The notes under the pieces were generated by a model. It was not told the DNA's origin. It saw only the letters and a list, made by a program, of their open reading frames with translations, and ran no database searches. A stretch of 64,000 nucleotides of DNA, from IMG/VR virus record IMGVR_UViG_3300025678_000001; one strand, 5' to 3'. How positions within the stretch are numbered: position 1 is the first letter of the stretch; the number at the start of each line of letters is the position of its first letter. Positions 1 through 64,000 of the stretch are shown piece after piece. A program made the translations under genes and the position numbers. This stretch comes from a virus (Duplodnaviria > Heunggongvirae > Uroviricota > Caudoviricetes).

Positions 1-141
1 GAACCCGAGATTCAAGATATTCAGCCTTTTCGGCCGGTACCTGGGAGCATTAAGATCTGGTTTTTTGTACGTTCTGGCCACAAGTTCTACATTAATAATT
101 TACGTAAAATCTATGAAGTTTCCTAGCTAAACTTGTAGAGG

Positions 142-1461
142 TTAAGCGTTGTAGGTAAACTCAGAGACCTTTCCTTTATGGTAGTCATGGATCTCCATAA
201 CCGCCTGACGTTTAGCACCGGTAAACTTATTGTGGTAGTGCCAGTAGTCTGACTTAGAGAGTGAGGGAAGATGTTTGAGGGCAAAACCGTGGATCTCATT
301 GTCTGTGATGTAGTCCAGGGTCTTTTTGGAGTGAAAGTGGCCGGTGTAGCAGGTACGGTAGTCTGTACAGCCCCATTCGGTAGGAAACTCTGTAGCGTAA
401 ACCAGGGGTGTCCATTTCTTAGTGACGTCTCCGTGCTCGAAGCCAAAGAAGTTCTGACCGAAGATCCGAACCTTCCGTTCTGCGTACTCTACGTCAAAGA
501 CGATCTGAGAGCTTTGGAAGCATTTAGAGAGCGCGTGGGCTAGGTGATAGGAAGATAATCTGTCATGGTTACCCGGAAGGTAGACCACCTCTAAGACGTT
601 GCAGTACTGTTTCAGGAAGTTTACTGACCAGTAGAGAGCATCAAAAGCCTCGTTATAGGCATCCTGGGCTCTTAGGTCATTGTCTACCGGGGTCCCCTTT
701 GTTGTGGTACCATTGAAGGTATCCATGTTCAAAAGATCCCCACCAAAGACGTAGATGATCCTTTCCAGCTGGTGAGACTTATAAGCTCGCTGAACCAGGT
801 TCACTATAGCTGCCTTAAAATCTGCTGTGATCGTCGAGTTTCCTTCCTTTCCGAAGTGCAGGTCCTGTACAGAGAGTACAGCTACCGACTTTTCTTCAAA
901 GGTGTTGTTGATGTAGACGTGATCTTTGGGTATGGGATTATAAACGGGCCGAAAGTTCTCCAGGGTCTCTTTGAGATAGTCCTGGGTTTCTTTCTTGATC
1001 TTTGTGACGAAAGCAGATACCAACCAGTAGCCGGCTTGCTGTTTGTTCCAGTAGTGCGAGAGTTTCCACTTGGTTGTATCAATCTTCAGGATCCGGATGA
1101 TCTCTTCAGGACTTTTTGGTTCTTCCGAGGCCATCCCTTTAATGTTAGCGGTACCTTGTTCCAGGTCCTCTTCAAACTCAATGACCTTCTCTTTGTTCTT
1201 GGCCAAAGCTTCTGCTAACTGATTTTCTAGTTCTGAAATGTACTCACTTTTTATGGCTTCGTCGTCCATGAGATTCAGTAGACGTTTACCAGCCAGATCT
1301 ACCACACTGTTTTGTAACTCTCCTTGAACTATATCTTTGGTCTCCAGTATCTGGGCTTTAAGTTCCTGATACTTTTTTACTGGGATACCGAGCCGAAGGG
1401 CACACCACTCATCTGTTTTTTTCCATTTGAGGGAGCCGTACACTTGATTGAGTAGATTCAT
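142..1461 (-). CDS. calcineurin-like metallophosphoesterase with N-terminal coiled-coil region
   Basis: 439-aa ORF with all five metallophosphatase motifs: DxH (LSVQDLHFG), GDxxN (VFGGDLLNMD), GNHD (LPGNHDRL), H (FGFEHGD), GHxH (TGHFH). Confidence 0.85.
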   Translation of the reverse strand: MNLLNQVYGSLKWKKTDEWCALRLGIPVKKYQELKAQILETKDIVQGELQNSVVDLAGKRLLNLMDDEAIKSEYISELENQLAEALAKNKEKVIEFEEDLEQGTANIKGMASEEPKSPEEIIRILKIDTTKWKLSHYWNKQQAGYWLVSAFVTKIKKETQDYLKETLENFRPVYNPIPKDHVYINNTFEEKSVAVLSVQDLHFGKEGNSTITADFKAAIVNLVQRAYKSHQLERIIYVFGGDLLNMDTFNGTTTKGTPVDNDLRAQDAYNEAFDALYWSVNFLKQYCNVLEVVYLPGNHDRLSSYHLAHALSKCFQSSQIVFDVEYAERKVRIFGQNFFGFEHGDVTKKWTPLVYATEFPTEWGCTDYRTCYTGHFHSKKTLDYITDNEIHGFALKHLPSLSKSDYWHYHNKFTGAKRQAVMEIHDYHKGKVSEFTYNA

Positions 1462-1552
1462 ATGGGTGTTGAGGTTAGTATACGGTGTATGAAAATAGAT
1501 ACAAAATGTAGAACTTATCTACAATCTATACACCTTTTATTAACAAGTTCTA

Positions 1553-1590
1553 TAAAAAGAAACCCCCGGTATAGACATACCAGGGGGGTG
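1553..1590 (-). terminator. rho-independent terminator (minus strand)
   Basis: GC hairpin CCCCCGGTAT...ATACCAGGGGGG followed on the minus strand by TTTCTTTTTAT. Confidence 0.45.
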
Positions 1591-1633
1591 TTATGTCAGA
1601 GGAAACCAACAAAACCACTGACTTTTATATCGT

Positions 1634-2512
1634 TTAAGCTATACATCCAAAAGGTCCAAGTAAGCTTCCACCTCCGCTAAGAACAGAAGGTGTGGGGGAT
1701 CCAGGTTCAGTAGCTATGGTATCTCCATTATTGAAGGTTGCTGAAATCGGTGAAGAAGATCCACAAGGAGTGTATTCCACCAGACCTGGGCCACTAGATC
1801 CGAAGAGTGTGTAGCATGCACAAGATCCAGGAGTATTACACTCTACACAGCTTGTGTACACAGCAATAACATCATTTGTATTTGGTGTACCAGTCGGACT
1901 TACGTTGTCAAAACACTGGTAAGATCCACCACCACAGGTACTACACCAGGCTCTTACAATGTCAGCACCTGTAAGGGAAAGAGTAGTCCGGAAGGCTACT
2001 GTGATTCCTCCACCACAAAGAATACCCGTATAGTAGTTATATGCCGGCGTTCCGCATGCGGTACCACATACAACATCACTTGTAGAACCATCTAGATCCA
2101 CGTCAAAAGAACCTGGATCAGGAGTGATCAAAGCACCAAGCTTATAAGTGTAAGTACCTACTTTATAGTACAGATTACTTGAAGGTGTAAGAGGAATAGA
2201 GGATCTTACAACTATGGTATTAGTTCCACCTACCTGAGCACAACTATCAAGACAGTTGAACTTAGTTGCAGTATAGTAATAGAAGTCATAAGCTGTAGAA
2301 AAGCTTTGTGCACTGGAATAAAGACCTCCACCACATGAAGCTTCGATGGTACCCGCGTAGGCTGATTCAGTAAGGCCAGTTTCAACAAAGGGACTTCCAC
2401 TGATCATCCGTACCGTAACGCTGGAAGGATTACTTACAGGCCAGAATCTAACCCGGTAGGATCCTGGGTTTGGACTAGCTAGAGTAAAGTTTACAGTAAG
2501 TGTATAGGACAT
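1634..2512 (-). CDS. Cys/Gly-rich virion structural protein (hypothetical)
   Basis: 292-aa ORF in the minus-strand structural operon; low-complexity G/T/S/C-rich. Confidence 0.5.
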   Translation of the reverse strand: MSYTLTVNFTLASPNPGSYRVRFWPVSNPSSVTVRMISGSPFVETGLTESAYAGTIEASCGGGLYSSAQSFSTAYDFYYYTATKFNCLDSCAQVGGTNTIVVRSSIPLTPSSNLYYKVGTYTYKLGALITPDPGSFDVDLDGSTSDVVCGTACGTPAYNYYTGILCGGGITVAFRTTLSLTGADIVRAWCSTCGGGSYQCFDNVSPTGTPNTNDVIAVYTSCVECNTPGSCACYTLFGSSGPGLVEYTPCGSSSPISATFNNGDTIATEPGSPTPSVLSGGGSLLGPFGCIA

Positions 2513-2523
2513 TGAATATTATT

Positions 2524-2970
2524 TTAAGCAACGCAGAGAGCTCCTTTAGTAAACGTAAGGCCTGGGGTCATTGGAATTACAGTGTTATCAACCGCACACA
2601 CCGTCTTTTCTAGTGTAGTCATGCCTCCTGTAATCGAAATAACCACAGGTGTTGTAGTTCCACAAGGTGTATAGGTGTACATACCAACATCATTCAGAAC
2701 AAAGCTGTAGCAAGTAATAGTAGCCCCAGATACCGGTACGATAATCTCTGTACCAGCTCCACCATCACAATCTGCCTGGATAGATACCTCGATGTTATAA
2801 CAAGAAGGTACTCCGACAATATTGATGGGATTTGTAAACTGGTTCGGAAGAATAGTCCAGGTACTATCTCCAATAACCCTCCATTTAACCTTGTATCCGT
2901 TTACCGGAGCAATGGCAGGTGGGGTCAGTGTGATCTGGGCCGTTTTAAATACTGAGCAAGGATAAGACAT
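2524..2970 (-). CDS. hypothetical structural protein
   Basis: 148-aa ORF tightly packed in the minus-strand operon. Confidence 0.45.
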   Translation of the reverse strand: MSYPCSVFKTAQITLTPPAIAPVNGYKVKWRVIGDSTWTILPNQFTNPINIVGVPSCYNIEVSIQADCDGGAGTEIIVPVSGATITCYSFVLNDVGMYTYTPCGTTTPVVISITGGMTTLEKTVCAVDNTVIPMTPGLTFTKGALCVA

Positions 2971-2987
2971 GATTTAGTGTTTGGTTT

Positions 2988-3623
2988 TTACACGATAGTT
3001 CCTATTCCGGATACTTTTACAGGAGATCCTATGAATGCTTTAAAGCTCTGAGGAGTATTAGACACCACGTTAATCGTAAAGATCTGATGGTCAGATCCTG
3101 TAGCTTTTACTACAGCGTTTCCGGAAAGCGGTGTAGTTGGAGCAAGAGATACAGTGAACGTAGTAGCACTTGTGATTGCAGTTACTGTAGTTCCTGCCTG
3201 GAACTCACCAGTTCCGGATACTACTTCTACAGTCATGCCTACAGCAAGACCAGTTGTACTACCTACAGTGATTGTAACAGTGGAGTTAGTAGCCCCAGGG
3301 GTAGAAGTGTAAATTGGACCAAGTCCAAGATAGGTCACAACTAACGGTGCAGGATTACCTCCAACAGCAGTATTTGTAGCAGTATAAGTAGCAAGATCAA
3401 CCGGTGTGTTGATCAGAGGATTGACAGCTTTATGGAGCTTTGTAAGAATAGTGATAAGACGATCACCATTCAATACTCCCAGGGCCGGCAGGTTAGGACC
3501 GGTATATGCTGTACAATCGGTCTGTACCAGTTCTTCACAAGGCTCTCCATTTACACAGGGAGCCAGCGGTGTTGGAACCGGGGTAGGTGTACAATCAACA
3601 CATGGGTTACAGCCGTAGCACAT
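2988..3623 (-). CDS. hypothetical structural protein
   Basis: 211-aa ORF, Cys-rich N-terminus, T/V/G-rich. Confidence 0.45.
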   Translation of the reverse strand: MCYGCNPCVDCTPTPVPTPLAPCVNGEPCEELVQTDCTAYTGPNLPALGVLNGDRLITILTKLHKAVNPLINTPVDLATYTATNTAVGGNPAPLVVTYLGLGPIYTSTPGATNSTVTITVGSTTGLAVGMTVEVVSGTGEFQAGTTVTAITSATTFTVSLAPTTPLSGNAVVKATGSDHQIFTINVVSNTPQSFKAFIGSPVKVSGIGTIV

Positions 3624-3648
3624 ATCTATTAAGTTTTAAGTTTTGTCA

Positions 3649-4911
3649 TTAAACTCCGTCAAGTGTTATACTACTACTAGTAATTGTCGGAGGATTACAC
3701 ACAGGAGCACCACAATCAGGACTATCTGCCTGGTACAATGCACCTGTTTGAGTATGGTTGTATGTAGCTGAGCAAGGGTTTGTGTCTATTTGTTGATAAT
3801 ACTTACTTGTCCCAACACATACATAATATAAAGTGATGTCACGGTTTACCCAGTTTGGTGCAGTACTGTTATGAGCTACTGTTACTACACTGGATGTTAC
3901 TACTCCACAAGTCCCAGTTACTACCACGCGGTATTTATAACCATTTATAGAAGATCCACCTGCAATCGAGTAGGTTGAAGATGTTGCTCCACCAATCGAA
4001 CTATAGGATAACCCACCGTTTGTACTTCTCTCCCACTGATATGTCAAACCAGATCCAGTAGCTGTTACTGAGAGATTGATAGGATCAGAAGGACAGGTAG
4101 CTGACAAAGTCGGCTGAACTGTAATTGCTGTTACTGGTATAATGGATATCACTGCAGCAGCTGAAGGAGTATCATCACAGATGTTTGTGGCTACACAGAC
4201 AAAAGATCCAAGTATAGAGCCGGCATCTGTAATGGTTAAAGAGTTGGTCTCAGCTCCAGAATAAGATCCACCATCTGGTATAAGTATACCATTACGATAC
4301 CATGCATACCCGGTGATATCTCCTGAAAACGTAGCAGTCAGCGTAACGTTTGTAGGGCCCGCGTCAGCACAGATTCCAACACTGCTGGGACTAGTCAAAA
4401 GACCCGGAGCTACATCTGAGGAAACCCTGGTCACAGTAGGACAATCTGTCTTACTGTTTCCATCAGCCCGAGGTACCACTCTTATCTTATAGGTAGCACC
4501 TGAAATAGTACCGGTGAATACACCACTTACGGTAGCTGCAGCCGGCTTAGTCTGTCGGTTAACCTCAACATCAACATTATTGTAAAGAACTATATCGTAC
4601 TGATTTACATCCCCACCCAGCTCAGAAAATGAATAACCAAGACCGCTACAGCTGCTCGAGGTTGTTACAGGATCTGGACAGGTCAGATTTACCAACTCAT
4701 ATGGAAGAGACTCGGTATCTCCCTGGGCACACTTTGTTACAATCTTGAACTGGTAAATCCTGTTATCCAGTAAACCGTTTACGTTATACGACGTAACAGT
4801 TCCACCTACCGTCGCAATCTTGGAGTAGGTGCCACCGTGTTTAAGCCTCAGATAAATATCCTGACTGGTTATACCCGGGCCTACACTCCATGTAACTAAG
4901 AAGTTGGCCAT
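3649..4911 (-). CDS. structural protein with Ig-like repeats
   Basis: 420-aa ORF with beta-rich T/S/G repeat segments typical of Ig-like decoration or tail domains. Confidence 0.5.
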   Translation of the reverse strand: MANFLVTWSVGPGITSQDIYLRLKHGGTYSKIATVGGTVTSYNVNGLLDNRIYQFKIVTKCAQGDTESLPYELVNLTCPDPVTTSSSCSGLGYSFSELGGDVNQYDIVLYNNVDVEVNRQTKPAAATVSGVFTGTISGATYKIRVVPRADGNSKTDCPTVTRVSSDVAPGLLTSPSSVGICADAGPTNVTLTATFSGDITGYAWYRNGILIPDGGSYSGAETNSLTITDAGSILGSFVCVATNICDDTPSAAAVISIIPVTAITVQPTLSATCPSDPINLSVTATGSGLTYQWERSTNGGLSYSSIGGATSSTYSIAGGSSINGYKYRVVVTGTCGVVTSSVVTVAHNSTAPNWVNRDITLYYVCVGTSKYYQQIDTNPCSATYNHTQTGALYQADSPDCGAPVCNPPTITSSSITLDGV

Positions 4912-4914
4912 ACA

Positions 4915-6150
4915 TTATACAAGAGTTGCTCCGGTTACGATCACATTAGGACAAGGAACAGAAGCTTCTTTTACTACGGTTTTACTACATGTCTGTCCAC
5001 TCTTCACAACACAACCTTCTACAGTTACAGTATAGTTTAGAGCTGCGTTTAAGCTGGCTCCTGATACATTGAATGTGATTCCAAGTACATCTGTAGCGGC
5101 TGCGATCAGGTCAACATAACCAACATAAGTGTGGCCAGCAGAATCTTTGATTGTTACTTTAGAGCCAAGACCAGTACAGTTTGCGTAACCGGCTGGAATA
5201 TTTGTCATACCAGCAAAGAACAGAGTAACCTCGGTTCTAAGCTCGTTTGTGCCTACTGTGTAATCCAGGATAAACTGAGAGCAATCCACACCACCACAGC
5301 AGTTTTTCAGGTCCTGAATGGCTGCACGCATGTCACATACAGTAATCCAGAGGTTCTGGAAGGATTGAGCTAAGCTTGTAAGAGTGTTATTCCATCCAGC
5401 AATAGAGTTCATGTTTCCTACCTGGCTAAGTGCCGGCAGGGCCCCAAGGTTGTTACACTGTTGGGCAATAGATGCTGACAGCTGAGCTGCAGAGCCTACC
5501 TGAGTTCTCAGTTGGCAATATTGGTCTTCTAAAGCAACTACTACCTGGGTGATCGGAGTAGGTACCGCGGGGAGCACACATGTAGGTGTTACATTAGGGA
5601 TAGCAGCGGCCTGGAGGTTATTGATCTGTAACTGATGGGAAGTCAGTGTATTATTGATTGTATTGATCTGGGTTGTATGCTGATCAACTGTTACCTTAAG
5701 AGAACAGAATTGATTAGCTAAACGTAAAGTATACTGATTATGAATCAGTTGTGTTACAGTTTGCCCAGTTCCAGGATCAACATACTGAAGACAACTTGGC
5801 AGATTAAGCGTAGGTTCAGTGTAAGAAGTACCAGGTTGGATAGCCTCGATAGCTGCATTTAAACAGCAAACCTTTTTAACAATGAAGTCCAATACTGCTA
5901 ACAGAGTCTTCGTAGTTGGAGCTGGATTGGCTGAGTTACAAAAAGTGACCAGGCAAGAGAGATCCAGGTCTGTAAGGTCATACGCACTTTGGATAGTGCA
6001 GAGATGACTTGCTACCTTGTAGACTACGTCTGTGACCGTATCACCAGCGCAAAGGTTGATACAAGGCAGGTCGGGGCCCTGCCAGGTGACACAGTTTGAG
6101 GATACCGGGGAACAACCCTGTTCAGCAGTATTGGACTTTTTAGGTAACAT
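4915..6150 (-). CDS. putative tail/baseplate protein
   Basis: 411-aa ORF adjacent to the fibre genes; Q/N-rich coiled segments. Confidence 0.45.
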   Translation of the reverse strand: MLPKKSNTAEQGCSPVSSNCVTWQGPDLPCINLCAGDTVTDVVYKVASHLCTIQSAYDLTDLDLSCLVTFCNSANPAPTTKTLLAVLDFIVKKVCCLNAAIEAIQPGTSYTEPTLNLPSCLQYVDPGTGQTVTQLIHNQYTLRLANQFCSLKVTVDQHTTQINTINNTLTSHQLQINNLQAAAIPNVTPTCVLPAVPTPITQVVVALEDQYCQLRTQVGSAAQLSASIAQQCNNLGALPALSQVGNMNSIAGWNNTLTSLAQSFQNLWITVCDMRAAIQDLKNCCGGVDCSQFILDYTVGTNELRTEVTLFFAGMTNIPAGYANCTGLGSKVTIKDSAGHTYVGYVDLIAAATDVLGITFNVSGASLNAALNYTVTVEGCVVKSGQTCSKTVVKEASVPCPNVIVTGATLV

Positions 6151-6300
6151 AGGATACGAAATATTGGATAACCCTGAAACACAGGGTGTTTGAGTTTAGA
6201 AAGTCTACAATATAATATACGGATTTTCTACAGGAAAAACAAAAAACCACCCCTGGAAAGAGGTGGTTTGTCATGCATCCGTACCGTGTGTTGCGATGGG

Positions 6301-6762
6301 TTAGCTTTCTGTGTCTACAAGCTTGAAGAGAACATGGTAGTTTTCAGTGGTTTCTACTTTCTCAAGAGCTTTAAGACTGATCTTTTTATACTCAATCTCC
6401 TTCTCTGTCTGCAGAAGTTCGTTGAACTCTGTTTCAAATGCTTGAAAATCAGGGTTTTTGATCATCGGTAACTGGTTATCCTCAGTAGAGTTTGGATCTT
6501 CTACCAGGGCAGGAATACTGATGTCTCCAGTCATGTCGTTTGGTTTACCGTACTTTTTGATCAGTTCATTCCTGAACTCGTCAATAGCAGCTTTTTCAAC
6601 CGCAGTCTTTTTAGCCAGATCGGTCAGCCAGTATTTGGTTACCAGCGGAAGCTTCTCGTTCAAAATACCTGTCTGGAGAACCTGACCGGTAGCAAGACGA
6701 ACTCCGTTTAACTCTGCATCCAGGTTATAGATTTCGTACAGTTTAAGGGTGATTTTTTCCAT
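6301..6762 (-). CDS. hypothetical protein
   Basis: 153-aa ORF flanked by TTGTAGAAC motif regions. Confidence 0.5.
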   Translation of the reverse strand: MEKITLKLYEIYNLDAELNGVRLATGQVLQTGILNEKLPLVTKYWLTDLAKKTAVEKAAIDEFRNELIKKYGKPNDMTGDISIPALVEDPNSTEDNQLPMIKNPDFQAFETEFNELLQTEKEIEYKKISLKALEKVETTENYHVLFKLVDTES

Positions 6763-6781
6763 GGTTTTTTATAGTTTAAAC

Positions 6782-6804
6782 TTCTACAAAGTTAACTTGT
6801 AGAA
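6782..6804. promoter_or_regulatory. dyad operator TTCTACAA-N7-TTGTAGAA
   Basis: perfect 8-bp inverted half-sites separated by AGTTAAC, intergenic between minus-strand genes. Confidence 0.4.
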
Positions 6805-6832
6805 CTCACTCTTTTTAAACAACTTTATCACA

Positions 6833-8998
6833 TTAGTTTAGTTTGACCCAGGTAGATCCGTCATAGCCCCACCAGCCTTTTGTAGTAATGGCTCCGGCAC
6901 CAGCCGATGTAGCATATACCAGAAGACCTTCTGCCGGGGTGGCAATGGCTTCGGCCTGGGCTCCCGTCATGCGGGGAGGTAAGAAACCTTTTGTAGTACT
7001 ACTGATCTCCAGAATAGCAGAAGCTCCGGGGGAAGTTGTACCAATACCTATATTGTCTGTACTGGCTTTTGCGTAGAACAGGTTGCTATTGGTTTGACCT
7101 TTGATCCAGAAGTTGACGTTTGAGTTATTTCCAGGATTGACATATATGCCTCCATAAAACTCAAGATGCATGTTTACTAAACCCCCGGATCCAACCATAT
7201 CAAGATTCGAGTTTTCATGTCTCAATATGACAGGATTACCTGTTACATCAATCCCAAAAGTACCACCACCAGTAAGATTCATATACAACCTGAACTTGTT
7301 ATCCAGGGTAAAGTATCCGGTATTTGAAGCATTTGTAAAGTATACACAGTAGGCATTCTGGTCATTTGTAGCCCCGGTCACCTGAAGTCTGGCATTACCA
7401 TAGTCAGTTGTACTACCAATACTCATCTCATCAGAGAAATAAGATTTTCCGATTACCTGAAGCTTATGACCCGTATCTGAGGTACTTCCTATAATAGCAT
7501 TGACACCAGTGTCGTATATGACCGAATTACCAATAGATCCTGCTCCAGTCCACTTGGTAACATAGTTGGTAGTTCCTGAACCACTAATACCTCCGGACGC
7601 AATTGTCCAGGATCTATCTGCACTAAGGTCGAGGGTTGTTCCATTGATCGTGATTGTTCTAGTTGTAGGTACAGCTCCAATTTCTGATAAGATCTGGGCT
7701 GCTGTTCTATACTTTATTACTCCACTATCAGATACAAGGATCTTATCTGTAGTTACTGCAGCAGCAGCTATACTACTTATAGTGAGTGAACCATAGATAT
7801 TATTTGTAGTACCATCCCAACGATATTTGATAGTACCATTTCCATCAGCTAGTACAATGTTGTTAGATACGTTTCCAATCACTACTTCCTGGCCGATGAC
7901 AGTGTTATAAGAACCTGTTGTGATTCCAGTTCCGAAATTACCACCACCAATAATCGTGTTGTTATTACCTTGAGTAATGCCAGCTCCAGCATTTTGACCG
8001 AAAGCTGCATTCTTAGCTCCAGATGTAACATTAGGAAGAGTAGTATATCCAACAGCCGTATTCAGATCACCTGTTGTACGACTGGCTAATACTCCGTCTG
8101 CTCCGATAGCTACTGAGTAGTAATCTTTACCATCAGAGATTTCCATACCCATACCAACCATGATCTTGGTATCAAACTGTATAGAAAACCCATCTTGAGT
8201 GATTGTTCTATTACCAGTTAATACACCATCTGCAGTATAAAAGTTTGGAACACTCCAGGATCTATCAGTAGAAAGATCATAAGCAGTACCGTTTATTGTA
8301 AGAATACGTGCATTTGTTACCGGGGTGTATGTGAGAGCGGTAGTTACATCAGAAGCCCCCAGAGTGATTGCTCCAGTTCTTGTATTGAAAGAACTCACAC
8401 CTGCTGCAATAGTCCATGAACGATCAGCAGAAAGGTCATATGTGGTACCATTGATCGTAAGTGTACGAGAAGTTGGTACCAGGTTCAGTTGAGCTTTGGT
8501 CATGTATTTGAGCTCATACTGTGAACCGTTTAGTTGAAAGACTGCAATCTTATCAGGATCTGTTACTGCGTTATTAATAACAGTTGCAAAAAGACCACCA
8601 CCAGCTACTATATTTCCAAACGTAGAGAGAACTCCTGAAGAGTTTAATGTCATCAGATCTCCGTTGGTTGTAGAAAGTCCATCCGTGTTTATTCCCCACT
8701 TTAACTGTCCTGTACTATGTACATATATTGAGTAGGTAGAATTAGTAAGATTGGTATCTGTAATCCACATGCCAGGAGAACCCGCACGCTTTAAAAGTAC
8801 ATAACCGTTTTCTGCGATCACGTTACCTTTAAGTCGTGTGTTACCATTAACATCTAGTTTATACCCAGAGTCAATAAGTGTTCCTACCAATAGATGCCCA
8901 CTAGAAGGAATAGAAAGACTAGCTGGTAGCGTTACATTACCAGCATCGTCATAACTAACGATGTTAATAAGATTGGATGTCTTTCTTTGGGGGTTCAT
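6833..8998 (-). CDS. tail fibre protein with three internal R(T)LTINGTxYDLSxDRSW repeats
   Basis: 721-aa G/T/S/N-rich ORF; repeat TSRTLTINGTTYDLSADRSWTI occurs three times. Confidence 0.6.
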   Translation of the reverse strand: MNPQRKTSNLINIVSYDDAGNVTLPASLSIPSSGHLLVGTLIDSGYKLDVNGNTRLKGNVIAENGYVLLKRAGSPGMWITDTNLTNSTYSIYVHSTGQLKWGINTDGLSTTNGDLMTLNSSGVLSTFGNIVAGGGLFATVINNAVTDPDKIAVFQLNGSQYELKYMTKAQLNLVPTSRTLTINGTTYDLSADRSWTIAAGVSSFNTRTGAITLGASDVTTALTYTPVTNARILTINGTAYDLSTDRSWSVPNFYTADGVLTGNRTITQDGFSIQFDTKIMVGMGMEISDGKDYYSVAIGADGVLASRTTGDLNTAVGYTTLPNVTSGAKNAAFGQNAGAGITQGNNNTIIGGGNFGTGITTGSYNTVIGQEVVIGNVSNNIVLADGNGTIKYRWDGTTNNIYGSLTISSIAAAAVTTDKILVSDSGVIKYRTAAQILSEIGAVPTTRTITINGTTLDLSADRSWTIASGGISGSGTTNYVTKWTGAGSIGNSVIYDTGVNAIIGSTSDTGHKLQVIGKSYFSDEMSIGSTTDYGNARLQVTGATNDQNAYCVYFTNASNTGYFTLDNKFRLYMNLTGGGTFGIDVTGNPVILRHENSNLDMVGSGGLVNMHLEFYGGIYVNPGNNSNVNFWIKGQTNSNLFYAKASTDNIGIGTTSPGASAILEISSTTKGFLPPRMTGAQAEAIATPAEGLLVYATSAGAGAITTKGWWGYDGSTWVKLN

Positions 8999-9015
8999 TA
9001 CGGATTACTTAAAGA

Positions 9016-9294
9016 TTAAACCAGGGGAAGCAGTGTGATATTCAGCTTGTCAGCTACATACTGATAGGCTGATTCATTACTGTTATCCCAGGCTACATAG
9101 TCATTACCTTCCATCAGAACATTACCTTCTGCAATAGAGGTTTCAACAAAAGGTTCTGTAACTGCTACGTTATAGAGTTGGTAGTAAAACTTAGCATAAC
9201 TTTTAAGATCGTCATACACACTTACTACACTGATCTTGCTGATGGTCATTAACCGACCATTGTACCATACATCAAAAGGTTGGATTGTTCTCAT
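9016..9294 (-). CDS. hypothetical protein (fibre-associated)
   Basis: 92-aa ORF between the two fibre genes. Confidence 0.45.
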   Translation of the reverse strand: MRTIQPFDVWYNGRLMTISKISVVSVYDDLKSYAKFYYQLYNVAVTEPFVETSIAEGNVLMEGNDYVAWDNSNESAYQYVADKLNITLLPLV

Positions 9295-9299
9295 AGTTG

Positions 9300-12200
9300 T
9301 TAATATTCTGTTTCGATATAAATACGGTTAATACCAAGCTGGATCTGGGTAGCTACTGTTAAAGCAGCATTACTAGCCAGAACACCAGCTGTAAGTAAGG
9401 TTGTGTTTGTGGGAAGGTTGGTTGTAGCAGTACCAGAAGCCTCGGTACCAGTTGTGATATCCACAATTCTCCAAGTATATTGTGAACTGTTTGGAGCACA
9501 GTAGATAAATAGATCATATCCTTTTTTGGATGTGATTGTAAAGCCAGTTGAAGCTTTTGTAGCAGCTGTACCTCTTGTAAGGAACGAGATAGCTCCGTTA
9601 TCAGCAGCATCCACACAGAATCCTACAGTATTGTTCAAAGCTGAAGGATCTGCAGATACTACAGTGGTAGCAGAGTGCATGCCAGCAAAGAAACGACCAC
9701 CATTTGTCCATACGTCAAAACCACAACGAGTATAGAAGAAGAAACCACCTTGACCAGCAGCACCACCCCTCATAAACATGGCATCAGTATTTCTTTGACC
9801 AAGTACCTGGTTCGTTGTAGTTACCACATTTGCGTACCTACTTCTCTTTGTGGCAGTATAAACGTTGGTAGTTGTAGGAAGGGCTGACGTAAATGTACCA
9901 GAACCAGCACCAGCTGTACCAATCCACAAACCAGCTGTTGCACCAGTGGTTGTCCACAGTACAATGTTGTTCTGCCATAAAGCAGATTGTAGAGACATGG
10001 CCAGACCAGTATCCCCGAGGATTCTAGCTGTTGCTCTACCAGCAATATACTTAGAGTATTTTACTGTGTTACCAGATGCAGGAACAGAAGGTTCTGTACT
10101 CAGACCTTTGATAAGCATCTGACTATTTGTAGCCAGTAATGATAAGATACCATTTGTGTCATCCCAGGTAAAGTTAGCAGATGCTCCCAGGGTACCGGCA
10201 TTATTATATTGGATCTGGGTATTTGAACCAGCCGGTGAAGCTGTTACAGTAGCCCAAGTATTATCTCCCCTCAGATATGTTGACGCTGAAGGGGTACCTG
10301 TAGCTGAAAGGTTTGAGATACCTACAATGGAGTTAGCCAGAGTTGTAGCAATAGCTGTTGTCCCAGATCCTGTTACAGCTCCGGATAATGTGATTGTTTG
10401 GTTACCTGTGAGATAAGTGTTTGTATCCAGAGCGAACGTACCAGCAGATGTCATCTTCACAAAGGAAGTTGAGACAAAGGACAGACCTGCTAAAGAAGTC
10501 AGGTTTGTGGACAAAGGTTGAGCACCAATAGTGTTATAACTTACTGTAAGAGCACTAGCTCCATTGAAAGTACTACCAGAAGTTCCACCGGTACCACCAT
10601 TGTTGAATGTAATAGCATTTGTTGTTGTACCACCACTACCAGATGGCGCGGCCCATGTTCCATCTGCACGAAGGAAGTTAGAAGTTCCTCCACCAGAAGC
10701 AGGAACCAGACCTTTCAGAGTACTTGTAAAGACATCCAGAAGTGTGGTAGCTTGTGTACCAGTCAATGTTTCCACGTTACCAGTTCCAGCTGTCACCCTA
10801 CCATGGAATGTACCAGTAGCTACCTGGGCCAACATGGCATTGGTTACCTTATTAGCACCAATGGTTGTTGTGATTGCTGTTGTACCAGTACCGGAAATAT
10901 CTCCAGAGAGTGTGATAGATTGGTTGGCTGTCAGATAAGTAGAACTATCCAGGCTACCATCACCTTTTACAAACTGACCAGACGTACCAGAAATATAGCT
11001 TATAACACCGGCTGTGGATTTTACAATACCAGTTCCTGACAAAGGAGCCTGATAGCTAAGAGCAGGAATATCAGTAGCAACCAGTAACCTAAATCCTGGA
11101 GTACCTGCAGAACCATTAGGAGCCGCATATACAAAGTTTGCAGTTTGAGATCCAAATGTGTTGTTTAGATCTGTACCGGTAACAGCTGTGTTACCCGTTA
11201 CGCGACCCTTTGTATCCAGGGTGATCTTTACAAAGTTGGCACCAGTAGATTGAACTACAGTAGCTAAGGTAGTTGTAATAGCGGTTGACCCTGTACCAGA
11301 AACGTCACCAGAAAGAGTGATCGACTGGTTTGCAGTTAGATAGGTTGAGGTATCAAATACCCAGGTATTGGTACCTGTACCAGTGTACTTCAGTAAGCCA
11401 GCACTGGCTCCGAGAGCCGGGAGAGCTACCCCTCTAAGACCTGTAACTGTTATTGCGGGTGTCAGAGATGTAGCACCAGATCCACCAGAAGAAGATACAT
11501 CTCCTGTAGGACTGAATGAGATTGTCTGGTTAGCTGTAAGATAAGTACTCGTGTCTAGAGTCCAGGTATTCAGAGCTGTTTTCTTAGCAAAACCTGTAGT
11601 TCCAGCCAGTGCTGCTATGGCACTAAGATCACCATCAAGCGGTTGATATGTTGTGGCAGCAGTAGCTGAAGTCAGATAAGGACTCAAAGCTGAACTGGTA
11701 ATATATCCAGAGTCATTCGTAAATGAAGATACGTTTGTCGGGGCCCCTGTTAGCTTACTATAGGCCAGGGAAGTAATCCAGGTTGGATCAGCGTACGAAC
11801 CACTTGTCAGAACATCACCAACACTCCAGGAACGGTTGAGAGATAAATCCAGGGTAGTACCGTTAATAGTCAAAGTTCTGGTTGTCTGTACATATCCGGT
11901 AAGGGCTGATGAGGTTATATAACCAGCATCATTTGTAAAACTGGATACGTTTGTGGGTGCTCCAGTCAGTTTACCATAAGCTAATGAAGTGATCCATGCA
12001 GGGTTTGCATAAGATCCAGAAGTATAAACTCCATTTGTTACAGTTCCGGCATTTCCACTAATACTGATGCTCCAGGTACCAGAAGCACCTGTACCGGTCA
12101 GAGAAGGAATATCAGTACCAATAGCCAGACCAAGATTTGTTCTAGCTGCCAGAGCTGTACTTGCACCAGTACCACCATTTACAATACCAAGTTCTCCAGA

Positions 12201-14882
12201 TACAGCTGCTGACTGATTTAAAGCTACCGCATTCCATTCTACCTGTGTACCGGTAGCATTAACCAGAAGTGATTTATAAGCGGCACCAAGAGTAAGTTTA
12301 CCCCAGGTATTTAAGGCAGAACCGTATAACAGATCTCCTACTGCTACGGTACTTAAACCAGTACCACCATGAGTAGGATCTACAATTCCAGATAAAGAAA
12401 ACTCAGTTCCAATAAGTTGTAAAGGAGCCAATGCTGAGTAATCCGGAGATGCACTAAAGAGTGTAAAGTCAATATCACTAACACCAAAGATAATTGGTGT
12501 ACTGATCGTCATTACATAAGACTCACCAGCACCAGGACTACCTTCTTTCAGATAGAAGTAGTCACCCTGGCCAAGTTTTGATGTACTATTTGGTCCGTAT
12601 TTATTAGTATCAGTAGAGCGGGTAAGCACCCAGTTAGTAGAACCAGATCCTACGTTTGTTACGGTATAAATACCGTTTTTGTACATAGCAACATCTTGAT
12701 CAAGTAAAACTCGATCACCCACATTCATTGTAACACCATTGATGACAAGAGCTGCTTGTACACCAGCATTTGTAAGAGTGGCTCCAACACCGGTATTAGC
12801 TTTACCACCTAGAGTATATCCAGATCCATTTGTAAGAGTTGTAATCTCAACACCACCATAAGTGGCAGATACTAGAAATGTATTCGGTGTAGGTACATCA
12901 TGTACAAAGTAGGCAACACCAGTTGTCAGACCATAAGCTGATGTATTGAATGTCACTACATCATCTACAGATAATCCATGGTTTACAGAAGTTGTCAGTG
13001 TTGTACCGCCTGAGATTGCAGTTACTGTAAACGTAGTTCCACCATCAGCATAGGTGGCGTTAACAGGACCATGAAGTTCTACACGAACTGCAGGATGAAT
13101 ATCAATACCAGTTGAGGTAGCATTATCTACATACTCTTTTGTAGTAAGTTGTGTAGCGTAAGTAACTGGGGCTGTAGCATACATAGCACCAGTAGATGAT
13201 ACGTTTCCAGTAATTCTGGCTGAACCAACAACCTGGAGTTTGTTTACCGTATCATCAGTAATAGTATTCAGAAGCAGGTTACCTGTTGCTGCTTTCAAGG
13301 TCATTTTGATATCAGCAGAAGACAGACCACCTGCAAACAGCACAATATCACTACCAGGAGTACCAGTACCTAAGTAGAGCATAGAAGGCTGAGCTCCTGC
13401 CCCACCTCCGGTAAACACATAACCAGAGTTAGCTGGAAAGATTGAATAGGTACTAGAGCTGTAGTTAGAGCTGTTGATACCCATATCAATGAAATAAGAA
13501 TCTACATCTGATGCATCATTATAAGCTACAAAGTCAGCTGAAGCATCTGAACCAGCATGTAGGTTTTGTACATATACCAACTGATAGTTGTTGGTATTTG
13601 ATACAAAACTAGCCATGGTATTGATGTACGGGGTATTACTTGTAACACCAGTACCATATACCTGTAGAGTCTTTGCTATGATGTCAGTAGCTGTAAGATC
13701 GTGTAAACCAAGATCCAGATCAGAAGTTGCCCCACTATAAGGAACGAATCCTGATACAGCAGCTACAGAAAGTGTAAAGTTTGGATAACTACCAGTGATT
13801 GTTACTCCACCTCCATTTGTAAGTGTTACTACCTGATCAGGAGCAGAGTTAGTAATTACACCAGTAGTATTGTTATAGTTAATACCAGTACCAGAAGATA
13901 AACCAGTACGAGCTATATAGTTGTTTGGATTACTTAAAGGATAGTAAGTGGCTGCTGCTGTTACAGAAGTCAGATAACTACCAAGAGCAGAAGGTATGAC
14001 ATAGTCTACCCCAGCTGTGGCGGCACTGATAGCAGTACCATTACCTTTCAGTAAGCCATTGATTGTAGTAGATAAAGTGATGGCTGGTGTAGTTGTAGCA
14101 TTAGCTACAGTTCCTGCAAAACCGTTTGCTGAAACAATAGAAACAGTAGTTACTCCACCTGTAGATACTGATGCCCAGGAAAGAGAAGAGCCATCTGTTG
14201 TCAGGAATTTACCTCCATTACCAGTTTGATCAGGAAGAGTTACTTCCATCAGAAGATCTGAGTAGATTACAATATCTACCACATCACCACTATGAACTGG
14301 ATCAACAAATGTGATACTGTGAGAAGTATTAGAGAACGAAGAGGTATTTATACGAACACCATTGATGAATACATCAAAGTATCCTACAACGAGCGTATGA
14401 GTAGTATTAAAAAGAGTCTGACCTTCAATACCACTGAAACTTTCTGTATAACGAGTAGTTGCGGTACCGGAAATAGCAGCTGTGGATATGTTGGAGATAC
14501 GACCATACTGGTCAACAGTAATAATAGGAACAGCGTTTGTTCCTCCGTAAGTATCTGCAGTTACCCCGGTAGTTGCCAGATCCAGAGTAACATCACCTGT
14601 TCCAGGATCAACGCCAGTACTTAAGATTGAAAGATTAGGTCCAACTGATATCTTACTTACATATGCTACGTCAATAGAAGATCCACTCCAACCAGTACCA
14701 TTCCAGGTAAACAGGTTATTTAGAGTAATATCATAAACAATGAAACCCTTATCACTAAGACCAAGAGTTCCACCAAGAGTGGTTCTATCAGTAGTAGTTA
14801 AAGGGTGAACCCGGGCGTTTAACAGCTTGTTTTTGTCCAGGTCTATGTTGTGTAGATATCTTGTTGTATCTAAGGTAGACAT
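9300..14882 (-). CDS. giant tail fibre or tail-associated protein (1860 aa) with several internal repeat families
   Basis: 5.6-kb ORF; tandem ~50-aa repeats (SGSYA[DN]P[AT]WITSLAY[GS]KLTGAPTNVSSFTND[AS]GYITSSAL), four STYLTANQSITLSGD repeats, and the INGTTLDLS motif shared with the 721-aa fibre. Confidence 0.65.
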   Translation of the reverse strand: MSTLDTTRYLHNIDLDKNKLLNARVHPLTTTDRTTLGGTLGLSDKGFIVYDITLNNLFTWNGTGWSGSSIDVAYVSKISVGPNLSILSTGVDPGTGDVTLDLATTGVTADTYGGTNAVPIITVDQYGRISNISTAAISGTATTRYTESFSGIEGQTLFNTTHTLVVGYFDVFINGVRINTSSFSNTSHSITFVDPVHSGDVVDIVIYSDLLMEVTLPDQTGNGGKFLTTDGSSLSWASVSTGGVTTVSIVSANGFAGTVANATTTPAITLSTTINGLLKGNGTAISAATAGVDYVIPSALGSYLTSVTAAATYYPLSNPNNYIARTGLSSGTGINYNNTTGVITNSAPDQVVTLTNGGGVTITGSYPNFTLSVAAVSGFVPYSGATSDLDLGLHDLTATDIIAKTLQVYGTGVTSNTPYINTMASFVSNTNNYQLVYVQNLHAGSDASADFVAYNDASDVDSYFIDMGINSSNYSSSTYSIFPANSGYVFTGGGAGAQPSMLYLGTGTPGSDIVLFAGGLSSADIKMTLKAATGNLLLNTITDDTVNKLQVVGSARITGNVSSTGAMYATAPVTYATQLTTKEYVDNATSTGIDIHPAVRVELHGPVNATYADGGTTFTVTAISGGTTLTTSVNHGLSVDDVVTFNTSAYGLTTGVAYFVHDVPTPNTFLVSATYGGVEITTLTNGSGYTLGGKANTGVGATLTNAGVQAALVINGVTMNVGDRVLLDQDVAMYKNGIYTVTNVGSGSTNWVLTRSTDTNKYGPNSTSKLGQGDYFYLKEGSPGAGESYVMTISTPIIFGVSDIDFTLFSASPDYSALAPLQLIGTEFSLSGIVDPTHGGTGLSTVAVGDLLYGSALNTWGKLTLGAAYKSLLVNATGTQVEWNAVALNQSAAVSGELGIVNGGTGASTALAARTNLGLAIGTDIPSLTGTGASGTWSISISGNAGTVTNGVYTSGSYANPAWITSLAYGKLTGAPTNVSSFTNDAGYITSSALTGYVQTTRTLTINGTTLDLSLNRSWSVGDVLTSGSYADPTWITSLAYSKLTGAPTNVSSFTNDSGYITSSALSPYLTSATAATTYQPLDGDLSAIAALAGTTGFAKKTALNTWTLDTSTYLTANQTISFSPTGDVSSSGGSGATSLTPAITVTGLRGVALPALGASAGLLKYTGTGTNTWVFDTSTYLTANQSITLSGDVSGTGSTAITTTLATVVQSTGANFVKITLDTKGRVTGNTAVTGTDLNNTFGSQTANFVYAAPNGSAGTPGFRLLVATDIPALSYQAPLSGTGIVKSTAGVISYISGTSGQFVKGDGSLDSSTYLTANQSITLSGDISGTGTTAITTTIGANKVTNAMLAQVATGTFHGRVTAGTGNVETLTGTQATTLLDVFTSTLKGLVPASGGGTSNFLRADGTWAAPSGSGGTTTNAITFNNGGTGGTSGSTFNGASALTVSYNTIGAQPLSTNLTSLAGLSFVSTSFVKMTSAGTFALDTNTYLTGNQTITLSGAVTGSGTTAIATTLANSIVGISNLSATGTPSASTYLRGDNTWATVTASPAGSNTQIQYNNAGTLGASANFTWDDTNGILSLLATNSQMLIKGLSTEPSVPASGNTVKYSKYIAGRATARILGDTGLAMSLQSALWQNNIVLWTTTGATAGLWIGTAGAGSGTFTSALPTTTNVYTATKRSRYANVVTTTNQVLGQRNTDAMFMRGGAAGQGGFFFYTRCGFDVWTNGGRFFAGMHSATTVVSADPSALNNTVGFCVDAADNGAISFLTRGTAATKASTGFTITSKKGYDLFIYCAPNSSQYTWRIVDITTGTEASGTATTNLPTNTTLLTAGVLASNAALTVATQIQLGINRIYIETEY

Positions 14883-15502
14883 TAGGATAAGTATGCTTTA
14901 CCGGCAACAGCCTGGTTAAAATAGATTTTTAGTGTGTTGTTATCAACCACTTCTATGGTACCTACTATATCGTTTCCATCCTGATCTTCTGTTCTGACGT
15001 TTGGCACCATATTCATACCGTGGGTAATCACCCAAACAGTAGCAGGTGTGCTCTGTGTAAATACATAAGAGCTGTTATGATTGATGGTAACAGCCGGGTT
15101 AAGATTGATCCTTGTGATACAACCACCACTGTTTACCTCAATAATATTCTGATTACCGTTTCCATATGCAAAACCAACTCCCAAAGTTTGGGGACCTGTT
15201 GGTGAACCCGTTTTGTAATAGCCCGGGCCCCAGGCATCTTTTGTAGAATCATATTGTACAAGAGAGTCGTTCCTATAGTTAACTGGTAGGAACGTAGTAT
15301 AGTTCATATTAGTCTGACACAGTGCATCCTCGTCTTCGTTACTCTGCCAGTCTACCAGCTCTTTTCTCATAGAGATCAGATCCGGATCAGCAAAAGATGT
15401 CGTACAAGAACTGATACCATAACGCATCTGCCGAGCCAGTTTGAACACTGAGTCAGCATATTCCTTATAGTACTTATCTTTTTTAGCGAGGAGGGTTCTC
15501 AT
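14882..15502 (-). CDS. hypothetical structural protein
   Basis: 206-aa ORF directly upstream of the giant fibre gene. Confidence 0.5.
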   Translation of the reverse strand: MRTLLAKKDKYYKEYADSVFKLARQMRYGISSCTTSFADPDLISMRKELVDWQSNEDEDALCQTNMNYTTFLPVNYRNDSLVQYDSTKDAWGPGYYKTGSPTGPQTLGVGFAYGNGNQNIIEVNSGGCITRINLNPAVTINHNSSYVFTQSTPATVWVITHGMNMVPNVRTEDQDGNDIVGTIEVVDNNTLKIYFNQAVAGKAYLS

Positions 15503-15785
15503 TAGGAGTAGGATTGATTGTTGTGGATACCACTTTTACCAGGCTATTTTCGTATGGAACTATACAGTTACTGCATACTTGTTTTCCATTGGAAGCTGTT
15601 CTGATCTGGCAGCCACAGGTGATCTGGGCACCACAGTTACTACATTTTTTCATTTGTTTGGTTTTTATTGGTTCAGCATGCACACTTAGCAGTGTACTTG
15701 TTAAGTCTCTTCTGAGCGTAAACAAGCAGCTCCATGCCCTGTTCCGGGTCGTGAGCGTATTCCACCTTGGCTTTAGCTGCATCAA
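15483..15785 (-). CDS. small zinc-ribbon protein (probably starts at an internal Met near 15653)
   Basis: C-terminal CSNCGAQITCGCQ...CSNCIV Cys cluster; the N-terminal part overlaps the neighbouring ORF. Confidence 0.4.
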   Translation of the reverse strand: MMQLKPRWNTLTTRNRAWSCLFTLRRDLTSTLLSVHAEPIKTKQMKKCSNCGAQITCGCQIRTASNGKQVCSNCIVPYENSLVKVVSTTINPTPNENPPR

Positions 15786-16221
15786 TGAAGCTCTTGATCA
15801 GTCGAAGCTCGTTGAGCTGTTCCTTTACGTCGGCATCCGGCTCGCATCCACTAAGTTCCAGCTGGGCAAGCAGGTTGTAGTACTTATTGAGAGTCTGTGT
15901 TACGCGTAAGTAGTCATACTCTACGAACACATTTGAGTTGGGAGATACAGAGTAGTTGATCTTGTAGATACCATCCGGAATCACTTGAGAGTACTCTCCA
16001 CAACCGGTACTTTGAAGACCCAAAGCACAGGCATTGAGAACCAGGTTAAAGTGAGGTAAAACCTCTATAACTACAGGCATGTTGAAACCTGGGGAAGTGA
16101 TCAGCAGTTTTCCGCAGTCCACAGTCAGGCCCTCAGCATAGTAGCTGGTATCAAAAAGGCGTAAAACCTTGATATTATTGGTATCTGGCAGCTCTAAACT
16201 TAGCTGATGTTTGCTTGCCAT
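15673..16221 (-). CDS. hypothetical protein
   Basis: 182-aa ORF. Confidence 0.5.
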   Translation of the reverse strand: MASKHQLSLELPDTNNIKVLRLFDTSYYAEGLTVDCGKLLITSPGFNMPVVIEVLPHFNLVLNACALGLQSTGCGEYSQVIPDGIYKINYSVSPNSNVFVEYDYLRVTQTLNKYYNLLAQLELSGCEPDADVKEQLNELRLIKSFIDAAKAKVEYAHDPEQGMELLVYAQKRLNKYTAKCAC

Positions 16222-16354
16222 AGGGTATAAACTTTAGAGAGTTATATGTATAATGTGTACAGGTTCTCAATAATAATATACAAAATCTTAAGGACCTATC
16301 CAAAAAGAAAAGGGGAAGGTATAGACCTCCCCCTTTATAATGGATCGTGTAAGA

Positions 16355-17716
16355 TTACACAGTTTCCAGACTTACTGAGTTACCAGCAGCAGTGCAGGAT
16401 GCAGTGATGAAGGTAGTCAGGTCTGTGGTTGTTGTTCCAGTCGGAACGTGTACAACCAGCAGGTACTGATCGTTGTCGAAGGTACCGGTCGGGTTGTTGA
16501 ACCGAGGTACGTTGTGCAGGATCAGCACGCGGTCGTAGAGGGCACTACGTGTTACGGTAGCCAGAGCCGGATCGGCTTCGATCTCACGCATACGCAGGTG
16601 TTCTACGCGGCCGCTATCAGGATAAGCGTTCTGGAGATAACGACCATCCTGGATCAGTTCACGAAGAACTGTTTCGCCAACACCCTGAGCTTGAACAGGA
16701 GTCTGGATCTCGGAAACTGCAAAGCAGTTCACGTCACAAGGCTCACCGTTGTCCATGGTGAAGGAAGGATACAGGAACAGGGGCTCCAGGTCGTACTTAT
16801 CAGTTACTGTAAAGGTACAGTTACCGAAAGTAGTGTCTACATAAGCCACTGTCAGGGCCAGGTGGCTTACAACGTCAGTCCAGTTAGAAGTAACCGGAGT
16901 GTAACCTGCAGTTGTGATCGGAGCGAATACCTGAGCGTTTACATTTGTAGAGCTTGTAGCTTTTGCACTCAGAACGATGTTTGTGTTGCTACCACCGGCA
17001 GAACCAGCAGCACCAACGCTTACAACAGTAGTGTTACCAGGAAGACCTGCCGCAACTACTTTGTAACCAGCAACGAACTTAGTACGATCAGCATCAGCTA
17101 CAACGATTGTAGCACTACCAGAAGTAGGATCAATTGCTACAGAAGCTTGAGTTTGGTTCCAAACTTTAGCTTGCACAAAGTCCTTCAGCAGCGGGTAGCT
17201 GTTGATCTGGTCTGCCCACTGAAGCAGCACAACGTTCTGATCTACAGGGTTTCCAGAAGCATCACAGCAACCTGTGAAGGCATCCAGAGTACGGTAGATA
17301 TTGTGGCTCAGGAAACGCAGAGCAGGGGATCCTTTGATGTCCAGACGAAGACGGTAAGTCTTGTTACACTCGATAGTGCAGCTGGAAGGATCTACGGTAA
17401 CGATTTGGTTTACCGGGCTTTTAGCAGACACCTTGATAAGGCGGCTGATGTACTTGGGGTTGATTACTTTAGACTTTACAGACTCTTTGTAACCACCGTG
17501 AACGGGGCCAATCTTGTCTGAAGTGAAGTAAGAACCCTGAGCCAGGATAAACGGGGTAGCTTGAGCTGTAGTACCCAGAGCTGCATAAGTCTTGGCATCG
17601 AAGAAACCAAGCTTACCTGCAGTCAGGTCAGCTGTAGTACCAGCATTTGCAAGAGCGATTGCGTTGGTCTCAGGGACCGGCAGGAAGCTCTTTCTAAAGG
17701 CATGAGGGAAATACAT
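16355..17716 (-). CDS. putative major tail or structural protein
   Basis: 453-aa ORF downstream of the head genes; T/S/A-rich. Confidence 0.45.
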   Translation of the reverse strand: MYFPHAFRKSFLPVPETNAIALANAGTTADLTAGKLGFFDAKTYAALGTTAQATPFILAQGSYFTSDKIGPVHGGYKESVKSKVINPKYISRLIKVSAKSPVNQIVTVDPSSCTIECNKTYRLRLDIKGSPALRFLSHNIYRTLDAFTGCCDASGNPVDQNVVLLQWADQINSYPLLKDFVQAKVWNQTQASVAIDPTSGSATIVVADADRTKFVAGYKVVAAGLPGNTTVVSVGAAGSAGGSNTNIVLSAKATSSTNVNAQVFAPITTAGYTPVTSNWTDVVSHLALTVAYVDTTFGNCTFTVTDKYDLEPLFLYPSFTMDNGEPCDVNCFAVSEIQTPVQAQGVGETVLRELIQDGRYLQNAYPDSGRVEHLRMREIEADPALATVTRSALYDRVLILHNVPRFNNPTGTFDNDQYLLVVHVPTGTTTTDLTTFITASCTAAGNSVSLETV

Positions 17717-17752
17717 AGGGCTTTAAAGATTAGGGGTTAATAAATAAAAAAG

Positions 17753-18160
17753 TTATTTTAAGAACAGCAGTTTATACTTGATGCTGTTTATGGTTGACTT
17801 TACATTGTCCAGTTCATTCACGATCTCACTATATGGCATCTGACTTTGAAGACTAGTGATCATCTCTTTGATCTCTCTGAGGTAAGCAACAGCTTCCTGC
17901 ACTGAGTTCAGAGGTCTTGGAGCTGAATCTTGATAATCCAGAAGCTTCTCAGAAGCTCCTTGAAAACCTTCTGCCAGATCATCAGCATGACCCGGGAGAG
18001 CGTCGTACAGCTCGTTCAGAGCTTTGTGGCCGGCAAAGGATCCAACACCAGTTATCTTCAAGTGAAGCTTGTGAAAGCTGGTTCTCGCGTTCATAAGCTC
18101 AGTAACACAAGAGGCGGTCGTTGATTCCAGTGAAGAACCTGGTCTGGGTAATTTTGTCAT
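17753..18160 (-). CDS. hypothetical protein
   Basis: 135-aa ORF. Confidence 0.5.
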   Translation of the reverse strand: MTKLPRPGSSLESTTASCVTELMNARTSFHKLHLKITGVGSFAGHKALNELYDALPGHADDLAEGFQGASEKLLDYQDSAPRPLNSVQEAVAYLREIKEMITSLQSQMPYSEIVNELDNVKSTINSIKYKLLFLK

Positions 18161-18162
18161 GA

Positions 18163-18864
18163 TTAGCTATTTCTTTGTCCGTTTTGAGTTTCTCTCTGAT
18201 ACTGGTTCATGCTCTCTATGTCACCGGCAAGGATAGCAGCCGCTTCATCTATAAGGATCTCAGTCACGTCATCTTTAAACTCACAGGTCACATCTGTTTG
18301 AGATACATTACCGGTTGCAGGATCTACACAGTTTCTGAACTGCACCACACGTGGTTTTCTGTAGTAAACCAGATCAACCTGGGTAACTGAAAACTTACCG
18401 TTTGTATATACTCTCACAGTGTTTCCAACAAGAGTGCTCAGTGTTTCGGCCCAGTCAAAACTGGGTGCCTTGGTTTCAGTTGTAAGCAGGATACCTATGT
18501 TGGCTTCCTCTGCTTCATAGACCGTCATCCGTCTTGCAGGACAACAGTCATTCTTGGCCATTGCGTCTACCCGTACATAGTACAGGTAGTTATCCGGTAA
18601 ATCACTTTCTACGTAGAGATCTTTATTTCTCACAGTCATCTTCTCAGCGGTCGTCATCAGAACTCTCAGATCATCTGTCAGACCGGTCGACTGTTCTGTA
18701 CCCTCTCTACGAGTATTGAGACCGTAGATCTGTCTCCTAGTCCACTCAAGTTGGGCTTTGTTAAACGCCTCCTGAACCATCCAACATTCGATGTTATCAT
18801 AGTCCATAGAAGCCAGCTTGTTAAGCCGCTGCTTGATCTTGATCTGTAAGAGAGCGTTTGTCAT
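18163..18864 (-). CDS. hypothetical protein (head-tail joining?)
   Basis: 233-aa ORF. Confidence 0.5.
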   Translation of the reverse strand: MTNALLQIKIKQRLNKLASMDYDNIECWMVQEAFNKAQLEWTRRQIYGLNTRREGTEQSTGLTDDLRVLMTTAEKMTVRNKDLYVESDLPDNYLYYVRVDAMAKNDCCPARRMTVYEAEEANIGILLTTETKAPSFDWAETLSTLVGNTVRVYTNGKFSVTQVDLVYYRKPRVVQFRNCVDPATGNVSQTDVTCEFKDDVTEILIDEAAAILAGDIESMNQYQRETQNGQRNS

Positions 18865-18869
18865 AGTTT

Positions 18870-19883
18870 TTACTGGTTCCAGTATTTTTCGACCGCTTTA
18901 GTCAGATCAATCAGGATCTCTTCGTTCAGCGGGTTTCTTAAAAACTCAGCTACATCTGTAGGAGTTCTGCCCATCATGGTACCAGTTTTCATATGGTAGA
19001 TGAAGCCATCTGCTTTGGGAGAGATGAACTTGAAGTAGCCGGCATCTTTTACGATAGCCCGGATCTTCAGGCTCTCCATATCCAGGTTAGCTGCATCCAG
19101 GAAACGCTGGGCTGTCTTACGCTTATCTTTATCTACCAGATCACCGTTGATGAACTTATCCATGTTGTCATAGATAATATCGTTCGGTGTAGTCTTCTTA
19201 TACTGTGCACTGTTCGGGTCAAGAACTTTAGCTACATACATGAGCTTGTTCTGATTCTTGTCATAGAGCTTCTGCAGTTCGGCCAGGGCCTTGTTGCGGA
19301 TCTTCTTAACTTCTGTCTTGATAGAAGCTGTTTCTTCCAGCTTATCCAGATAGAACTTAGGAGGTACCGGCATTCTGCGGGCTTCTTCCAGGCTACGAGC
19401 AATGATTGAGAAACCACCTGCTTCGATAGCGTAGAGTCTGATCAGATCATAAGGATCTTTGTCAGGTTCCAGATAAACTGGTTCATTACCACAACGGATC
19501 TTGATCTTATCCCAGAACTCGTCATTATTAGGCTTCAGCAGTTTTACTTTGTTCCAGAACTCGGGATCATCTGCAGAGACCACATTGGCTGCAAGACTCT
19601 TCTCCAGTTCTGCCACGATTGTCCGAATCTGTTTGATCTTTGCTTCCTGGTCTTCCGGAGAAAGACTCTTAACTTCCGGAGCAAATTCGTTAAGCCCTGT
19701 TACGTATCTTTTAATACCGTTGATCTCCAGACAAGAGATCGGTTCTTCGTAAAAGGCCCCGTCAAAAAGACTCAGTCCGTATTTCTCAAGACCCATGTTG
19801 GATACCATGGGATCGAAGTAGGGACGGATAGCAATAGAGCTACGTTTGTTCTGCGGATAAGCCTCCACAATAGTTACGCTCAT
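18870..19883 (-). CDS. hypothetical protein
   Basis: 337-aa ORF. Confidence 0.5.
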   Translation of the reverse strand: MSVTIVEAYPQNKRSSIAIRPYFDPMVSNMGLEKYGLSLFDGAFYEEPISCLEINGIKRYVTGLNEFAPEVKSLSPEDQEAKIKQIRTIVAELEKSLAANVVSADDPEFWNKVKLLKPNNDEFWDKIKIRCGNEPVYLEPDKDPYDLIRLYAIEAGGFSIIARSLEEARRMPVPPKFYLDKLEETASIKTEVKKIRNKALAELQKLYDKNQNKLMYVAKVLDPNSAQYKKTTPNDIIYDNMDKFINGDLVDKDKRKTAQRFLDAANLDMESLKIRAIVKDAGYFKFISPKADGFIYHMKTGTMMGRTPTDVAEFLRNPLNEEILIDLTKAVEKYWNQ

Positions 19884-20277
19884 GATTTGGTTTTTTGGTT
19901 TTTATAATAAGCAACCTGATATCAGGTATGTCTTAATCTTGGTACCTGGGAAGAGTTACGAGCTCTTCGTGGACGCATCCCCAGGCTACTAAACAGGTTT
20001 TCCTCCTGTAAACTCCTTTCACGATCATGACTTCGTTACTCATCCCGTCATTGAGGGACCGGTAAAAACCGGGAGGGGGTACTAAATGACTCAAAGTGGT
20101 GCGGGTGTTTTCCGGTAAACCGGTGGCCATTAATCCCGTTCTGAGTACTGTTCTTTTTTAACTTAGCAGCCTTTCTTGCCGCCTTTCTTACCGCCTTTAC
20201 CTTTCATGGTGTTTGGTTTTGAGCTAACTACCCGGGGAGATTGCTCCCCCCGGGGATAGCAGGTTTATAGGATTGGA

Positions 20278-21897
20278 TTAGAAAGAACCACCAGTGATCG
20301 GGTTCCTCATCACGATCTTCAGCACTTTTGTCGGGTCTTTTACCCAGATTGCCGGCATGGTCTGAGTCATGAACACGCGGTAACCGTTGAAGTTACCAGA
20401 GCTTTGGAAGCCTTGTGTACGACCCATGTAGTCCATAGTACCGTTCTGGTAGAACCACTTCAGTTGATTGTCCCAAGACAGCTTCAGAAGGAAGATGTTG
20501 TCGTTGGTGTTATCAGTGATGTCGAAGATGATGAAGTTGTAGCTAGACAGCGGGAAACCGTCGATGATCGGGTTCTCGATGTCATTTGTGTGTACGTTGT
20601 CGAACGCAGGGTTCAGGACAAACTTCACGTTAGCTAAGAACGGAATAACGTACTGAGTGTAAGCGAAACCGAAGTTCAGGTCCATACCCTTACCAGTGAT
20701 AGCTCCGATTTCAGAAGCGTTGATCACCAGACCAGAGTTGATAGCCTCACGTTTGATGGCTTCGTTTACCAGGCGCATACCACCCATACCGGTCTGAACG
20801 ATAAGCTGACGCTTAGGATCCGGACCTTGGAACTCAACCTTACCGTTGAAGAAGTTGAAGATCTCACTCTTGAACAGATCCAGGTTGAAGGAACCTTTGT
20901 TGTAGATGCGTTTGAAGCTGTTATCCAGCTGTTTCCACAGACCCACAGAAAGGCGGATATCGTCCGGACCGTCTTGCTTAACCTTACCACCTTGACCCCA
21001 CATTAGGTAAGTCTCGATGTCGTTAGCAATCTTAGTCAGGTGAGCAGCTTCCAGGGTTGTAAGGAAGGAGCGAGACAGTTGACCAGATTGATAAGCTTTC
21101 TTCACGTAGTCCTTACCCATCTTGGCAGCCATGTCTTCCAGGTTGGTAATAGAAGGATCTACAGTCTTATCGAAGTTTCTCCACAGCTCGATTACCGGTA
21201 CAGTACCGTCGGCTTTCATACCACCTTTCAGCATCAGGTCAGCGCGACTGGAGATGCTGTAGTGTACGTGAGCTTCTGCACCACCAACGTAGTTGTAGAA
21301 CTCACGGAAACCTGCAGACACATTACCGATATCAGAGAAACGTTCACCGTACTCACCGCGGGCAGAACCCTTACGGAATACTTTGGTACCAACACGCAGG
21401 TACTTGTTATCCAGGTACTTAGCGTTGTCGTTGTTTACCAGTTGCACAGTGTAGATGAAACCATCACCAGCAGGGATGATATCATCTTGAGTGATATACA
21501 TCTCAACACCGTTGTACTTGTCGTAGGTGATGATATCACCATGACCAAAGGAACGTTTGTTGATCTTGATCTTGAAGGTCTGGCCGTCAACACCTTTTGT
21601 AGTGTTTGAAGACTCAATATCCTCCACGATGTAAGGAAGGTCCTGGGCTACAGGTACCTGCCACTTATACTCACCTCTGGAGTTATCTACAGAGATAACA
21701 TTCTTACCACCGAAAGAGGACATCTGGTACAGAGGCATTTCTACCTTTTGTGCCATAGCCCACAGGTCAACAGGTCCGAGATCAGTCGGCTCTGCTGATT
21801 TCAGCAGGTTAGAGAGGTGGTATGAGTCTACGTGTGAGCTAGTTTGATAGCTGGTATCCCGTAGAAATATACCATTGTTTAAAACAGGGGTTGCCAT
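20278..21897 (-). CDS. putative major capsid protein
   Basis: 539-aa ORF immediately downstream of the scaffold-like gene in the portal-scaffold-capsid order; followed by a long structured gap. Confidence 0.5.
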   Translation of the reverse strand: MATPVLNNGIFLRDTSYQTSSHVDSYHLSNLLKSAEPTDLGPVDLWAMAQKVEMPLYQMSSFGGKNVISVDNSRGEYKWQVPVAQDLPYIVEDIESSNTTKGVDGQTFKIKINKRSFGHGDIITYDKYNGVEMYITQDDIIPAGDGFIYTVQLVNNDNAKYLDNKYLRVGTKVFRKGSARGEYGERFSDIGNVSAGFREFYNYVGGAEAHVHYSISSRADLMLKGGMKADGTVPVIELWRNFDKTVDPSITNLEDMAAKMGKDYVKKAYQSGQLSRSFLTTLEAAHLTKIANDIETYLMWGQGGKVKQDGPDDIRLSVGLWKQLDNSFKRIYNKGSFNLDLFKSEIFNFFNGKVEFQGPDPKRQLIVQTGMGGMRLVNEAIKREAINSGLVINASEIGAITGKGMDLNFGFAYTQYVIPFLANVKFVLNPAFDNVHTNDIENPIIDGFPLSSYNFIIFDITDNTNDNIFLLKLSWDNQLKWFYQNGTMDYMGRTQGFQSSGNFNGYRVFMTQTMPAIWVKDPTKVLKIVMRNPITGGSF

Positions 21898-21928
21898 AGG
21901 GCATCGGATTTAAGGGTTATTGTAAAAG

Positions 21929-23197
21929 TTACCTTTTGAATATGTTAGTAGGTCTTGCGATCTTTCTTGAACTTGGTTCGTCATCATCCTGTTGAGAAGC
22001 AGCAGTCTTACGTGATTGTTCAGTTTTCAGAAGACGAACTGTTTGTTCTATTTTTTGGTTCCCGCCTTGTTTCTGAAGCTGACCACGGTATCCTTCAGGA
22101 TCACTCAGCAGCCACAGAGCTTCTGCGATAAGGCTGTAGTTGGGTTCTACGAACTGGTATTTCTCGAGCAGGTGACCCAGCAGGTTTGTCTGGCGTCCAC
22201 TGATAGAGGGGTAATTAGGCTGGGTTAAACCGGAGTATAGTTGAGCCTGGGTTTTCTTGTCCAGTTTCAGACCGTTGATCTCTGCCGGCCGAAGGGCTTC
22301 AAACACGTTTTGTTGGTAAGCCTGAGCAGCCTGTTTCTGTTGTTCTTTCCGGGCCTCCTGTTCAGCAAGCTGATTCTGCACGATTTCTTCCTGCATCTGG
22401 TCAAGCTTCGGCTTGAACTGTTTGGCTTTCTTTTCCAGAACACCCAGATCTTTCCAGGTAGTAAGCTCTTCTTCAATCTCTTCTGCAGTACCAAACTTGG
22501 TAGCTTGCAGGTAGTTCCGGATGATCACCTCCTGGTCATTGTCTTTGGTAGGATCCAGTTCACGAACCTCTTCTACCTGAGCCAGGGCTTTGAACAGTCC
22601 TTTGATGTCTTGTCCACCATCTGCTACATACTTTGCAGCATACTGGAGTTCTTGAGGAAGGCTATCAAAAAACTCTTGAGGTGTTTTAGCAGCCACCTCC
22701 TGCTTCATATTGTCTACGTTAGCTTGCCACAGCTCATCAATATCTTTTTCAGAAAGAGAGCCCAGATATTCGTCCAGTGTTTGTTTTGATTCATCATAGT
22801 CATCAAAGGCAAACATCTCTTTGGACTCAATCCTTTTCTTCAGGAATCCTACGAGTGCGTTCTTATCGGTCTTAGGACGACCACCTTTTTTCTGTTCACC
22901 TTCCTGGTTCTCGTCGATCTCGTCAAGAAATTCTGTAGACGTTTCACGGGAAACTGCACCTTTAGAAGTATCAGTTTTCTCCACTTTCTTTTCAGGATCG
23001 TCTTCAACCTCTTCTTCATCTTCTTTATCCAGAAAGCTCATGTCAGCTGTCTTGGTAGTAAAGATGCTCGGTTTAGCCTTGTTGGGGTCACCGGTTGGAG
23101 TAATAATACTATCAGCTCCAGGGGCAGCTCCAAAGATCTCATTCAGATCGACGTCCACTTGTTGTACAGAAGTTTGTACAGCGGGTTGGTTTTCCAT
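21929..23197 (-). CDS. putative scaffolding protein
   Basis: 422-aa highly acidic E/K-rich coiled-coil ORF between the portal-like and capsid-like genes. Confidence 0.5.
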   Translation of the reverse strand: MENQPAVQTSVQQVDVDLNEIFGAAPGADSIITPTGDPNKAKPSIFTTKTADMSFLDKEDEEEVEDDPEKKVEKTDTSKGAVSRETSTEFLDEIDENQEGEQKKGGRPKTDKNALVGFLKKRIESKEMFAFDDYDESKQTLDEYLGSLSEKDIDELWQANVDNMKQEVAAKTPQEFFDSLPQELQYAAKYVADGGQDIKGLFKALAQVEEVRELDPTKDNDQEVIIRNYLQATKFGTAEEIEEELTTWKDLGVLEKKAKQFKPKLDQMQEEIVQNQLAEQEARKEQQKQAAQAYQQNVFEALRPAEINGLKLDKKTQAQLYSGLTQPNYPSISGRQTNLLGHLLEKYQFVEPNYSLIAEALWLLSDPEGYRGQLQKQGGNQKIEQTVRLLKTEQSRKTAASQQDDDEPSSRKIARPTNIFKR

Positions 23198-23315
23198 AAC
23201 TTAACTTGGTTTTTTGTTGTATTCTTCTACAATAAAAATATACAACTTTAAACCTTATCAAGTTACTTTTTGTAGAACTTAGGGGGCTGATGTCCGTATA
23301 ATAGGGCTATAGTTC

Positions 23316-26069
23316 TTAACTCTTTTTGGATTTAGGCTTCTCTCCTACTACCGGATTCTGAAGTTTTGTCTTTTCTATCTGAAGTCTTTTATCAGCAATC
23401 TCTTTATTGGCTTGAATCTTCTCACGTTCCAGGTTCATCTTTTGCTGGTTACTCATGTTCTTGTTAACCTCCTGCTCACGCTTGAAGTTCATCTGCTCAC
23501 GATAGTTATCCTGCTCCTGGATCTTTTCCAGGGCATCCTGATAATCACTCTGAGCGTTCTGGTTAAGATCTACAGCAGCCCCGTAGCCGGCAGAACGGAT
23601 CTCAGCTACAGTGATGTCCTTCTTGATCATCTTATCGTCACGATTAGCCATAAACTCGCGTTCTGCAGCCTTATCACGTTCCTGAGAAGCAATCAGTTGC
23701 TGCTGCAGTTCTTGTTGATGCTGCTGATCAGCCAGTCTGATGGCGTTAGTCTTCTCTTCAGAAGTCTTCAGGGCATGGTTGATCTCAGCCAGAGAGTCAG
23801 CCTTGATGATGTTACCCAGATCATAGATGGAAGCACCGGCTGTATTGTTGTTCAGAGCCAGCTGTTTAAGCTGCTCCATGATGTTCCGGGAGTTTACCCT
23901 GGTAGTACAGAAGATGTTCAGATCGCGTAAAAGAAGACTTGTACCATTAATCTGGAAGTTGACCTTCTCATCGGACTGAGTAATGTACTGAAGACGGATA
24001 GAGGGCTTCTTAGAATGGTAGTACTGGGCCAGGTCGGTCCTCATCTGGTGAACCCGCGGCATTAGGTAGTCAGAGTGCTGAGTAAACAGGTGTTCTGTCT
24101 GAGCATAGGAGGCTGATTGAGCCATCTCAAGACCTTTTGCAGAATCCTGTACTCCAAGCTGCTGACCCATCCGCTGGGGGTTCAGACCAATGACCTCAAA
24201 GGCCTGGTTCTTAAAGTAGGTAGCCAGGTTAATACGGGAAAGCAGACGGTTTGTCTGTTCCAGGTTTAGTACCTGGTAGTGTTGGAAGGAAAGGGCGTTC
24301 TCAGTGTTTGTAATCGTACTGTCCAGGGGCAGCATCTGGAAGTTCTTCATAGCCACATAGGCTTTGGCCAGATTATTTTTACCCCAGTCTTCTCCCATAG
24401 AGTGACGAGGTAAAGCGTTCTGGTCCAAAAGAATAACCGTACCAAGCTCATCTACAAGGATGTCAGCTATCTGGTTATTCACTATGTTGTAGCCTATCTG
24501 GTATGGCTTCATCAGATCGACCAGTGAAATACTGCGGGTGTTACGATCACCGAATACAGCACCTTCCACTGGGAGTTTGCAGCCATAGAGAGTACTATCT
24601 CCTTTAAACTGGAAAGGAATAGGGCCCGGTTTACCACCGTTCAGTCCGAGATAGATCGGATTGATACCACCAGGGTTATTCATACCCCAGAAACTTGGCC
24701 TATTAGGACCAATCTTGATACCACCATAGGTCTCGTTAATCCAGATCCAGTCAATATGTTCACCAAAGATCAGGTTGTCCTTACTCTTCTGTTTGTATAA
24801 TGCAGTGTTATAGAGAGGTTTATCTGTAACTTTGTAGGTCTCATCTACAATATCCTGAATAAGTTCTCCTTCTTCAGTGATCTTGGTAAGGTGTCCTACC
24901 TTCCGCTGACTTTTCCAGTAAGCAGTGGTTACCCTTAAAAGGTGCTGCTTTCCGAAGTCCTGAGTATCTTCTGAGTCGGCCAGGATCCACTCTACAATGT
25001 CCCCGGTACCAAACTTAGTATCATAGAGACTCATGAACTGACGGTAAGCCAGGGAGGGCATCTGAGTATTCCACTCATGAGATCTTGTAGGATCATAGTA
25101 GGTACCATCATTCTGATATCCTTGTACAGCATAGCCGGCAGATCTTACCGGATAGATAGTCTCGATGGCTTCCAGTTGCTCCTGGGTCATCATCCAGCCA
25201 TACTTGTCAATGATATCAGCAGCACTGGCCAGGTCAATCTTACCTACCCAGGAACCCTGGGAAATATACCTGGTATCCGGTGATTTATGGTAGAAAGTCA
25301 GTAGAGGATTCCATAACTCAATTTCATAGTCATCCTCCATCATCCGGAAGTGCCAGAACTCACGGTCGGTGATCAACATGTCACGGAAACCGCGTTCTTC
25401 CAGCTCATCCATACGGAAACGTTCCTCATCAACGCGTTTTTGGTGAGCAGCCCACTCTTCGATCATACTACGATAATCCTTCTTGAAAAAACCCTCAATC
25501 TCCGGGAGCTTCTTGAGGTTATCTGGTTGCATGGCGGTTTGAGCCTCCTCACTGTCCAGTTCAAGGCCTTGGGACATCATCTGAAGCGTCATCTTACGTT
25601 GAGCGTTTTGAAGTAAAACCTGCTCGATCTGAGCACGTTTCTCTTCAAGCATCTCGTTGTAAGATAGGTCATCTACCGCCCGGAACATGATCTTTGAGGT
25701 TCTCTGGGCAAACTCGTTACACAGAACGTTGATTACGTTCGGAATGATCGGATAAAACTTGAGCTCTAACGCTGATGAGTCCTCTTTGGTAAGAGTTTCG
25801 ATTAGGTCAGCCATCTCGTTGTCTTCCTCAACTATGTAGTCAGATTTATCAATAATCCCTTTGGCCAGCTTGTAGTTCTTCATGAGTCTGCGAGCATTAC
25901 GTCTCAGCATCTTCATACCCTGCCACTCGAGCCAGTCAAGGTTCCATGCACGCCACTCATCATCCTTTTCCTTTGCAGGAAGGAACTGGATAGGTTGGGT
26001 CAGAGTACCCATCTTGTTGTACTCAACCTTCTTTCCGGCTTTTAGGTCAAGGGCGTTATATATTTGCAT
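23316..26069 (-). CDS. putative portal protein
   Basis: 917-aa ORF directly downstream of the terminase-like gene; C-terminal Q/E-rich coiled coil. Confidence 0.5.
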   Translation of the reverse strand: MQIYNALDLKAGKKVEYNKMGTLTQPIQFLPAKEKDDEWRAWNLDWLEWQGMKMLRRNARRLMKNYKLAKGIIDKSDYIVEEDNEMADLIETLTKEDSSALELKFYPIIPNVINVLCNEFAQRTSKIMFRAVDDLSYNEMLEEKRAQIEQVLLQNAQRKMTLQMMSQGLELDSEEAQTAMQPDNLKKLPEIEGFFKKDYRSMIEEWAAHQKRVDEERFRMDELEERGFRDMLITDREFWHFRMMEDDYEIELWNPLLTFYHKSPDTRYISQGSWVGKIDLASAADIIDKYGWMMTQEQLEAIETIYPVRSAGYAVQGYQNDGTYYDPTRSHEWNTQMPSLAYRQFMSLYDTKFGTGDIVEWILADSEDTQDFGKQHLLRVTTAYWKSQRKVGHLTKITEEGELIQDIVDETYKVTDKPLYNTALYKQKSKDNLIFGEHIDWIWINETYGGIKIGPNRPSFWGMNNPGGINPIYLGLNGGKPGPIPFQFKGDSTLYGCKLPVEGAVFGDRNTRSISLVDLMKPYQIGYNIVNNQIADILVDELGTVILLDQNALPRHSMGEDWGKNNLAKAYVAMKNFQMLPLDSTITNTENALSFQHYQVLNLEQTNRLLSRINLATYFKNQAFEVIGLNPQRMGQQLGVQDSAKGLEMAQSASYAQTEHLFTQHSDYLMPRVHQMRTDLAQYYHSKKPSIRLQYITQSDEKVNFQINGTSLLLRDLNIFCTTRVNSRNIMEQLKQLALNNNTAGASIYDLGNIIKADSLAEINHALKTSEEKTNAIRLADQQHQQELQQQLIASQERDKAAEREFMANRDDKMIKKDITVAEIRSAGYGAAVDLNQNAQSDYQDALEKIQEQDNYREQMNFKREQEVNKNMSNQQKMNLEREKIQANKEIADKRLQIEKTKLQNPVVGEKPKSKKS

Positions 26070-26074
26070 GGTTC

Positions 26075-26380
26075 TTAGTTATTTGTATACAGAGAGGGTG
26101 TAGGATGATCAGACCCCTGAGCTGTTAGTGAGCTTAAAGCTTGAACATTGTTACTATACAGAATACCACTATCTCTGGGCTGCCAGGGAGCAGTTGTAGG
26201 AGTATTCCACGGATGATTAGGAGCAGCCGTACCTGGTATATTGATCGGCAGAAGAGGTTTGATACCCAGTGATTCTTCTTCTTTTAACAGCAGAATAGCT
26301 TCTTCCAGAGTAAGGGAGCTTTCTTTGATCAAACGAGAAAGTATAGCTACTTTCTGGGAATGTAATGTACTGTTTTCCAT
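26075..26380 (-). CDS. hypothetical protein
   Basis: 101-aa ORF between the terminase-like and portal-like genes. Confidence 0.4.
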   Translation of the reverse strand: MENSTLHSQKVAILSRLIKESSLTLEEAILLLKEEESLGIKPLLPINIPGTAAPNHPWNTPTTAPWQPRDSGILYSNNVQALSSLTAQGSDHPTPSLYTNN

Positions 26381-28578
26381 TATCTTAGGTTTTTAAAGGG
26401 TGTTCTGGGTGGTGTCATACTTTTGGAACCCCCTTCTGATGACCCAATATGTCTAAAAGGTCTCCAATTTAATTTACTGATTTTTTGGGAGTTCTCCAAC
26501 TTTTGTTCCACTCGTTCTACACGTTTGGTGTATCCACGGTTGGCTTGTTGAACCTTGGCAAAGGCTATGAGTGCACAGAAAGATACCAGACGGTCCACGT
26601 TGAGTCCATCATAGTAAGCTTTCATCTCTTTGAGCAGCATTGGATCCGGAATACGTTCCACGCCGTAGGTTGTCCTTACAATGGTCCCGTCTTCCTTTGT
26701 TTCGTGGTCCAGTTCTTCCTTGGTAAACTCGATACCGTAGCTTAGGATGTTACCCTTGAATAGGGTCCCTACGTTTTTCCAACCATATTCCTGGAAGACG
26801 TTTCGGTTGGCTCCCAGGTCCTTCAGAAACAGAATCATGTCTTTTGGCACCAGGTACCGCTGTTTCTTTTTAGAGATCATGTACTGGATAAATAAGGCCA
26901 CGTTATTCTCCACAACTGTCCAAGCATTATACCACTCGATCATCAACTCTAGGCGTTCATGAGTTTTGTTGATGTCATCAAAACGTCCACACCAGCTAGC
27001 CACGATCTTATCCCGCTCTATGGTGTTCTCTACTTTACCATCACCATAGTCCTTAATGACTTCAACCGGGTTTTTATAGATGTAGATCGAGCATAGGGAA
27101 TCTGAGGTTGTAGTCTTACCTTCTCCTACCGGGTCGACAGACGCGTAGTACATTCCAAAAGGAGGGTCTTTAACCGGTCGTTCGTAGATACAGATGACCC
27201 CTTCTTTGTTTTCCATCTTCTTTGGTACAGGAAACTCCATGATCGGAGTCTTCCTGGAGGGAGAGTCAATGATCTTCCCTTCAGCATTTCTGGAGAGCTC
27301 TAGGTATTCAACAGGGTACTCTTTATCAGCGATCCGTCGTTCTTGTTGTGCAACTAGGTGTGCAGGGAATACGCTTACTTTACGCGTATCAAACGCTTCC
27401 TCGATGTTTCTGGGGTGCTGAGAAAGCTCTAGCTGGTAAGCTTGAGGGGTAAGATCTCGTTTGGCCTTCTCAAAGTACTTATCCAGGGCCTCTAAGGCTT
27501 TTTCTACCAGAGAGTTTCCAAATTCATCCATGTATGGAGGCATGGACCACTGTTCTGGTATAAAGAGCCCGGTTACTCTGATTGTACCATTCTTGTCTAC
27601 AAGATTGGACTCTACACCATAGAACCCGTTTTCTTCCGGATGCATAATGTATTCTTTCATGGGTTCACACTGATCCAGGTCACCCACGGAACCAGCAGCT
27701 ATGAACTGACCGGTAATGATATGACCAGACTTCAGGGCCGGCTTGATATAACCATAGGTCAGGTCCATCTTGGGTGCGATACCGCCCTCTTCATGGAAGA
27801 AATAAGTTACCGGTCCACCAACGCCATTTGTAGGATCCTTTTCAAAAGAGTAACCAGCAATGGTACTCTTAAGACCCTTATAGGTATCACGGCCATTTAT
27901 ACGTACTTTGATCTGCTGGTTCCAGGCAAATACCTTATCAGGTTCGGCCGGTCGGTACCAGGCAGTATGCTCGTTCAAGAAGTTTTTGTATTCATCCAGG
28001 AACTTCCAGGAGCCTTTCTCGTTTATATAGTCTTTCAGTGAGGCACCGATCTTACAGATACTACCGGATTCAAACCAGTAAGTATTGATCAGTTTTGCCA
28101 TATGAAAGTAAGAAGAAGCTATCTGACGCTTCTTTAGGATGATAGCATGTTTGTAGTTCAGCTCAGCCAGATGTTCATACAAGGCCATATGATACTGGGC
28201 ATCACGAACCTTGGCAAAGTCAAACTTCTTTTCTTCCTTGTCATAGATAGGAAGAAAGTTGAGCCACATGTAGTAGTCCCTGGTTATATACCAGGTCTTT
28301 GACTTGTTCTTTACAATGATGCCGTTTCTGCACTTATTCTTCTGGTCATCCCAGTAGGTCATGAAGTCTTTGCTCTTCAGTGGAGCATTGCAGTAGTAAC
28401 CCTGGGTCTGAAACTTACGAGCCTCAGCATTAAAGATCCTGGTTACTTCATCAAACTCATACTTGCCTGGTTCTTTGAATAGAAAGAACAAGAAATCCCG
28501 GAACTCCTCCCGGGTATTAAAAGTGGTTACGAACCAGTTACCGTTTTCGTAGGTAGGGACTTGTTTAAAGGGGGTCAT
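26380..28578 (-). CDS. putative terminase large subunit
   Basis: 732-aa ORF; C-terminal nuclease-like segment (YYASVDPVGEG...SLCSIYIYK...TVVENN); position upstream of the portal. Confidence 0.55.
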   Translation of the reverse strand: MTPFKQVPTYENGNWFVTTFNTREEFRDFLFFLFKEPGKYEFDEVTRIFNAEARKFQTQGYYCNAPLKSKDFMTYWDDQKNKCRNGIIVKNKSKTWYITRDYYMWLNFLPIYDKEEKKFDFAKVRDAQYHMALYEHLAELNYKHAIILKKRQIASSYFHMAKLINTYWFESGSICKIGASLKDYINEKGSWKFLDEYKNFLNEHTAWYRPAEPDKVFAWNQQIKVRINGRDTYKGLKSTIAGYSFEKDPTNGVGGPVTYFFHEEGGIAPKMDLTYGYIKPALKSGHIITGQFIAAGSVGDLDQCEPMKEYIMHPEENGFYGVESNLVDKNGTIRVTGLFIPEQWSMPPYMDEFGNSLVEKALEALDKYFEKAKRDLTPQAYQLELSQHPRNIEEAFDTRKVSVFPAHLVAQQERRIADKEYPVEYLELSRNAEGKIIDSPSRKTPIMEFPVPKKMENKEGVICIYERPVKDPPFGMYYASVDPVGEGKTTTSDSLCSIYIYKNPVEVIKDYGDGKVENTIERDKIVASWCGRFDDINKTHERLELMIEWYNAWTVVENNVALFIQYMISKKKQRYLVPKDMILFLKDLGANRNVFQEYGWKNVGTLFKGNILSYGIEFTKEELDHETKEDGTIVRTTYGVERIPDPMLLKEMKAYYDGLNVDRLVSFCALIAFAKVQQANRGYTKRVERVEQKLENSQKISKLNWRPFRHIGSSEGGSKSMTPPRTPFKNLR

Positions 28579-28580
28579 CT

Positions 28581-28802
28581 TTACTTCAGTTTGCTCAGAT
28601 AGTCAGGGTCTTTTTCAACCTTGGCTATAAGCGTCTGCAGTGTAGTGATGCTAGATGATCTAATCACGCGTGGGTGGTTAAAGTCACTCCAATACTCATT
28701 GTAACAGTCCCTGGGAATAGCTGCCCAGCTACCGGTCAAGTAGTTAAAGTGAAATACCCAATCATACAGATGCTCGTTCTGAGTTGTGGTTTCTTTTGCC
28801 AT
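28581..28802 (-). CDS. hypothetical protein
   Basis: 73-aa ORF. Confidence 0.35.
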   Translation of the reverse strand: MAKETTTQNEHLYDWVFHFNYLTGSWAAIPRDCYNEYWSDFNHPRVIRSSSITTLQTLIAKVEKDPDYLSKLK

Positions 28803-28972
28803 AGTCTTAGGTTTTTAGCTGTAAGGGGACGGGTCGAACGTCCACGCAGAGATTCAGTATTGGAACGGCATATACGCTTGCAAGCATTAGTGGTCAACCC
28901 TTACCGTATACCTATTTCTTTATCTGCACCCACGAGACGAGTGGGCGTGTCTGCCAGTTTCACCACCTTACA

Positions 28973-29485
28973 TTATTGATCGTACGCTAGGTTTTGTCCT
29001 CCGCGTACTGTGGAACTTTGTTCTTCTTTCAGATCTCGGTAAACTCCTTTGAAAGACTGACGTACCTGGTCAAATCGTTCAGCTATACGTAACAGAGCAG
29101 TAGCAGATCCATCACGGCCGGCAGTAGGTTTCTCGTTAGCCATGAAAGTGGCCATGTTATCAAGTGCTACCTTGATACCGTGATATGCCCTGTATGTAGG
29201 AGTTTCATAAAGCTTCCTGCATCTGAATAAACCTTCTTTGATAAGATCATCATCAGTAGAAAAGTCGGCATCAACCTCCTGTAAGATCATCTCTTCCTTA
29301 TCTTGTTCGGGTACATCAAAGAAGGGATTAAGATCCGGGTTAGGACAGGTCATATAGAACAAGTACGCATAGATCTTTAAGTGATCATCCGGATACTTGT
29401 CCATGATGTCTTTCAAAAACTTCAGTGTGTAACAGTGTTCGGTAGCTGTTACTTTTCCATTCTGTATATCAAATAGTCTTACCAT
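28973..29485 (-). CDS. hypothetical protein
   Basis: 170-aa ORF. Confidence 0.45.
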   Translation of the reverse strand: MVRLFDIQNGKVTATEHCYTLKFLKDIMDKYPDDHLKIYAYLFYMTCPNPDLNPFFDVPEQDKEEMILQEVDADFSTDDDLIKEGLFRCRKLYETPTYRAYHGIKVALDNMATFMANEKPTAGRDGSATALLRIAERFDQVRQSFKGVYRDLKEEQSSTVRGGQNLAYDQ

Positions 29486-29768
29486 GGGTGTTTTTACGCA
29501 TCTTCCTGCGTGTGGGTTTATTGGATCTTACTTTTTCAAAATACTTTCCTATAGCATCTTTGAAGTCGTCTAGCTTAAATTGTTTGTTATACGCCTGCTT
29601 GTTTCCTTCTTTCAACTGTTCATACAAGCCTTTATACCGGTTATCCAGCTCCTTTGCAATCATCTTTAGTCCTGTTGGACCTGTCATGATGCGTATTTGT
29701 CTTTCCATGTTTTCTTCTTCTGTTTTTCTTCTTCCTGGGTTCCGTTGTGATTCCGTTACTGACATCAA
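29469..29768 (-). CDS. small basic protein
   Basis: 99-aa K/R-rich ORF. Confidence 0.4.
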   Translation of the reverse strand: MMSVTESQRNPGRRKTEEENMERQIRIMTGPTGLKMIAKELDNRYKGLYEQLKEGNKQAYNKQFKLDDFKDAIGKYFEKVRSNKPTRRKMRKNTHGKTI

Positions 29769-29801
29769 GAAGTATAAAACTGTAACTCTCTAAAGGATCT
29801 T

Positions 29802-30740
29802 TCATGACTTAGGTTTGAGTTTATCTCTGTTATCTTCTAACCAGTGCATAAGAGAGATCACCTCTGCCTTAAGATAAGGAAGCTCATACTGGACAACATC
29901 TTTTACAATCGGATCTCCATTTGTATCCAGGGCAGTAATGGGGTTACCATACTTATCCTCTCCTACTGTATCAAAAAGTATATGGTGGATGATCAGCTTA
30001 CCTGGCTTTAACCTGGGATTATGTTTCAGGATCATATACATGTACAGAGAGAGCTGTAGATTATAATGATTCAGATTACAGTCATCCAGATGTCCTACTG
30101 GTGTCTGCATCTTTTGAGTGATACCTTCCCAGTTAGTATAGCCTTCTGTCTTGATCTCCTTATTTGTTTTGTAGTCTGTGATATGCACGACACCATTTAC
30201 CACCTCGACCAGGTCAGACTGTCCACATAGACCGGCAGACTTCAGATAAACCAAGTGTTCAGGATACACACCATCCTTAAGTTTTTGTTCCGGGGAATAT
30301 TTGATACCCTCTATCTCCACTGGTTTTATGATAGGGACTGATACACCATGGCGTTCTATTGTTTCCAGTTCACAGAGATCTCGTTCACGACAGTTATGGT
30401 ACCAGGTACCTAGTGTAGTAGCACGGTTGGCTTCAGATCTCCAGGCTTCTTTGATAGCCTCTGGAGTCATACCATACCATTTGCTTTTCTTGTTTTTGGA
30501 GCTTTTAAGAGCTATTGCATCAGCATCAAAGGGTTGTTTGAAGTTGGATATGAAACTGGTTACGGAAACCCAGTCCCGTTTATCTTCGTCCTTTATACTT
30601 GTGTACTTGTGATCTTGGGGTGTGAATCTTAGTATCATAGGTAAATCCGATTTGGTTTTTAACTGGTCGGCACTCAAGTACGTTGAGTATTTCATCGACC
30701 GAGTGGTAAGTAGCATAGAACTGGGCAGAGTATTTATCAA
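29802..30740 (-). CDS. putative PD-(D/E)XK-family nuclease
   Basis: 312-aa ORF with a GQSDLVEV...HITDYKTNK segment resembling a D...(D/E)xK catalytic core. Confidence 0.45.
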   Translation of the reverse strand: MINTLPSSMLLTTRSMKYSTYLSADQLKTKSDLPMILRFTPQDHKYTSIKDEDKRDWVSVTSFISNFKQPFDADAIALKSSKNKKSKWYGMTPEAIKEAWRSEANRATTLGTWYHNCRERDLCELETIERHGVSVPIIKPVEIEGIKYSPEQKLKDGVYPEHLVYLKSAGLCGQSDLVEVVNGVVHITDYKTNKEIKTEGYTNWEGITQKMQTPVGHLDDCNLNHYNLQLSLYMYMILKHNPRLKPGKLIIHHILFDTVGEDKYGNPITALDTNGDPIVKDVVQYELPYLKAEVISLMHWLEDNRDKLKPKS

Positions 30741-30972
30741 ATACCACCGACCTGGTTTTTGCTATCTTATGTTTAGAAGTCACATACTCCTCAATACTCA
30801 CGATCCCCTCTTTTCTTACCCACTTCTTTACCCGTAGCTGTTTAACCAGCTTTTGTTTCTTCACTGGAAAAAGATCACCCTCAGGCATTTTTTCAAACTC
30901 GATCTTTTCCTTGTAGACAGAGTGTATGACTTCTAGCTGTATGCTTTCGTTAGTGTGAACAACAGGCATCAA
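30580..30972 (-). CDS. hypothetical protein
   Basis: 130-aa basic ORF; its 3-prime end overlaps the downstream nuclease ORF, whose true start is probably an internal Met. Confidence 0.4.
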   Translation of the reverse strand: MMPVVHTNESIQLEVIHSVYKEKIEFEKMPEGDLFPVKKQKLVKQLRVKKWVRKEGIVSIEEYVTSKHKIAKTRSVVFDKYSAQFYATYHSVDEILNVLECRPVKNQIGFTYDTKIHTPRSQVHKYKGRR

Positions 30973-31352
30973 TAGCCGATTTTTTCTTTGAGTTTATCTT
31001 CTTCCTCTTCTGTAAGTTCAGCCTCCCACTTTTTTAGCGGACATGCTGATGAAAGACTTCTGGTCTTGAAATCCAGGGAGCATCCACAGCCTCCTTTTGT
31101 TGAGTCACAACAGGGATAAGTTCCCGGTACAACACAACCTTCAGAGTTATAGGTAAGAAGCTCACACTGCCGGCAGATTTGCATGCGTTCGTGAGCTATG
31201 TGTTCGACGTCTTCACGCTTGAACACGCTGTTCATTACTCCCTCAAGTATCTGACCCTTGTTCTTCCAGATCCTGATCAGGCTCTCCTTTAGTAACATAA
31301 CTGGTCTTTTTGTGTAGTTTAATAAACTCTGCTCGTTGGTTTTCTTCCTCAA
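30969..31352 (-). CDS. Cys-rich zinc-binding protein
   Basis: CRQCELLTYNSEGCVVPGTYPCCDSTKGGCGCS cluster. Confidence 0.45.
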   Translation of the reverse strand: MRKKTNEQSLLNYTKRPVMLLKESLIRIWKNKGQILEGVMNSVFKREDVEHIAHERMQICRQCELLTYNSEGCVVPGTYPCCDSTKGGCGCSLDFKTRSLSSACPLKKWEAELTEEEEDKLKEKIGY

Positions 31353-31662
31353 TGATCTTCTTAAGACTCTTCAGATCATAAAGTGTCTCTGCAGTTTTGA
31401 ACCTAGCCGTTATCTGCTGCAGACCTTTTAGTCTATTGGACTCTTCAAACTGTTCAAGCCTCATTATTTTTTCATCCAGTTTCCAGTGCTTTACTACGAA
31501 GTCACCGAGATTAGTGACATGTACGCGTGAGTGTTTCAAACCGGATAAAGCTTTCCGAACCTCCCTCCAGTAGTGATTGATGATGACCATTGCCACATCG
31601 GGTGAGATGTCTACTTCCGTAGCTACCTGGGGAACCAGGTCTTTAGCTTTGATTGGTCTCAA
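31243..31662 (-). CDS. hypothetical protein
   Basis: 139-aa ORF. Confidence 0.4.
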   Translation of the reverse strand: MRPIKAKDLVPQVATEVDISPDVAMVIINHYWREVRKALSGLKHSRVHVTNLGDFVVKHWKLDEKIMRLEQFEESNRLKGLQQITARFKTAETLYDLKSLKKIIEEENQRAEFIKLHKKTSYVTKGEPDQDLEEQGSDT

Positions 31663-32014
31663 CGCTTAGGAATTTATAGTCAAGCAGAATGTTACCTTTT
31701 GCATGGATCTTCAGTTCAGGGTTCAGATAGATCTTCTTCTTATTCTTACCCTCTTTCTTGATAAGGTTTTTCTTTTCTGCCTTTGTTAAACAGTTACGTA
31801 CAGACTGAGTGGATGAAAAGATTGCACTCTTTGAAGCATTGTTACAAAACTGGGTAAGCTCTTGCTCCCCACTTATTGCAAGCATGGTAAGACAGTTCAG
31901 ATCAGCCTCACTTACAGATATCTTGGTCAGGTAACAATGAGTCATCAGCTGGTACTTTACAATGTCCCAGAGATTCATTCTTACTCTTTTATCAACCTGG
32001 TTTACTAGTGCCAT
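31643..32014 (-). CDS. hypothetical protein
   Basis: 123-aa ORF. Confidence 0.45.
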   Translation of the reverse strand: MALVNQVDKRVRMNLWDIVKYQLMTHCYLTKISVSEADLNCLTMLAISGEQELTQFCNNASKSAIFSSTQSVRNCLTKAEKKNLIKKEGKNKKKIYLNPELKIHAKGNILLDYKFLSVETNQS

Positions 32015-32015
32015 G

Positions 32016-32447
32016 TTACAAATCCATTTTAAAAAACATGTAGTCTTCTCCTGTACCTCCCCAGTTTACATGCAGAACTACTGGTGTAGCTCCAAGGTTC
32101 TCGAAGATGTGCCAGCTCTTTCCTTTCCTGGCCTCTCCAGTTACATGCTTAAACCCAAACTCTTTAGCCCATTCCAGACCGGCTCTGACTATTTTGTAAC
32201 CAAGACCTTTTCCTTGAAAGGCCGGGAGTACAGTGAAACTGTCAATGTGAGCCACGTTATCACTCTCCCAGCTAAAAAGGATCTCAGCTACTATTTCAGA
32301 TCGGTCAACAAGCCAGATACCCTGAAACTTGTCTTCCTGGGTAAGCATGTACAACTTGTACTTATCATCCCATCGAAGCTCTTTGGGATGCTCGCGTTCA
32401 AACTTGAAAGTCTCTTTGTAGTCTTTGAGTTTGTACAGGATCTTCAT
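32016..32447 (-). CDS. GNAT-family N-acetyltransferase
   Basis: motif A FQGKGLGYKIVRAGLEWAKEFGF (Q/RxxGxG) in a 143-aa ORF. Confidence 0.7.
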   Translation of the reverse strand: MKILYKLKDYKETFKFEREHPKELRWDDKYKLYMLTQEDKFQGIWLVDRSEIVAEILFSWESDNVAHIDSFTVLPAFQGKGLGYKIVRAGLEWAKEFGFKHVTGEARKGKSWHIFENLGATPVVLHVNWGGTGEDYMFFKMDL

Positions 32448-32448
32448 A

Positions 32449-32844
32449 TTACTTTTTCAGTGTTCGTTCTTTTTTCTGCTCCTGCTCATTAGGGATGATC
32501 ACTTCCTCACCAACGGTTAATCCCATCTCAGCCAGTTCCGGATTGTTATCCAGATCTTCCTGGGTAATCTTATGAGGAGTTCCTCCCTGATAAGGATCCG
32601 GATCTGGTTTAGGGTTCGTGATCTGGGCAATAAAAGTCAACGCTTTTAGCTCCTCGGCCCTGGACACAGCTAAACGTGTGTTCAGATCCTGGAGCTCAAC
32701 CTGGACTTTTTTTACTTCGATCTGTTCTTGGAAAAACTTGAGGATTTCCTCCCTGGTAGGGGCAGTCTTTTCCTCGGTGGGAGTTACATTGTCCTTAGAC
32801 ATAGGGCGTGGGTTTTTTAGGTGTTTAGAAATTCGGGCTATCAT
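32449..32844 (-). CDS. hypothetical protein
   Basis: 131-aa ORF. Confidence 0.45.
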   Translation of the reverse strand: MIARISKHLKNPRPMSKDNVTPTEEKTAPTREEILKFFQEQIEVKKVQVELQDLNTRLAVSRAEELKALTFIAQITNPKPDPDPYQGGTPHKITQEDLDNNPELAEMGLTVGEEVIIPNEQEQKKERTLKK

Positions 32845-33118
32845 CTGACTCTACCCCATGGTAGGCCAGAAACTTATGTTCAAACTCTTCAAACGGAGTG
32901 TCAATGATCAGATGGTCGTCGTTCTTCATGAACAATGTGGTACATCCGCATGTCATCTCACCCTCATCATCTGAGGTAAGCTTAATACTTCTTACATCTT
33001 CCAAGAGAAACACAAAGTCCAGCCATTTACCTTTGTCGGTAATGTTCATGTCCTCAGCTTCTTTTGGATCCATGGAGTAGCAATGAAGCCTACACTTATG
33101 AAGCTTTAGAGTTTTCAT
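32825..33118 (-). CDS. hypothetical protein
   Basis: 97-aa ORF. Confidence 0.45.
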   Translation of the reverse strand: MKTLKLHKCRLHCYSMDPKEAEDMNITDKGKWLDFVFLLEDVRSIKLTSDDEGEMTCGCTTLFMKNDDHLIIDTPFEEFEHKFLAYHGVESDDSPNF

Positions 33119-33333
33119 TAGAGTACGGATTTGTTTTTCTTAGAAACATGGTACTGGTTATACCGCATATACTTGCTCTGGTTGGAGGCCTTGAGGATCT
33201 GGGTTGCCAGGGCACGTTCGGCTTCACCATCCCGGACATCTACTACGGGAACGTAGATCTTCTGTCCGTACTTATTTACAGTCTCTCTGAAATAGGATAA
33301 CTGGGTTTGATCGTCTAATGATTGGTTTTCCAT
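33118..33333 (-). CDS. hypothetical protein (first gene of the minus-strand operon)
   Basis: 71-aa ORF; the TTCTACAA-N7-TTGTAGAA dyad lies just upstream. Confidence 0.4.
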   Translation of the reverse strand: MENQSLDDQTQLSYFRETVNKYGQKIYVPVVDVRDGEAERALATQILKASNQSKYMRYNQYHVSKKNKSVL

Positions 33334-33381
33334 AGTGTAATAAGTTAAGGTTACAGTATAATATACTTAATAAGTTTAAAC

Positions 33382-33404
33382 TCTACAAATTTATCTTGTA
33401 GAAC
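33382..33404. promoter_or_regulatory. dyad operator TCTACAA-N7-TTGTAGA(AC) upstream of the structural operon and downstream of hxlR
   Basis: same half-sites and 7-nt spacer as the 6782 dyad. Confidence 0.45.
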
Positions 33405-33533
33405 TTATAAAAAGTACACAAACTTATACACTATGTGTGGATATGTAAGCGTTGAGGAAGTACAAAGAAAGCCGGTTACTTGGAGAGATGCAAGTACCCG
33501 GGCCCTAAATATCTTAGAGAGGTTAGGTGGTAA

Positions 33534-33920
33534 CTAGGCAGAAAGCTGTTCCTTTTCTAATAAGACAATGATGTCTTCTGGGAGATTGTGCTTCTTATGA
33601 TGCTTGTAGAAATAGTTCACCAGGGCTTTGTGGTAGACCTCCTGGGCATGCGTGAGAGGTTTGGTATCCTCATGAAGTTCATAGGTAACTTTTACCGGTA
33701 TGGTCTGGTACTGCTTTCGTACAACCAGCTCATATTCTTCCAGATCTTTTAAGGTCTCACTGAGGACTTTGACAGATATATCCGGGAGCTTGCGTTTGAG
33801 TTCAGAGAATCTCATGGGGCCCTGGCGTAGGTGCCAGATAACTACTGCTCTCCACTTTTTGCCCCACATCTCGGAGGCTAGGTTCATCAGGTAAGCTGCT
33901 AACATATGATTACAACACAA
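33534..33920 (-). CDS. HxlR-family winged-helix transcriptional regulator
   Basis: WGKKWRAVVIWHLRQGPMRFSELKRKLPDISVKVLSETLKDLEEYELVVRKQYQTIPVKVTYELHE matches the HxlR/DUF24 signature (WxxxILxxLxxGPxRFxEL...IxxKxLxxxLKxLExxGLVxR...P..VEYxLT). Confidence 0.8.
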   Translation of the reverse strand: MCCNHMLAAYLMNLASEMWGKKWRAVVIWHLRQGPMRFSELKRKLPDISVKVLSETLKDLEEYELVVRKQYQTIPVKVTYELHEDTKPLTHAQEVYHKALVNYFYKHHKKHNLPEDIIVLLEKEQLSA

Positions 33921-34048
33921 TAAACAAAACTCAGCAGTAGTAGTTGTCTTTAGAGTGGACTATTTCTCACTGAGGTAAGTAGATTACTAAGGGGTAATAC
34001 TTAGTAAAATTAATCAGTGTCAGCTTATATACAACTGATTCTTATCAG

Positions 34049-34120
34049 TTTCCTCCCCTGGGTACGATCCAGGAACTGCAGGGCCAAAACCTGCCGTGAT
34101 ACCAGTTTCACCAAAAGGAA
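34049..34120 (-). tRNA. tRNA-Gln(UUG)
   Basis: T-arm CCTGG/ATCGTAC/CCAGG, anticodon arm GCAGG-UUUUGGC-CCUGC, acceptor pairs with two GU. Confidence 0.6.
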
Positions 34121-34126
34121 ATAGTG

Positions 34127-34198
34127 GGTGTAAGGACGGTACCGACCCGTCTTCCCCAGGTCCACAACCTGGTGCATCACCTTAATGCTTCAAACACC
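34127..34198 (-). tRNA. tRNA-His(GUG)-like, encoded G-1/C73, two U-U mismatches in the acceptor stem
   Basis: anticodon arm CCAGG-UUGUGGA-CCUGG; T-arm GACGG/GTCGGTA/CCGTC; extra 5-prime G opposite C73. Confidence 0.45.
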
Positions 34199-34203
34199 AT
34201 AAG

Positions 34204-34275
34204 AGCCTTCTACCGGAACCGACCCGGTAAGTCCTGTTTACAAGACAGGCAGTTTTCCAGTTAGCTTAAGAAGGC
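34204..34275 (-). tRNA. tRNA-Thr(UGU)
   Basis: perfect 7-bp acceptor (GCCTTCT/AGAAGGC), T-arm ACCGG/GTCGGTT/CCGGT, anticodon loop CTTGTAA. Confidence 0.65.
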
Positions 34276-34280
34276 CTGTG

Positions 34281-34353
34281 TGGTACAGAGTGGTTACGAT
34301 CCACTTCCCCCGGTTTTTCAGACCGGTGCTTCTACCAAGTTAGCTTCTGCACC
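34281..34353 (-). tRNA. tRNA-Phe(GAA)
   Basis: T-arm AGTGG/ATCGTAA/CCACT, anticodon arm CCGGT-CTGAAAA-ACCGG, acceptor with one GU. Confidence 0.65.
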
Positions 34354-34428
34354 AAGTAGGACTTTGTCAAAGCCGGCCACTCCTGCACAAAGAGGAGACC
34401 AGCTTGATCAGGTGTCCTGAAACCTTTG

Positions 34429-34501
34429 AGGTGGGTGGGAAACTCGAAGCCCCGTATGACTGTTTTGCGGACAGTTGCCTTACCATCTTGGCGAACCCAC
34501 C
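34429..34501 (-). tRNA. tRNA-Cys(GCA)-like (C33, weak T-stem)
   Basis: acceptor GGTGGGT/ACCCACC, D-arm GCC-AAGATGGTAA-GGC, anticodon loop CCGCAAA, T-loop TTCGAGT. Confidence 0.4.
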
Positions 34502-34507
34502 ATGTTG

Positions 34508-34579
34508 TCTAGCTGATCTGGATCGAACAGACGTAATCTTGCTCCCAAAGCAAGTGCCTTACCGCTAGGCTACAGCTAG
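34508..34579 (-). tRNA. tRNA-Pro(UGG)
   Basis: acceptor CTAGCTG/CAGCTAG, D-arm GCC-TAGCGGTAA-GGC, anticodon arm CTTGC-TTTGGGA-GCAAG, T-loop TTCGATC. Confidence 0.7.
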
Positions 34580-34617
34580 AAAAAGAAAACCCCCAAACCG
34601 TTTTACCAGTCTGGGGG
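34578..34617 (-). terminator. rho-independent terminator (minus strand)
   Basis: CCCCCA...TGGGGG hairpin followed on the minus strand by TTTTCTTTTTCT. Confidence 0.5.
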
Positions 34618-34757
34618 TTAGTATTTTGATTTTGTACTTCTTAACTCGTTGCTATGATCACTGTACATACACCAACACAACTACCCCCGCAGACCGGACA
34701 AGGTTGCGTAAACTGGGTAAACTGTGTATGGGTAGTAATCTTCTTCATCTACAATAC

Positions 34758-34789
34758 AAAGATACTACTTTTTGTAGAACTACCAAAAT
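34758..34789 (-). promoter_or_regulatory. minus-strand promoter (-33 TTTTG, N19, -7 TATCTTTG) overlapping the TTGTAGAAC box
   Basis: reverse complement of caaagata (34758-65) and caaaa (34785-89); ~130 nt upstream of the 34578-34617 terminator. Confidence 0.45.
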
Positions 34790-34797
34790 CTTTTTGC

Positions 34798-34870
34798 ACG
34801 GGCCCAGGGAAACGATCCCTGTCCATCCGAGGTTTTGGAGACCTGGTGCATACCATTATGCTGGCCCATG
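34798..34870 (-). tRNA. tRNA-Trp(CCA)-like
   Basis: T-arm CAGGG/ATCGTTT/CCCTG; anticodon loop CTCCAAA with a 27-43 mismatch; acceptor with GU. Confidence 0.45.
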
Positions 34871-34875
34871 TATGT

Positions 34876-34959
34876 GGGAAGTGAGTGAGTCGAACACCCC
34901 GAGTCCGTAGACAGCTGGTTTACAATCAGCCCCGCTACCACTTACGGTATAACTTCCCC
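34876..34959 (-). tRNA. tRNA-Tyr(GUA), class II (long variable arm)
   Basis: acceptor GGGAAGT/ACTTCCC, anticodon loop TTGTAAA, T-arm GGGTG/TTCGACT/CACTC, 84 nt. Confidence 0.55.
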
Positions 34960-35040
34960 TATTTCGCATATCCAGTCAGTAGTCTTTCCGTCAAAAGCTA
35001 TCAACCAGAGTATGCCGTTCATATTAACGATGTACATGCA

Positions 35041-35123
35041 GAGAGCAGAGTAGTCGAAACCCACCCCGGTTAAGGAGCCCACTGTTTAGCAAACAGGTCT
35101 GACCACCTAGTCAGTTTACTCTC
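35041..35123 (-). tRNA. tRNA-Ser(GCU)-like, class II, T-arm poorly formed
   Basis: anticodon arm CCTGT-TTGCTAA-ACAGT, D-arm CTGAC-TAGGTG-GTCAG, acceptor GAGAGTA/TGCTCTC. Confidence 0.4.
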
Positions 35124-35129
35124 TAGATG

Positions 35130-35221
35130 CGGAAGGCAGAGGAACCGACCCCCATGCCCGTGTAAGGGGCAGCCTAGTTTTCAAGACTAGTCGCCACTCC
35201 AATGTAGCTGCATTACCTTCC
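35130..35221 (-). tRNA. tRNA-Ser(UGA), class II
   Basis: acceptor GGAAGGT/GCCTTCC, anticodon arm CTAGT-CTTGAAA-ACTAG, variable-arm hairpin, T-loop GTCGGTT. Confidence 0.6.
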
Positions 35222-35226
35222 ATGTA

Positions 35227-35313
35227 GTACCGGTGGAGGGGGATGATCCCACACGATCCTTTCGGATCACAAGATTTTAAGTCTTGCGTGTCTGCCTATT
35301 TCACCACACCGGC
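35227..35313 (-). tRNA. tRNA-Leu(UAA), class II
   Basis: anticodon arm CAAGA-CTTAAAA-TCTTG, variable-arm hairpin GATCC-GAAA-GGATC, acceptor GCCGGTG/CACCGGT. Confidence 0.55.
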
Positions 35314-35394
35314 AGTTGTCTGGACTCTCACCATAGCAGTCAGGGATTTCAGGTCCCCAGGTGTGCATTCAATTCGTCCCACCTTCTGACATCG

Positions 35395-35477
35395 TACCTC
35401 TGACAGGCCTCGAACCTGCACCCGTTTCCGGACTAGATCCTAAGTCTAGCGTGTCTCCCAAGTTTCACCACAGAGGT
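35395..35477 (-). tRNA. tRNA-Leu(UAG), class II
   Basis: perfect acceptor ACCTCTG/CAGAGGT, T-arm GCAGG/TTCGAGG/CCTGT, anticodon arm CTAGA-CTTAGGA-TCTAG. Confidence 0.65.
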
Positions 35478-35518
35478 ATAAAAACCAAAATCCCGACCAG
35501 GAAAACCTAATCGGGATT
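35478..35518 (-). terminator. rho-independent terminator (minus strand)
   Basis: 8-bp stem AATCCCGA/TCGGGATT followed on the minus strand by TTTGGTTTTTAT. Confidence 0.5.
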
Positions 35519-35673
35519 GGAAACTTTTTCAGTAACTACATACCTCACCCGATTGGTTTATGCAACCAATACAGACTGAGTGAGGATAGAGTAAACTGCT
35601 TCATAAAAATTTGGTGGATGGTCACCCCACTTGTTTTAATCTAAACAAGAAATCATCGGTCGGTTACGTTAAC

Positions 35674-35735
35674 TTCTCAGCTTGAACGCCTGTCGTGTGA
35701 CCTTTCAGCTTTCACGCCTGTTAAGAGGCTTTACC
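35674..35735. repeat. imperfect direct repeat CAGCTT(G/T)(A/C)ACGCCTGT x2, spaced 29 nt
   Basis: cagcttgaacgcctgt and cagctttcacgcctgt inside the short promoter-to-terminator unit. Confidence 0.35.
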
Positions 35736-35748
35736 GACCATCACAATA

Positions 35749-35780
35749 CAAATATACAACTCTTTTGGAGTTCTACAAAA
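35749..35780 (-). promoter_or_regulatory. minus-strand promoter (-33 TTTTG in TTTTGTAGAAC, N19, -7 TATATTTG)
   Basis: reverse complement of caaatata (35749-56) and caaaa (35776-80); transcribes a ~230-nt ORF-free segment ending at the 35478-35518 terminator. Confidence 0.45.
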
Positions 35781-35788
35781 TATTTTTG

Positions 35789-35864
35789 TGGAGACTCTGG
35801 AACTTGAATCCAGCTGATATCCTGCTTGCAAGGCAGGTGTCCACTCCTGGCAGACCCAGTCCCC
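35789..35864 (-). tRNA. tRNA-Ala(UGC)
   Basis: T-arm CTGGA/TTCAAGT/TCCAG, anticodon arm CCTGC-CTTGCAA-GCAGG. Confidence 0.6.
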
Positions 35865-35870
35865 ATGCTG

Positions 35871-35942
35871 TACTCTCGGGTGGTAACGATCCACCTACCT
35901 TCTCCGTATCAGGGAGCTACTCTACCATTGAGCTACGAGAGT
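35871..35942 (-). tRNA. tRNA-Ile(GAU)
   Basis: perfect acceptor ACTCTCG/CGAGAGT, T-arm GGTGG/ATCGTTA/CCACC, anticodon loop CTGATAC. Confidence 0.65.
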
Positions 35943-35947
35943 ATAAG

Positions 35948-36020
35948 TTGATCCGGGTGGGTACGATCCACCGACCTTGACGTTATGAGCGTCCTGCTAC
36001 TACCACTGAGCTACGGATCA
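35948..36020 (-). tRNA. tRNA-Met(CAU)
   Basis: perfect acceptor TGATCCG/CGGATCA, T-arm GGTGG/ATCGTAC/CCACC, anticodon loop CTCATAA. Confidence 0.6.
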
Positions 36021-36025
36021 GTATG

Positions 36026-36099
36026 CGGTCCGTACCGGGATCAAACCGGTCATCTCTGGCGTGACAAGCCAGCGTCTTCATCGTGCAGACCCACGGACC
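36026..36099 (-). tRNA. tRNA-Asp(GUC)
   Basis: perfect acceptor GGTCCGT/ACGGACC, T-arm ACCGG/TTTGATC/CCGGT, anticodon arm CTGGC-TTGTCAC-GCCAG. Confidence 0.7.
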
Positions 36100-36105
36100 A
36101 AATAG

Positions 36106-36180
36106 TACCCCCACCGGAGATCGAATCCGGTTCTTCACCGTGAAAGGGTGGCGTCCTGTACCTTCTAGACGATAGGGGCA
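36106..36180 (-). tRNA. tRNA-Glu(UUC)
   Basis: the sequence GCCCCTATCGTCTAGAAGGTACAGGACGCCACCCTTTCACGGTG...TTCGATC... closely parallels canonical bacterial tRNA-Glu. Confidence 0.65.
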
Positions 36181-36259
36181 AATTGGAGGCTTAGGACTCC
36201 ATCATCCTCCTTGAGATCCCGGCGTCCTTCTACTTTTTATAGTACGGATCTCTTTTACG

Positions 36260-36331
36260 AGCAGCATCTCGGGGTCGATCCGAGTTCTCCGGTTTGGAAG
36301 ACCGGCACATCAGCCCTAATGCTTATGCTGC
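36260..36331 (-). tRNA. tRNA-Gly(UCC)
   Basis: perfect acceptor GCAGCAT/ATGCTGC, T-arm CTCGG/ATCGACC/CCGAG, anticodon arm CCGGT-CTTCCAA-ACCGG. Confidence 0.7.
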
Positions 36332-36445
36332 ATGAAAGAACAGAGCTCCAGGGGAATCTCACCCGTCTGTCCGGAACAGACCTCACTGCCTTTTACTATG
36401 TACGGTATTTACTCGTACACAACAGCTACCTGAAGATGATCTTGG

Positions 36446-36515
36446 TTGCGGGGCCGGGATTTGAACCCGGGAAACACGGCTTATGAGACCGGTCGGCCAC
36501 CTGGCTCCCCACAAT
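36446..36515 (-). tRNA. tRNA-like gene, anticodon arm unresolved
   Basis: canonical T-arm CCGGG/TTCAAAT/CCCGG and acceptor pairing TGTGGGG/CCCCGCA, but the interior is 2 nt short of a standard cloverleaf. Confidence 0.3.
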
Positions 36516-36522
36516 AAAACTG

Positions 36523-36595
36523 CGGACTCTCCGGGGAACGATCCTGGAACCTTCACCTTAACAGGGTGCCGCTCTACCAGTTGAGCTAAGAGTCC
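36523..36595 (-). tRNA. tRNA-Asn(GUU)
   Basis: perfect acceptor GGACTCT/AGAGTCC, D-arm AGCTCAACTGGTAGAGCG, anticodon loop CTGTTAA, T-loop ATCGTTC. Confidence 0.7.
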
Positions 36596-36596
36596 G

Positions 36597-36668
36597 TATA
36601 CTTAGAAGGATTCCAACCTTCACTTTCAGTTTAGAAGACTGACGTGCTAAGCATTACACCATAAGTAC
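36597..36668 (-). tRNA. tRNA-Arg(UCU)
   Basis: T-arm GAAGG/TTGGAAT/CCTTC, anticodon arm TCAGT-CTTCTAA-ACTGA. Confidence 0.65.
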
Positions 36669-36676
36669 ATATCTGG

Positions 36677-36747
36677 AAGACCCGGAGGTAGTCGAAACCC
36701 CATCATCACGTTCGTAGCGTGATATCCTTCCATTGAACGACGGGTCC
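36677..36747 (-). tRNA. tRNA-Arg(ACG)
   Basis: acceptor GGACCCG/CGGGTCT, T-arm GGGGT/TTCGACT/ACCTC, anticodon arm TCACG-CTACGAA-CGTGA. Confidence 0.65.
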
Positions 36748-36802
36748 TTGTTAAGACCGTCTTCGGTAATATGTACTGTAGTGTGTCATGTCTTCTGTCT
36801 GG

Positions 36803-36876
36803 TAGCTCCTATCCGGGTCGAACGGATGCATTCTCGGTATGTAACACCGAAGCTCTACCACCTGAGCTAAGGAGCT
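36803..36876 (-). tRNA. tRNA-Val(UAC)
   Basis: perfect acceptor AGCTCCT/AGGAGCT, D-arm TAGCTCAGGTGGTAGAGCT, T-arm ATCCG/TTCGACC/CGGAT, anticodon loop GTTACAT. Confidence 0.7.
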
Positions 36877-36882
36877 ATTTGA

Positions 36883-36932
36883 AGCTCATTATTGAGCTTG
36901 AATGAGCTGAATATTGAGCTTAATCGGCTCAT
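36883..36932. promoter_or_regulatory. palindromic operator AGCTCA-N4-TGAGCT plus three phased TGAGCT half-sites
   Basis: AGCTCATTATTGAGCT at 36883-98; TGAGCT again at 36903, 36915; GGCTCA at 36927; lies between tRNA-Val and tRNA-Lys. Confidence 0.4.
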
Positions 36933-36940
36933 ATATCTTG

Positions 36941-37012
36941 TTCCCCCGTCCGGTAACGATCCGGACCCCACGGATTAAAAGTCCGTTGCCTACACCTGTT
37001 TGCTACGAGGGA
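36941..37012 (-). tRNA. tRNA-Lys(UUU)
   Basis: T-arm TCCGG/ATCGTTA/CCGGA, anticodon arm ACGGA-CTTTTAA-TCCGT, acceptor with one GU. Confidence 0.65.
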
Positions 37013-37050
37013 AAATAAAAAACCCCGGTAGCTGGTGCTCCGGGGTTCTT
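37011..37050. terminator. bidirectional hairpin terminator (strong T-tract on the minus strand)
   Basis: CCCCGG-N11-CCGGGG hairpin flanked by AAAATAAAAAA on one side and TTCTTGTTATCTT on the other. Confidence 0.5.
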
Positions 37051-37194
37051 GTTATCTTAAACTTACTTCTAGTTATCCTAGATCAGTACAGACAAATGAA
37101 CCCACGGAGCGTACCTTCTCATCCGCTCTGCGTTCCATAATGCCTATATTGACTGTAAGTAACATTTGCTGTGTAATAGTTTTATGTAGATCTC

Positions 37195-37235
37195 TGACCT
37201 ACAATACAAATATACGTTAGTTCTACAACATGACC
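37195..37235 (-). promoter_or_regulatory. conserved CTACAATACAAATATAC / GTTCTACAA box (candidate minus-strand promoter at the head of the tRNA array)
   Basis: -7-like TATATTTG on the minus strand (reverse complement of 37207-14) adjacent to GTTCTACAA. Confidence 0.4.
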
Positions 37236-37239
37236 AAAT

Positions 37240-37563
37240 TTATTTCATCGTTTTTCCTGAGAAAAGTTTGTCGAGTTCTCGTACAGCAATGTTGTACGCT
37301 ATCTGTTGAGCTTTCATTTGATCTGTCATTGAGTTATCCAGATCTGGTTTCAGTTCCTCTTCGTTTATAGGATCTATACCTACAATATAAGGTGGAGCTT
37401 CAGACTTATTCCGGATAGTCTTCTTTACCTGCTTACGACGGTTATAGTGTTTCCGAGGAAGTGGAATCTTCCAACTCCACTCATCTTGTAACCCGATCAC
37501 TATGCTCTTCTTACCTTTCCCAGGTCCGTCAAACGCCGGGTTGTGTTCTACTTCTATCTTCAT
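37240..37563 (-). CDS. hypothetical protein
   Basis: 107-aa ORF. Confidence 0.45.
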   Translation of the reverse strand: MKIEVEHNPAFDGPGKGKKSIVIGLQDEWSWKIPLPRKHYNRRKQVKKTIRNKSEAPPYIVGIDPINEEELKPDLDNSMTDQMKAQQIAYNIAVRELDKLFSGKTMK

Positions 37564-37738
37564 GCTTCCTCATTTTTCTGCGGGTACGTTTTTTATCTTT
37601 GATTATAGTCTTTGCCGGGCCCCACATCAGATAGGTTTCAACTGCTCTTTTCCATGCTTGTTCTCTTTCCTGTTCTTCCTCAGTCATCAAGCGTATAGCA
37701 CCGGATCTGTCTTTAAGCATGAGTACCTTGTTACTCAT
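37529..37738 (-). CDS. hypothetical small basic protein
   Basis: 69-aa ORF. Confidence 0.3.
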   Translation of the reverse strand: MSNKVLMLKDRSGAIRLMTEEEQEREQAWKRAVETYLMWGPAKTIIKDKKRTRRKMRKHEDRSRTQPGV

Positions 37739-37932
37739 TTCTGACCCTTTTTGGTATTGGAGCCCGGGTAAGCCTCGTTGAGTACTATCATCTTCTTAAG
37801 CTCATCTCTGTGTACCCACTGTACCTTACCCACCGCGGCATAGTACTTCCAGGCCATCTCATCCTGGGGGAGATCACCATTCTTATACAGCTCGACCACA
37901 CAAGCCAGGTCTGTATAGACTACTTCACTCAT
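37735..37932 (-). CDS. hypothetical small protein
   Basis: 65-aa ORF in a tightly packed array. Confidence 0.35.
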   Translation of the reverse strand: MSEVVYTDLACVVELYKNGDLPQDEMAWKYYAAVGKVQWVHRDELKKMIVLNEAYPGSNTKKGQK

Positions 37933-38326
37933 TGGGATTAAGTTTTAAAAGTCGATCCGGATCAAATCCCCTGGTGGCAAATGCCTTGAACGTCTCAGCG
38001 TACTTGGGGGTCTCAGTTCTCTGAGGCATACCGTAGGTCTCCCCAGCCTGTACACAGAGAGCTGCTATCTTTCGTAGAAACTCCATGGTATACTGGTGTG
38101 GTACCGATCCCTTATACCATGCCTCTAATGCTTTGTTCAGGTTATACTGAATTGCAGTGATGGTATCTCCAACATGCAGGTCCTGGATCATATCCGGCCT
38201 GGTCGGGTCAGCTATCATCTTTTCCTGGAAGTCACGCTCGGTGTCAATCACCTTATAGACTTCTTCTCTGGTCATAACGGTCGGTTTTTGGTAGACCGGT
38301 TCAAGATCCTGATAGGTTGTATTCAT
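37925..38326 (-). CDS. hypothetical protein
   Basis: 133-aa ORF, last minus-strand gene before the divergent control region. Confidence 0.5.
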   Translation of the reverse strand: MNTTYQDLEPVYQKPTVMTREEVYKVIDTERDFQEKMIADPTRPDMIQDLHVGDTITAIQYNLNKALEAWYKGSVPHQYTMEFLRKIAALCVQAGETYGMPQRTETPKYAETFKAFATRGFDPDRLLKLNPNE

Positions 38327-38458
38327 AACTAAGCTGTTTTAAAAGTGAGGGGGCTTTTACACCCCCTTGGGCTAAGGCAGGTCTGTCAAGTTTCATGAGT
38401 TCTCTACAAATATAAGAAACCAGACTCCAGTTCTCCAAATATTTCTACAAGTTTCCTT

Positions 38459-38529
38459 GAGCTCATTTTTGAGCCCTAGAACATAGTAATAAGGAATACA
38501 TGGTATGTTATAGAGCTCAGATTTGAGCT
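38459..38529. promoter_or_regulatory. two palindromic operators AGCTCA-N4-TGAGC(C/T) in the divergent intergenic region
   Basis: AGCTCATTTTTGAGCC at 38459-74 and AGCTCAGATTTGAGCT at 38514-29. Confidence 0.4.
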
Positions 38530-38544
38530 CAAGGAAAGTTGGAC

Positions 38545-38640
38545 CCAGTTCTCCAAGATACCCCCCGGTACTATCGTAGTTTTACGATACCCCCCCCCGG
38601 GTAGTTTTACTAACCTCGGGTACCGGTATGGTTTGTAGGA
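38545..38640. repeat. C-tract direct repeats (GATACCCCCC(C)GG(G)TA...GTAGTTTTAC x2; C6, C9, C5-6 tracts)
   Basis: seen in the divergent intergenic region between the minus- and plus-strand gene blocks. Confidence 0.4.
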
Positions 38641-38736
38641 GAGGATGGGGGTACCTCTCCCTGATCAACCCCCGCCACCCTCCAAAGAACTCCGTACCCC
38701 CCTCAAATCCAGTGTTAACTTTTAAAAAAACTCTAT

Positions 38737-38973
38737 ATGGAGAAGAATCAAACACCGCTGAACAGCATCGCGCTGACTACCTTCAAACAACTGAACGGTA
38801 TTGACAAGATTTCCGTAAACAAGGGTGACGGACGCATGTTTGCGGACACCGTTGCGGGACGCCTCTACTTCGCGGAGAAGGTGGACCTGAATAAACCCCT
38901 GTTCGTGGCCAAGGGTCAGTACGACAGTTACTGGGTATTCAACCAGAACGTGAAACAGGTGGCAGAGCTTTAA
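38737..38973 (+). CDS. hypothetical protein (first plus-strand gene)
   Basis: 78-aa ORF downstream of the divergent intergenic region. Confidence 0.4.
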   Translation: MEKNQTPLNSIALTTFKQLNGIDKISVNKGDGRMFADTVAGRLYFAEKVDLNKPLFVAKGQYDSYWVFNQNVKQVAEL

Positions 38974-40281
38974 GCTCTCCCTGTTCACGCAGTACAAAGA
39001 GAGCCGTGGCTTTACGTTACGGTTCTCTTCTACATCTCAAGTCCACCATTCTTTTCACCATTTAACGTTACTGTTCTATGAAACACGTACGAACACTCCG
39101 CTTTCAGTGTTACCAGCTCTTTGTATCCTGGTACACTAAGATCAGCCAAAGGTTTCACGACCTCAGACTCTGCAACATCAAGACACGTTGGCAGGACCAT
39201 TGTGTTGTTGTAGTGGTAACTTACTGAGTTTTCCTCTGTAAGATGCTGATTACGAACTGATTGTGGGTGTATGACTGAGTGATAGTTATACACCCACTTC
39301 TTTCCTCATACTCTTCATCCACAGTCAACCTGAATACGGTCGGGCGTGGATCAAATAGCTATAGGCACGGGTGTTCCCTGCCGTATGCAAAACACAACAA
39401 ACCCAAGTGGCACAGGGGGTAACTCTCTGCAGGGAGATATAGTAGATGTCTGTAACAAGCTCTATGGTCACACTAGGCATATTGGTAATTATTCTTGGTA
39501 AGCCGGTATATGCCACCGGCTCCAAAAAAACGCTAGAGACCAACGCCGGCACAGTGGACTGGACTACTGGAGGGGATGTGAAGAACCAGATATTAGCTGA
39601 CTCCCTGACGTGCTGGTGTTGTTATCTCTACTACACAACTACTGTCTCTTATGTATCAATGCGTCACAACCTGGTTCCCAAGGCTAGGCAGTTGTAATAG
39701 GCTCAAGACTTTTAAGTCTGTAAGTAGTGGAAACAGTTAGGTTCAAATCCTACATATTACAACTGAACGCAGAGGGATATGATACCTGATTTCTCCACCG
39801 TTCTAAAACCTACGCTATATGCCACAGGATCCTTCATTACCGTTTACTATCATTTCAATGTATCCGTCTGTTGAACACCCTGGTAAGGTGGCTGTCCTTG
39901 TACAGTACAAAGATGGTATACAGAAAGTCTTATACCTGACCGACAAGCCTGTCTATGGTATTCAGGTAGAACAATAAAACCGACCCGGATATGAAACTTG
40001 AGACAAAGAGAAAGCTGTTATTCAGGCTCACTGAAGCCTGGCAGCAGTCCTTCCCGGGACAGTATGGTTACTTCCGGGTGTTTACGCGTCCACCGATTAG
40101 GTATTCTCCACGATACAGGGGAGTAAGGGACACTAAACGCAGAGTTACCGTACAGATCGTACACAGGATGGACACAACAGATAATGCTGTGTACCAGAGC
40201 CTGAAACAATTCACCAAACCTTTTAATCAGGACTTCCCACACCTGCACTGGCAGTGGTGGTAGTCTGCAAATCAACCCGTT

Positions 40282-40503
40282 ATGAAATACTTCACTCTCA
40301 TCTACGGTATTGTGGTATTCCTTCTGGCCACTGTTCTTCTGATCATGGTACCTCAGCGTGTACCTCATATGAACGCAGGTCAGTGGACCATGCTTCTTAT
40401 GATCTGTATACTGGGATACTTCTCAGCCGGCCTGTGTTTCTGGGTGTATACCCAGACCAGGAAAGATCCGGTCATGGAAGACTATGCCAGACTGGGTCAT
40501 TGA
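40282..40503 (+). CDS. small membrane protein (hypothetical)
   Basis: 73-aa ORF with two hydrophobic helices. Confidence 0.3.
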   Translation: MKYFTLIYGIVVFLLATVLLIMVPQRVPHMNAGQWTMLLMICILGYFSAGLCFWVYTQTRKDPVMEDYARLGH

Positions 40504-41078
40504 TCGTCTTTCCCAATGCACATATTCTCATGTGGTAACATGTCGTACGGCAACGACTATAACAAGTAATAAGGAGTAAGTCACCTCAGATAACATCTCC
40601 TACGACGTGAAGCCACACTGATTAACCTGTTATAGAAACAGGCTACTGTATATGTAATGCAGTGAAATAAAGTAATCAGTCTCTTCAAGAGATGAGAAAA
40701 CAGTTGTAATAAGCTAATACAGGCTGAATAGAGTAAACGTGAAACCTTACGTTACAACTGTTTGTGCAAAGGGATCTCGGCAAGGTGGTGTTAAGCCTTG
40801 TGCGTTCAGTGTGGTATATCCATACTGAGGTCACCAGATCTTATTGTTATGTGGGTATTTAACCTTAAGAAATACCAGTTTGACCATATCGCATCTACCA
40901 TGAGAAAACATGGTCGTGGTTATGAATGGCATACTGGTGATTACACTGCTATCAAGCTTAAGATAGAAGATTGGAAAGAGTTCTTTCCACACTATCTCAA
41001 CTCCTCTGTGGGAGTATAAACCGTGTTAAGCACAGAGCGTTCACATAGTTAAAGTATACACTTTAAGGCTAAGCTGTA

Positions 41079-41324
41079 TTGTTTAAACCAGCCCAACTAT
41101 GTGGGATCACCAAATCTTTTTTTATGTATAAGCTCCTTCAATATCACATGATACCCAATCCTGAGTATCTGTTCGGACACGCAGAAATAGCTGGTATGCT
41201 GGCCAACAACGATGAAAAGGTAAACACCTGGACTAAATATGTTCTGGAGTGTCAGCGTAGGGGTATTATATACTACAGTGAGGAATGTTACAACCAGTTT
41301 ATGATCGACTGTAACCGTCTTTAA
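41079..41324 (+). CDS. hypothetical protein
   Basis: 81-aa ORF. Confidence 0.3.
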   Translation: MFKPAQLCGITKSFFMYKLLQYHMIPNPEYLFGHAEIAGMLANNDEKVNTWTKYVLECQRRGIIYYSEECYNQFMIDCNRL

Positions 41325-41531
41325 GATATCCTTCTCTTTAGTGGTACGAGAGAGGTGCTGGGAACAGCCTTAGGTATCGTATATAAATACGCGGACCGGT
41401 TTGACTGGTCTGAATAATCGTATATGGTATGGCCACACCAATGTCGGTTGGTAAATCTATATTAGGAAAACATGGGAGACTTGGTTCGACGGCTGGGTCT
41501 CCCTACTTTTTAACTCACCCAAACTCACTAT

Positions 41532-41765
41532 ATGAAAGTCTTCATCATCTTTCTTTTGTCTTGTATGCTCTTGGCATGCAAGGAACATAGTAAACGTCAA
41601 GTACTGTTTCGTGCCAAACAAGTCTGGTCAGATCACATGGGTACAAAAAGAGTGTCTCAGGATGTTTATATCGTGTGGTTTGACAGTGCATACCATGTAG
41701 GAGATACTGTGGATGCTGGTCCATGGAATACTTTCAGTTACATACTCTTGGAACGCGTCCGATAA
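41532..41765 (+). CDS. small lipoprotein
   Basis: signal peptide with lipobox MKVFIIFLLSCMLLAC. Confidence 0.45.
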   Translation: MKVFIIFLLSCMLLACKEHSKRQVLFRAKQVWSDHMGTKRVSQDVYIVWFDSAYHVGDTVDAGPWNTFSYILLERVR

Positions 41766-41831
41766 CCACGCTCCTTCTTTTTTTTCTTTTTTCCCACGTC
41801 CTAAACCTGATAACTCACCTAAAACAAGTTT

Positions 41832-42092
41832 ATGATCGACTTCCAAATCCCGGATCTTACACTGGATATGTGTAAGGCCGGCCGTGTTTCCGAACACCAG
41901 TACTATCCCAGACATGTCATCGAACTCCTGGTTGACCAGGAAGGCTACAAACACTGTGGCTGGCTTAATGATGGAATTTTTCCTCCGGCTCTTGATGACT
42001 GGATGGAGGTATACCGTAACTACACCGGCTCCTATACGATCATGGTATCCCATGGTTCTAAGATGCTCTACTGCGTAGACATGGGAGACTAA
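41832..42092 (+). CDS. hypothetical protein
   Basis: 86-aa ORF followed by a terminator hairpin. Confidence 0.35.
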   Translation: MIDFQIPDLTLDMCKAGRVSEHQYYPRHVIELLVDQEGYKHCGWLNDGIFPPALDDWMEVYRNYTGSYTIMVSHGSKMLYCVDMGD

Positions 42093-42099
42093 AATAAAT

Positions 42100-42146
42100 G
42101 GTGAGCTGGGGTCCGCGAGGGCTCTGGCTCACTTAACTTTTTTGTT
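42100..42146 (+). terminator. rho-independent terminator
   Basis: GGTGAGC...GCTCAC hairpin then TTAACTTTTTTGTT. Confidence 0.5.
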
Positions 42147-42172
42147 CACACCCTAAACCAAATAACACCAGA

Positions 42173-42607
42173 ATGAAAAAGCTTTTGCTTATGGTGTCTA
42201 TACTGTCATGTCTGGCGGTATCAGCCCAAACCACTTTAACAGTGGAGAGTTACAGGAACCTCTACTCTGTCTTTAATGAAGACGATAAAACCTGGTACAA
42301 TGTGGAAGACAACTCGGACAATATCGAGATTGTATTATCCAGTGTTACAAACACACTTGCTGTACATGCAAAGAAAGAACTTCTCTTTCATTACTACGGT
42401 GAGTCCAAAAAGATCTCCAGTCCACTGGATGATGATGCCGGCTATGACGGCATAGAACGTGGCGTATACTGGTATGCAAACGGATACAAGTTCACCGGTG
42501 ATCTTCGGGTCATTACGTACAGAAAAGACAAGGCCCACCGGATAGATATATTCTTCCGAAATGCCGCAGATATATACTCTGTATACAGTTACTGGTTCCG
42601 AATGTAA
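42173..42607 (+). CDS. secreted protein (signal peptide)
   Basis: MKKLLLMVSILSCLAVSAQ signal peptide; 144 aa. Confidence 0.5.
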   Translation: MKKLLLMVSILSCLAVSAQTTLTVESYRNLYSVFNEDDKTWYNVEDNSDNIEIVLSSVTNTLAVHAKKELLFHYYGESKKISSPLDDDAGYDGIERGVYWYANGYKFTGDLRVITYRKDKAHRIDIFFRNAADIYSVYSYWFRM

Positions 42608-42661
42608 CCTCAACTCTTTCAAACACAAGTAAATCACCTCAACCTTAAAAACGTAAACAAA

Positions 42662-43246
42662 ATGCGTAAACTTTCATTGTTCTTTGTACTGATTACAGTT
42701 ACACTGACATCGTTCTCACAGAACGTCGCCTTCAACCCTTTCTATTCTTCTCAGAAATCCAACATGCTTGGAGCTGATGTATACAATGCATCCAACTCTG
42801 GTCTGATCCTGGGAGCTGGTTTCTCTTTTGCCCTGCGTACCTATAACGGTACCAGTAAGATCTATGAAGAGAATATCCACATCCTGCAGGATTATCCCAT
42901 GAGCAGCAAAGATGTGATCTCTGAGTTCTCTTACTACACCAAACAGGTACACGGTATCGTGGGTTACCAGTTCGGTACTGTATCCGTGGCTACTGAATGG
43001 GGTATTGCCTGGAGACTGAAATACTGGGCATGTAACAGTCATCTGTCCGGTAATACAGTCATGCTCCCCAACTCCAATCCTTCGGGTGCATACTTCACCT
43101 ATACCAAGCTTCCTGAAAAGTTCCTGATGGGTGCAACCGTGGCTATTCCTGTAGTTGGAACAACCAGAGTGTACCTGGGATACAATAACGTGGAACAGTT
43201 CAAATTCGGAGTATCTCTGCCGATCACACCGATCTTCAGAATGTAA
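42662..43246 (+). CDS. secreted beta-rich protein, possibly outer membrane
   Basis: MRKLSLFFVLITVTLTSFSQ signal peptide; alternating hydrophobic beta-strand pattern. Confidence 0.5.
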   Translation: MRKLSLFFVLITVTLTSFSQNVAFNPFYSSQKSNMLGADVYNASNSGLILGAGFSFALRTYNGTSKIYEENIHILQDYPMSSKDVISEFSYYTKQVHGIVGYQFGTVSVATEWGIAWRLKYWACNSHLSGNTVMLPNSNPSGAYFTYTKLPEKFLMGATVAIPVVGTTRVYLGYNNVEQFKFGVSLPITPIFRM

Positions 43247-43272
43247 TTATCTGATTTCAAATCACCATCTGT

Positions 43273-43533
43273 ATGAGAGTCTTTAAATCTATACCGTTTT
43301 GGTCCTGGGTAAGCTTTTGCTTATGCATAAGTACATTCTGGACCTGGGTGTTCTACCGTCTGCACCCTGCATTATGGGTGCCTACAGTTATTTCTTTACT
43401 TATGACGCTGATACTTTTCAGAAAAGACAGTCTGGAAAACCAGCGTATTGATAAGAAGTATACTGATCCACCCAGAAAATGTGGACTCATCAAGGACAAA
43501 GACGATGGGATCTACTGGGACTACAAGAACTGA
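43273..43533 (+). CDS. small membrane protein
   Basis: 86-aa ORF with two TM helices. Confidence 0.4.
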   Translation: MRVFKSIPFWSWVSFCLCISTFWTWVFYRLHPALWVPTVISLLMTLILFRKDSLENQRIDKKYTDPPRKCGLIKDKDDGIYWDYKN

Positions 43534-43716
43534 CACGTTAGGTACCATGGTACTTAGTACGGTCGAATGACATATCTACAACAGGCAGCCGCATCTCCGC
43601 CTCTGGGCCGTGTACGGCTGTTTTCTATCTTCTTTTTCTGGTGAACCTGGTCTCGAAAGGGGCTGGGTTCACCTTGTTATCACTGTAAGAATCAGTGACA
43701 AAGAGGATAATATAGT

Positions 43717-43920
43717 ATGGCAGCTAAAAAAGCTCAACTCATCATCGTTGGGATGTTGAAGCCACTGGGTAACTTAAGTAACTCCTGGGTACGGTGTACA
43801 TACTGGTCAACAACTATATTTATTTTCTTGGGGCTTATATCCTTGATTATCCTTGTCTGGACAGTAAAGGCAGGTGTGTACTACTTAAAGAGATTGGTAA
43901 TCAAGGTAATTAGTGCGTAA
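43717..43920 (+). CDS. small membrane protein
   Basis: 67-aa ORF with a TM helix. Confidence 0.35.
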   Translation: MAAKKAQLIIVGMLKPLGNLSNSWVRCTYWSTTIFIFLGLISLIILVWTVKAGVYYLKRLVIKVISA

Positions 43921-43938
43921 CATTAAAAACACTACACC

Positions 43939-44262
43939 ATGAAAGGACTAACAAAAAGAGTACGCCATGTACACTATAAAAGAATGTTGGAGTACTTTGA
44001 GAAACACATTGAACAAAAAAAGAAGTCTGTGTTTGGTATCCACTGTATGGGTCTTTGCAGGCTTGTATACCTTTCACTACGTCCTCTGTACAAGTGGGAG
44101 TCGGACGTTCCTTTTCTGGAGCACTATCCAGAACTTATGGCAAAAAGACCAAAAAGGTATTATGGACCTTTTTGGTGGGATACCAGGATCAAAGATGGAG
44201 GACATCTCAAACGTATTCGTGCACTTAAAAAGTGCATAGAGGAAACCAAACGAACCTCATAA
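43939..44262 (+). CDS. hypothetical basic protein
   Basis: 107-aa ORF. Confidence 0.4.
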   Translation: MKGLTKRVRHVHYKRMLEYFEKHIEQKKKSVFGIHCMGLCRLVYLSLRPLYKWESDVPFLEHYPELMAKRPKRYYGPFWWDTRIKDGGHLKRIRALKKCIEETKRTS

Positions 44263-44324
44263 CTCACAGCTAACTGACCAGGATATCTTCCTGGTTTTTT
44301 AATACACCCACAAACCATCCAAAA

Positions 44325-44699
44325 ATGGAAAAACTTTTTATCGACCTTAACGAAGGTTACATTCATCTTACACTCGGTATCTCTGAAGAACGTGCCCGTG
44401 AGCTTGGAAAAGCTGTGGCAGAAACAGTTAAAAATGCTCGTCAAAACGGCATCATCACAGATGTTGAGAAAGACGGTCAAAAAGGCGTTAAGATCAGCGG
44501 TCCGCGTCTGTTGGAAATCCTGCTGAATGATGTGGCTCAAACTGAACCGGAACGGATCATGTTGATGTCCAAGTTTGAAAGTATGATAAAAGATCTCAGA
44601 TCTAGCATGGATGATACTTTTGAACAGCTTAAAGATCTGCTGAAACAGATGAAAGAAGCTCAATCTGCTGGTTCGGATGAGTCTACTACTCAGCTGTAA
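44325..44699 (+). CDS. hypothetical protein, paralog A of a tandem pair
   Basis: 124 aa; clear similarity to the next ORF (ISEERARELGK vs ITDERAEKLGK; LLNDVAQTEPERI vs LLNEVAQTTAEQI). Confidence 0.55.
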   Translation: MEKLFIDLNEGYIHLTLGISEERARELGKAVAETVKNARQNGIITDVEKDGQKGVKISGPRLLEILLNDVAQTEPERIMLMSKFESMIKDLRSSMDDTFEQLKDLLKQMKEAQSAGSDESTTQL

Positions 44700-44782
44700 A
44701 AACACTCACACCCTGTTACTCATGTGACAGGGTGTTTCTTAAGTACACAACTATTCCTCATACACCCTAAAACCATCCAAGT

Positions 44783-45115
44783 ATGGAAAAGATTAACATC
44801 GTCCACGGACCTGACTATCTGCATCTGAACTTCGGTATCACCGACGAACGTGCTGAAAAACTGGGCAAGATCGTCTTTGACGAGATCATAGCCAAAGCTG
44901 TCGAGAGAGGCATCATTGCCACCTACAAAGACGAGAACACAGGAGACGAAGGTCTTACTGTTATTGGTAGCAAACTGGCTGAAGCTCTGCTCAATGAGGT
45001 TGCTCAGACAACTGCTGAACAGATCTTTCTGTTCGTAAGGTTCGATGACCTCCTGAACAACCTGGGCGCGAAGATCATGGTCATGCAGCAAGAAGCTGAT
45101 GAACAGGTCGAGTAA
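44783..45115 (+). CDS. hypothetical protein, paralog B of a tandem pair
   Basis: 110 aa; paralog of 44325-44699; conserved upstream ACACCC-AAACCATCCAA-ATGGAAAA and downstream CCTGTTAC hairpin. Confidence 0.55.
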   Translation: MEKINIVHGPDYLHLNFGITDERAEKLGKIVFDEIIAKAVERGIIATYKDENTGDEGLTVIGSKLAEALLNEVAQTTAEQIFLFVRFDDLLNNLGAKIMVMQQEADEQVE

Positions 45116-45144
45116 CTCAAATCATCCTGTTACATACCTCTAAA

Positions 45145-45450
45145 GTGTGTAACAGGATCTTTAACTCACCAAAAAACATTGTTATGAACGCTAAACATCT
45201 GCAAGGTTTGCTGGTTCTGGTAGCATCAGCTACACCCAGAGAAAAACTTCTGGAAGATCTGGAAGAAGCCTGCAAAGAGGCGCGACTGCGGCCTGATAAC
45301 AAAGAAGCCCAGGCTCTTGTTGCTTTTCATGCTCAACTCATTCTGATCAACATCGGTACGGACGGTAAGTTTGAGAAAGCAGCACAAATGCTGGAACGCA
45401 TGGATCATATCGACAAGATGAGTGAACTGGTCAAACCTGCTGACAACTAA
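45145..45450 (+). CDS. hypothetical protein
   Basis: 101-aa ORF (may start at the Met at 45184). Confidence 0.4.
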   Translation: MCNRIFNSPKNIVMNAKHLQGLLVLVASATPREKLLEDLEEACKEARLRPDNKEAQALVAFHAQLILINIGTDGKFEKAAQMLERMDHIDKMSELVKPADN

Positions 45451-45625
45451 GACATTTCTTATATGGATGGTTGCCCTGGAGACAATGTTCAAAGGGGCAG
45501 CCATTCTTTCTTTACTGAACAACTAAGTTGTATGCCGTAAAGCATGCAGACCCTGAGCAGTAGTATAAACGGCCCTGATACCTGGTACTGGGGCCACTTT
45601 TTTATAGTGTAAAATCGTCCTCAAC

Positions 45626-45850
45626 ATGAAAAAACTTCTTTTACTACTTGGTTTCCATAGTACTAATGAAGTAGAGGCCCCTACTCCTCGTTCTGAAGTT
45701 GTTGAACGCCCCTTTGATGCAAAAGACTATGCATTGTGGTGTAAGCAGTTTAACGTATCCAGGATGAGTAACCGTAACGGTCAGTTCACTGTTCGGATTG
45801 GAGAAACTGAAAAGGTTGTAGAACTTGACAGCAACCTCAACATTTCTTAA
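45626..45850 (+). CDS. hypothetical protein
   Basis: 74-aa ORF. Confidence 0.4.
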   Translation: MKKLLLLLGFHSTNEVEAPTPRSEVVERPFDAKDYALWCKQFNVSRMSNRNGQFTVRIGETEKVVELDSNLNIS

Positions 45851-45870
45851 CTTTACTTTTTTGTAGAACT

Positions 45871-46434
45871 ATGGTATTCCAAAACATCAAGCTTAACCAT
45901 GAAGTAGATGACTTCAAGGAAGCACTCGGCCTTACAAAAAGTCTGATGAATGTCTGCAGGGAAAGGATCTTCTTCTCCCACTTTGCCAACAACTTGATGG
46001 CCATTGAGTTATATGACTCAAAGGATGCAGCACCTAATGACCTGACCACCATATCTGGTGACCTTCAGCGTTGTCTGAAGATGATAACAGATCCTCTGGA
46101 GTATGAAGCTACACTTCTGTTCTTTTCACACTACCACGAGATAGCAATCCATGCTTTCAAGTATTGGAAGCTTGAGCATGCAAAAGATTTGACTGTAGAA
46201 CAGAAACTCAAACTCTCCATTCTGAAGCTGACTTTAGAAGCAGCCAAGAAGAAGGTAGAGCGTGAGAACAAAGAAAACGTCCTTTTACTCAGCGACCTGG
46301 TACAACGCATAGATGTAGTAGTTAAATCTAACTATAACTTCAGTAAGTACATGAAAATCATAGGCATTCCCTATGACGATGGTACTTCCCAGGTGGACGA
46401 CATGCTGAAAGACCTCTTTAAAGATGGTGACTAA
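45871..46434 (+). CDS. hypothetical protein
   Basis: 187-aa ORF; TTGTAGAACT motif abuts its ATG (leaderless?). Confidence 0.5.
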   Translation: MVFQNIKLNHEVDDFKEALGLTKSLMNVCRERIFFSHFANNLMAIELYDSKDAAPNDLTTISGDLQRCLKMITDPLEYEATLLFFSHYHEIAIHAFKYWKLEHAKDLTVEQKLKLSILKLTLEAAKKKVERENKENVLLLSDLVQRIDVVVKSNYNFSKYMKIIGIPYDDGTSQVDDMLKDLFKDGD

Positions 46435-46453
46435 GTTACCAGTCCAAACTTTT

Positions 46454-46524
46454 TTTGTTTACACTTTGTAGAACTAAGAAAAACGTCTACATTTGTTCTA
46501 CATCTTTAAAGTTTACATGTTACA
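46454..46524 (+). promoter_or_regulatory. iteron-like cluster of GTT(C)TACA repeats with a TTGTAGAAC box upstream of the wHTH gene
   Basis: GTTTACA, TTGTAGAAC, GTCTACA, GTTCTACA, GTTTACA, GTTACA within 70 bp. Confidence 0.35.
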
Positions 46525-46808
46525 TGAAAAAGAATCCCCGGTTGTCCGGTGGGTTTGGAATGGTATCCAAGACAGTAATGTCAGATCCAGAACTCTCCAT
46601 GAGAGAGAAGGGTCTGTATGCTTACCTGGCTACATATGCTGATAGTGTAACAAACGAGCTGACAGTAAGTGTAAACAGGATGTGTGCTGAGCTTGGTATT
46701 ACCCAGGCCACCGTTAAAAGATCTTTGAGTTTACTTGAGAAGAAAGGTATCATAACCAGAGTTGACAAACGTGCATGCACTGTAAGAACTACAGTGCTTT
46801 TAAAATAA
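46524..46808 (+). CDS. winged-helix DNA-binding protein (replisome-organiser/DnaD-like N-terminal domain?)
   Basis: MKKNPRLSGG...LYAYLATYADSVTNELTVSVNRMCAELGITQATVKRSLSLLEKKGIITRV wHTH pattern; iteron-like GTTCTACA repeats upstream. Confidence 0.5.
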   Translation: MKKNPRLSGGFGMVSKTVMSDPELSMREKGLYAYLATYADSVTNELTVSVNRMCAELGITQATVKRSLSLLEKKGIITRVDKRACTVRTTVLLK

Positions 46809-47238
46809 CTAGGTACCAGGTCGAGGGAATGTTTGCTCACGTAATGGGTAAATCCTTCTATGCATAGGTTTATGCTGTTATTGGAACAGATACCCCTCGA
46901 TCCTAGTACCAAACTTTTTGTTGACTGATCACTAGAGCCATACAAACTCTGTAGAGGGCAGATCGAGCTGGTTCATGTAAAGAAGATGCTAACCTTACAC
47001 TGGCTGTAAGAAGATGCAGATTTCTTGCAGGTAGGTTGAAACACTTGCCACATGTTCAAGTGCTCTCTGTTTGCAGCAGAAGCGGTCTCCTCATAAGAGA
47101 CTTATGTCCTGGAGATAGCCCCAACAAAGCCAAGTCTGATCCTGGTGGGTGTTGCTTTGAAACATGCTCCAAGGGTACGCCGTGCTACAGAGAATGCGTA
47201 GACAACACCACCCAGGATAGACTTAAAAACAGTACAGT

Positions 47239-47970
47239 ATGAAACATTCTAAAGTCGTAGGCCAGATCTACGAAACAACCAATTATGAAATGTTCAAAAA
47301 ACGCAGTGACAACCGTCAGCTGAAAGAACACATCGTAAAAGAAAGAATGGAAAGCATCAAGCAGATTGGCCAACAAGATGCTATCAAGGTTTCTAAAGAC
47401 TTTATGGTAGACGACGGCCAACATCGGTTGGAAGCTTGCAGAAGGCTTCAAAAACCGGTAAAATATACTTTCCAGGAAGAGCCGCTCAGTACTCACGAGC
47501 TGGCCACCTTGCAGACACAATCTTCCCGGTGGAAGGTTGAAGACCACGCTCAATCTTTCCTGTCAAAAGGAATTGAAGACTACAGACTTTATAACCTGTT
47601 TGTAAAACTCTATCCTGAGTTCAACCACAGTGTTGCGTTAGTTCTTCTGACCAATACGATCAGCAGAAACCGTCACACTGAAGAACAATTCAAGATCGGA
47701 ACATTCAAAGTGAAAAGCTATACGAAAGCCGTTAAGCTGGCAGATCAGCTTAGAAAAATAGGTGAGTACTATGAAGGCTATGTTCGTAATGGATTTATCC
47801 AGGCATTTCTGACTTTGGCTGAACATCCGGACTTTGAGTTCAACCGGTTACTCCGGAAGATTCCTAAGCGTAGGAAAGAACTGATGGACTTCTCTAAAGC
47901 AGAGGATTACATCCAAACACTGGAACATATGTACAACTGGAAAGAAACCAAGAAAGTACAGTTTACATAA
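47239..47970 (+). CDS. ParB-like nuclease domain protein
   Basis: DGQHRLEA motif (ParB/Srx DGxHR) in a 243-aa ORF. Confidence 0.5.
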   Translation: MKHSKVVGQIYETTNYEMFKKRSDNRQLKEHIVKERMESIKQIGQQDAIKVSKDFMVDDGQHRLEACRRLQKPVKYTFQEEPLSTHELATLQTQSSRWKVEDHAQSFLSKGIEDYRLYNLFVKLYPEFNHSVALVLLTNTISRNRHTEEQFKIGTFKVKSYTKAVKLADQLRKIGEYYEGYVRNGFIQAFLTLAEHPDFEFNRLLRKIPKRRKELMDFSKAEDYIQTLEHMYNWKETKKVQFT

Positions 47971-48005
47971 TCCAGCTTCAACAACTTTTAAAACCTCAAT
48001 CGTCT

Positions 48006-48227
48006 ATGCGTAAACTAATCTTAGAGATCCTGGTAGCACTGGTAACACTTTGTGTGACTGTTAATGCGGTGTACTACCTGGGAGATATCCTCTCCGGAAA
48101 AATCAACTTCCTCATCATGTTTGTGGTACTGTTTGCTCTCGGAGTTTGTGTCATAGCATCAGTTTACGTTCTGATGAGAGTGGTTAAAACCTATTCTCAA
48201 ACTGTAAAAAAACAAAGTAAGTCATGA
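48006..48227 (+). CDS. small membrane protein, translationally coupled to the SPFH gene
   Basis: 73-aa two-TM ORF; its stop overlaps the next start (ATGA). Confidence 0.45.
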   Translation: MRKLILEILVALVTLCVTVNAVYYLGDILSGKINFLIMFVVLFALGVCVIASVYVLMRVVKTYSQTVKKQSKS

Positions 48228-49210
48228 TTTTCCTCATCACCCTCATCTTGTCACTCGGCCTTTTAGGTCTGATGTTCGGGATCTTCAATTTCAACAACTA
48301 CGTTAAAGTAGTCAAAAAAGAAGTAAACTACGGTAGCAGAACCCAAACTATTGAAGAAGAACAAGTCAACGTTGCTCAGATCATTAAGACAGCAGCCGTT
48401 GTTCTCTTCTGTATCATCGCATCTGCTGTAAATCCTCTTTCCCTGCAGCGTATTGACGCCGGTAATGTGGGTCTTAAGATCGACAAAGTCGGTAACATGA
48501 AAGGTATCCCTACCGCTATCCCGGTAAAGGGTTGGGTATTCTATAATGACTGGACTACAGACATCGTAGAGTATTCTATCCGCCAGGGTCACGTACAGTA
48601 TGAAGCATTCGATGTAACTACCAAAGGTGGTTTCAACATCAAGGTAAACCCGAGCTTCAACTTTGCCCTGAAACCTGAGAAAGCCGCGGACGTCTATATC
48701 AACCTGCTGAAAGGTGGAAGCTTCTCCAGTCTTACTGATAACTGGATCAAGACAGCTACCAACATCGCCATGAATAATGCTACGAATAAGTATACCATTG
48801 ACAGCATCTTCAACAACCGGGAACACTATCAACAGGATATCATCAAAGAGCTCAACAAAGAAATGAGTGCTTACTTTACTGTGTCCCAGATCAATCCTGG
48901 TGTTGTCCCGCCTCCGGAACTGGCTAACGTAATCAAGCAGAAAACTGAAACTATTCAGAAAGCACAACAGGCTGAGCTTGACCGTATTACAGCTGAGAAC
49001 GAAGCTCTTACAAAGATCGCTACGGCTCGTGGTGACTCAGCTCAGGCTGTGATCCAGGCTGCAGGTAGGGCCGAAGCTATCAAGCGTGAACAACAGACTC
49101 TTACACCCTTATACATCGAGTATATCAAAACTCAGAAGTGGAACGGTGATGTACCCAGTACTGTGTTAGGTAACTCCAACGGGTTCATGATCAACCTCAA
49201 TAACAAGTAA
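48224..49210 (+). CDS. SPFH/band-7 (prohibitin/HflK-like) domain protein
   Basis: N-terminal TM, SPFH-like core, C-terminal A/E/Q-rich coiled coil (QKAQQAELDRITAENEALTKIATARGDSAQAVIQAAGRAEAIKREQQ). Confidence 0.6.
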   Translation: MIFLITLILSLGLLGLMFGIFNFNNYVKVVKKEVNYGSRTQTIEEEQVNVAQIIKTAAVVLFCIIASAVNPLSLQRIDAGNVGLKIDKVGNMKGIPTAIPVKGWVFYNDWTTDIVEYSIRQGHVQYEAFDVTTKGGFNIKVNPSFNFALKPEKAADVYINLLKGGSFSSLTDNWIKTATNIAMNNATNKYTIDSIFNNREHYQQDIIKELNKEMSAYFTVSQINPGVVPPPELANVIKQKTETIQKAQQAELDRITAENEALTKIATARGDSAQAVIQAAGRAEAIKREQQTLTPLYIEYIKTQKWNGDVPSTVLGNSNGFMINLNNK

Positions 49211-49265
49211 CAAAGAGCCGGGTAAAACCGGCTCCCTTCATATCACCCTAAAAAATACTACTGCT

Positions 49266-49505
49266 ATGTGGTTTAACAGCAAGCCCCAAGACAGTGTCCT
49301 GGAACTCCAGGATCGTTCTAAAAACGTGGTGGACGTGTTTACAAGAACCGTTGAAGATCTGAAACAGATTAACCACGATATCCAGAATCTTTCTGAGAAG
49401 AAAGAACAAGAAAAAGCCAAGTTGGAAGGTGAACTGGCTACCCTGGATGGCCAGAAGGTTTCCAACAACAAAGTCATCGAGAAGATCAACAAGATCTTTG
49501 AGTAA
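49266..49505 (+). CDS. small coiled-coil protein
   Basis: 79-aa E/K-rich ORF. Confidence 0.4.
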   Translation: MWFNSKPQDSVLELQDRSKNVVDVFTRTVEDLKQINHDIQNLSEKKEQEKAKLEGELATLDGQKVSNNKVIEKINKIFE

Positions 49506-49519
49506 CCCAAACTAAAAGC

Positions 49520-49825
49520 ATGGAAAAAAGACGTGTAGGAGCAATCCTCTCCTCTTCAGAAAACGAAGTTCGGTTTCTGGGATATGGATGGTACGTCGGT
49601 GATCACGTACCTGAATACAAAGAAGGTGCAGGTATGAGAAACTTGATGAGTAAGATGGATATGACCAACCCCAAAATCGAATTGGACAACGGTACCGTTG
49701 TATACGGCTGTGAATGCTGGTGGGGTCCGGAAGAAAAGATCAAAGAGCATATGGAAGGTCGTAATGTAGTTGAAGTAAGCATCGAAGAACTCTTCGGTCC
49801 TGAACCTGCAGCACAACCTGAATGA
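49520..49825 (+). CDS. hypothetical protein
   Basis: 101-aa ORF. Confidence 0.45.
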   Translation: MEKRRVGAILSSSENEVRFLGYGWYVGDHVPEYKEGAGMRNLMSKMDMTNPKIELDNGTVVYGCECWWGPEEKIKEHMEGRNVVEVSIEELFGPEPAAQPE

Positions 49826-50013
49826 TCTGATACTGAGAGCTAGTAAGTAATCTATGGGGAAGTCCGTCGAACAGTTTTTCACTTAGTACCGTCCCCGTGT
49901 GATAATAGGCGTAGCCGGTCTGGGAACCGTGCATAAACCCAGTAGATCCACTCGAAGTAGTGTGAAAGCTATCCTCAGTATAGACCTTGGCTTGGAACAC
50001 TTGTGCCAGTAAA

Positions 50014-50086
50014 CAGGTGTACTCAGGGAGTAGCTCAGATAGGAGAGCATCCGGGCGACCCCCGGAAGGTCGGTGGTGCAAGTCCA
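50014..50086 (+). ncRNA. degenerate tRNA-like element
   Basis: canonical D-arm TAGCTCAGATAGGAGAGCA and T-stem GGTGG/CCACC, acceptor 6 of 7 pairs, but anticodon loop GCGACCC (C33) and T-loop TGCAAGT are non-canonical. Confidence 0.3.
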
Positions 50087-50113
50087 CCCTTCCTAACTAA
50101 ACCAAAGAAACCT

Positions 50114-50914
50114 ATGAGTTACGCCATTAAACTTTTATTCTTTTTAGGTAGTTGTATTCTTGCATTTGTAGCCGGTAGGCTTACAAGCAGTCTGTCTTAC
50201 CACTGGAGTCAAGTGGATGGGCCGAATCAGGCCGTTATAGTTTCACCCAATGACAGTACCACACAAGTCAACGGTTTGGTACAGGGTGTCTATCATTTTG
50301 AGTTAGCAGTTACCGACCCTCAAGGAGCTACAGGACGGGATACCATGATGGTTACCGTACTTCCTGGAGTTCTTCCTATCAAACTGGTTTACTTCAAAGC
50401 GTACCCGCTGGCTGATGTAAACATGATCAAGTGGAAAACATCTGAAGAGATAAACATAAAAGAGTTTATCCTGGAATCCTCTACAGACGGTGTTCATTTT
50501 TACGGTCTCTATCATACGTTTGCTATCGGAGCTACACCAACCTCTCCTTCTGAGTATGACTATGAACATAAGTTCCCAGGAAGAGAGCAGTATTACAGAC
50601 TTAAGTCTATTGAGACATCTGGTACTTATACATACAGTGATGTTGTAAAAGTAACCAGATCTATTTCGACATCTATTTGGTCAAACAACCCTGTTACATC
50701 GACTCTTAATGTTACCATAAACGTAGATAATGCTACTACAGCTAACTTCTACATTTATGATGCTACCGGAAGAAGAATGGCATTCTATACGTACAATCTA
50801 AGTCCTGGTAAGAACAGTTTCAGTTATCATACTGGTCAGTATGCTTCTGGTCTGTATATCATTAAAGTTGACGTAGGAGGTATTATCTCAACCAAAAAAT
50901 TCGTCAAACAATGA
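50114..50914 (+). CDS. secreted protein with Ig/PKD-like domain and a Type IX secretion system C-terminal sorting domain
   Basis: signal peptide MSYAIKLLFFLGSCILAFVAG; C-terminus ...NSFSYHTGQYASGLYIIKVDVGGIISTKKFVKQ matches the Por/T9SS CTD pattern; the ORF-track start at 50003 is rejected because it lies within a tRNA-like element. Confidence 0.65.
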   Translation: MSYAIKLLFFLGSCILAFVAGRLTSSLSYHWSQVDGPNQAVIVSPNDSTTQVNGLVQGVYHFELAVTDPQGATGRDTMMVTVLPGVLPIKLVYFKAYPLADVNMIKWKTSEEINIKEFILESSTDGVHFYGLYHTFAIGATPTSPSEYDYEHKFPGREQYYRLKSIETSGTYTYSDVVKVTRSISTSIWSNNPVTSTLNVTINVDNATTANFYIYDATGRRMAFYTYNLSPGKNSFSYHTGQYASGLYIIKVDVGGIISTKKFVKQ

Positions 50915-51174
50915 ACCCTCATGCTTTAATAACCTTTATCGTTTGTATAGGAGGTTTTCTTTGGCTTGTTACATCCAGTACTATCGTTGTTCTATGCAAG
51001 CCACAGCTTCCCAAGCTTTGGTGGTATAAAAACTGGTTACTTATTGTACAGGTACTCTGTGCTTTTATACTACTTCTGATGGGACTTCAGAAAGCTTCTC
51101 AAGATGTTGGATTCAAAGAAGACAAACCTCAATACGAACAAATCAATGAACCTTTATACAGATTAAAACAGTAA
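50911..51174 (+). CDS. small membrane protein
   Basis: 87-aa ORF with two TM helices. Confidence 0.4.
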   Translation: MNPHALITFIVCIGGFLWLVTSSTIVVLCKPQLPKLWWYKNWLLIVQVLCAFILLLMGLQKASQDVGFKEDKPQYEQINEPLYRLKQ

Positions 51175-51186
51175 AACGAAACACAC

Positions 51187-51585
51187 ATGAAAAAGCTCTT
51201 CTTTATCCTTTGTCTGACAGTAGGATCTCTTATGGCAAACGCCCAACACGTTACTGTTGAACCCCACGTTGTAGTGGAACCGCATGTAACCCCTGTTGAA
51301 CACGTTACTCCGGTCACAGAACATGCTGTACCGGTAGAACATTTCACGCCCAGTCATCCATATTCAGCATCCGAAGAATACCACCCGGTATATAATGGTG
51401 GTGTCTGGTTTGCCCTGATCCATAACCACCAGACCGGTAATACCGATACTGTAAAGGCATCCTCTAAGAATGAACTGGATAAGATGATCCAGGATAAAAC
51501 GGTAGATGAAGATGAAGGACGTACCGGAGCAATGCTCTTGGTACTGGTTATTCTTTTATTTGTTCTTGGTCTGTTCTTTTTATAA
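51187..51585 (+). CDS. secreted repeat protein with C-terminal membrane anchor
   Basis: signal peptide MKKLFFILCLTVGSLMANAQ, HVTVEPHVVVEPHVTPVEHVTPVTEHAVPVEH repeats, C-terminal TM. Confidence 0.5.
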   Translation: MKKLFFILCLTVGSLMANAQHVTVEPHVVVEPHVTPVEHVTPVTEHAVPVEHFTPSHPYSASEEYHPVYNGGVWFALIHNHQTGNTDTVKASSKNELDKMIQDKTVDEDEGRTGAMLLVLVILLFVLGLFFL

Positions 51586-51592
51586 CCACCAT

Positions 51593-51901
51593 ATGAAAAA
51601 ACAAATCATTGTTACGATCCCGGATAATCCGGATTATAGAGTTGTAGCCGACTTTGGTACTTTCAACAATGTGATTGAAGACGTCTGGTTCTTTGTACTT
51701 CAAAAACGAGAGTATCGGAAAAAGTGGGGGTTCTTTGGTAAACCTCAACCACGATGGATCGAAGTAGATTCCAGATGGACGTCTGACGATTTTACAACGT
51801 CTTCAAAAGTATACAAATATGCTTTTGAACTCTATGATTTACTCGTAGGGAAACGTCTCAACAGAGCCCGTAACGCACAGGAGATAGAACGTTCACTATA
51901 A
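51593..51901 (+). CDS. hypothetical protein
   Basis: in-frame Met (MKKQIIVT) of ORF 51506-51901 just after the upstream stop. Confidence 0.4.
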   Translation: MKKQIIVTIPDNPDYRVVADFGTFNNVIEDVWFFVLQKREYRKKWGFFGKPQPRWIEVDSRWTSDDFTTSSKVYKYAFELYDLLVGKRLNRARNAQEIERSL

Positions 51902-52140
51902 ACTTCTTAATACCTGCTGAAAGCAAAACAACTGAAACCAAGTATCCGCCGGTAGTAGCGGTTTAAACAGTGAGTACACTTACCTTGGTTAATTCAGAAC
52001 CCCTACCAAGAGGGAGTTGTTTGTGGACAGATACTCTGATAAGTAAAGCCTCTTGGACTCAAACTCCAACGTAACGTAAGGATAAAGTATTCACACACTT
52101 GGAGTGACAGGTATTAACTTCTAAAACCCTTAACAAGCAT

Positions 52141-52596
52141 ATGGCTACTAAAAAGAAAGCTGCTAAAAAGAAAGCAGCGTACAAACCACTGAACCCTACG
52201 TTCTTTAAACAGGTTACAGTATCGGAGCTTGACTGGTCAAAAGTTCCTGTTGGTACAAAAGTGACAGCAAAAGTAGACCGAACAATCATTACTGGAAGGA
52301 TCTACAAAGAAGATAAAGAGATTTTGATCTGTCACAATAACAGAAACAAAGACTGCTATACAGAAGGTTTATTAGGATATAAATACTCTGTTAACATTGG
52401 AACCGGTTCTCCTGTTGATCTTAAACACAACGAAGTTCAGATCCTGGAACTTGAACGTGATCCTAACTGGGTAGCACCAGTTCAGATCTTTATTGACGGG
52501 GATGCTATCATCTTCGGAAAAGGTAAGATCAGAGTGGGATGTACCACCGTTAAAAACGAAGTTGTCAGAGAGATAGCAAAGAATCTCGTTGACTAA
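52141..52596 (+). CDS. hypothetical protein with Lys/Ala-rich N-terminus
   Basis: 151-aa ORF starting MATKKKAAKKKAAYK. Confidence 0.5.
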   Translation: MATKKKAAKKKAAYKPLNPTFFKQVTVSELDWSKVPVGTKVTAKVDRTIITGRIYKEDKEILICHNNRNKDCYTEGLLGYKYSVNIGTGSPVDLKHNEVQILELERDPNWVAPVQIFIDGDAIIFGKGKIRVGCTTVKNEVVREIAKNLVD

Positions 52597-53290
52597 TAAG
52601 CTTGTAAAGTATGTAGTCTTCCAGTGACATGAGGACGGTAAGATGTATCGGTTAATAACCAGAGTCTTACGAGTAAGTCACCTTTACATGATCAGGCTAA
52701 ACATTGAAGCCTTTGTACGCTGCTCGACGACATTTGTAACGTGAGTCAGACTGCATAAAGATAACAACCCTGAATGAACAGGGTGTAGATAACCTTAAAG
52801 CAATAAGAGGTGAGAAAAGTACCTTGAGGGTCTAAGAACGATGGACACTTTTATAGTGCACCAGTTTCCCGCCAGAGTAAGGACGGAGGGACTAAGACTA
52901 TATCTTTCAAAATCTATGGAGTAATCCTGTACGTGTTGTTCCCTTGAGAAAGGAAGGGTTACGTGGATGAGCGTGGTTAAGAGCCTACCCCCAACAACAC
53001 GAATGAGTTTTCAGCAAGTAGTTATGAGGAGGAGATTAAGATTCTCTATCAGGTACAGAAGCCAAAGCGGAGTGCTCTGTTAGGTAAATGGGATGCTTGA
53101 GTAAGCCGTTATATTAAAGCATCGGTAATAACTACACGACCCTACTCTTATAGAAGACTGAGGCTTGATAAGAGCCCATCCTCACTGAAATATGACCAGA
53201 CCTCTTTTACATGACCAAGTTTGTAGAAGAAGGGTACTGTAAGGAGTCATTACTATAAGACAAGAGGGTGCTAGTGATTTACAAGGAACA

Positions 53291-53956
53291 ATGACGCATT
53301 ACGGCCTGGGTCTTTACCCGGGCCTCTTTTTCTTAATCCAAAAAACCAGAAACATGAGTCAAAAGGAAGACTTGAGTATAGCCGGATCAGGTAGTCCAAT
53401 CTCACTTAAAAAGTTCTTACTAAAACATCCTGATGCCAAACCTCTGACTGTCTTGGTTGACGGTACAGGGTTAGGTATAGCTAAGGATGATTCAGGTACA
53501 ATATACATCACTCGTGAAGATTGTGCCCAACAAGCCCTGTACTACTGTAAAGAAGTATTTGATGGAGTAAGAGTTCCTGCTTACCTATTCAGGTACCTGA
53601 ACTACATGATGTTTGATGACGAGCGTTGGAATGACGATAAACAAGTAGCCCAGGCTTTCATTGACGGTACAGTAAACGATCAGTCAGAAGAGTACCTCCG
53701 GGTCAAAAACTTCTTGACCTATGCAGAACACAATCCAGAAGGATTACAGGTCATAGGTCTTATTCAGCTTATTGGAGGTAGTCTGAACATGGCTCGTAAA
53801 CGTAACTCAGGTATCCGGATCTATCTTGAACACCCTGAGACAGCCTTGCATCCAAAAAGACAATCACGTTTTATAAGCTTGTTTTACAAGCTTCAAAAAG
53901 ATTATGGTTATGAGGAGGTTCAACCAGCGCATGACGTGGATGGTGACCAAGACTAG
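53291..53956 (+). CDS. hypothetical protein (may start at 53354, MSQKEDL)
   Basis: 221-aa ORF after a 0.7-kb ORF-free region. Confidence 0.45.
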   Translation: MTHYGLGLYPGLFFLIQKTRNMSQKEDLSIAGSGSPISLKKFLLKHPDAKPLTVLVDGTGLGIAKDDSGTIYITREDCAQQALYYCKEVFDGVRVPAYLFRYLNYMMFDDERWNDDKQVAQAFIDGTVNDQSEEYLRVKNFLTYAEHNPEGLQVIGLIQLIGGSLNMARKRNSGIRIYLEHPETALHPKRQSRFISLFYKLQKDYGYEEVQPAHDVDGDQD

Positions 53957-54000
53957 TAACCATAGTCTTTTTTAACAAATCTAAAACCCCTTTACATACA

Positions 54001-54336
54001 ATGAAAAAGATCATCTTTTCAATCTTAACAGCAGTAGTACTGCTGAGTGCATGTGAAACATCTGAAGGTATCAAAGCTGGTACCTTACAGAAAGTAAGTC
54101 ATAAGACCTTCCCCTGCTCCTACTATGTAGCGGAGTTTGCATTTGAAGGTGGCCGGGCATCTGGTTCTAACGACTCAAAAGCTTACGCGAACACCCAGGA
54201 AGTGGAAATCACTAAAGAAGCTTTTGACAGCCTCCAGAACCTGGTAGGAAGCCGTGTACGGTTCTCCTACAAAGACGAAGGTTTCAAGGCGTGTGCTCCG
54301 AATAAAAAACTGGAGACACTGGCTGTCATTAAATGA
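54001..54336 (+). CDS. lipoprotein
   Basis: MKKIIFSILTAVVLLSAC lipobox signal peptide. Confidence 0.5.
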   Translation: MKKIIFSILTAVVLLSACETSEGIKAGTLQKVSHKTFPCSYYVAEFAFEGGRASGSNDSKAYANTQEVEITKEAFDSLQNLVGSRVRFSYKDEGFKACAPNKKLETLAVIK

Positions 54337-54689
54337 TCAAACCGGTTGGGTAGCACAAACACAGAAACTGTCCAAATGTTGTACAACTCTGTATGAACAT
54401 CTGAGCCAAGTAGTGCGTCGGTGTCCAAAGCCGAAGATGATGGGGTAGGTCCATCCCTGGCCACACGTTCCGAAACATGACAACGGATAGTACCATCCTG
54501 TATGATGAGAAGCAGAGTGATGTCTGTATGGATAAGTGACAACTTCTTTGAAAGTTGTGGGCCGACAGCCTGAGATCTGTGATCTTAAAAGTCTAGTCCT
54601 AACTCACCTAGAAAAAACAGCAGGGAGGGGATAACCCTCTGTGAGGACAGCCACGGTACTTGCAAGCTGGATAAATTAGAGTACCACAC

Positions 54690-54810
54690 GGGCTTATTAG
54701 TTCAGTGGCAGAACACCGGGTCCGATGAGGCGGCTTTTATTAAGGTTATTGCAACCCCAAAAGAAAACCGAAACCCCGGGAGGTCACCAGTTCAAATCTG
54801 GTATAAGCCC
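54690..54810 (+). tRNA. tRNA-like gene with a ~47-nt structured insertion replacing the anticodon loop
   Basis: G(-1)+GGCTTAT acceptor pairing with ATAAGCC+C73, D-arm TA-GTTC-AGTGGCA-GAAC, T-arm ACCAG-TTCAAAT-CTGGT, anticodon stem CCGGG/CCCGG flanking 54 nt containing its own hairpin. Confidence 0.45.
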
Positions 54811-54844
54811 CTATAAACAAACACTTTAAATTAGTCTAAAGCTT

Positions 54845-55084
54845 ATGAAAGTCTTATTCGGAAAGATGCCCAGTAAGTTGATCGTACGTTTGAAGATAGC
54901 ACTGGGTATCTTTACTATCTGTACGATCTTTGGGATTATAGGGTACTTTGTACCTTCTTCAAAGCCTCCCTTACTTAGAACATTTGCTGCGTTCATCCTA
55001 CCACTTGCTTGTCTAACAGCAGTTCTGATCTTGTTTAAGATCATGGAATTTATCCTGTGGTGTTTTGATTGTAAGCCCAGGTAA
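54845..55084 (+). CDS. small membrane protein (hypothetical)
   Basis: 79-aa ORF with two TM helices, downstream of the tRNA-like gene. Confidence 0.3.
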   Translation: MKVLFGKMPSKLIVRLKIALGIFTICTIFGIIGYFVPSSKPPLLRTFAAFILPLACLTAVLILFKIMEFILWCFDCKPR

Positions 55085-55498
55085 AAATATAGTACAGAGG
55101 AGGTAGGCTTGGAAGTAGCCATAAGGTAGAACCTTACTCTTGGGTTGAGGCTGGCTGAGATCAGATATACATCTAAGAGTCCTTTAAAGAGTTGCAAGTA
55201 GGACCCGTAACTGATTATGTGACGACTAAAAGTGGTAAAACTACAGGAGATATAGTCCTGATGAAAAGAAGTAAGCGTCAATAGGACTGAGTAGCTGGAT
55301 TATTATACACTCCTTAGAGCATTTGGTGTAACAACACACTCTGTACTTTTTTCTTAGCTCCGGGGATCACACCATCCGTCAATCTGGTTGTGTTATGTTT
55401 AAGCAAGCTTAAAAGAGCAGCTCCATTGGTCTGTTTACTGTCTGGTGAGCTCAGACTTTAAAAAGTAGAATGGGTCAACTGGAAAAGCTGCAGAAATA

Positions 55499-55530
55499 TT
55501 TGTAGAACTCCTAAAAAAGTTCTATATTTG
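55499..55530 (+). promoter_or_regulatory. Bacteroidetes-type promoter (-33 TTTG within TTTGTAGAAC, N20, -7 TATATTTG) driving the tmRNA-like gene
   Basis: TTTG at 55499-55502, TATATTTG at 55523-55530, RNA 5-prime GGGCCCG at 55540. Confidence 0.5.
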
Positions 55531-55539
55531 TTCTACACT

Positions 55540-56195
55540 GGGCCCGTCTGGTTTAGACAGCAGAGTGAGTGGTAACTACACATGTGGACAAAGTAAGAAC
55601 GTCCTAAAATACTTACAAAACAATAAACGCTATGACTAAGTCTGAGCGTGTAGCAGAAGGTGAAGCTATCCTGGCTTCTATCTTCGTTGATGAGGCTGTA
55701 GCAGCCTGATCCTACGGGGGATCTATCCCTGGCAACAGAAAATAGAACTGAAGTCTTATATGAGCATACAGAACTAAACGGGACATATGCCGTAAAGTAA
55801 TCCGTGTATAAGACGTAGAGTGGCTCCCTTAATAGTCTAGGCTGACCTAGAGCATTCTAACTGAAGCATGGTATACAGGGGGTGAAGCCGTGCAACCCAG
55901 CTATGGGTTACCAGAATGATACAGTTACAGATGAGCGTAGTATGTGAAAACATTCAAATAAGTATCTGTTATAAAAAGTATAGTGACTGAATGTTTGGTA
56001 GTAATAGCATGTTTTCCTGGTTATGTCAAAACTAGGTGGTGGAGTAGGCGGTCTTGATTGGACGCCCCCAAACTACGGTGCAGATGAAGTGACGCAGTCT
56101 TTTAGACTTGATCCAAAGTAATCAGTACTAAACATGTAATACGTTGTAGTTATTGACTTCTTTGTTGGACACGAGTTCGATTCTCGTCGGGTCCA
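55540..56195 (+). ncRNA. ssrA: candidate phage-encoded tmRNA (ssrA-like), unusually long (~650 nt)
   Basis: 5-prime GGGCCCG-UCUGGUUUAGAC parallels E. coli tmRNA 5-prime GGGGCUG-AUUCUGGAUUCGAC; 3-prime GGAC-ACGAG-UUCGAUU-CUCGU-CGGGUCC-A parallels GGAC-GCGGG-UUCAACU-CCCGC-CAGCUCC-A; the 5-prime and 3-prime 7-mers pair (one GU); internal frame ...ASIFVDEAVAA followed by UGA at 55707; consensus promoter upstream and rho-independent terminator downstream; no ORF of 60 aa or more. Confidence 0.45.
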
Positions 56196-56221
56196 CTCTC
56201 TCAAAGCTAAGCAATCGTTAG

Positions 56222-56257
56222 ACCCCCGGTGGTTTCTACTACTGGGGTTTTCTTTTT
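56222..56257 (+). terminator. rho-independent terminator after the tmRNA-like gene
   Basis: 7-bp stem CCCCGGT/ACTGGGG (one GU) with a 10-nt loop, then TTTTCTTTTT. Confidence 0.6.
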
Positions 56258-56590
56258 AAACAAGTTACTCAACATATTTTCTTAGAGATGTTCTCTTTGA
56301 AAATCTGGATACGTCTTTATCCAAGTCCCGTGGGGAAGGTCATTGAGACCATAGACTGTCACAAGAGGAAAAAACTGGAAGATTCTTACGGCAGTTAAGA
56401 TATCCTGACTTCAATGTCGAAGTAACACTTGTCGTAGACGGGTTTAAAAAAGAGTAGTACAATTCTAGATATGTACGTTGATCCTGAGTATTTATACAAT
56501 ATACCCGCTGATACAGAAGTATCAGAGACGTAAACTCCTGTCTGACGACCAGTACGTTAAACTGGTCTTTTTACATCCTTAACCAAGCAT

Positions 56591-56899
56591 ATGGAAGAAT
56601 ACCTGATTATCAACAAGAAGAATGATGAAATAGAGTACATCATCTCTGTGATTACAGACAGTATCGGAACCAGTTACATGATGCGTAGGTCTAAAGCTAG
56701 TTCCTGGTCAGAAGACGTACGTGATAAACGTGTTCTGACAATTACAGACACCGGTGACAACATGATCGTAGATCCTAAGCTCGGTAAGAAGCTTGAGTAC
56801 GACGTATATGCAGAACTTTTAATCCTAATGAACTTCATCAAGAGTAAAGACAAAAACCTCACTGAAGAATACATGGTTGCAAACTATTCAAAGCCATAA
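56591..56899 (+). CDS. hypothetical protein
   Basis: 102-aa ORF. Confidence 0.45.
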   Translation: MEEYLIINKKNDEIEYIISVITDSIGTSYMMRRSKASSWSEDVRDKRVLTITDTGDNMIVDPKLGKKLEYDVYAELLILMNFIKSKDKNLTEEYMVANYSKP

Positions 56900-57158
56900 T
56901 ATGAGCAGAATCACTCGTCGTAACTGGACCGAAGATAAATTCGGCATAGTATCAAAAGGTAGCCTACCAGATCTTTTTGACAACACTGTTAAAAGTGTTT
57001 ACAGAATCACAGATCAGGAGTATGATCTGTTGGCAGAGAAAATGACAGAGACAGAGATGAACTTGTTTATTACGGAAAATCCAACGTATGCTGAAAAGCG
57101 TGTTATGATTCAACTGTTGAACAAGTACATCGACTACTCAGTATTGCAAGATCAGTAA
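56877..57158 (+). CDS. hypothetical protein
   Basis: 93-aa ORF. Confidence 0.4.
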   Translation: MQTIQSHNMSRITRRNWTEDKFGIVSKGSLPDLFDNTVKSVYRITDQEYDLLAEKMTETEMNLFITENPTYAEKRVMIQLLNKYIDYSVLQDQ

Positions 57159-57200
57159 CCTGTATTCACAGGCATTTTAAACAAGACAAAAACATACAGC

Positions 57201-58241
57201 ATGAACAATGTATGGTCACAACGTGGGAGCAGTTTTATCCCCGAAGAAATCACCCACCAGGTACAGAAGTTACCGGTTGGGATTTATAAAGTTCAAGAGC
57301 ATCCGGCTCTGAAGTTCCTGTACTTGGATCGTGTTCAGGACAGTTTCCCTTTCCCGTATAAAGTATACGGTATTGAAAGGCCGTTCATCGACCGCGTGAA
57401 AAAGTCTTATGAAAACACCACAGGAAACTTTGGTGTACTGCTTAACGGTATGAAAGGTACCGGTAAGACTGTCACAGCTGAAATCATCTGTAACGAGATG
57501 AACCTACCGGTTATCATCATCCCCAGGCACTATGACAGTATAGTGTCCTTCTTAAATAACATACAGCAGGATGTTATTGTTTTTATCGACGAGTTTGAGA
57601 AAATCTATGATCGGTACCAGAACAGTCTTCTGACGATCATGGATGGAGCCATGAAGACCAAACACCGTATTTTCTTCCTGCTGACTACCAATGAAACCAG
57701 GATTGATTCAAACTTGTTACAACGTCCGAGCCGTATCCGGTACGTAAAAATGTTCAGTGACATGAAACTGGAAGTCATCATGGAAGTAGTAGATGATCTC
57801 TTAAAGCACAAACACCACAGAGAGTCTGCTATCAAGATGATCTCCGAGATGCCGATCATCACCATGGACCTGGTAAAAGCTGTGATCAACGAGATCAACA
57901 TCCACGATGAAGATCCTTACGAGTTCCGTGAGATCTTCAACGTACACGCAGATCGTTCTGAACTGTACAACATTTTTGAGATCAAAGATGGAGAACGTCT
58001 GGAGATCAAAACGTTTGCTACGATCAGTCCAAGCTGGCTCAGTGAGTACAGTGTAGGTGAAGACTTCGAGATCAATGGAAGACCCATTGGTTACATCAAA
58101 TCCGTTCTGTCTAGCCGCCAGCTCCTGGTTGCTGAAAGAGAGGACGAAGATGATGCATCCACAGAAGTAGCCCGTCTGATCCTGCTGGAACCGGCTGTAA
58201 AAACACATAAAGCTTTTGCCGGAAGCTCTCTGGCATTTTAA
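57201..58241 (+). CDS. AAA+ ATPase
   Basis: Walker A GMKGTGKT, Walker B VIVFIDEFEK, sensor/arginine region LLTTNETRID...RPSRIRY. Confidence 0.75.
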   Translation: MNNVWSQRGSSFIPEEITHQVQKLPVGIYKVQEHPALKFLYLDRVQDSFPFPYKVYGIERPFIDRVKKSYENTTGNFGVLLNGMKGTGKTVTAEIICNEMNLPVIIIPRHYDSIVSFLNNIQQDVIVFIDEFEKIYDRYQNSLLTIMDGAMKTKHRIFFLLTTNETRIDSNLLQRPSRIRYVKMFSDMKLEVIMEVVDDLLKHKHHRESAIKMISEMPIITMDLVKAVINEINIHDEDPYEFREIFNVHADRSELYNIFEIKDGERLEIKTFATISPSWLSEYSVGEDFEINGRPIGYIKSVLSSRQLLVAEREDEDDASTEVARLILLEPAVKTHKAFAGSSLAF

Positions 58242-58244
58242 GCC

Positions 58245-58811
58245 ATGTTGACAAAAGAAGAATATAAAGAACTTAAAGATTCCTTCTTCAACTTTATGAA
58301 GAAGCTTCTGGTCGAACAAGGTGACCTGAATCCCTGTATTGTACTAATGGGAAAGAAGCTTGCTAATGCCTTGGGAGAAGAAGAAGAATCAAACGCAGTA
58401 GTTTACGTTCCCATTCCTGGTAAGTACATGAAGACAGAGAAGACCAAGGAAGAATTTGTAACAGAAGTAATACCAAAAATGGGAACAGAAATACGTCAAT
58501 ACTTTTCTATCTACGCAGTAGCATGGGTAGCAGAAGCCTGGGTACGTGAAGTTCATCAAGGTGAAGTTCCTGTTAACTGGAAAGATCTTCCTATTCAAAA
58601 AGAAGTTTTGATCATTACGATTGAAACCAAGGATGCCACAGAAGGTATTACATTTGAGATCAAACGAAACGGGAAAGAAGTAAACGCAGAAGGTGAGCTG
58701 ATTGACCACATCGAACTGATCGAAGATATACGAGCCAATGGGTTTATTCCTTCAGGAGGACGTTTCAGTGGTTTGTACAAACAATTCACAGAATCTGGGA
58801 CAAGCTCTTAA
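58245..58811 (+). CDS. hypothetical protein
   Basis: 188-aa ORF directly after the AAA+ gene. Confidence 0.5.
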   Translation: MLTKEEYKELKDSFFNFMKKLLVEQGDLNPCIVLMGKKLANALGEEEESNAVVYVPIPGKYMKTEKTKEEFVTEVIPKMGTEIRQYFSIYAVAWVAEAWVREVHQGEVPVNWKDLPIQKEVLIITIETKDATEGITFEIKRNGKEVNAEGELIDHIELIEDIRANGFIPSGGRFSGLYKQFTESGTSS

Positions 58812-59130
58812 ACTTGTTCCAGATTTTTATATAGTACCCCCTTTTTTTCATTAATACAAAGCTTATGAATTGGTTAAAAAAACTATTCACTAAAGATGAT
58901 TGTGAACAAGCTAAAAAAGAGCTGGAGCAAAAAGTCGTCATCTTAGAGGCTGAACTGGAGAAAAGGCAGGAAGCCATTAACCGGACCAATGCCTACTGGA
59001 AAAAACGCTTCTACAACAGACGAAGAAATCCTTCCAGTTCCTGATTATAGCTCTATTATCCACACTTCCAAACTCCGGATTTTGTATAACTAGTTGTAGA
59101 CCTTATCTTTATAAGATAAGTAAACACCCT

Positions 59131-59391
59131 ATGTTGTACCAACTGCCAAACGGTAAGGTCATTGAGATCTCCACTGAGCAGTATCTGGAACTATCTGATG
59201 AAGAACTGGAATACCTCGTTGCTTACAATTACGGAGAAACCGTGGAAAACCCATGGTTTGGATCCGTTTTAAGCAGACGTGAATCAGCTTCCATCACTGA
59301 AGATCCAGAAACAGCTGAAGATCTGACTGAGATTCCGGAAGAAGATAAGCTATCTGCACTTGATATGGACTTTGAGCCTGAGGAAGAATAA
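59131..59391 (+). CDS. small acidic protein
   Basis: 86-aa E/D-rich ORF. Confidence 0.4.
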   Translation: MLYQLPNGKVIEISTEQYLELSDEELEYLVAYNYGETVENPWFGSVLSRRESASITEDPETAEDLTEIPEEDKLSALDMDFEPEEE

Positions 59392-59478
59392 TCCCCAAGC
59401 CTGAGTTTCTCAATAACGTAATAACCCTGGTTACCTGAGGTAGCTGGGGTTTTTTATTCATTCCCTAAACAGTTCGTT

Positions 59479-59952
59479 ATGTACGGAAAAGTAAAGGTGA
59501 CTGCTGATGAAAACGGAAACATCATCGGTCGGTCCCAAAACAACCCCGAGTTCGGCTATATCCGTGTAGAACAACAGGTTACGCAAATCAACCAGGAAGG
59601 TTGGCTCAGGCGTGCCACTCGTTCTGCTCTGATCAAAGGCCGTGTAGATGATTTGGTAGCAGCGTCGTTCACTGCTGGCCAGGAACTCCCCGGAAAGATC
59701 GTAGTACGGGAGTCTTTTGAACCCTTCAATCCGCAGAATCCGGATCGTGATCTGAAAATGGCGGGAACCACCGGCGTTATCTGCCGCGTAGGTGATCAGC
59801 CGATCTATCGTCAAAGCTTCTATGTCACTGATGATACAGCTTCTGATGAGCTGATCATGCACGACAACAGAGAAGAGATCCGCCAGGTCCAAGCTGTCTT
59901 ACGTCTGACAGAAAAGGACACCTTTAAAGAAACACCTGTAGCTACTCTCTAA
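59479..59952 (+). CDS. hypothetical protein
   Basis: 157-aa ORF. Confidence 0.5.
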   Translation: MYGKVKVTADENGNIIGRSQNNPEFGYIRVEQQVTQINQEGWLRRATRSALIKGRVDDLVAASFTAGQELPGKIVVRESFEPFNPQNPDRDLKMAGTTGVICRVGDQPIYRQSFYVTDDTASDELIMHDNREEIRQVQAVLRLTEKDTFKETPVATL

Positions 59953-60071
59953 GTAGCTCTATAAGAGTAGGAGTGCCTGGTAACCTAGTTACTGGGCACT
60001 CTTTTTATATGTAGACTATTCTTTGGAGAACTGTCACAAGTTCTCTAACTTCACCATTTAAACTGTAGATC

Positions 60072-60593
60072 ATGCGTTACAATCCTCACAAGACCGTATC
60101 CGCTAACTCTAAAGGCATCATTATCTCCTTCAGAGATGTAAACAAACATAAGTTTCAACCTTATGAAGCTCTTCACATAGAAGAAATTCAGACCAAGGGC
60201 CGGAAACGGTACCAGGAACTGGAAAAGCCGGCTTTCAACAAAGTTCAGCAACAGCTCTATGCCGAAGCTGTCTATGGTTTAAGCCATTACTCTGAGGATG
60301 ATGTCAACAAGATGTCCAAGTCTAAGAAATTACGCGTACTTGCTAAGTACGCAAAAGCCCAACGGATCCTTAACCGGTGGAAACAAGAGATTATAAACGA
60401 GAGGGTGGATAGCTTTCTTATGGCTTTCTTCCCTAACTCACCGATCACTAAAGCCCTGGTTGAGACCAAAGGTCATGACCGATCCATCCATGAAAGTCAT
60501 TCTTTCAAAGAACTGGGACTCTCCCAACAAGACGTAGCCTCTAAACTCATGGAGGTCAACATTTTACCCAAAAACTTTTATCAACTAGTATGA
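60072..60593 (+). CDS. hypothetical protein
   Basis: 173-aa ORF. Confidence 0.5.
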   Translation: MRYNPHKTVSANSKGIIISFRDVNKHKFQPYEALHIEEIQTKGRKRYQELEKPAFNKVQQQLYAEAVYGLSHYSEDDVNKMSKSKKLRVLAKYAKAQRILNRWKQEIINERVDSFLMAFFPNSPITKALVETKGHDRSIHESHSFKELGLSQQDVASKLMEVNILPKNFYQLV

Positions 60594-60874
60594 AAAAGAT
60601 CTATAAGTATCCAATCAATCCTGGGTTCAACGGAGTTTGGATAGTAGACATCCCCCAAGAAGCAACCTTTTTATATGCAGGACTGGACCCTACTGGTCAA
60701 CTCTGTATGTGGTGGGAGATAGACCCTGATGAAGAAGCCACACCCTGTACATTCTGTATTGTAGGTACAGGGCAAGAGTATGATCCAAACGAGTGGGTAT
60801 ACCTGCAAACAGTTCAAGATGGCCGCTTCATGTGGCATCTTTTTTCATCGAGCAAAGACATCAAAGAAGTATGA
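60590..60874 (+). CDS. hypothetical protein
   Basis: 94-aa ORF overlapping by 4 nt. Confidence 0.45.
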   Translation: MKKIYKYPINPGFNGVWIVDIPQEATFLYAGLDPTGQLCMWWEIDPDEEATPCTFCIVGTGQEYDPNEWVYLQTVQDGRFMWHLFSSSKDIKEV

Positions 60875-61275
60875 TCCAAACCAAGTTAAAACCGTGTGCC
60901 GGCTGTAAACAGCTGAAGCATATATGGAAGTCCCATGGAAAGGAAAAGTACTGTAAAGAGTGCTGGTACTCTATGGAAAAACCCAAACCCATCCCGCCTA
61001 TCTCTAAGAAAAGGAAGACGGAGATGTCCGAGTATGATAAACGCAGAAGTCTGTTCTTGATAGCGAATCCTAAGTGTCAGGCCAATCTCGTGGGGTGTAC
61101 GTTGGTAGCAACCGATGTACACCACACGGAGGGCCGTATAGGAGAGAACTATCTGAACATGTCTAAGTGGAAAGCTCTCTGCAGAAACTGTCATACCTGG
61201 ATAGAAACACATCCCGAAGAGGCTAAAGAGCTTGGCCTTTCTTCATCACGTTTAAACGAACCTAAAAATGAATAA
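60871..61275 (+). CDS. HNH endonuclease
   Basis: CAGC...CKEC zinc knuckle, DVHHTEGR...N...CRNCH (HNH His-Asn-His with flanking Cys pairs). Confidence 0.6.
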   Translation: MIQTKLKPCAGCKQLKHIWKSHGKEKYCKECWYSMEKPKPIPPISKKRKTEMSEYDKRRSLFLIANPKCQANLVGCTLVATDVHHTEGRIGENYLNMSKWKALCRNCHTWIETHPEEAKELGLSSSRLNEPKNE

Positions 61276-61546
61276 GTATTCCCTGTTACTGAACATCGGT
61301 ATCATAGTTATCTGTGCGTTGTTCTTGGCTCAGATCTCTATCCAGTTCAAACCGTTCAAAATCGAACTGAAGAACTGGTTACAAGCCGTGGGATACCTGG
61401 TACTGTTTGCCGGTATCGGTATTCTGATCGTAGACACACACTCAAAAGCTTATGCAAAGGGTGTTCATGATGGTGGTGAGGTCTATGAGAAAGCCTTGAT
61501 AGAAAAAATCAATGAGTTCAAGATGAACCACCCGACCAAAGAATAA
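61268..61546 (+). CDS. small membrane protein
   Basis: 92-aa ORF with two TM helices. Confidence 0.4.
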   Translation: MNKYSLLLNIGIIVICALFLAQISIQFKPFKIELKNWLQAVGYLVLFAGIGILIVDTHSKAYAKGVHDGGEVYEKALIEKINEFKMNHPTKE

Positions 61547-61568
61547 TTCTAACACCAAAAACATAGTT

Positions 61569-62303
61569 ATGCATCTCTATAGTAAGTATGCATCAGAAGC
61601 TGCTGCGTATTGCAGACAAAAAATCAAAGAGTTCAAAGAGGATCAGGACCGTGATCCTAACAAAGTATTCAGTGTCCACTATAACGCAAGACATCGGGAT
61701 CAGGTGTGGATACCATGGGTATATTGGAAATGGAGGAGTACAGATATGGAACCTGGTTGTCACATACTCAAAGGCTTTGTGGCCAACACTCTTGAACAAG
61801 TAGACCTGGGGGACAACAGAAGGGTCACCAGTGGATCTTTCAAGTATAATCGTACTAAGAATGCCCTGGTAGGTACTATTAACACAAGTAAACACTACGA
61901 GTCTCTCTTAAAGCATTCAATCCGGTTCAAAGAAGAGATCAACGCTGATAAAGCTACTTTGTTTATACAGATCCATGGCAGAACAAAAGTGTATGTAACA
62001 CTCTCTATTGAACTGAAGAACGGGTTTGTTGATAATACACTTGTAGCTCAAGTAGAAAAAAGGATCGAAAACGGGATCAAAGTCTCACTTGAAAAAGCTC
62101 TGAAAAACTGCAAAGGAAAACTGAGCAGAATTGATGAACGGATAGCATTGAATAACGGGTTAGCTAAGACAAAAGTAGATATTGAGCTTAGTCTGAATAC
62201 ATATGAGTCTATCCCGAACATTCCCTACACCATTTCTTTCAAAAAATCTGTAAACCATGATGAAGCTAAAAATAGACACGAGCAAGCTAACCTCGACGCA
62301 TAG
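61569..62303 (+). CDS. hypothetical protein
   Basis: 244-aa ORF. Confidence 0.5.
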   Translation: MHLYSKYASEAAAYCRQKIKEFKEDQDRDPNKVFSVHYNARHRDQVWIPWVYWKWRSTDMEPGCHILKGFVANTLEQVDLGDNRRVTSGSFKYNRTKNALVGTINTSKHYESLLKHSIRFKEEINADKATLFIQIHGRTKVYVTLSIELKNGFVDNTLVAQVEKRIENGIKVSLEKALKNCKGKLSRIDERIALNNGLAKTKVDIELSLNTYESIPNIPYTISFKKSVNHDEAKNRHEQANLDA

Positions 62304-63036
62304 ATATGAGATGTTCGAGTATGTAGTATGTGGGCTACCTCAACTTGGTCTGACAGAGGCCCTGCGTCTTTGGAGAACAAAGTATGATGACTTCAAAGAC
62401 TTCAACAAAGAAGTTATTGAAGGAAAACCAGGCATGAAAGACTTCGGTGAGTTCGTATACGAGATGTGGGACAAAATCCAAAAAGTAACCGTCACAGAAG
62501 CCCTGGCTTTGGAGAATGCGGAAAAACGCAGAGTATACTTTGACTGCATTGGTGTTGAGACCATCTTTAAACAGATGGAACCAACCCTCAGAGATCGTCA
62601 GGTCATCAAGAAAAAACGCATGCGTTGGGACACTAACAATGACCCGTACGATTACGAGTTTGAGGATGTCTACGAACTCTATGAGATCGAAGGAGAAAAA
62701 CTCTTTGGTAAAGACAGATGGAACCGGATGTTAAACCCGGTTTACGCAGTAAGATGCTGGTGTACTACCACAAACCGTGAGTACTGGCTCTATGTATCAC
62801 CAGAAGCTGTAGAAGAAGGTCCGGTTGCAAGATGGGGCAGAAGACAACAAGAAGAGATAAAGTATGATGCTATCAGTGCCATAGCATGGACTATCAGGAT
62901 AGACATCAGTCATCCTGAACGTATCTACCGGCAAGGAGATATCATCGTAGCCAAAATGAGTGATCAAAGTGAGACTGTAAGCCGTTACCATCTTACCAAA
63001 GAAAACTATCTCGAGCTGATGTATTCTGAAACCTGA
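62257..63036 (+). CDS. hypothetical protein
   Basis: 259-aa ORF (likely a later start codon; 47-nt overlap with the previous ORF). Confidence 0.5.
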   Translation: MMKLKIDTSKLTSTHRYEMFEYVVCGLPQLGLTEALRLWRTKYDDFKDFNKEVIEGKPGMKDFGEFVYEMWDKIQKVTVTEALALENAEKRRVYFDCIGVETIFKQMEPTLRDRQVIKKKRMRWDTNNDPYDYEFEDVYELYEIEGEKLFGKDRWNRMLNPVYAVRCWCTTTNREYWLYVSPEAVEEGPVARWGRRQQEEIKYDAISAIAWTIRIDISHPERIYRQGDIIVAKMSDQSETVSRYHLTKENYLELMYSET

Positions 63037-63075
63037 TACCAGGTTTCCTTTTATAACCGTTTTAAAAACAGAACC

Positions 63076-63327
63076 ATGGCAGTAAAGAAAGCTAAGCGGA
63101 TCGTGCTTGGAGAAGGAGAGATCTTCGGACACAAGCATATCCTGGAATGCAACAAAGACATGAGTGTTGAAGAGACAAATAACTCTATCACATTCATGCT
63201 GCACGAAATGGGTATCCTTACTCATGACGAGCATGATCGTATGGTGTTTGAGCCCGGTAAATACCGATCTTATAACCAGGTCGAGTACAATCCATTCGAC
63301 GGATCTGTATCTCGTGTATATGACTAA
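63076..63327 (+). CDS. hypothetical protein
   Basis: 83-aa ORF. Confidence 0.4.
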   Translation: MAVKKAKRIVLGEGEIFGHKHILECNKDMSVEETNNSITFMLHEMGILTHDEHDRMVFEPGKYRSYNQVEYNPFDGSVSRVYD

Positions 63328-63338
63328 ACCCGTAACAC

Positions 63339-63626
63339 ATGAATCAGGACAACTATAAAAAGCCCGCATACCCGGAACCAACTAGTGAAGACGGTTGGCC
63401 AACCACAACTAATACGGGCTTTACAAAGCTTGAAGCTGCAAGCATACAGATAGCTACTGGTCTATTAAATCTAGATCCTAGTTGGGAAACAATGTTTTCT
63501 ACGCCTTTGGATGAGCCAAAAAAAGGAAGCAAGTTCTCACAAGCTAAACTAGCTCGTAATGCTGTAGCCATAGCTAAGGCTGTTCTTGATGAGTGTGCAA
63601 AAGAACAACAAGATGAGCAAACGTAA
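63339..63626 (+). CDS. hypothetical protein
   Basis: 95-aa ORF. Confidence 0.4.
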   Translation: MNQDNYKKPAYPEPTSEDGWPTTTNTGFTKLEAASIQIATGLLNLDPSWETMFSTPLDEPKKGSKFSQAKLARNAVAIAKAVLDECAKEQQDEQT

Positions 63627-64000
63627 CGAAGTCCAGAAAGAAGCTCTCGAAATGGCTGTAAAACATAAACACTGTGGACTGGGCATTAGTATGGGCGTCG
63701 GTAAAACTCTCATCGGTTTACGGTATGTAGATCATTTCCAGAAGGAAAAAGATGGGAATCTTAAAGTGCTGGTAGCAGCACCTAAGGTTTCCATCTTTGA
63801 AACCTGGAAAGCTGAAGGAAAGAAGCATGGTATATCAACTGACAACATAGAGTTTACAACCTATTTGTCACTGAACAAGCTTACTCCTTCTCACTATGAT
63901 ATCGTAATCTTAGATGAGTGTCACAGTTTACTCTACAGTCATGAGATCTTTCTTTCTCAGTTCACAGGGCGTATACTTGGCTTGAGCGGAACTCCGCCCA
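63613..64000 (+). CDS. superfamily-2 DEAD/DEAH-like helicase (N-terminal part, truncated by the window end)
   Basis: Walker A GVGKTL, Walker B DECH, motif III SGTP; no stop before the window end. Confidence 0.6.
   Translation, partial: MSKRNEVQKEALEMAVKHKHCGLGISMGVGKTLIGLRYVDHFQKEKDGNLKVLVAAPKVSIFETWKAEGKKHGISTDNIEFTTYLSLNKLTPSHYDIVILDECHSLLYSHEIFLSQFTGRILGLSGTPP

Follow-up and report, generated by a model that had tools for sequence, protein, structure and literature searches.

A phage of probable Chitinophagaceae hosts encodes a minimal protein ending in a type IX secretion system sorting domain

What does a phage do with a protein that ends in a sorting signal for a bacterial secretion system? 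[quoted passage not shown] The open reading frame call and the sequence place this gene at 50114..50914, stop codon included, with 266 codons from the ATG at 50114 to the stop codon at 50912-50914. Mechanical calling of the longest open reading frame gives a GTG at 50003 as start, but the frame would then traverse a tRNA-like element at 50024-50096, and we therefore regard this GTG as an unlikely true start and the ATG at 50114 as the sensible one. The C-terminal residues of the 266-aa protein are ...SGLYIIKVDVGGIISTKKFVKQ, and the C-terminal string quoted in the earlier note was found at exactly this end. From the N-terminus to the C-terminus, the protein consists of a hydrophobic segment, a remnant of a PKD domain, an FnIII-like domain and a type A CTD. 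Neither Pfam and NCBIfam nor the AlphaFold2 model revealed a catalytic or other recognisable effector domain, and the protein thus gives no direct clue to its function; PHROGs holds no family for it. The AlphaFold2 model, computed from 81 homologues, had a mean pLDDT of 82, with residues 90-266 modelled confidently and residues 22-55 poorly, and a Foldseek search with this model matched tandem FnIII/Ig-like proteins.

The window is phage DNA, and the gene is therefore phage-encoded, as had been stated before: in addition to tail proteins and an exonuclease, the structural module on the - strand at 0.1-33 kb comprises a portal protein (phrog_6547, E 4e-93), a large terminase (E 3e-62) and a major head protein (E 5e-32). 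Since 20 kb of window sequence found no match by Megablast among 50,697 phage records, the phage is without a close sequenced relative. Nine further metagenome contigs, the longest of ~136 kb, encode an identical protein (P0001), and a word-indexed search with the 266-aa protein returned only the identical protein and two CTD-only matches. The CTD gene is located far from the structural module and on the opposite strand, ~8 kb inside a block of + strand genes (42-64 kb) that are small, non-structural and for the most part unannotated. Its GC3 of 0.353, compared to a window median of 0.45, is compatible with a foreign origin and is at best a weak sign of recent transfer. Around the gene lies a small cluster of predicted envelope-targeted proteins, all encoded on the + strand, namely an SPFH/Band-7 membrane protein with N-terminal transmembrane (TM) segments two genes upstream (48224-49210; PF01145, E 2e-17; phrog_200), an 87-aa protein with two TM segments whose ATG overlaps the stop codon of the CTD gene (50911-51174), and a 132-aa protein in which a signal peptide is combined with a C-terminal TM segment (51187-51585). 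The latter, for which no family match was obtained, has a textbook Bacteroidota signal peptide, MKKLFFILCLTVGSLMANAQ, and short repeats rich in His, Val and Pro, HVTVEPHVVVEPHVTPVEHVTPVTEH. A conserved partner gene was considered and rejected, as the downstream two-TM reading frame has a counterpart only at locus L007, with no similarity in sequence, and the neighbours at L199, L200 and L201 are unrelated. Scans for the Bacteroidetes -7 motif TAnnTTTG, for sigma-70 promoters and for terminators gave no more matches than expected by chance and none in the upstream spacer, and the predicted fold of this 288-nt spacer was ordinary (z -0.35).

The C-terminal domain (residues 192-266; 50687..50911, + strand) was assigned with two curated models and the AlphaFold2 structure. 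The NCBIfam model TIGR04183, 'T9SS type A sorting domain', matched residues 192-266 with 40.5 bits against a cut-off of 23 (E 2e-10), extending to the last of the 266 residues, and the Pfam model Por_Secre_tail (PF18962) matched residues 192-264 with 35.6 bits against a cut-off of 27 (E 1.1e-8). The Por/T9SS CTD claimed in the earlier note is thus confirmed above both curated cut-offs and far beyond chance, and the profile search that the note had suggested as a check, with the lack of a significant hit as the outcome speaking against it, gave significant matches. In the AlphaFold2 model, the domain has six strands (197-204, 208-215, 221-229, 232-239, 246-254 and 257-265) at pLDDT values of ~90 or more, and is predicted to be a compact beta-sandwich. 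A profile built from the middle domain and CTD of the family described below matched the solved T9SS CTD chains 8glk_D (E 2.7e-8) and 8glj_D as well as mirolase and RgpB. Such domains are generally recognised by a PxP-type motif near the start, D-x-x-G-R/K, G-x-Y and a K-rich terminal strand. By these general definitions, the whole set is found in the 266-aa protein as NNPV (190-193), DATGRR (216-221), GLYIIKV (246-252) and KKFVKQ (261-266). The residues G219, G246 and Y248 are invariant across a 15-sequence alignment, and K262 joins them across the six closest sequences. Searches of the 64-kb window with phmmer and custom HMMs found no second gene for a CTD or for the middle domain.

The Ig/PKD-like segment noted before was also recovered, in the form of a truncated K319L-like PKD domain at residues 25-84 (50186..50365, + strand). 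Pfam model PF22352 matched residues 25-82 with 51.7 bits compared to a gathering score of 27 (E 8.9e-14), and a search of PDB sequences with the 266-aa protein found the PKD domains of KIAA0319L (E 2e-8). As the match to PF22352 covers only positions 27-84 of its 84, the domain is not complete and lacks its N-terminal part. Because it is truncated and, in addition, poorly modelled (AlphaFold2 pLDDT below 50 for residues 22-55), this part of the 'passenger' may be without a proper fold. The following region, residues 85-185 (50366..50668, + strand), carries a YYRLK motif and matched no Pfam or NCBIfam model; its predicted fold is a seven-strand beta-sandwich superimposable on FnIII domains, modelled with confidence like the CTD. 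An exhaustive HMMER search with residues 83-266 collected 48,168 protein clusters at E<=1e-3, of which 4,077 had E<=1e-10. In the best 150 of the 48,168 clusters, the 184-residue unit was mostly matched in one stretch and at the extreme C-terminus of proteins of 185 to 3,616 residues, and the named proteins among these best 150 were T9SS type A sorting-domain proteins of Chitinophagaceae, Ferruginibacter, Ginsengibacter and Saprospiraceae. The FnIII-like domain is thus a common, unnamed 'pre-CTD' spacer of Bacteroidota cargo proteins.

In order to place the protein among bacterial relatives, we turned to a scan of one genome per species. Of its best 77 loci, ~70 carried names of Chitinophagaceae/Chitinophagales, six were from unclassified Bacteroidota/Bacteroidetes and one was labelled Bordetella. 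Bacteroidota is a phylum known for the T9SS, and the assignment of the host to this phylum can now be narrowed, with the host probably being a member of the Chitinophagaceae/Chitinophagales; we infer from this assignment that the host cell possesses a T9SS. The resemblance to the C-termini of host T9SS cargo, also pointed out in the earlier note, turned out to extend well beyond the CTD: the last ~240 residues of Chitinophagaceae T9SS type A cargo enzymes align in one stretch with phage residues 28-266 at 28-31% identity, with the PKD, FnIII-like and CTD modules in identical order and the type A CTD at the very end. Three of these cargo proteins (L122, L124 and L125) consist of a signal peptide, an esterase-like alpha/beta-hydrolase, two PKD domains, the middle domain and the CTD, and a fourth (L123) has a beta-helix head in front of the PKD, middle and CTD modules. 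The phage-encoded protein, in contrast, has no enzyme or adhesin head, has a single, truncated PKD domain and starts with a different N-terminal hydrophobic segment that lacks the ...AQ motif. The closest relatives anywhere of the phage PKD domain, at 55-64% identity, are individual repeats of giant Chitinophagaceae T9SS cargo proteins (1100-2200 aa) with 10-16 K319L-like PKD repeats plus a CTD; the phage protein differs from them in having one partial repeat and in having the FnIII-like domain between PKD and CTD. Since the same block of PKD, FnIII-like domain and CTD forms the C-terminus of host cargo enzymes, the phage protein can be read as a "headless" cargo, composed of stalk and address tag. 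Because the host C-termini align to residues 28-266 in one piece, the gene looks like a captured 3' portion of a cargo gene of Chitinophagaceae that was cut within a PKD repeat.

The full architecture was also found in six other proteins of 252-276 aa (P0005, P0013, P0014, P0016, P0100 and P0153). The four of them that were compared directly by BLASTP were 32-41% identical to the window protein, and all six passed the TIGR04183 cut-off of 23 with 25-37 bits. Mean pairwise identity within the family is 46% for the PKD remnant, 38% for the FnIII-like domain and 26% for the CTD, making the PKD remnant the most conserved region; the truncation of this remnant goes even further in four family members. 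The 72-kb contig of P0014, with packed co-directional small genes, an SNF2 helicase, DUF5131, a methyltransferase and a reverse transcriptase, is clearly phage-like in its gene content. The contigs of the other family members are short, and in one of them, the P0005 gene adjoins an RNA-ligase-like gene. As the CTD gene alone is common to the family contigs and the window, with differing neighbours, it appears to behave as a mobile accessory gene. A search of IMG/VR with a three-sequence alignment gave nothing, and a metagenome scan was dominated by bacterial PKD repeats and yielded no useful new relatives with the full architecture.

The N-terminal segment (residues 1-21; 50114..50176, + strand), identified by composition, hydropathy and AlphaFold2, is a candidate Sec signal peptide or signal anchor. 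Its sequence, MSYAIKLLFFLGSCILAFVAGR, has a short, weakly positive n-region with K6, followed by 15 residues without any charged residue, Asn or Gln; the Kyte-Doolittle mean over 19 residues is ~2.0, and AlphaFold2 models residues 2-20 as a helix, all of which is compatible with either assignment. The canonical Bacteroidota cleavage motif ...A/S-Q is absent from the N-termini of the 266-aa protein and its six relatives, whereas host cargo proteins with the same module have ...AQ or ...SQ cleavage sites. Across the family, the character of the segment is conserved and not more, in that the stretch without charged residues, Asn or Gln measures 15-28 residues in 7/7 members. A lipoprotein signal processed by SPase II was considered as well, in view of the lipobox-like LGSC at residues 11-14; it was rejected, as Cys14 is not conserved in the family, only ~5 hydrophobic residues precede it and further hydrophobic residues come after it.

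By analogy to the host cargo proteins, export through Sec and then through the T9SS is the best-supported mechanism, to which we assign a probability of roughly 0.7. The gene would be a phage accessory ('moron'-type) gene derived from the captured 3' end of a Chitinophagaceae T9SS cargo gene, with a hydrophobic export signal placed ahead of it. The N-terminal hydrophobic segment would direct the protein into Sec for insertion or export, the translocon of the host T9SS would then recognise the type A CTD in the periplasm, and the protein would be transported over the outer membrane. Type A cargo proteins generally lose their CTD and are either attached to the cell surface or released. Likewise, the CTD of the phage protein would be cut off and the remainder would be bound to the surface of the infected cell or set free. 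Since the protein is made of small beta-sandwich modules of the binding or spacer kind and has no enzyme head, its effect would probably be non-catalytic, such as a remodelling of the surface coat of the infected cell in which T9SS-dependent proteins serving as phage receptors are masked or displaced, with superinfection exclusion or protection of progeny as the outcome. We infer the passage through Sec and the T9SS, the location at the cell surface and the role during infection, and the role in surface remodelling or superinfection exclusion is a guess that we hold at a much lower probability than the export route.

The N-terminus also leaves room for a second, unlikely reading, in which the segment is an uncleaved signal anchor that tethers the protein to the inner membrane and the CTD, exposed to the periplasm, acts as a decoy that titrates or jams components of the T9SS. 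The headless CTD would be a bait that fills the translocon or the shuttle machinery or saturates the sortase and the anchor sites, export of surface adhesins and enzymes of the host would stop, the cell surface would lose the T9SS-dependent adhesins that phages use as receptors, and both superinfection and re-adsorption of progeny would be blocked, so that no progeny would be lost on debris. In line with this reading are the features of the segment described above, i.e. the 15-28-residue stretch and the missing Bacteroidota SPase I motif in all seven members, compared to the ...AQ/...SQ of host cargo, as well as the single helix modelled at residues 2-20 and the lack of a passenger worth delivering. 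Furthermore, resistance to tailed phages in flavobacteria typically maps to T9SS and gliding genes, and phage resistance is gained there upon loss of the T9SS (PMC12781566), which is equally in line with the export reading. On the other hand, a hydrophobicity test did not discriminate between signal peptide and anchor, in that 66% of ordinary cargo signal peptides also pass the TM-like threshold and the N-termini of the family are inseparable from them, and V-A-G|R at residues 19-22 of the 266-aa protein is acceptable as a -3/-1 cleavage site. The tethered decoy is conjecture throughout, and we know of no T9SS inhibitor of this kind.

Even less probable is that the protein decorates the virion, where the Ig-like, FnIII-like and CTD-like sandwiches would serve for adhesion on the capsid or tail, comparable to Hoc, with the CTD being a mere reuse of the fold. 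The position of the gene deep in the non-structural block, on the opposite strand from and distant to the 0.1-33 kb module, the conserved N-terminal hydrophobic export segment and the lack of a PHROG match all speak against it, and it is the sequence signature of the CTD, beyond its fold, that exceeds the curated cut-off in 7/7 members. That the gene is a functionless hitch-hiker, i.e. a recently captured fragment of host cargo drifting to loss, as the low GC3, the truncated PKD domain and the missing enzyme head might indicate, is the most improbable of the readings: at least five other contigs, each with its own gene neighbourhood, carry intact reading frames of the same architecture, 252-276 aa long and only 32-41% identical, with invariant core residues common to the family and the CTD signature kept. 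Taken together, the retained CTD signature, the shared invariant core residues and the intactness of the reading frames at this level of divergence indicate that an exported protein with a CTD tag has long been under purifying selection, and they speak against a gene fragment in decay.

Parts of this architecture occur in other phages. A 329-aa protein of LR756504.1, a 636-kb uncultured phage, whose reading frame is identical on the 288-kb IMG/VR contig 3300012582_000005, begins with a classic signal peptide and shares with the window protein the FnIII-like domain and a C-terminal beta-sandwich; it matches residues 44-266 of the window protein at 32-34% identity. The 329-aa protein differs in having a Cys-rich N-terminal domain in place of the PKD domain, and TIGR04183 did not match its C-terminal domain at E<=1. 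On locus L002 (Ga0137358_10000002, 288 kb), which is related to LR756504.1, genes for a NusA-like protein, DHFR, dCMP deaminase and guanylate kinase lie near the related gene. A motif scan of IMG/VR located the FnIII-like domain at 36 loci, and each of the 11 sequences inspected from these loci started with a classic signal peptide. A custom HMM recognised the type A CTD at eight of the 36 loci, five of which were independent of the training set. Next to the IMG/VR genes with both middle domain and CTD lie, among others, genes for a phage baseplate protein, a tail fibre, a DNA polymerase, a helicase and NAMPT. At the other 28 of the 36 loci (L011-L013, L015-L019, L021-L033, L035, L036 and L038-L043), the same HMM found no CTD after the FnIII-like YYRLKQVD domain, and most of them have 39-51 residues after this domain compared to the 75 aa of a full CTD. 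Examples of these short tails, ...VKYYNLLGIQEHELLPYKFYIEVINGVGRKILYTKQ and ...KYINLIGQEVNSDTKGFIFEVYEDGTMKKIIR, resemble a CTD minus its first strands; NCBIfam gave no match for the two short-tail proteins examined. These tails could either be degenerate or serve as a short sorting signal that has not been described.

Those points of the earlier note that are open to a computational check were borne out. The novelty implied by the note has to be reduced, as phage-encoded proteins with a T9SS CTD were previously described (PMC6949934, PMC7468147). T9SS sorting-domain reading frames were reported in crAss-like and gut phage contigs by de Jonge et al. in 2019 (PMC6949934), and Bellas et al. described in 2020 three T9SS type A-tagged genes in a 'Cryophage' and proposed that the host T9SS is hijacked, possibly for superinfection exclusion (PMC7468147). 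Like the protein studied here, these proteins are encoded by phages and terminate in a T9SS type A sorting domain. The cargo of the Cryophage differs by its enzyme or PA14 domains (endoglucanase, GH39), compared to the headless PKD remnant plus FnIII-like domain of the window protein, and the gut-phage proteins differ by their BACON repeats, whereas the window protein is minimal and belongs to a different, probably Chitinophagaceae-associated phage. The concept of phage T9SS cargo is thus already published, and no experimental test of it was found in that literature. On present evidence, the CTD gene is an expected variation on this reported theme.

Nevertheless, the gene adds a clean, minimal example to a small set of phage-encoded T9SS-tagged proteins and provides a sequence-based assignment of an uncultured, tRNA-rich large phage to a probable host family, the Chitinophagaceae. 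Several IMG/VR contigs, the 636-kb phage and the small family of the same architecture indicate that genes of the T9SS-tagged type recur in large Bacteroidota phages. With no enzyme attached, the protein poses in isolated form the question of how a phage benefits from merely passing something through or into the host T9SS, a question that can be approached by experiment in Flavobacterium or Chitinophaga. Should the gene block or retarget the T9SS, it would be a useful tool and would represent a new mechanism of superinfection exclusion; if the protein acted as a tethered decoy, the same-architecture family (250-276 aa) would comprise the first type IX secretion system inhibitors to be encoded by phages.

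Several other elements were observed in the window. The tRNA-like element at 50024-50096 (+ strand), which ends 17 nt upstream of the ATG of the CTD gene, scored 42.8 bits with the Rfam tRNA model in a local scan, compared to a gathering score of 29, and was missed by ARAGORN and by the whole-window gathering scan. It has an odd anticodon loop, GCGACCC, with C for the expected U33, a mismatched first acceptor pair and no encoded CCA. Dense tRNA arrays are typical of large phages; the array in the window, at 34048-37012 (- strand), contains 17 tRNAs according to ARAGORN, and up to 19 Rfam tRNA matches, for many amino acids, were obtained window-wide. One further match at 54691-54810 (+ strand; 46.2 bits over 120 nt), which ARAGORN did not call, has 53 nt in place of a 6-nt stretch of the model at the anticodon loop and may represent a tRNA containing an intron. 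A tmRNA at 55540-56198 (+ strand; Rfam RF00023, 60.7 bits), also not called by ARAGORN, spans 659 nt compared to 374 model positions, owing to two large insertions (189 and 227 nt compared to 44 and 101 in the model), and its apparent tag frame, (A)MTKSERVAEGEAILASIFVDEAVAA-stop, is unusually long. A ParB-like partition protein is encoded at 47239-47970 (+ strand; phrog_12305, E 3e-33) and may point to a plasmid-like or otherwise partitioned stage, or may have a nuclease or regulatory role. Finally, the phage genome is compositionally mosaic: a reading frame of 1860 aa at 9300-14882 (- strand) and the tail-region genes at 1634-8998 (- strand) have GC3 values of 0.26-0.38, compared to 0.51-0.57 for the head, portal and terminase genes.

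What the first reader, a model, noticed from the sequence alone, without database searches (positions are those of the whole stretch)
51902..54690. Several ORF-free segments of 0.2-0.7 kb in an otherwise dense genome
The segments 51902-52140, 52597-53290 and 54337-54689 have no ORF of 60 aa or more in any frame, and they contain multiple hairpins. They flank the tRNA-like gene at 54690. They could encode structured ncRNAs, intron remnants or decayed genes such as homing endonucleases.
Basis: inference. Interest (0 to 1): 0.5.

Follow-up and report, generated by a model that had tools for sequence, protein, structure and literature searches.

The report
Two unannotated phage structured-RNA genes
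Two of the three "empty" stretches in this crAss-like phage genome are genes for conserved, folded non-coding RNAs found in many other phages but absent from the RNA-family database; in a cultured relative, one of them lies in an intergenic region reported as an abundant RNA of unknown function.

Summary
The ORF-poor stretches are real and form an RNA-gene island (51.9-56.6 kb, + strand) in a distant crAss-like phage of Bacteroidota.

**Segment 52597-53290** holds a ~580-nt structured RNA (about 52694-53275) followed by an intrinsic terminator.
- It belongs to a family found in at least 101 viral contigs and in only 3 of about 185,000 species genomes.
- The family has strongly covarying helices.
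- A homologue lies in Cellulophaga phage phi14:2. By my mapping of gene numbers, it sits in an intergenic region published as an abundant, persistent long non-coding RNA of unknown function.

**Segment 54337-54689** holds a ~222-nt structured RNA (54465-54686).
- It belongs to a second family, found in 31 viral contigs.
- Members sit flush between tRNA or tRNA-like genes in phage tRNA arrays.

**What was excluded.** Neither family matches any Rfam 15 model, including group I and II introns, RNase P RNA, GOLLD and ROOL. No six-frame translation hits Pfam. Intron remnants and decayed genes are therefore not supported.

**Segment 51902-52140** stays unresolved. It has no homologue and only a marginal fold signal.

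**Function.** Unknown. My working model is that these are stable RNAs cut out of tRNA/tmRNA-containing precursors by tRNA-processing enzymes. They are the same kind of thing as GOLLD and ROOL, but not members of those families.

The parts
51902..52140 (+). Segment 1: an unresolved spacer or 5' leader of gene 52141-52596. The predicted fold is closed by a 10-bp helix (51907-51916 with 52108-52117).
   Evidence: The MFE is -55.5 kcal/mol, z = -1.76, with 6 of 200 shuffles as good. A perfect 10-bp stem appears in 37 of 1000 dinucleotide shuffles. No homologue was found in about 220 related or family loci. There is no Rfam hit and no Pfam hit in six frames.
52694..53275 (+). Large structured RNA, about 580 nt: the longest of the 63 family members with both end blocks.
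- 5' block AGGCUAAACAUUGA: starts at 52694.
- GUAA-capped hairpin: 52916-52929.
- Helix H1: 52932-52938 with 52995-53001.
- Helix H1b: 52939-52942 with 52952-52955, closing the loop CUUGAGAAA.
- Junction AAUGAGUUUUCAGCAAG: 53002-53018.
- Helix H2: 53018-53025 with 53128-53135.
- Helix H3: 53139-53143 with 53265-53269.
- 3' tail: GCUAGU.
   Evidence: - **Spread.** The family was found in 22 and then 101 viral stretches by two DNA patterns.
- **Similarity.** A profile HMM built on an alignment that includes the window gives the window's own copy E = 5.8e-48, and gives other members E values from 1e-56 to 1e-10.
- **Covariation.** On 71 sequences, 92.7% of cells pair, 16 of 17 pairs have changes on both sides, and 0 of 500 shuffles reach the covariation score. 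H2 and H3 are supported on 61 sequences.
- **Length.** Family range 199-579 nt, median 345.
- **Cultured relative.** blastn hits Cellulophaga phage phi14:2 at 3115-3214.
- **Rfam.** No hit at E <= 10.
53303..53334 (+). Intrinsic terminator (GGCCUGGGUCUUUACCCGGGCC followed by a U-run) ending the large-RNA transcription unit.
   Evidence: The terminator scan gives 9 pairs, 7 of them G-C, then TCTTTTTCTT.
54396..54464 (+). Possible degenerate tRNA-like remnant (acceptor-like stem, one hairpin, T-arm-like hairpin), ending CCUGGCCAC directly before the next RNA. Low confidence.
   Evidence: In 17 of 22 family members the RNA is preceded by a tRNA-like 3' end ...CAGGTTCGAATCCTGTCCTGACTAC. The window has ...GGTAGGTCCATCCCTGGCCAC at that place. 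The fold is shown (z = +0.22, so not significant). There is no Rfam tRNA hit.
54465..54686 (+). Structured RNA of about 222 nt, a member of the tRNA-array family.
- 5' end: ACGUUCCG.
- Five consensus hairpins.
- Invariant single-stranded motifs: GGAUAGU, GAUGAGAA, UCCUAAC, GGACAGCC.
- A 3' terminal hairpin.
   Evidence: - **Relatives of this phage.** nhmmer gives E = 1e-15 to 1e-18 to L001, L008 and L010, although the neighbouring small ORFs are not conserved.
- **Spread.** 31 viral stretches match the pattern.
- **Alignment.** A5, 22 distinct sequences.
- **Structure.** RNAalifold predicts 24 pairs, 14 of them with compensatory changes.
- **Controls.** 98.1% of cells pair; 0 of 500 shuffles reach the score; slid controls pair 28-48%.
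- **Rfam.** No hit in the window or in 11 member loci.
54691..54810 (+). Atypical 120-nt tRNA-like gene, 4 nt downstream of the 222-nt RNA. It has normal acceptor, D and T arms and a 53-nt 'anticodon loop'.
   Evidence: Rfam tRNA scores 46.2 bits against a gathering score of 29. ARAGORN does not call it. ARAGORN with introns allowed gives only a forced solution.
55540..56198 (+). Phage tmRNA gene, unusually long at 659 nt, followed by a terminator at 56224-56247. It is part of the same RNA island.
   Evidence: Rfam tmRNA scores 60.7 bits against a gathering score of 47, E = 2.9e-22. A full-length homologue is in L178.

Best explanation
**What it is.** The region 51.9-56.6 kb is an RNA-gene island on the + strand of a distant crAss-like phage of Bacteroidota. 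Two of the three flagged segments are genes for stable, structured non-coding RNAs.
1. A ~580-nt RNA (about 52694-53275) ends at an intrinsic terminator. It belongs to a widespread, virus-restricted family.
2. A ~222-nt RNA (54465-54686) belongs to a second family, which sits flush between tRNA or tRNA-like genes in phage tRNA arrays.

**Shown.**
- Homology, family size, strand and helices with covariation for both RNAs.
- Absence from Rfam and absence of coding signal.
- A homologue of the large RNA in Cellulophaga phage phi14:2. I map its position to the intergenic region reported there as transcribed above most protein-coding genes and persisting through infection.

**Inferred, about 0.5-0.6.** Both RNAs are made as parts of longer precursors that also carry tRNA, tRNA-like or tmRNA units. 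They would be released by host tRNA-processing enzymes: RNase P at the 5' end of the downstream tRNA or tmRNA, and RNase Z or a related activity after the upstream tRNA-like unit. In other phages their ends abut those genes within 4-30 nt.

**Inferred, about 0.3.** They act in trans on the translation apparatus during takeover of the host, as RNA-only or RNA-protein particles. This would make them the same kind of thing as the phage-borne, tRNA-island-associated GOLLD and ROOL RNAs.

**Unresolved.** Segment 51902-52140 is most simply the structured 5' leader of gene 52141.
For: **Phage type.**
- ORF 50003-50914 carries a T9SS sorting domain.
- The nearest TerL matches are all crAss-like phages, at about 25% identity.

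**Large RNA: distribution and order.**
- Blocks conserved in the same order span about 580 nt.
- The patterns match 22 and 101 viral stretches, against 3 MAG contigs among 185,579 species genomes.

**Large RNA: structure.**
- Many independent compensatory variants of H1 exist, for example UGUGUUGU/ACAACACA, ACGUGAGU/ACUCACGU, AGCUAUUG/CAAUAGCA and ACAUGCAG/CUGCAUGA.
- Formal counts: 92.7% of cells pair, against 68% in shuffles and 33-52% in slid controls. 16 of 17 pairs have changes on both sides.
- H2 pairs in 91% of cells, with 7 compensatory pairs.
- G-U pairs, the GUAA loop and the terminator all fix the strand as +.

**Large RNA: link to phi14:2.**
- The homologue is at L080 3105-3350 on the + strand, between gp006 and gp010.
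- The preprint 10.1101/2020.03.07.982082 reports the g004-g005 and g005-g006 junctions as rightward-transcribed. Their level is above most protein genes, they are present from the earliest time point, and they do not decline. Their function 'remains to be determined'.
- My mapping of g004-g005 to gp006-gp010 is an inference from ORF order. It is consistent with g066 (the RNA polymerase) being gp077.

**Adjacency to tRNA and tmRNA.**
- A tmRNA starts 5-8 nt after the family's 3' end in L064, L140 and L107, and 26 nt after it in L066. In 5 further unique copies it starts 31-300 nt after it.
- In L082 a tRNA-like 3' end directly precedes the family's 5' block.

**222-nt RNA.** Evidence is. In the alignments it directly follows ...CCTGACTAC and directly precedes a tRNA 5' end. 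In L039, L054 and L056 it instead precedes a T-run after its terminal hairpin.

**Conservation relative to neighbours.** Both RNAs are far better conserved than nearby proteins. No protein family recurs in more than 12 of 108 neighbourhoods.
Against: - There is no expression data for this phage. The only expression evidence comes from a homologue of the large RNA in one cultured phage, and it depends on my mapping of gene numbers.
- The exact 5' and 3' ends are inferred from where conservation starts and stops.
- Single-sequence folding energies are not better than shuffles.
- The core motifs of the large RNA were used as search patterns. Their invariance, and the proposed loop-junction pairing UGAGAA/UUCUCA, are therefore untested.
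- Only about 15-20% of large-RNA copies have a detected tmRNA or tRNA just downstream. In the window the large RNA has its own terminator and lies 2.2 kb from the tmRNA, so co-processing cannot be general.
- Nothing points to a specific molecular function.
- The closest relatives of this phage (ATPase 51-62% identical) lack the large RNA within the DNA fetched.
Confidence: 0.8

Rival explanations
1. The conserved structures are cis-regulatory leaders or long 5'/3' UTRs (attenuators, riboswitch-like elements) that control the adjacent protein genes, not independent RNA genes.
For: Segment 1 directly precedes gene 52141 with no terminator between them. Both RNAs lie on the same strand as their neighbours, and ORFs in family neighbourhoods are nearly all co-directional.
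Against: - The large RNA is followed by a strong terminator before the next ORF.
- No downstream or upstream protein family is conserved with either RNA; the best recurs in 12 of 108 neighbourhoods.
- The elements are often flanked by tRNA or tmRNA genes rather than by ORFs.
- By my mapping, the phi14:2 homologue lies in an intergenic region whose transcript stays abundant while the other early transcripts decline.
Confidence: 0.08
2. The segments are remnants of self-splicing introns (group I or II) or of intron-borne homing-endonuclease genes that have decayed.
For: Relatives of this phage do carry introns: L010 has a group I intron beside its tmRNA homologue (85.5 bits). ORF 53355-53956 shows only weak, partial AAA_15 and AAA_21 matches, which could suggest a truncated gene.
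Against: - There is no group I or II hit in the segments, even at E <= 10, nor in 11 and 8 member loci.
- No Pfam domain appears in any of the six frames.
- Translated matches are short, in mixed frames and on both strands.
- The elements lie between genes, not inside them.
- More than 100 diverse phages keep the same RNA core with compensatory changes. That indicates purifying selection on an RNA fold, not decay.
Confidence: 0.03
3. The conserved blocks act at the DNA level, for example as a replication origin, packaging site or promoter cluster of the early region, not as RNA.
For: The region lies near the boundary between oppositely oriented gene blocks and has AT-rich stretches. Conserved, invariant 15-20-nt blocks could be protein-binding sites.
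Against: - Compensatory changes keep the base pairs, including many G-U pairs that would be A-C mismatches on the other strand.
- There is a conserved GNRA-capped hairpin and a terminator on the + strand.
- By my mapping, the phi14:2 homologue lies in a region with abundant rightward transcription.
- No repeat arrays were found.
Confidence: 0.03

Closest known systems
Long non-coding RNA of Cellulophaga phage phi14:2 (g004-g005 intergenic region; Drobysheva et al., bioRxiv 10.1101/2020.03.07.982082)
   Same: It is homologous to the window's large RNA, with the same conserved blocks in the same order and on the same strand. It lies in the early region of a crAss-like phage of a Bacteroidota host, with a tmRNA gene about 0.7 kb downstream.
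   Different: - The phi14:2 copy is about 446 nt, against about 579 nt here. The window copy has extra subdomains in the 5' part, inside H2 and inside H3.
- The paper describes only transcription of the intergenic region. It reports no family, no structure and no function.
- The match between the paper's gene numbers and the GenBank genes is my inference.
GOLLD RNA (Rfam RF01998)
   Same: A large structured RNA of unknown function, encoded by phages and prophages, often near tRNA islands. It has a well-conserved 3' part and a variable 5' part (PMC12286853). The large RNA here also has its best-conserved core in the 3' two-thirds and a variable 5' part.
   Different: There is no match to the Rfam model at E <= 10 or in member loci. 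The motifs differ, the median length is smaller (345 nt), and the hosts and phages are different. Whether this RNA multimerises is unknown.
ROOL RNA (Rfam RF03087)
   Same: A phage-borne large structured RNA near tRNA islands. It is highly abundant, has no known protein partner and has no known function (PMC12286853).
   Different: There is no match to the Rfam model. Sequence and helices are unrelated.
Small stable RNAs inside the phage T4 tRNA cluster (species 1 and 2, rnaC and rnaD). This comparison is from my own knowledge and was not checked here.
   Same: Non-tRNA stable RNAs encoded within a phage tRNA gene cluster and matured from the same precursors as the tRNAs. Their function is unknown. 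This is the closest analogue in kind for the 222-nt RNA.
   Different: No sequence comparison was possible with these tools. T4 infects Enterobacteria, and its RNAs are about 120-140 nt.

Membership tests
Unnamed phage large-RNA family (phi14:2 type), for 52694-53275 | Ordered core motifs: GNRA hairpin, H1, loop CUUGAGAAA closed by H1b, AAUGAGUUCUCAGCAAG, H2, GUGACCCUACUCUUAU, then AAGAGGGUGCUA. | tested here: met
   All motifs are present in order in the window. A profile HMM built on an alignment that includes the window gives E = 5.8e-48. An independent blastn hits phi14:2.
Unnamed phage large-RNA family (phi14:2 type), for 52694-53275 | Helices supported by compensatory changes across members. 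| tested here: met
   The window's own H1, H1b, H2 and H3 all pair, with C-G in place of the usual U-A at the outer H1 pair.
Unnamed tRNA-array RNA family, for 54465-54686 | ACGUUCCG start; motifs GGAUAGU, GAUGAGAA, UCCUAAC, GGACAGCC; five covarying hairpins; position flush with tRNA or tRNA-like genes. | tested here: met
   A profile HMM built on an alignment that includes the window gives E = 5e-38. The RNA ends 4 nt before the tRNA-like gene.
GOLLD (RF01998) and ROOL (RF03087) | A match to the family covariance model at or near its gathering score. | tested here: not met
   No hit at E <= 10 on 51880-53360, at E <= 1 on 51000-57500, or in 8 member loci.
Group I intron (RF00028) | A covariance-model match to the catalytic core (P3-P9), and insertion inside a gene whose exons rejoin. 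| tested here: not met
   No hit. A positive control in L010 scored 85.5 bits. The elements lie between genes.
Group II intron | Domain V and domains I-VI, by covariance-model match. | tested here: not met
   No Rfam hit at E <= 10.
RNase P RNA (bacterial A and B, archaeal, type T) | A covariance-model match, and the conserved P4 regions (GGAAAGUCC ... ACAGAANNCGGCUUA). | tested here: not met
   No Rfam hit. The motifs are absent on reading the sequences. The consensus motifs themselves come from my own knowledge.
Decayed protein gene or homing endonuclease | Protein-domain similarity detectable in some frame across stop codons or frameshifts. | tested here: not met
   Six-frame translations of all three segments give 0 Pfam families at E <= 1. 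Only short, mixed-frame tblastn matches were found.
tRNA, for 54691-54810 | A cloverleaf scored by the tRNA covariance model. | tested here: met
   46.2 bits against a gathering score of 29.
tRNA, for 54691-54810 | A 7-nt anticodon loop with a readable anticodon. | tested here: not met
   There are 53 nt between the anticodon-stem strands. ARAGORN makes no call. Allowing introns gives only a forced model.
tmRNA (RF00023), for 55540-56198 | A covariance-model match at or above the gathering score. | tested here: met
   60.7 bits against a gathering score of 47.

The most novel reading that the evidence does not exclude
The two RNAs are new classes of phage-encoded stable RNAs that act on the host translation apparatus. 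In this reading the large RNA, abundant in phi14:2, forms a higher-order RNA particle or a catalytic or scaffold RNA, comparable to GOLLD or ROOL but evolved independently in crAss-like phages and other phages. The 222-nt RNA would work together with the odd long tRNA-like genes that flank it, for example in their maturation, or as decoys against tRNA-targeting host defences.
Probability: 0.25. Interest if true: 0.85.

Novelty: new variant of a known kind. Interest (0 to 1): 0.65.

Why it matters
- **An open question gets a lead.** An abundant RNA of unknown function was reported in phi14:2, the model crAss-like phage. This work places that RNA in a family of more than 100 members with a defined, covariation-supported core. 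That allows rational mutants, structure probing and cryo-EM.
- **The class of phage RNAs grows.** The few known large or ornate phage RNAs found next to tRNA islands (GOLLD, ROOL) would gain two further, unrelated families. This suggests that phages carry such RNAs often.
- **Annotation improves.** GenBank covers the phi14:2 locus with three spurious 34-39-aa 'hypothetical proteins'. Covariance models for both families would remove such calls from phage genomes.

Tried and rejected
- **Single-sequence folding.** Folding each segment gave no significant energies, so I did not use it as evidence.
- **Repeats.** The repeat search found only short chance-level repeats, plus an upstream motif shared by two genes. 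The pattern CTAAAACCC... is not enriched in the window.
- **Closer relatives.** Protein 53291-53956 (viral contigs), protein 52141-52596 (metagenomes) and the ATPase (metagenomes) found nothing closer than 62% identity. Whether the flanking genes are contiguous in close relatives could not be tested, and segment 1 could not be evaluated comparatively.
- **Hammerhead in the tRNA-like gene.** I considered a hammerhead-like core in its loop (CCGAUGAG...CGAAAC). I dropped it because the position of the conserved U is a C and there is no Rfam hit.
- **RNase P, SRP, 6S and Y-RNA-like identities.** I considered these for the 222-nt RNA. None has the defining motifs or an Rfam match.
- **Shared origin of the two families.** I asked whether they are related through their similar 3' ends, AGGGUG(C/U)UA. 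Their architectures differ and neither profile detects the other family, so I treat them as distinct.
- **Partner protein.** I looked for a protein gene that recurs next to either RNA and found none.
- **Cultured phages with the 222-nt RNA.** blastn against INPHARED found none.
- **Literature.** Four searches of the held library found no description of either family beyond the phi14:2 transcription note.
Full report
**1. The observation**

With ATG, GTG and TTG starts, 52597-53290 has no ORF of 60 aa or more in any frame. 51902-52140 is ORF-free up to 52058, where a 76-aa minus-strand ORF (lying mostly antisense to the next gene) begins to overlap it. 54337-54689 is overlapped by a 64-aa GTG ORF and a 91-aa TTG ORF, and is ORF-free only for ATG starts.

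ORF-free gaps of 150 nt or more in the window cluster at 33.3-41.5 kb, around a tRNA array, and at 51.9-56.6 kb. Folding energies of the three segments are not better than shuffles: z = -1.76, -0.74 and +0.32. So 'multiple hairpins' is not evidence by itself.

Rfam confirms a tRNA-like gene at 54691-54810 (46.2 bits), but it is 120 nt long with 53 nt in place of the anticodon loop. Rfam also finds a 659-nt tmRNA at 55540-56198 (60.7 bits). ARAGORN misses both.

Plus-strand terminators lie at 53303-53334, 56224-56247 and 56547-56567. The first overlaps the start of the listed ORF 53291-53956, whose real start is probably the ATG at 53355.

**2. What genome this is**

- ORF 50003-50914 carries a type IX secretion sorting domain.
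- The structural genes are those of a tailed phage.
- All the nearest terminase matches are crAss-like phages, at about 25% identity.
- There is no nucleotide match in INPHARED for the whole region at E <= 1e-5.
- The closest relatives in IMG/VR and JGI metagenomes share only 51-62% identity in the neighbouring AAA ATPase.

The window is therefore a distant crAss-like phage with no close relative in the collections.

**3. Segment 54337-54689**

*Conservation.* The 3' 220 nt are conserved in relatives L001, L008 and L010 (nhmmer E = 1e-15 to 1e-18), while the surrounding small ORFs are not conserved. A pattern taken from three invariant blocks found 31 stretches in viral contigs.

*Extent and setting.* The alignment shows a 180-250-nt element running from ACGUUCCG to GGGUGUUA.
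- In 17 of 22 distinct members it directly follows a tRNA-like 3' end (...CAGGTTCGAATCCTGTCCTGACTAC).
- In most members it is directly followed by the 5' end of a tRNA or tRNA-like gene.
- In three members a T-run follows the terminal hairpin instead.

*Structure.* RNAalifold predicts five hairpins, 24 pairs in all, 14 of them with compensatory changes. In formal counts 98.1% of cells pair, no shuffle out of 500 reaches the score, and slid controls pair only 28-48%.

*Other tests.* No Rfam family matches it in the window or in 11 member loci at E <= 5. No cultured phage in INPHARED has it.

*Coordinates.* In the window the RNA is 54465-54686. It ends 4 nt before the tRNA-like gene, and it is preceded by what looks like a degenerate tRNA-like remnant ending CCUGGCCAC (weak).

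**4. Segment 52597-53290**

*Finding the family.* Weak hits of its central part to L015 and L049 gave a 21-nt motif that matched 22 viral stretches. Blocks conserved in the same order span window 52694-53273. A second pattern, which left the helices free to vary, matched 101 viral stretches. The same pattern matched only 3 metagenome-assembled contigs among 185,579 species genomes. The family is therefore essentially viral.

*Architecture.* Reading 5' to 3':
1. A 5' block, AGG(C/U)UAAACAUUGA.
2. A GUAA-capped hairpin.
3. Helix H1, which encloses a short helix H1b that closes the loop CUUGAGAAA, plus a variable insert.
4. The junction AAUGAGUUCUCAGCAAG.
5. Helix H2, with a variable insert.
6. 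GUG.
7. Helix H3 (ACCCU with AGGGU), with a variable insert.
8. GCUAA at the 3' end.

*Covariation.*
- H1 exists in many compensatory versions.
- On 71 sequences the GNRA hairpin, H1 and H1b pair in 92.7% of cells. Shuffles pair 68% and slid controls 33-52%.
- 16 of 17 pairs have changes on both sides, and no shuffle out of 500 reaches the covariation score.
- H2 pairs in 91% of cells, with seven compensatory pairs. The core of H3 is invariant.

*Size and other tests.* Members measure 199-579 nt, median 345. The window's copy is the longest of those measured, and one of its extra subdomains is shared with L089. Rfam gives nothing at E <= 10 on the segment or at E <= 1 in 8 member loci.

*An untested tertiary pairing.* The loop UGAGAA is complementary to UUCUCA in the junction; in the window the junction reads UUUUCA, which gives one G-U pair. 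Both strands were part of the search pattern, so covariation could not be examined.

**5. The link to a cultured phage**

A family member and the window's own copy both hit Cellulophaga phage phi14:2, a crAss-like phage, at record positions 3110-3359 on the + strand. The profile HMM gives E = 6.4e-41. GenBank covers this place with three minus-strand 'hypothetical proteins' of 34-39 aa.

[quoted passage not shown] They are present from the earliest time point and, unlike other early transcripts, do not decline. [quoted passage not shown]

From the order of real ORFs, g004-g005 corresponds to the gap between gp006 and gp010, which holds the family RNA. This mapping is consistent with the paper's g066 (the RNA polymerase) being GenBank gp077. 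It is an inference, because the paper's gene table was not available. The second region, g005-g006, contains a tmRNA (46 bits, E = 2.6e-16).

**6. Context across the families**

- A tmRNA begins 5-8 nt after the 3' end of the large RNA in L064, L140 and L107, and 26 nt after it in L066. In 5 further unique copies it begins 31-300 nt after it. Rfam adds more cases.
- In L082 a tRNA-like 3' end directly precedes the 5' block of the large RNA.
- ARAGORN misses many of these divergent tmRNAs, so the counts are lower bounds. Even so, most copies have no detected tRNA or tmRNA neighbour in the DNA held.
- No protein family recurs next to either RNA; the best is 12 of 108 neighbourhoods.

**7. Alternatives tested**

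- *Introns.* No group I or group II hit was found, and a positive control in L010 scored 85.5 bits.
- *Decayed genes.* No Pfam hit was found in any frame of any segment at E <= 1. Translated comparison with 8,646 ORF fragments from related loci gave only short matches in mixed frames and strands over the conserved RNA nucleotides.
- *DNA-level elements.* G-U pairs, the GNRA loop, the terminator and (by my mapping) the reported transcription in phi14:2 argue for RNA.
- *Cis-regulatory leaders.* The terminator after the large RNA and the lack of conserved neighbouring genes argue against this.

**8. Segment 51902-52140**

No homologue was found in any held locus. The predicted fold is closed by a perfect 10-bp helix joining its two ends, but 3.7% of shuffles contain a stem that long, and z is only -1.76. 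It may be the structured leader of gene 52141 or an orphan RNA. I cannot tell which.

**9. How it most likely works**

*Shown.* Two conserved, structured, non-coding, plus-strand RNA genes lie in an island with a tRNA-like gene and a tmRNA gene. A homologue of one of them lies in a region of a cultured phage reported as giving an abundant and persistent transcript.

*Inferred.* The RNAs are released from precursors by the enzymes that mature the adjoining tRNA and tmRNA units, and they then act in trans, probably on translation. The nearest known things in kind are GOLLD and ROOL: large RNAs of unknown function, encoded by phages near tRNA islands, that form RNA-only cages (PMC12286853). The small stable RNAs of the T4 tRNA cluster are a further analogue, from my own knowledge. 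Membership in GOLLD or ROOL was tested and not met.

**10. Novelty and verdict**

Four literature searches found no description of either family beyond the phi14:2 transcription note. A survey of short viral RNA motifs could not be cross-checked. I rate the finding as a new variant of a known kind, namely phage-borne structured RNAs of unknown function associated with tRNA islands.

Noticed in passing
window 55540-56198 (+): The phage tmRNA is 659 nt, nearly twice the usual length, with two large insertions relative to the Rfam model. ARAGORN misses it. A full-length homologue is in L178 4659-5321.
   Followed up: partly
window 54691-54810 (+): A 120-nt tRNA-like gene with normal acceptor, D and T arms but 53 nt between the anticodon-stem strands. 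It has no readable anticodon. ARAGORN with introns allowed gives only a forced tRNA-Cys model.
   Followed up: partly
L010 246-370 and 522-649; L008 3292-3416; L003 4474-4579; many of L027-L057: Related and other phages carry repeated long tRNA-like genes. These share nearly identical ends (AGTCAGGTGGCGGAATTGGTAGACGC ... CAGGTTCGAATCCTGTCCTGACTAC) but have variable 40-70-nt middles. Rfam scores them 33-40 bits and ARAGORN misses them. They flank the 222-nt RNA family.
   Followed up: partly
L010 7071-7287: A group I intron (Rfam 85.5 bits) lies at the 3' part of the tmRNA homologue of a relative, apparently within or next to its T-arm. The window's tmRNA has no such intron.
   Followed up: partly
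L080 4022-4493 (Cellulophaga phage phi14:2, record about 4031-4502): The second highly transcribed 'long non-coding RNA' region reported for phi14:2 (the g005-g006 junction, by my mapping) contains a tmRNA gene (Rfam 46 bits, E = 2.6e-16). GenBank annotates small hypothetical ORFs there instead.
   Followed up: yes
window 38327-38721, 39698-39990, 40539-40797, 41325-41531, 43534-43716: There are further ORF-free gaps of 180-400 nt downstream of the tRNA array. Rfam gives no hits at gathering score. They were not examined for conserved RNAs.
   Followed up: no
window 55343-55396 (+): A 54-nt block in the gap before the tmRNA is conserved in relatives L008, L010, L177 and L178 (nhmmer E about 1e-5 to 1e-6). 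Its meaning is unknown.
   Followed up: no
window 56259-56590 (+): The gap after the tmRNA lies between two + strand terminators (56224-56247 and 56547-56567), so it could be a small transcription unit of its own. No homologue was found.
   Followed up: no
window 53291-53956 (+): The first 40 nt of this listed ORF form the terminator of the large RNA, so the real start is probably the ATG at 53355. The protein has only weak matches to the C-terminal parts of AAA_15 and AAA_21, below Pfam's cut-offs.
   Followed up: partly
window 34429-34501, 36106-36179, 36446-36513 (-): Rfam finds three tRNAs in the 34-37 kb array that ARAGORN does not report.
   Followed up: no
L106 4088-4362 and 4425-4671: Two copies of the large-RNA family lie in tandem in one viral contig. 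L050 likewise carries two copies of the 222-nt family.
   Followed up: no
window 52119-52144 and 56569-56594: Two genes, starting at 52141 and 56591, share an almost identical upstream sequence (CCTTAAC(C)AAGCATATGG), each just after an ORF-free segment. It may be a shared translation-start or promoter context.
   Followed up: partly

What the first reader, a model, noticed from the sequence alone, without database searches (positions are those of the whole stretch)
54690..54810. tRNA gene whose anticodon loop is replaced by a ~47-nt structured insertion
The acceptor stem is perfect and carries a G(-1) opposite C73, which resembles bacterial tRNA-His. The D-arm (TA-GTTC-AGTGGCA-GAAC) and the T-arm (ACCAG-TTCAAAT-CTGGT) are canonical. 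The anticodon stem CCGGG/CCCGG, however, encloses 54 nt instead of 7. That insert carries its own hairpin (CTTTT...AAAAG around GGTT-ATTGCA-AACC). It is too small for a group I intron and sits at the position where tRNA introns normally occur. It could be a small intron of an unusual class, an insertion-disrupted pseudogene, or a tRNA-like RNA with a new function.
Basis: seen in the sequence. Interest (0 to 1): 0.65.

Follow-up and report, generated by a model that had tools for sequence, protein, structure and literature searches.

The report
tRNA-shaped phage gene lacking an anticodon
A crAss-like phage carries a gene that folds like a histidine tRNA but has a 54-base extension where the anticodon loop should be, so it cannot read codons and is more likely a tRNA mimic (or a dead gene copy) than a tRNA with a removable intron.

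Summary
Window 54690-54810 (+) scores 46 bits on the Rfam tRNA model. It has intact acceptor, D, anticodon-stem and T arms and a His-type G-1:C73 end, but 54 nt sit where the 7-nt anticodon loop belongs. It is identical in independent assemblies, so it is not an artefact.

It is very unlikely to be a spliced tRNA. There is no group I hit and no bulge-helix-bulge motif. The insert has no GUG, and every single excision leaves C33. A canonical tRNA-His (34126-34198, missed by ARAGORN and Rfam) already completes a 20-amino-acid tRNA cluster.

The insert holds a hammerhead-like core (CCGAUGA...GAAA), but only two helices meet there, no hammerhead model scores, and the three-helix alternative fold costs about 10 kcal/mol. 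The arm is no more stable than shuffled sequence.

No homologue exists in about 1.8 Mb of related phage DNA or in pattern scans of the viral, metagenome and genome collections, and the phage population is clonal. Covariation therefore cannot be tested.

Context favours a non-decoding tRNA-like RNA:
- A second anticodon-less cloverleaf with the same anticodon stem lies at 50023-50097.
- Related crAss-like phages carry tRNA frames with conserved ends and unalignable middles.
- The element replaces the terminator U-run of a conserved upstream RNA.

A decaying gene copy cannot be excluded.

The parts
54690..54690 (+). G-1, opposite C73. This gives an 8-bp, His-type acceptor end.
   Evidence: Sequence. 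The phage's own canonical tRNA-His at 34126-34198 also has G-1:C73.
54691..54715 (+). Acceptor 5' strand GGCUUAU, U8 A9, D arm GUUC-AGUGGCA-GAAC, and A26.
   Evidence: Rfam tRNA alignment; constrained fold.
54716..54720 (+). Anticodon-stem 5' strand CCGGG.
   Evidence: The same stem sequence occurs in the 50023-50097 element.
54721..54774 (+). 54-nt sequence in place of the 7-nt anticodon loop. It forms a weak, irregular hairpin: GG/CC 54729-30 with 54768-69, CUUUU/AAAAG 54734-38 with 54759-63, GGUU/AACC 54744-47 with 54753-56, and loop AUUGC 54748-52.
   Evidence: z = +0.33 against shuffles. It has no GUG and no possible U33 loop. There is no other copy in the window or in deposited phages.
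54722..54728 (+). Hammerhead-like 5' core CCGAUGA (consensus CUGAUGA, with U4 changed to C).
   Evidence: The motif with its closing pairs occurs once in the window, against 0.27 expected per 64 kb on both strands. No hammerhead model scores.
54770..54773 (+). Hammerhead-like 3' core GAAA, directly after the CC that pairs with the GG following GAUGA.
54775..54785 (+). Anticodon-stem 3' strand CCCGG and the 6-nt variable region GAGGUC.
54786..54810 (+). T arm ACCAG-UUCAAAU-CUGGU, acceptor 3' strand AUAAGCC, and discriminator C73. CCA is not encoded (the next bases are CUA).
54465..54686 (+). Conserved structured RNA immediately upstream. Its terminal hairpin is followed by a U-run in the relatives L162, L142 and L144, but here it is followed by the tRNA-like gene.
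   Evidence: nhmmer E = 1e-14 to 1e-17; alignments; 20 of 45 predicted pairs with compensatory changes.
50023..50097 (+). Second anticodon-less cloverleaf in the same gene array. Its anticodon stem (U)CCGGG/CCCGG(A) and AGGUC variable loop are identical to those of the main element. The loop is only CGACC, and the T loop is UGCAAGU.
   Evidence: Own covariance model R1, 31.1 bits; fold.

Best explanation
The element is a tRNA-derived gene that cannot decode: a tRNA-like RNA with a histidine-type acceptor end.

**Proposed mechanism (all steps inferred, none measured):**
1. It has no promoter of its own. It is transcribed by read-through from the conserved upstream RNA, whose terminator U-run it replaces.
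2. Host RNase P recognises the intact acceptor/T-arm/D-arm 'elbow' and cuts 5' of G-1, as for tRNA-His. The 3' side is trimmed and CCA is added.
3. This processing releases three products: the upstream RNA with a defined 3' end; a stable tRNA-shaped RNA of about 120 nt; and a downstream ORF79 message with a short A-rich leader.
4. Because G-1:C73 is the main HisRS identity set, the RNA may be chargeable with histidine. With a 54-nt arm in place of the anticodon loop it cannot take part in decoding.
5. The arm is a variable 'payload' or is simply tolerated. Its hammerhead-like internal loop is most likely a local motif, not a working ribozyme.

**Shown:** the anatomy, the lack of any restorable anticodon, the genomic context, and the existence of similar non-decoding tRNA frames in this phage and its relatives.
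For: - **Strong tRNA frame:** 46.2 bits, all four stems perfect, tertiary positions present.
- **No decoding loop obtainable:** no GUG, and C33 in all single-excision loops.
- **Not needed for decoding:** the cluster already covers all 20 amino acids, including a canonical tRNA-His with G-1:C73.
- **Separate origin:** the body is textbook-bacterial and is not a paralogue of the phage's divergent cluster tRNAs.
- **A second example in the same phage:** an intact cloverleaf with the same anticodon stem but a 5-nt loop lies 4.6 kb upstream in the same co-directional gene array, again just before an ORF start.
- **Frame conserved, middle free, in relatives:** related crAss-like phages carry tRNA frames whose first ~26 and last ~24 nt are almost invariant while the 35-90-nt middle is unalignable. 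This indicates selection on the frame, not on an anticodon.
- **Expanded tRNA-like RNAs are maintained in this lineage:** another expanded family (window 28819-28972) shows compensatory changes at 18 of 25 pairs across 18 phages.
- **Transcription context:** the upstream RNA's hairpin lacks the U-run seen in relatives. No terminator-like site lies between it and ORF79, and no Bacteroidota-type promoter lies upstream of the element.
Against: - No homologue of this element was found, so neither conservation nor covariation supports function. Searches: 0 hits in IMG/VR relatives, metagenome and genome pattern scans, and covariance-model search R1 of ~1.8 Mb.
- The phage population is clonal and the nearest relative is 65% identical in protein.
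- The extended arm is not more stable than chance.
- There are no expression data.
- The support from other tRNA-like genes is by analogy; they are not homologous to this one.
- G-1 with C73 could be coincidental (roughly 1% by my estimate).
- A tRNA placed in an operon would be processed whether or not it has a further role.
Confidence: 0.45

Rival explanations
1. It is a dead or decaying gene copy. An acquired bacterial-type tRNA gene, possibly a tRNA-His, lost its anticodon loop to a replacement or insertion event and now has no function. It looks intact only because the event is recent.
For: - The element is confined to one clonal phage species, with no homologue anywhere searched.
- The arm is no more stable than shuffled sequence.
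- It has no promoter of its own.
- The phage has a working tRNA-His elsewhere, so nothing would select against the loss.
- A CCGA repeat at both ends of the insert (54722-25 and 54768-71) could be a small target duplication.
Against: - All 21 stem pairs plus G-1:C73 and the tertiary positions are intact.
- No remnant of a 7-nt loop or anticodon flanks the insert. A simple insertion is therefore not enough; a replacement is required.
- A second anticodon-less cloverleaf with the same anticodon stem exists in the same phage.
- Non-decoding tRNA frames are conserved in relatives.
- The insert has no other copies that would mark a mobile element.
Confidence: 0.27
2. It is an intron-containing tRNA. 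The 47-54-nt insert is removed by an unknown mechanism of the kind proposed for the 'enigmatic introns' of Lak megaphage tRNAs, giving a functional tRNA.
For: - Over-long tRNA genes are recurrent in large phages of Bacteroidota and others.
- They have been reported as predicted introns in Lak phages (preprint 10.1101/356790).
- The insert lies exactly between the two anticodon-stem strands.
- CCGA is repeated at both insert ends.
Against: - At 54 nt it is too small for group I, and it has no RF00028 hit.
- There is no bulge-helix-bulge motif.
- No RNA ligase, kinase, RtcB or splicing endonuclease domain appeared among the 20 largest window proteins tested.
- No GUG is present, and all single excisions leave C33 with anticodons GAA, CAA or CGA, which do not match the His-type acceptor.
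- ARAGORN's intron mode gives only an implausible Cys(gca) with a 3-bp stem.
- A full set of 20 amino acids is already encoded.
Confidence: 0.1
3. It is a hammerhead-type ribozyme carried in a tRNA scaffold. The core CCGAUGA...GAAA with helix II is catalytic. It would cut either in cis, through an alternative fold, after GUC at 54785/54786, or in trans on an RNA complementary to the two arms.
For: - The core order and spacing match the hammerhead consensus except for U4 changed to C.
- The motif with closing G-C pairs occurs once in the window against 0.27 expected per 64 kb, which is about 5e-4 for this 120-nt target.
- GUC triplets lie at both candidate sites, 54720-22 and 54783-85.
- The layout arm-CUGAUGA-helix II-GAAA-arm is that of designed trans-cleaving hammerheads (own knowledge).
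Against: - No Rfam hammerhead family scores, even at E <= 10 in a 391-nt search.
- In the cloverleaf only two helices meet at the core, and helix I has zero length.
- The complete three-helix alternative needs 3-bp helices I and III and is -20.3 kcal/mol, against -30.0 for the cloverleaf and -33.4 for the MFE.
- U4 is altered.
- Helix II is only GG/CC followed by an internal loop.
- Candidate trans targets in the window are at chance level, and the best one is simply the antisense of the 50023 element's identical stem.
- The two arms pair with each other.
Confidence: 0.06

Closest known systems
'Enigmatic introns' in tRNA genes of Lak megaphages of Prevotella (Devoto et al., preprint 10.1101/356790; read)
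   Same: These are over-long tRNA genes in large phages of Bacteroidota. They have short non-group-I inserts in the anticodon region, were detected only because the genes are too long, and have no known removal mechanism.
   Different: In Lak phages tRNAscan (eukaryotic mode) still assigns an isotype and anticodon, with an excision point beside it, and the inserts are conserved across cohorts. Here no anticodon is retained or restorable, the element is confined to one clonal phage, and the phage is crAss-like rather than Lak.
Group I introns in bacterial and phage tRNA anticodon loops (for example cyanobacterial tRNA-Leu; Patescibacteria tRNA-Asn/Asp, PMC13011429, listed)
   Same: The interruption lies between the two strands of the anticodon stem of an otherwise canonical tRNA gene.
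   Different: Group I introns are about 200 nt or longer and have a recognisable catalytic core. This insert is 54 nt with no RF00028 signal. RF00028 does detect a real group I intron in the tmRNA region of relative L144, so the model works in this lineage.
tRNA-like processing elements: plant mitochondrial t-elements (PMC1920247, listed), and the MALAT1 mascRNA and gammaherpesvirus tRNA-like/miRNA units (own knowledge)
   Same: A non-decoding cloverleaf embedded in a longer transcript recruits RNase P/Z and so defines the ends of neighbouring RNAs. Here the element replaces a terminator U-run after a conserved RNA and sits 34 nt before an ORF.
   Different: Processing has not been measured here. 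Those systems are organellar or eukaryotic. None has a His-type G-1:C73 end or a 54-nt anticodon arm.
tmRNA and other aminoacylatable tRNA mimics
   Same: These have a tRNA-like acceptor/T-arm module whose synthetase identity is independent of the anticodon (Ala in tmRNA, His-type here), with the anticodon arm replaced by a long extension. A phage tmRNA gene lies 730 nt downstream.
   Different: This element has no reading frame and no pseudoknots, keeps a full D arm, and is far shorter. It scores only on the tRNA model, not on the tmRNA model.
Engineered tRNA scaffolds and tRNA-embedded hammerheads (tRNA-scaffold recombinant RNA, PMC3401473 listed; tRNA-ribozyme fusions, own knowledge)
   Same: The architecture is the same: a foreign RNA, here with a hammerhead-like core, is grafted onto the anticodon stem of an intact tRNA body, which confers processing and stability.
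   Different: Those are artificial constructs. This element is natural, the core is incomplete, and activity is untested.

Membership tests
tRNA (Rfam RF00005) | Cloverleaf scoring above the curated threshold | tested here: met
   46.2 bits against a gathering score of 29, with the full model 1-71 matched.
tRNA (decoding) | 7-nt anticodon loop with U33 and an anticodon | tested here: not met
   The stem strands enclose 54 nt. All single-excision 7-mers have C33. ARAGORN in default mode does not call it.
Bacterial tRNA-His | G-1 paired with C73 | tested here: met
   54690 G and 54810 C. The phage's canonical tRNA-His has the same feature.
Bacterial tRNA-His | GUG anticodon | tested here: not met
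   The only GUG in the element is in the D loop.
Group I intron in a tRNA | Catalytic core detectable by RF00028; length about 200 nt or more | tested here: not met
   No hit at gathering score, at E <= 2 over the whole window, or at E <= 10 over 391 nt. The insert is 54 nt.
Archaeal/eukaryal-type tRNA intron | Bulge-helix-bulge motif at the exon-intron boundaries | tested here: not met
   A script found no hBHBh' motif. The relaxed matches do not involve the anticodon stem.
Archaeal/eukaryal-type tRNA intron | Splicing endonuclease and ligase available | tested here: inconclusive
   None appeared among the 20 largest window proteins. About 51 kb of the genome and the host were not examined.
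Hammerhead ribozyme | Conserved core CUGANGA ... GAAA flanking helix II | tested here: inconclusive
   CCGAUGA-GG...CC-GAAA is present with U4 changed to C. It is rarer than chance.
Hammerhead ribozyme | Three helices around the core, with the cleavage site 3' of helix III | tested here: not met
   The cloverleaf gives two helices. The three-helix alternative is about 10-13 kcal/mol less stable.
Hammerhead ribozyme | Match to a curated hammerhead covariance model | tested here: not met
   No hammerhead family was listed at E <= 10.
Lak-type phage tRNA 'introns' | Over-long tRNA gene in a large phage of Bacteroidota | tested here: met
   120 nt. The phage is crAss-like, from a Crass_capsid match at E = 1.8e-32, and a neighbouring gene has a T9SS tail domain.
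Lak-type phage tRNA 'introns' | Anticodon retained beside the insert; insert conserved among related phages | tested here: not met
   No anticodon. No homologue in relatives.
Kink-turn / box C/D-like motif | 3-nt bulge, tandem G.A pairs, and a canonical stem directly on the other strand | tested here: not met
   By inspection, the internal loop is 6 nt against 3 nt, so neither register gives a standard K-turn.

The most novel reading that the evidence does not exclude
Environmental crAss-like phages encode a class of anticodon-less tRNA mimics, and this element is a histidine-type member whose arm carries a hammerhead-like core. The mimics would be built on tRNA frames whose synthetase identity does not need an anticodon: the His type here and in L132, G3:U70 in L129, and class-II frames in relatives. 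They would have hypervariable central domains. Possible roles are decoys or inhibitors of host tRNA-targeting defence nucleases, or tRNA-scaffolded regulatory or catalytic RNAs.
Probability: 0.12. Interest if true: 0.85.

Novelty: new variant of a known kind. Interest (0 to 1): 0.5.

Why it matters
If this RNA is made and processed, it would be a natural counterpart of the engineered 'tRNA scaffold'. It would also be one example of a wider and apparently undescribed habit of crAss-like phages: keeping tRNA-shaped genes that cannot decode. Such RNAs could engage RNase P, CCA-adding enzyme, synthetases, EF-Tu or tRNA-targeting defence nucleases without taking part in translation. That bears on how phages manipulate or evade the host's tRNA machinery.

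There is a practical lesson too. Standard tRNA finders miss both these mimics and several genuine but divergent phage tRNAs. Here tRNA-His, tRNA-Tyr and two tRNA-Ser genes were missed by both ARAGORN and Rfam at its curated threshold, and tRNA-Glu, tRNA-Cys and a second tRNA-Met by ARAGORN alone. Phage tRNA inventories and codon-usage arguments built on those tools can therefore be wrong. I made exactly that mistake.

Tried and rejected
**Searches that found nothing useful**
1. A motif-only search for the hammerhead-like core in viral contigs gave 120 or more hits, all chance matches in coding DNA. Core plus T-loop gave 8 chance hits.
2. D-arm...T-arm patterns with a 60-90-nt gap gave 0 hits in the metagenome and genome collections. 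The 5'-half pattern gave one unrelated tRNA and 0 viral hits.
3. No uninterrupted ancestor was found. Normal tRNAs with the same D and T arms are tRNA-Gly.
4. Relatives were fetched through two anchor proteins and through the big protein database. None has the element, by nhmmer, frame scan or covariance model R1.
5. A search for strain variants found that all neighbouring proteins sit in single-member clusters and all copies are 100% identical.
6. BLAST of the insert against deposited phages found nothing. The window has no other copy.

**Interpretations I rejected**
7. K-turn and sarcin-ricin readings of the internal loop were rejected by inspection.
8. The trans-target search for the hammerhead arms was at chance level.
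9. The 50023 element is not preceded by a copy of the upstream RNA.

**My own errors**
10. The query contained an artificial GUG loop, so its tRNA-His hits are biased and were not used.
11. The scan returned zero because of a regex error, corrected.
12. From I concluded that His was the only amino acid without a tRNA and that C73 was unique to the element. One search shows a canonical tRNA-His in the cluster, so both statements were withdrawn.

Full report
**1. The observation**

Window 54690-54810 (+) reads G-1, acceptor GGCUUAU/AUAAGCC, D arm GUUC-AGUGGCA-GAAC, anticodon stem CCGGG/CCCGG, a 6-nt variable region, T arm ACCAG-UUCAAAU-CUGGU and C73. The anticodon stem encloses 54 nt (54721-54774) instead of 7.

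The Rfam tRNA model matches end to end at 46.2 bits (threshold 29) and places the extra bases in the anticodon loop. ARAGORN does not call it.

The same 2.25-kb region is 100% identical in independent JGI and ENA assemblies of a ~135-kb contig, so the element is real.

Two corrections apply. The apical loop is AUUGC.

**2. The genome**

The major capsid protein matches the Crassvirus capsid family (E = 1.8e-32), and CrAss ring proteins lie just outside the window. A neighbouring protein has a T9SS sorting tail, and promoters of the Bacteroidota TTTG...TAnnTTTG type are present. This is an environmental crAss-like phage of a Bacteroidota host.

It has no nucleotide match among deposited phages. 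Its nearest relative in a 5.8-billion-protein collection is 65% identical.

**3. The tRNA inventory, and a correction**

The cluster at 34048-37012 (-) has 17 ARAGORN tRNAs. The following were added:
- Glu, Cys and a second Met
- two Ser
- Tyr

At that stage I inferred that His alone was missing and that this element was the only candidate. That was wrong.

A covariance model built from the element (R1), run without filters, uncovered 34126-34198 (-). This is a canonical tRNA-His with G-1, C73 and the arm CCAGG-UUGUGGA-CCUGG. The standard tools missed it because of two U.U mismatches and an odd T loop.

The cluster therefore serves all 20 amino acids, and the element is an extra. It is not a paralogue of any cluster tRNA. 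Those are divergent (for example T loops GGAUCGUAACC), whereas the element's body is textbook-bacterial. Normal tRNAs with the same D and T arms in genomes are tRNA-Gly, so only G-1:C73 argues for a His-type identity.

**4. Is the insert an intron?**

- **Group I:** 54 nt is too small. RF00028 gives nothing at any threshold, although it does find a real intron in the tmRNA region of relative L144.
- **Archaeal type:** there is no bulge-helix-bulge motif, and no endonuclease or ligase domain among the 20 largest window proteins.
- **Any simple excision:** the six distinct possible 7-nt loops all have C33, with anticodons GAA, CAA or CGA, and there is no GUG.
- **ARAGORN's intron mode** offers only an implausible Cys(gca).

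No remnant of an original loop flanks the insert, so this is a replacement, not a plain insertion.

Short 'enigmatic introns' have been predicted in Lak megaphage tRNAs, but there an anticodon is retained.

**5. The hammerhead-like core**

The insert reads CCGAUGA-GG...CC-GAAAC, which is the hammerhead core order with U4 changed to C. With its closing pairs this motif occurs once in the window against 0.27 expected per 64 kb. Several points count against a real hammerhead:
- No hammerhead model scores, even in a 391-nt search at E <= 10.
- In the cloverleaf only the anticodon stem (reading as helix III, GGGUC) and helix II meet at the core.
- The only complete three-helix fold would cut after GUC at 54785/54786. 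It needs 3-bp helices and is -20.3 kcal/mol, against -30.0 for the cloverleaf and -33.4 for the MFE.
- No trans target stands out.

I treat the core as an unexplained local motif.

**6. Homologues**

None were found:
- Relatives fetched through the AAA ATPase and through a PD-(D/E)XK protein lack the element, by nhmmer, frame scan and covariance model R1 over ~1.8 Mb.
- Pattern scans of the metagenome, genome and viral collections gave nothing relevant.
- The population is clonal.

Covariation therefore cannot be tested for this element.

**7. Context that bears on function**

(a) The ~220 nt directly upstream (54465-54686) is a conserved structured RNA, with 20 of 45 pairs showing compensatory changes. 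In L162, L142 and L144 its terminal hairpin is followed by a U-run. Here the U-run is replaced by the tRNA-like gene.

No terminator-like site lies before ORF79, whose ATG is at 54845. No promoter precedes the element, whereas the tmRNA downstream has its own.

(b) A second anticodon-less cloverleaf lies at 50023-50097 (+). It has the same anticodon stem and variable loop but a 5-nt loop, and it ends 17 nt before the next ATG.

(c) In relatives, tRNA frames with acceptor AGUCAGG keep their first ~26 and last ~24 nt almost invariant, while the 35-90-nt middle is unalignable.

(d) A further expanded family (window 28819-28972) covaries at 18 of 25 pairs across 18 phages.

Together these show that this lineage maintains tRNA-shaped genes that do not decode.

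**8. Verdict**

- **Most likely (0.45):** a non-decoding tRNA-like RNA with a His-type end. It would be co-transcribed with the upstream RNA and excised by the host tRNA-processing enzymes. The 54-nt arm would be a payload or would simply be tolerated.
- **Recently disabled gene copy (0.27):** this cannot be excluded, because nothing about this particular element is conserved.
- **Splicing (0.10) and a working hammerhead (0.06):** both are unlikely.

None of the mechanistic steps has been measured.

Noticed in passing
window 54465-54686 (+); L142 3822-4044, L144 703-927, L135 8811-9024, L162 ~9140-9365, L173 9731-9961: A conserved structured RNA of about 220 nt with no Rfam match. 20 of 45 predicted pairs show compensatory changes, and the single-stranded motifs GAUGAGAA, UCCUAAC and CUAGAAAA-A-UAGCAG are invariant. 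In three relatives (L162, L142, L144) it ends in a hairpin plus U-run. Its function is unknown.
   Followed up: partly
window 50023-50097 (+): A clean cloverleaf with a 6-bp anticodon stem closing only 5 nt (CGACC), a C.A mismatch at the top of the acceptor stem and T loop UGCAAGU. Its anticodon stem and variable loop are identical to those of the main element. Neither ARAGORN nor Rfam calls it, and it ends 17 nt before the ATG of the T9SS-tail protein gene.
   Followed up: partly
window 28819-28972 (-); e.g. L178 12686-12855, L184 4413-4582, L189 5703-5808, L192 3219-3389, L228 5538-5641: A large, apparently undescribed family of 103-171-nt tRNA-like RNAs next to a conserved PD-(D/E)XK protein. 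Shared features are acceptor UGUAGRG/CYCUACA with G73, a class-II D arm, a covarying 5-bp stem closing an invariant loop YUGUCUC, a very long extra arm of variable size, and a normal T arm. 18 of 25 pairs show compensatory changes.
   Followed up: partly
window 34126-34198, 34875-34958, 35041-35123, 35131-35221, 36106-36179, 34429-34501, 36446-36513 (all -): Genuine but divergent tRNAs missed by standard tools. ARAGORN and Rfam at its gathering threshold both missed His(GUG), Tyr(GUA), Ser(GCU) and Ser(UGA). ARAGORN alone missed Glu(UUC), Cys(GCA) and a second Met(CAU). With them the cluster covers all 20 amino acids.
   Followed up: yes
window 55540-56198 (+); L144 6572-7287; L162 12757-13167: A phage tmRNA of 659 nt (Rfam 60.7 bits), much longer than usual and missed by ARAGORN. 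It has its own Bacteroidota-type promoter at ~55495-55530 and a strong terminator at 56224-56247. In relative L144 a group I intron (85.5 bits) sits at the 3' part of the tmRNA region.
   Followed up: partly
L137 4474-4579, L140 4458-4596, L142 3292-3416 and 2668-2754, L144 246-370 and 522-649: Related crAss-like phages carry tRNA frames (acceptor AGUCAGG/CCUGACU, class-II D arm) whose ends are nearly invariant at the nucleotide level. Their central 35-90 nt are unalignable and lack a normal anticodon loop.
   Followed up: partly
L129 2009-2113 (-), L132 1142-1259 (-), L130 1706-1828 (-), L133 517-642 (-): Unrelated phage contigs also hold over-long tRNA-like genes. L129 has a G3:U70 (alanine-type) acceptor. 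L132 has G-1/C73 and an insert containing a second T-arm-like hairpin. L130 and L133 share a similar ~57-nt insert.
   Followed up: no
window 35478-35787 and 34580-34795 (- strand): Two gaps in the tRNA cluster each begin with a Bacteroidota-type promoter-like TTTG...TAnnTTTG and end in a hairpin plus U-run. They are probably unknown small RNAs of about 200-280 nt.
   Followed up: no
window 40787-40835 (+): A weak partial match to the Pistol ribozyme model: 26.9 bits against a gathering score of 34.5, E = 0.78, model positions 24-68 only.
   Followed up: no
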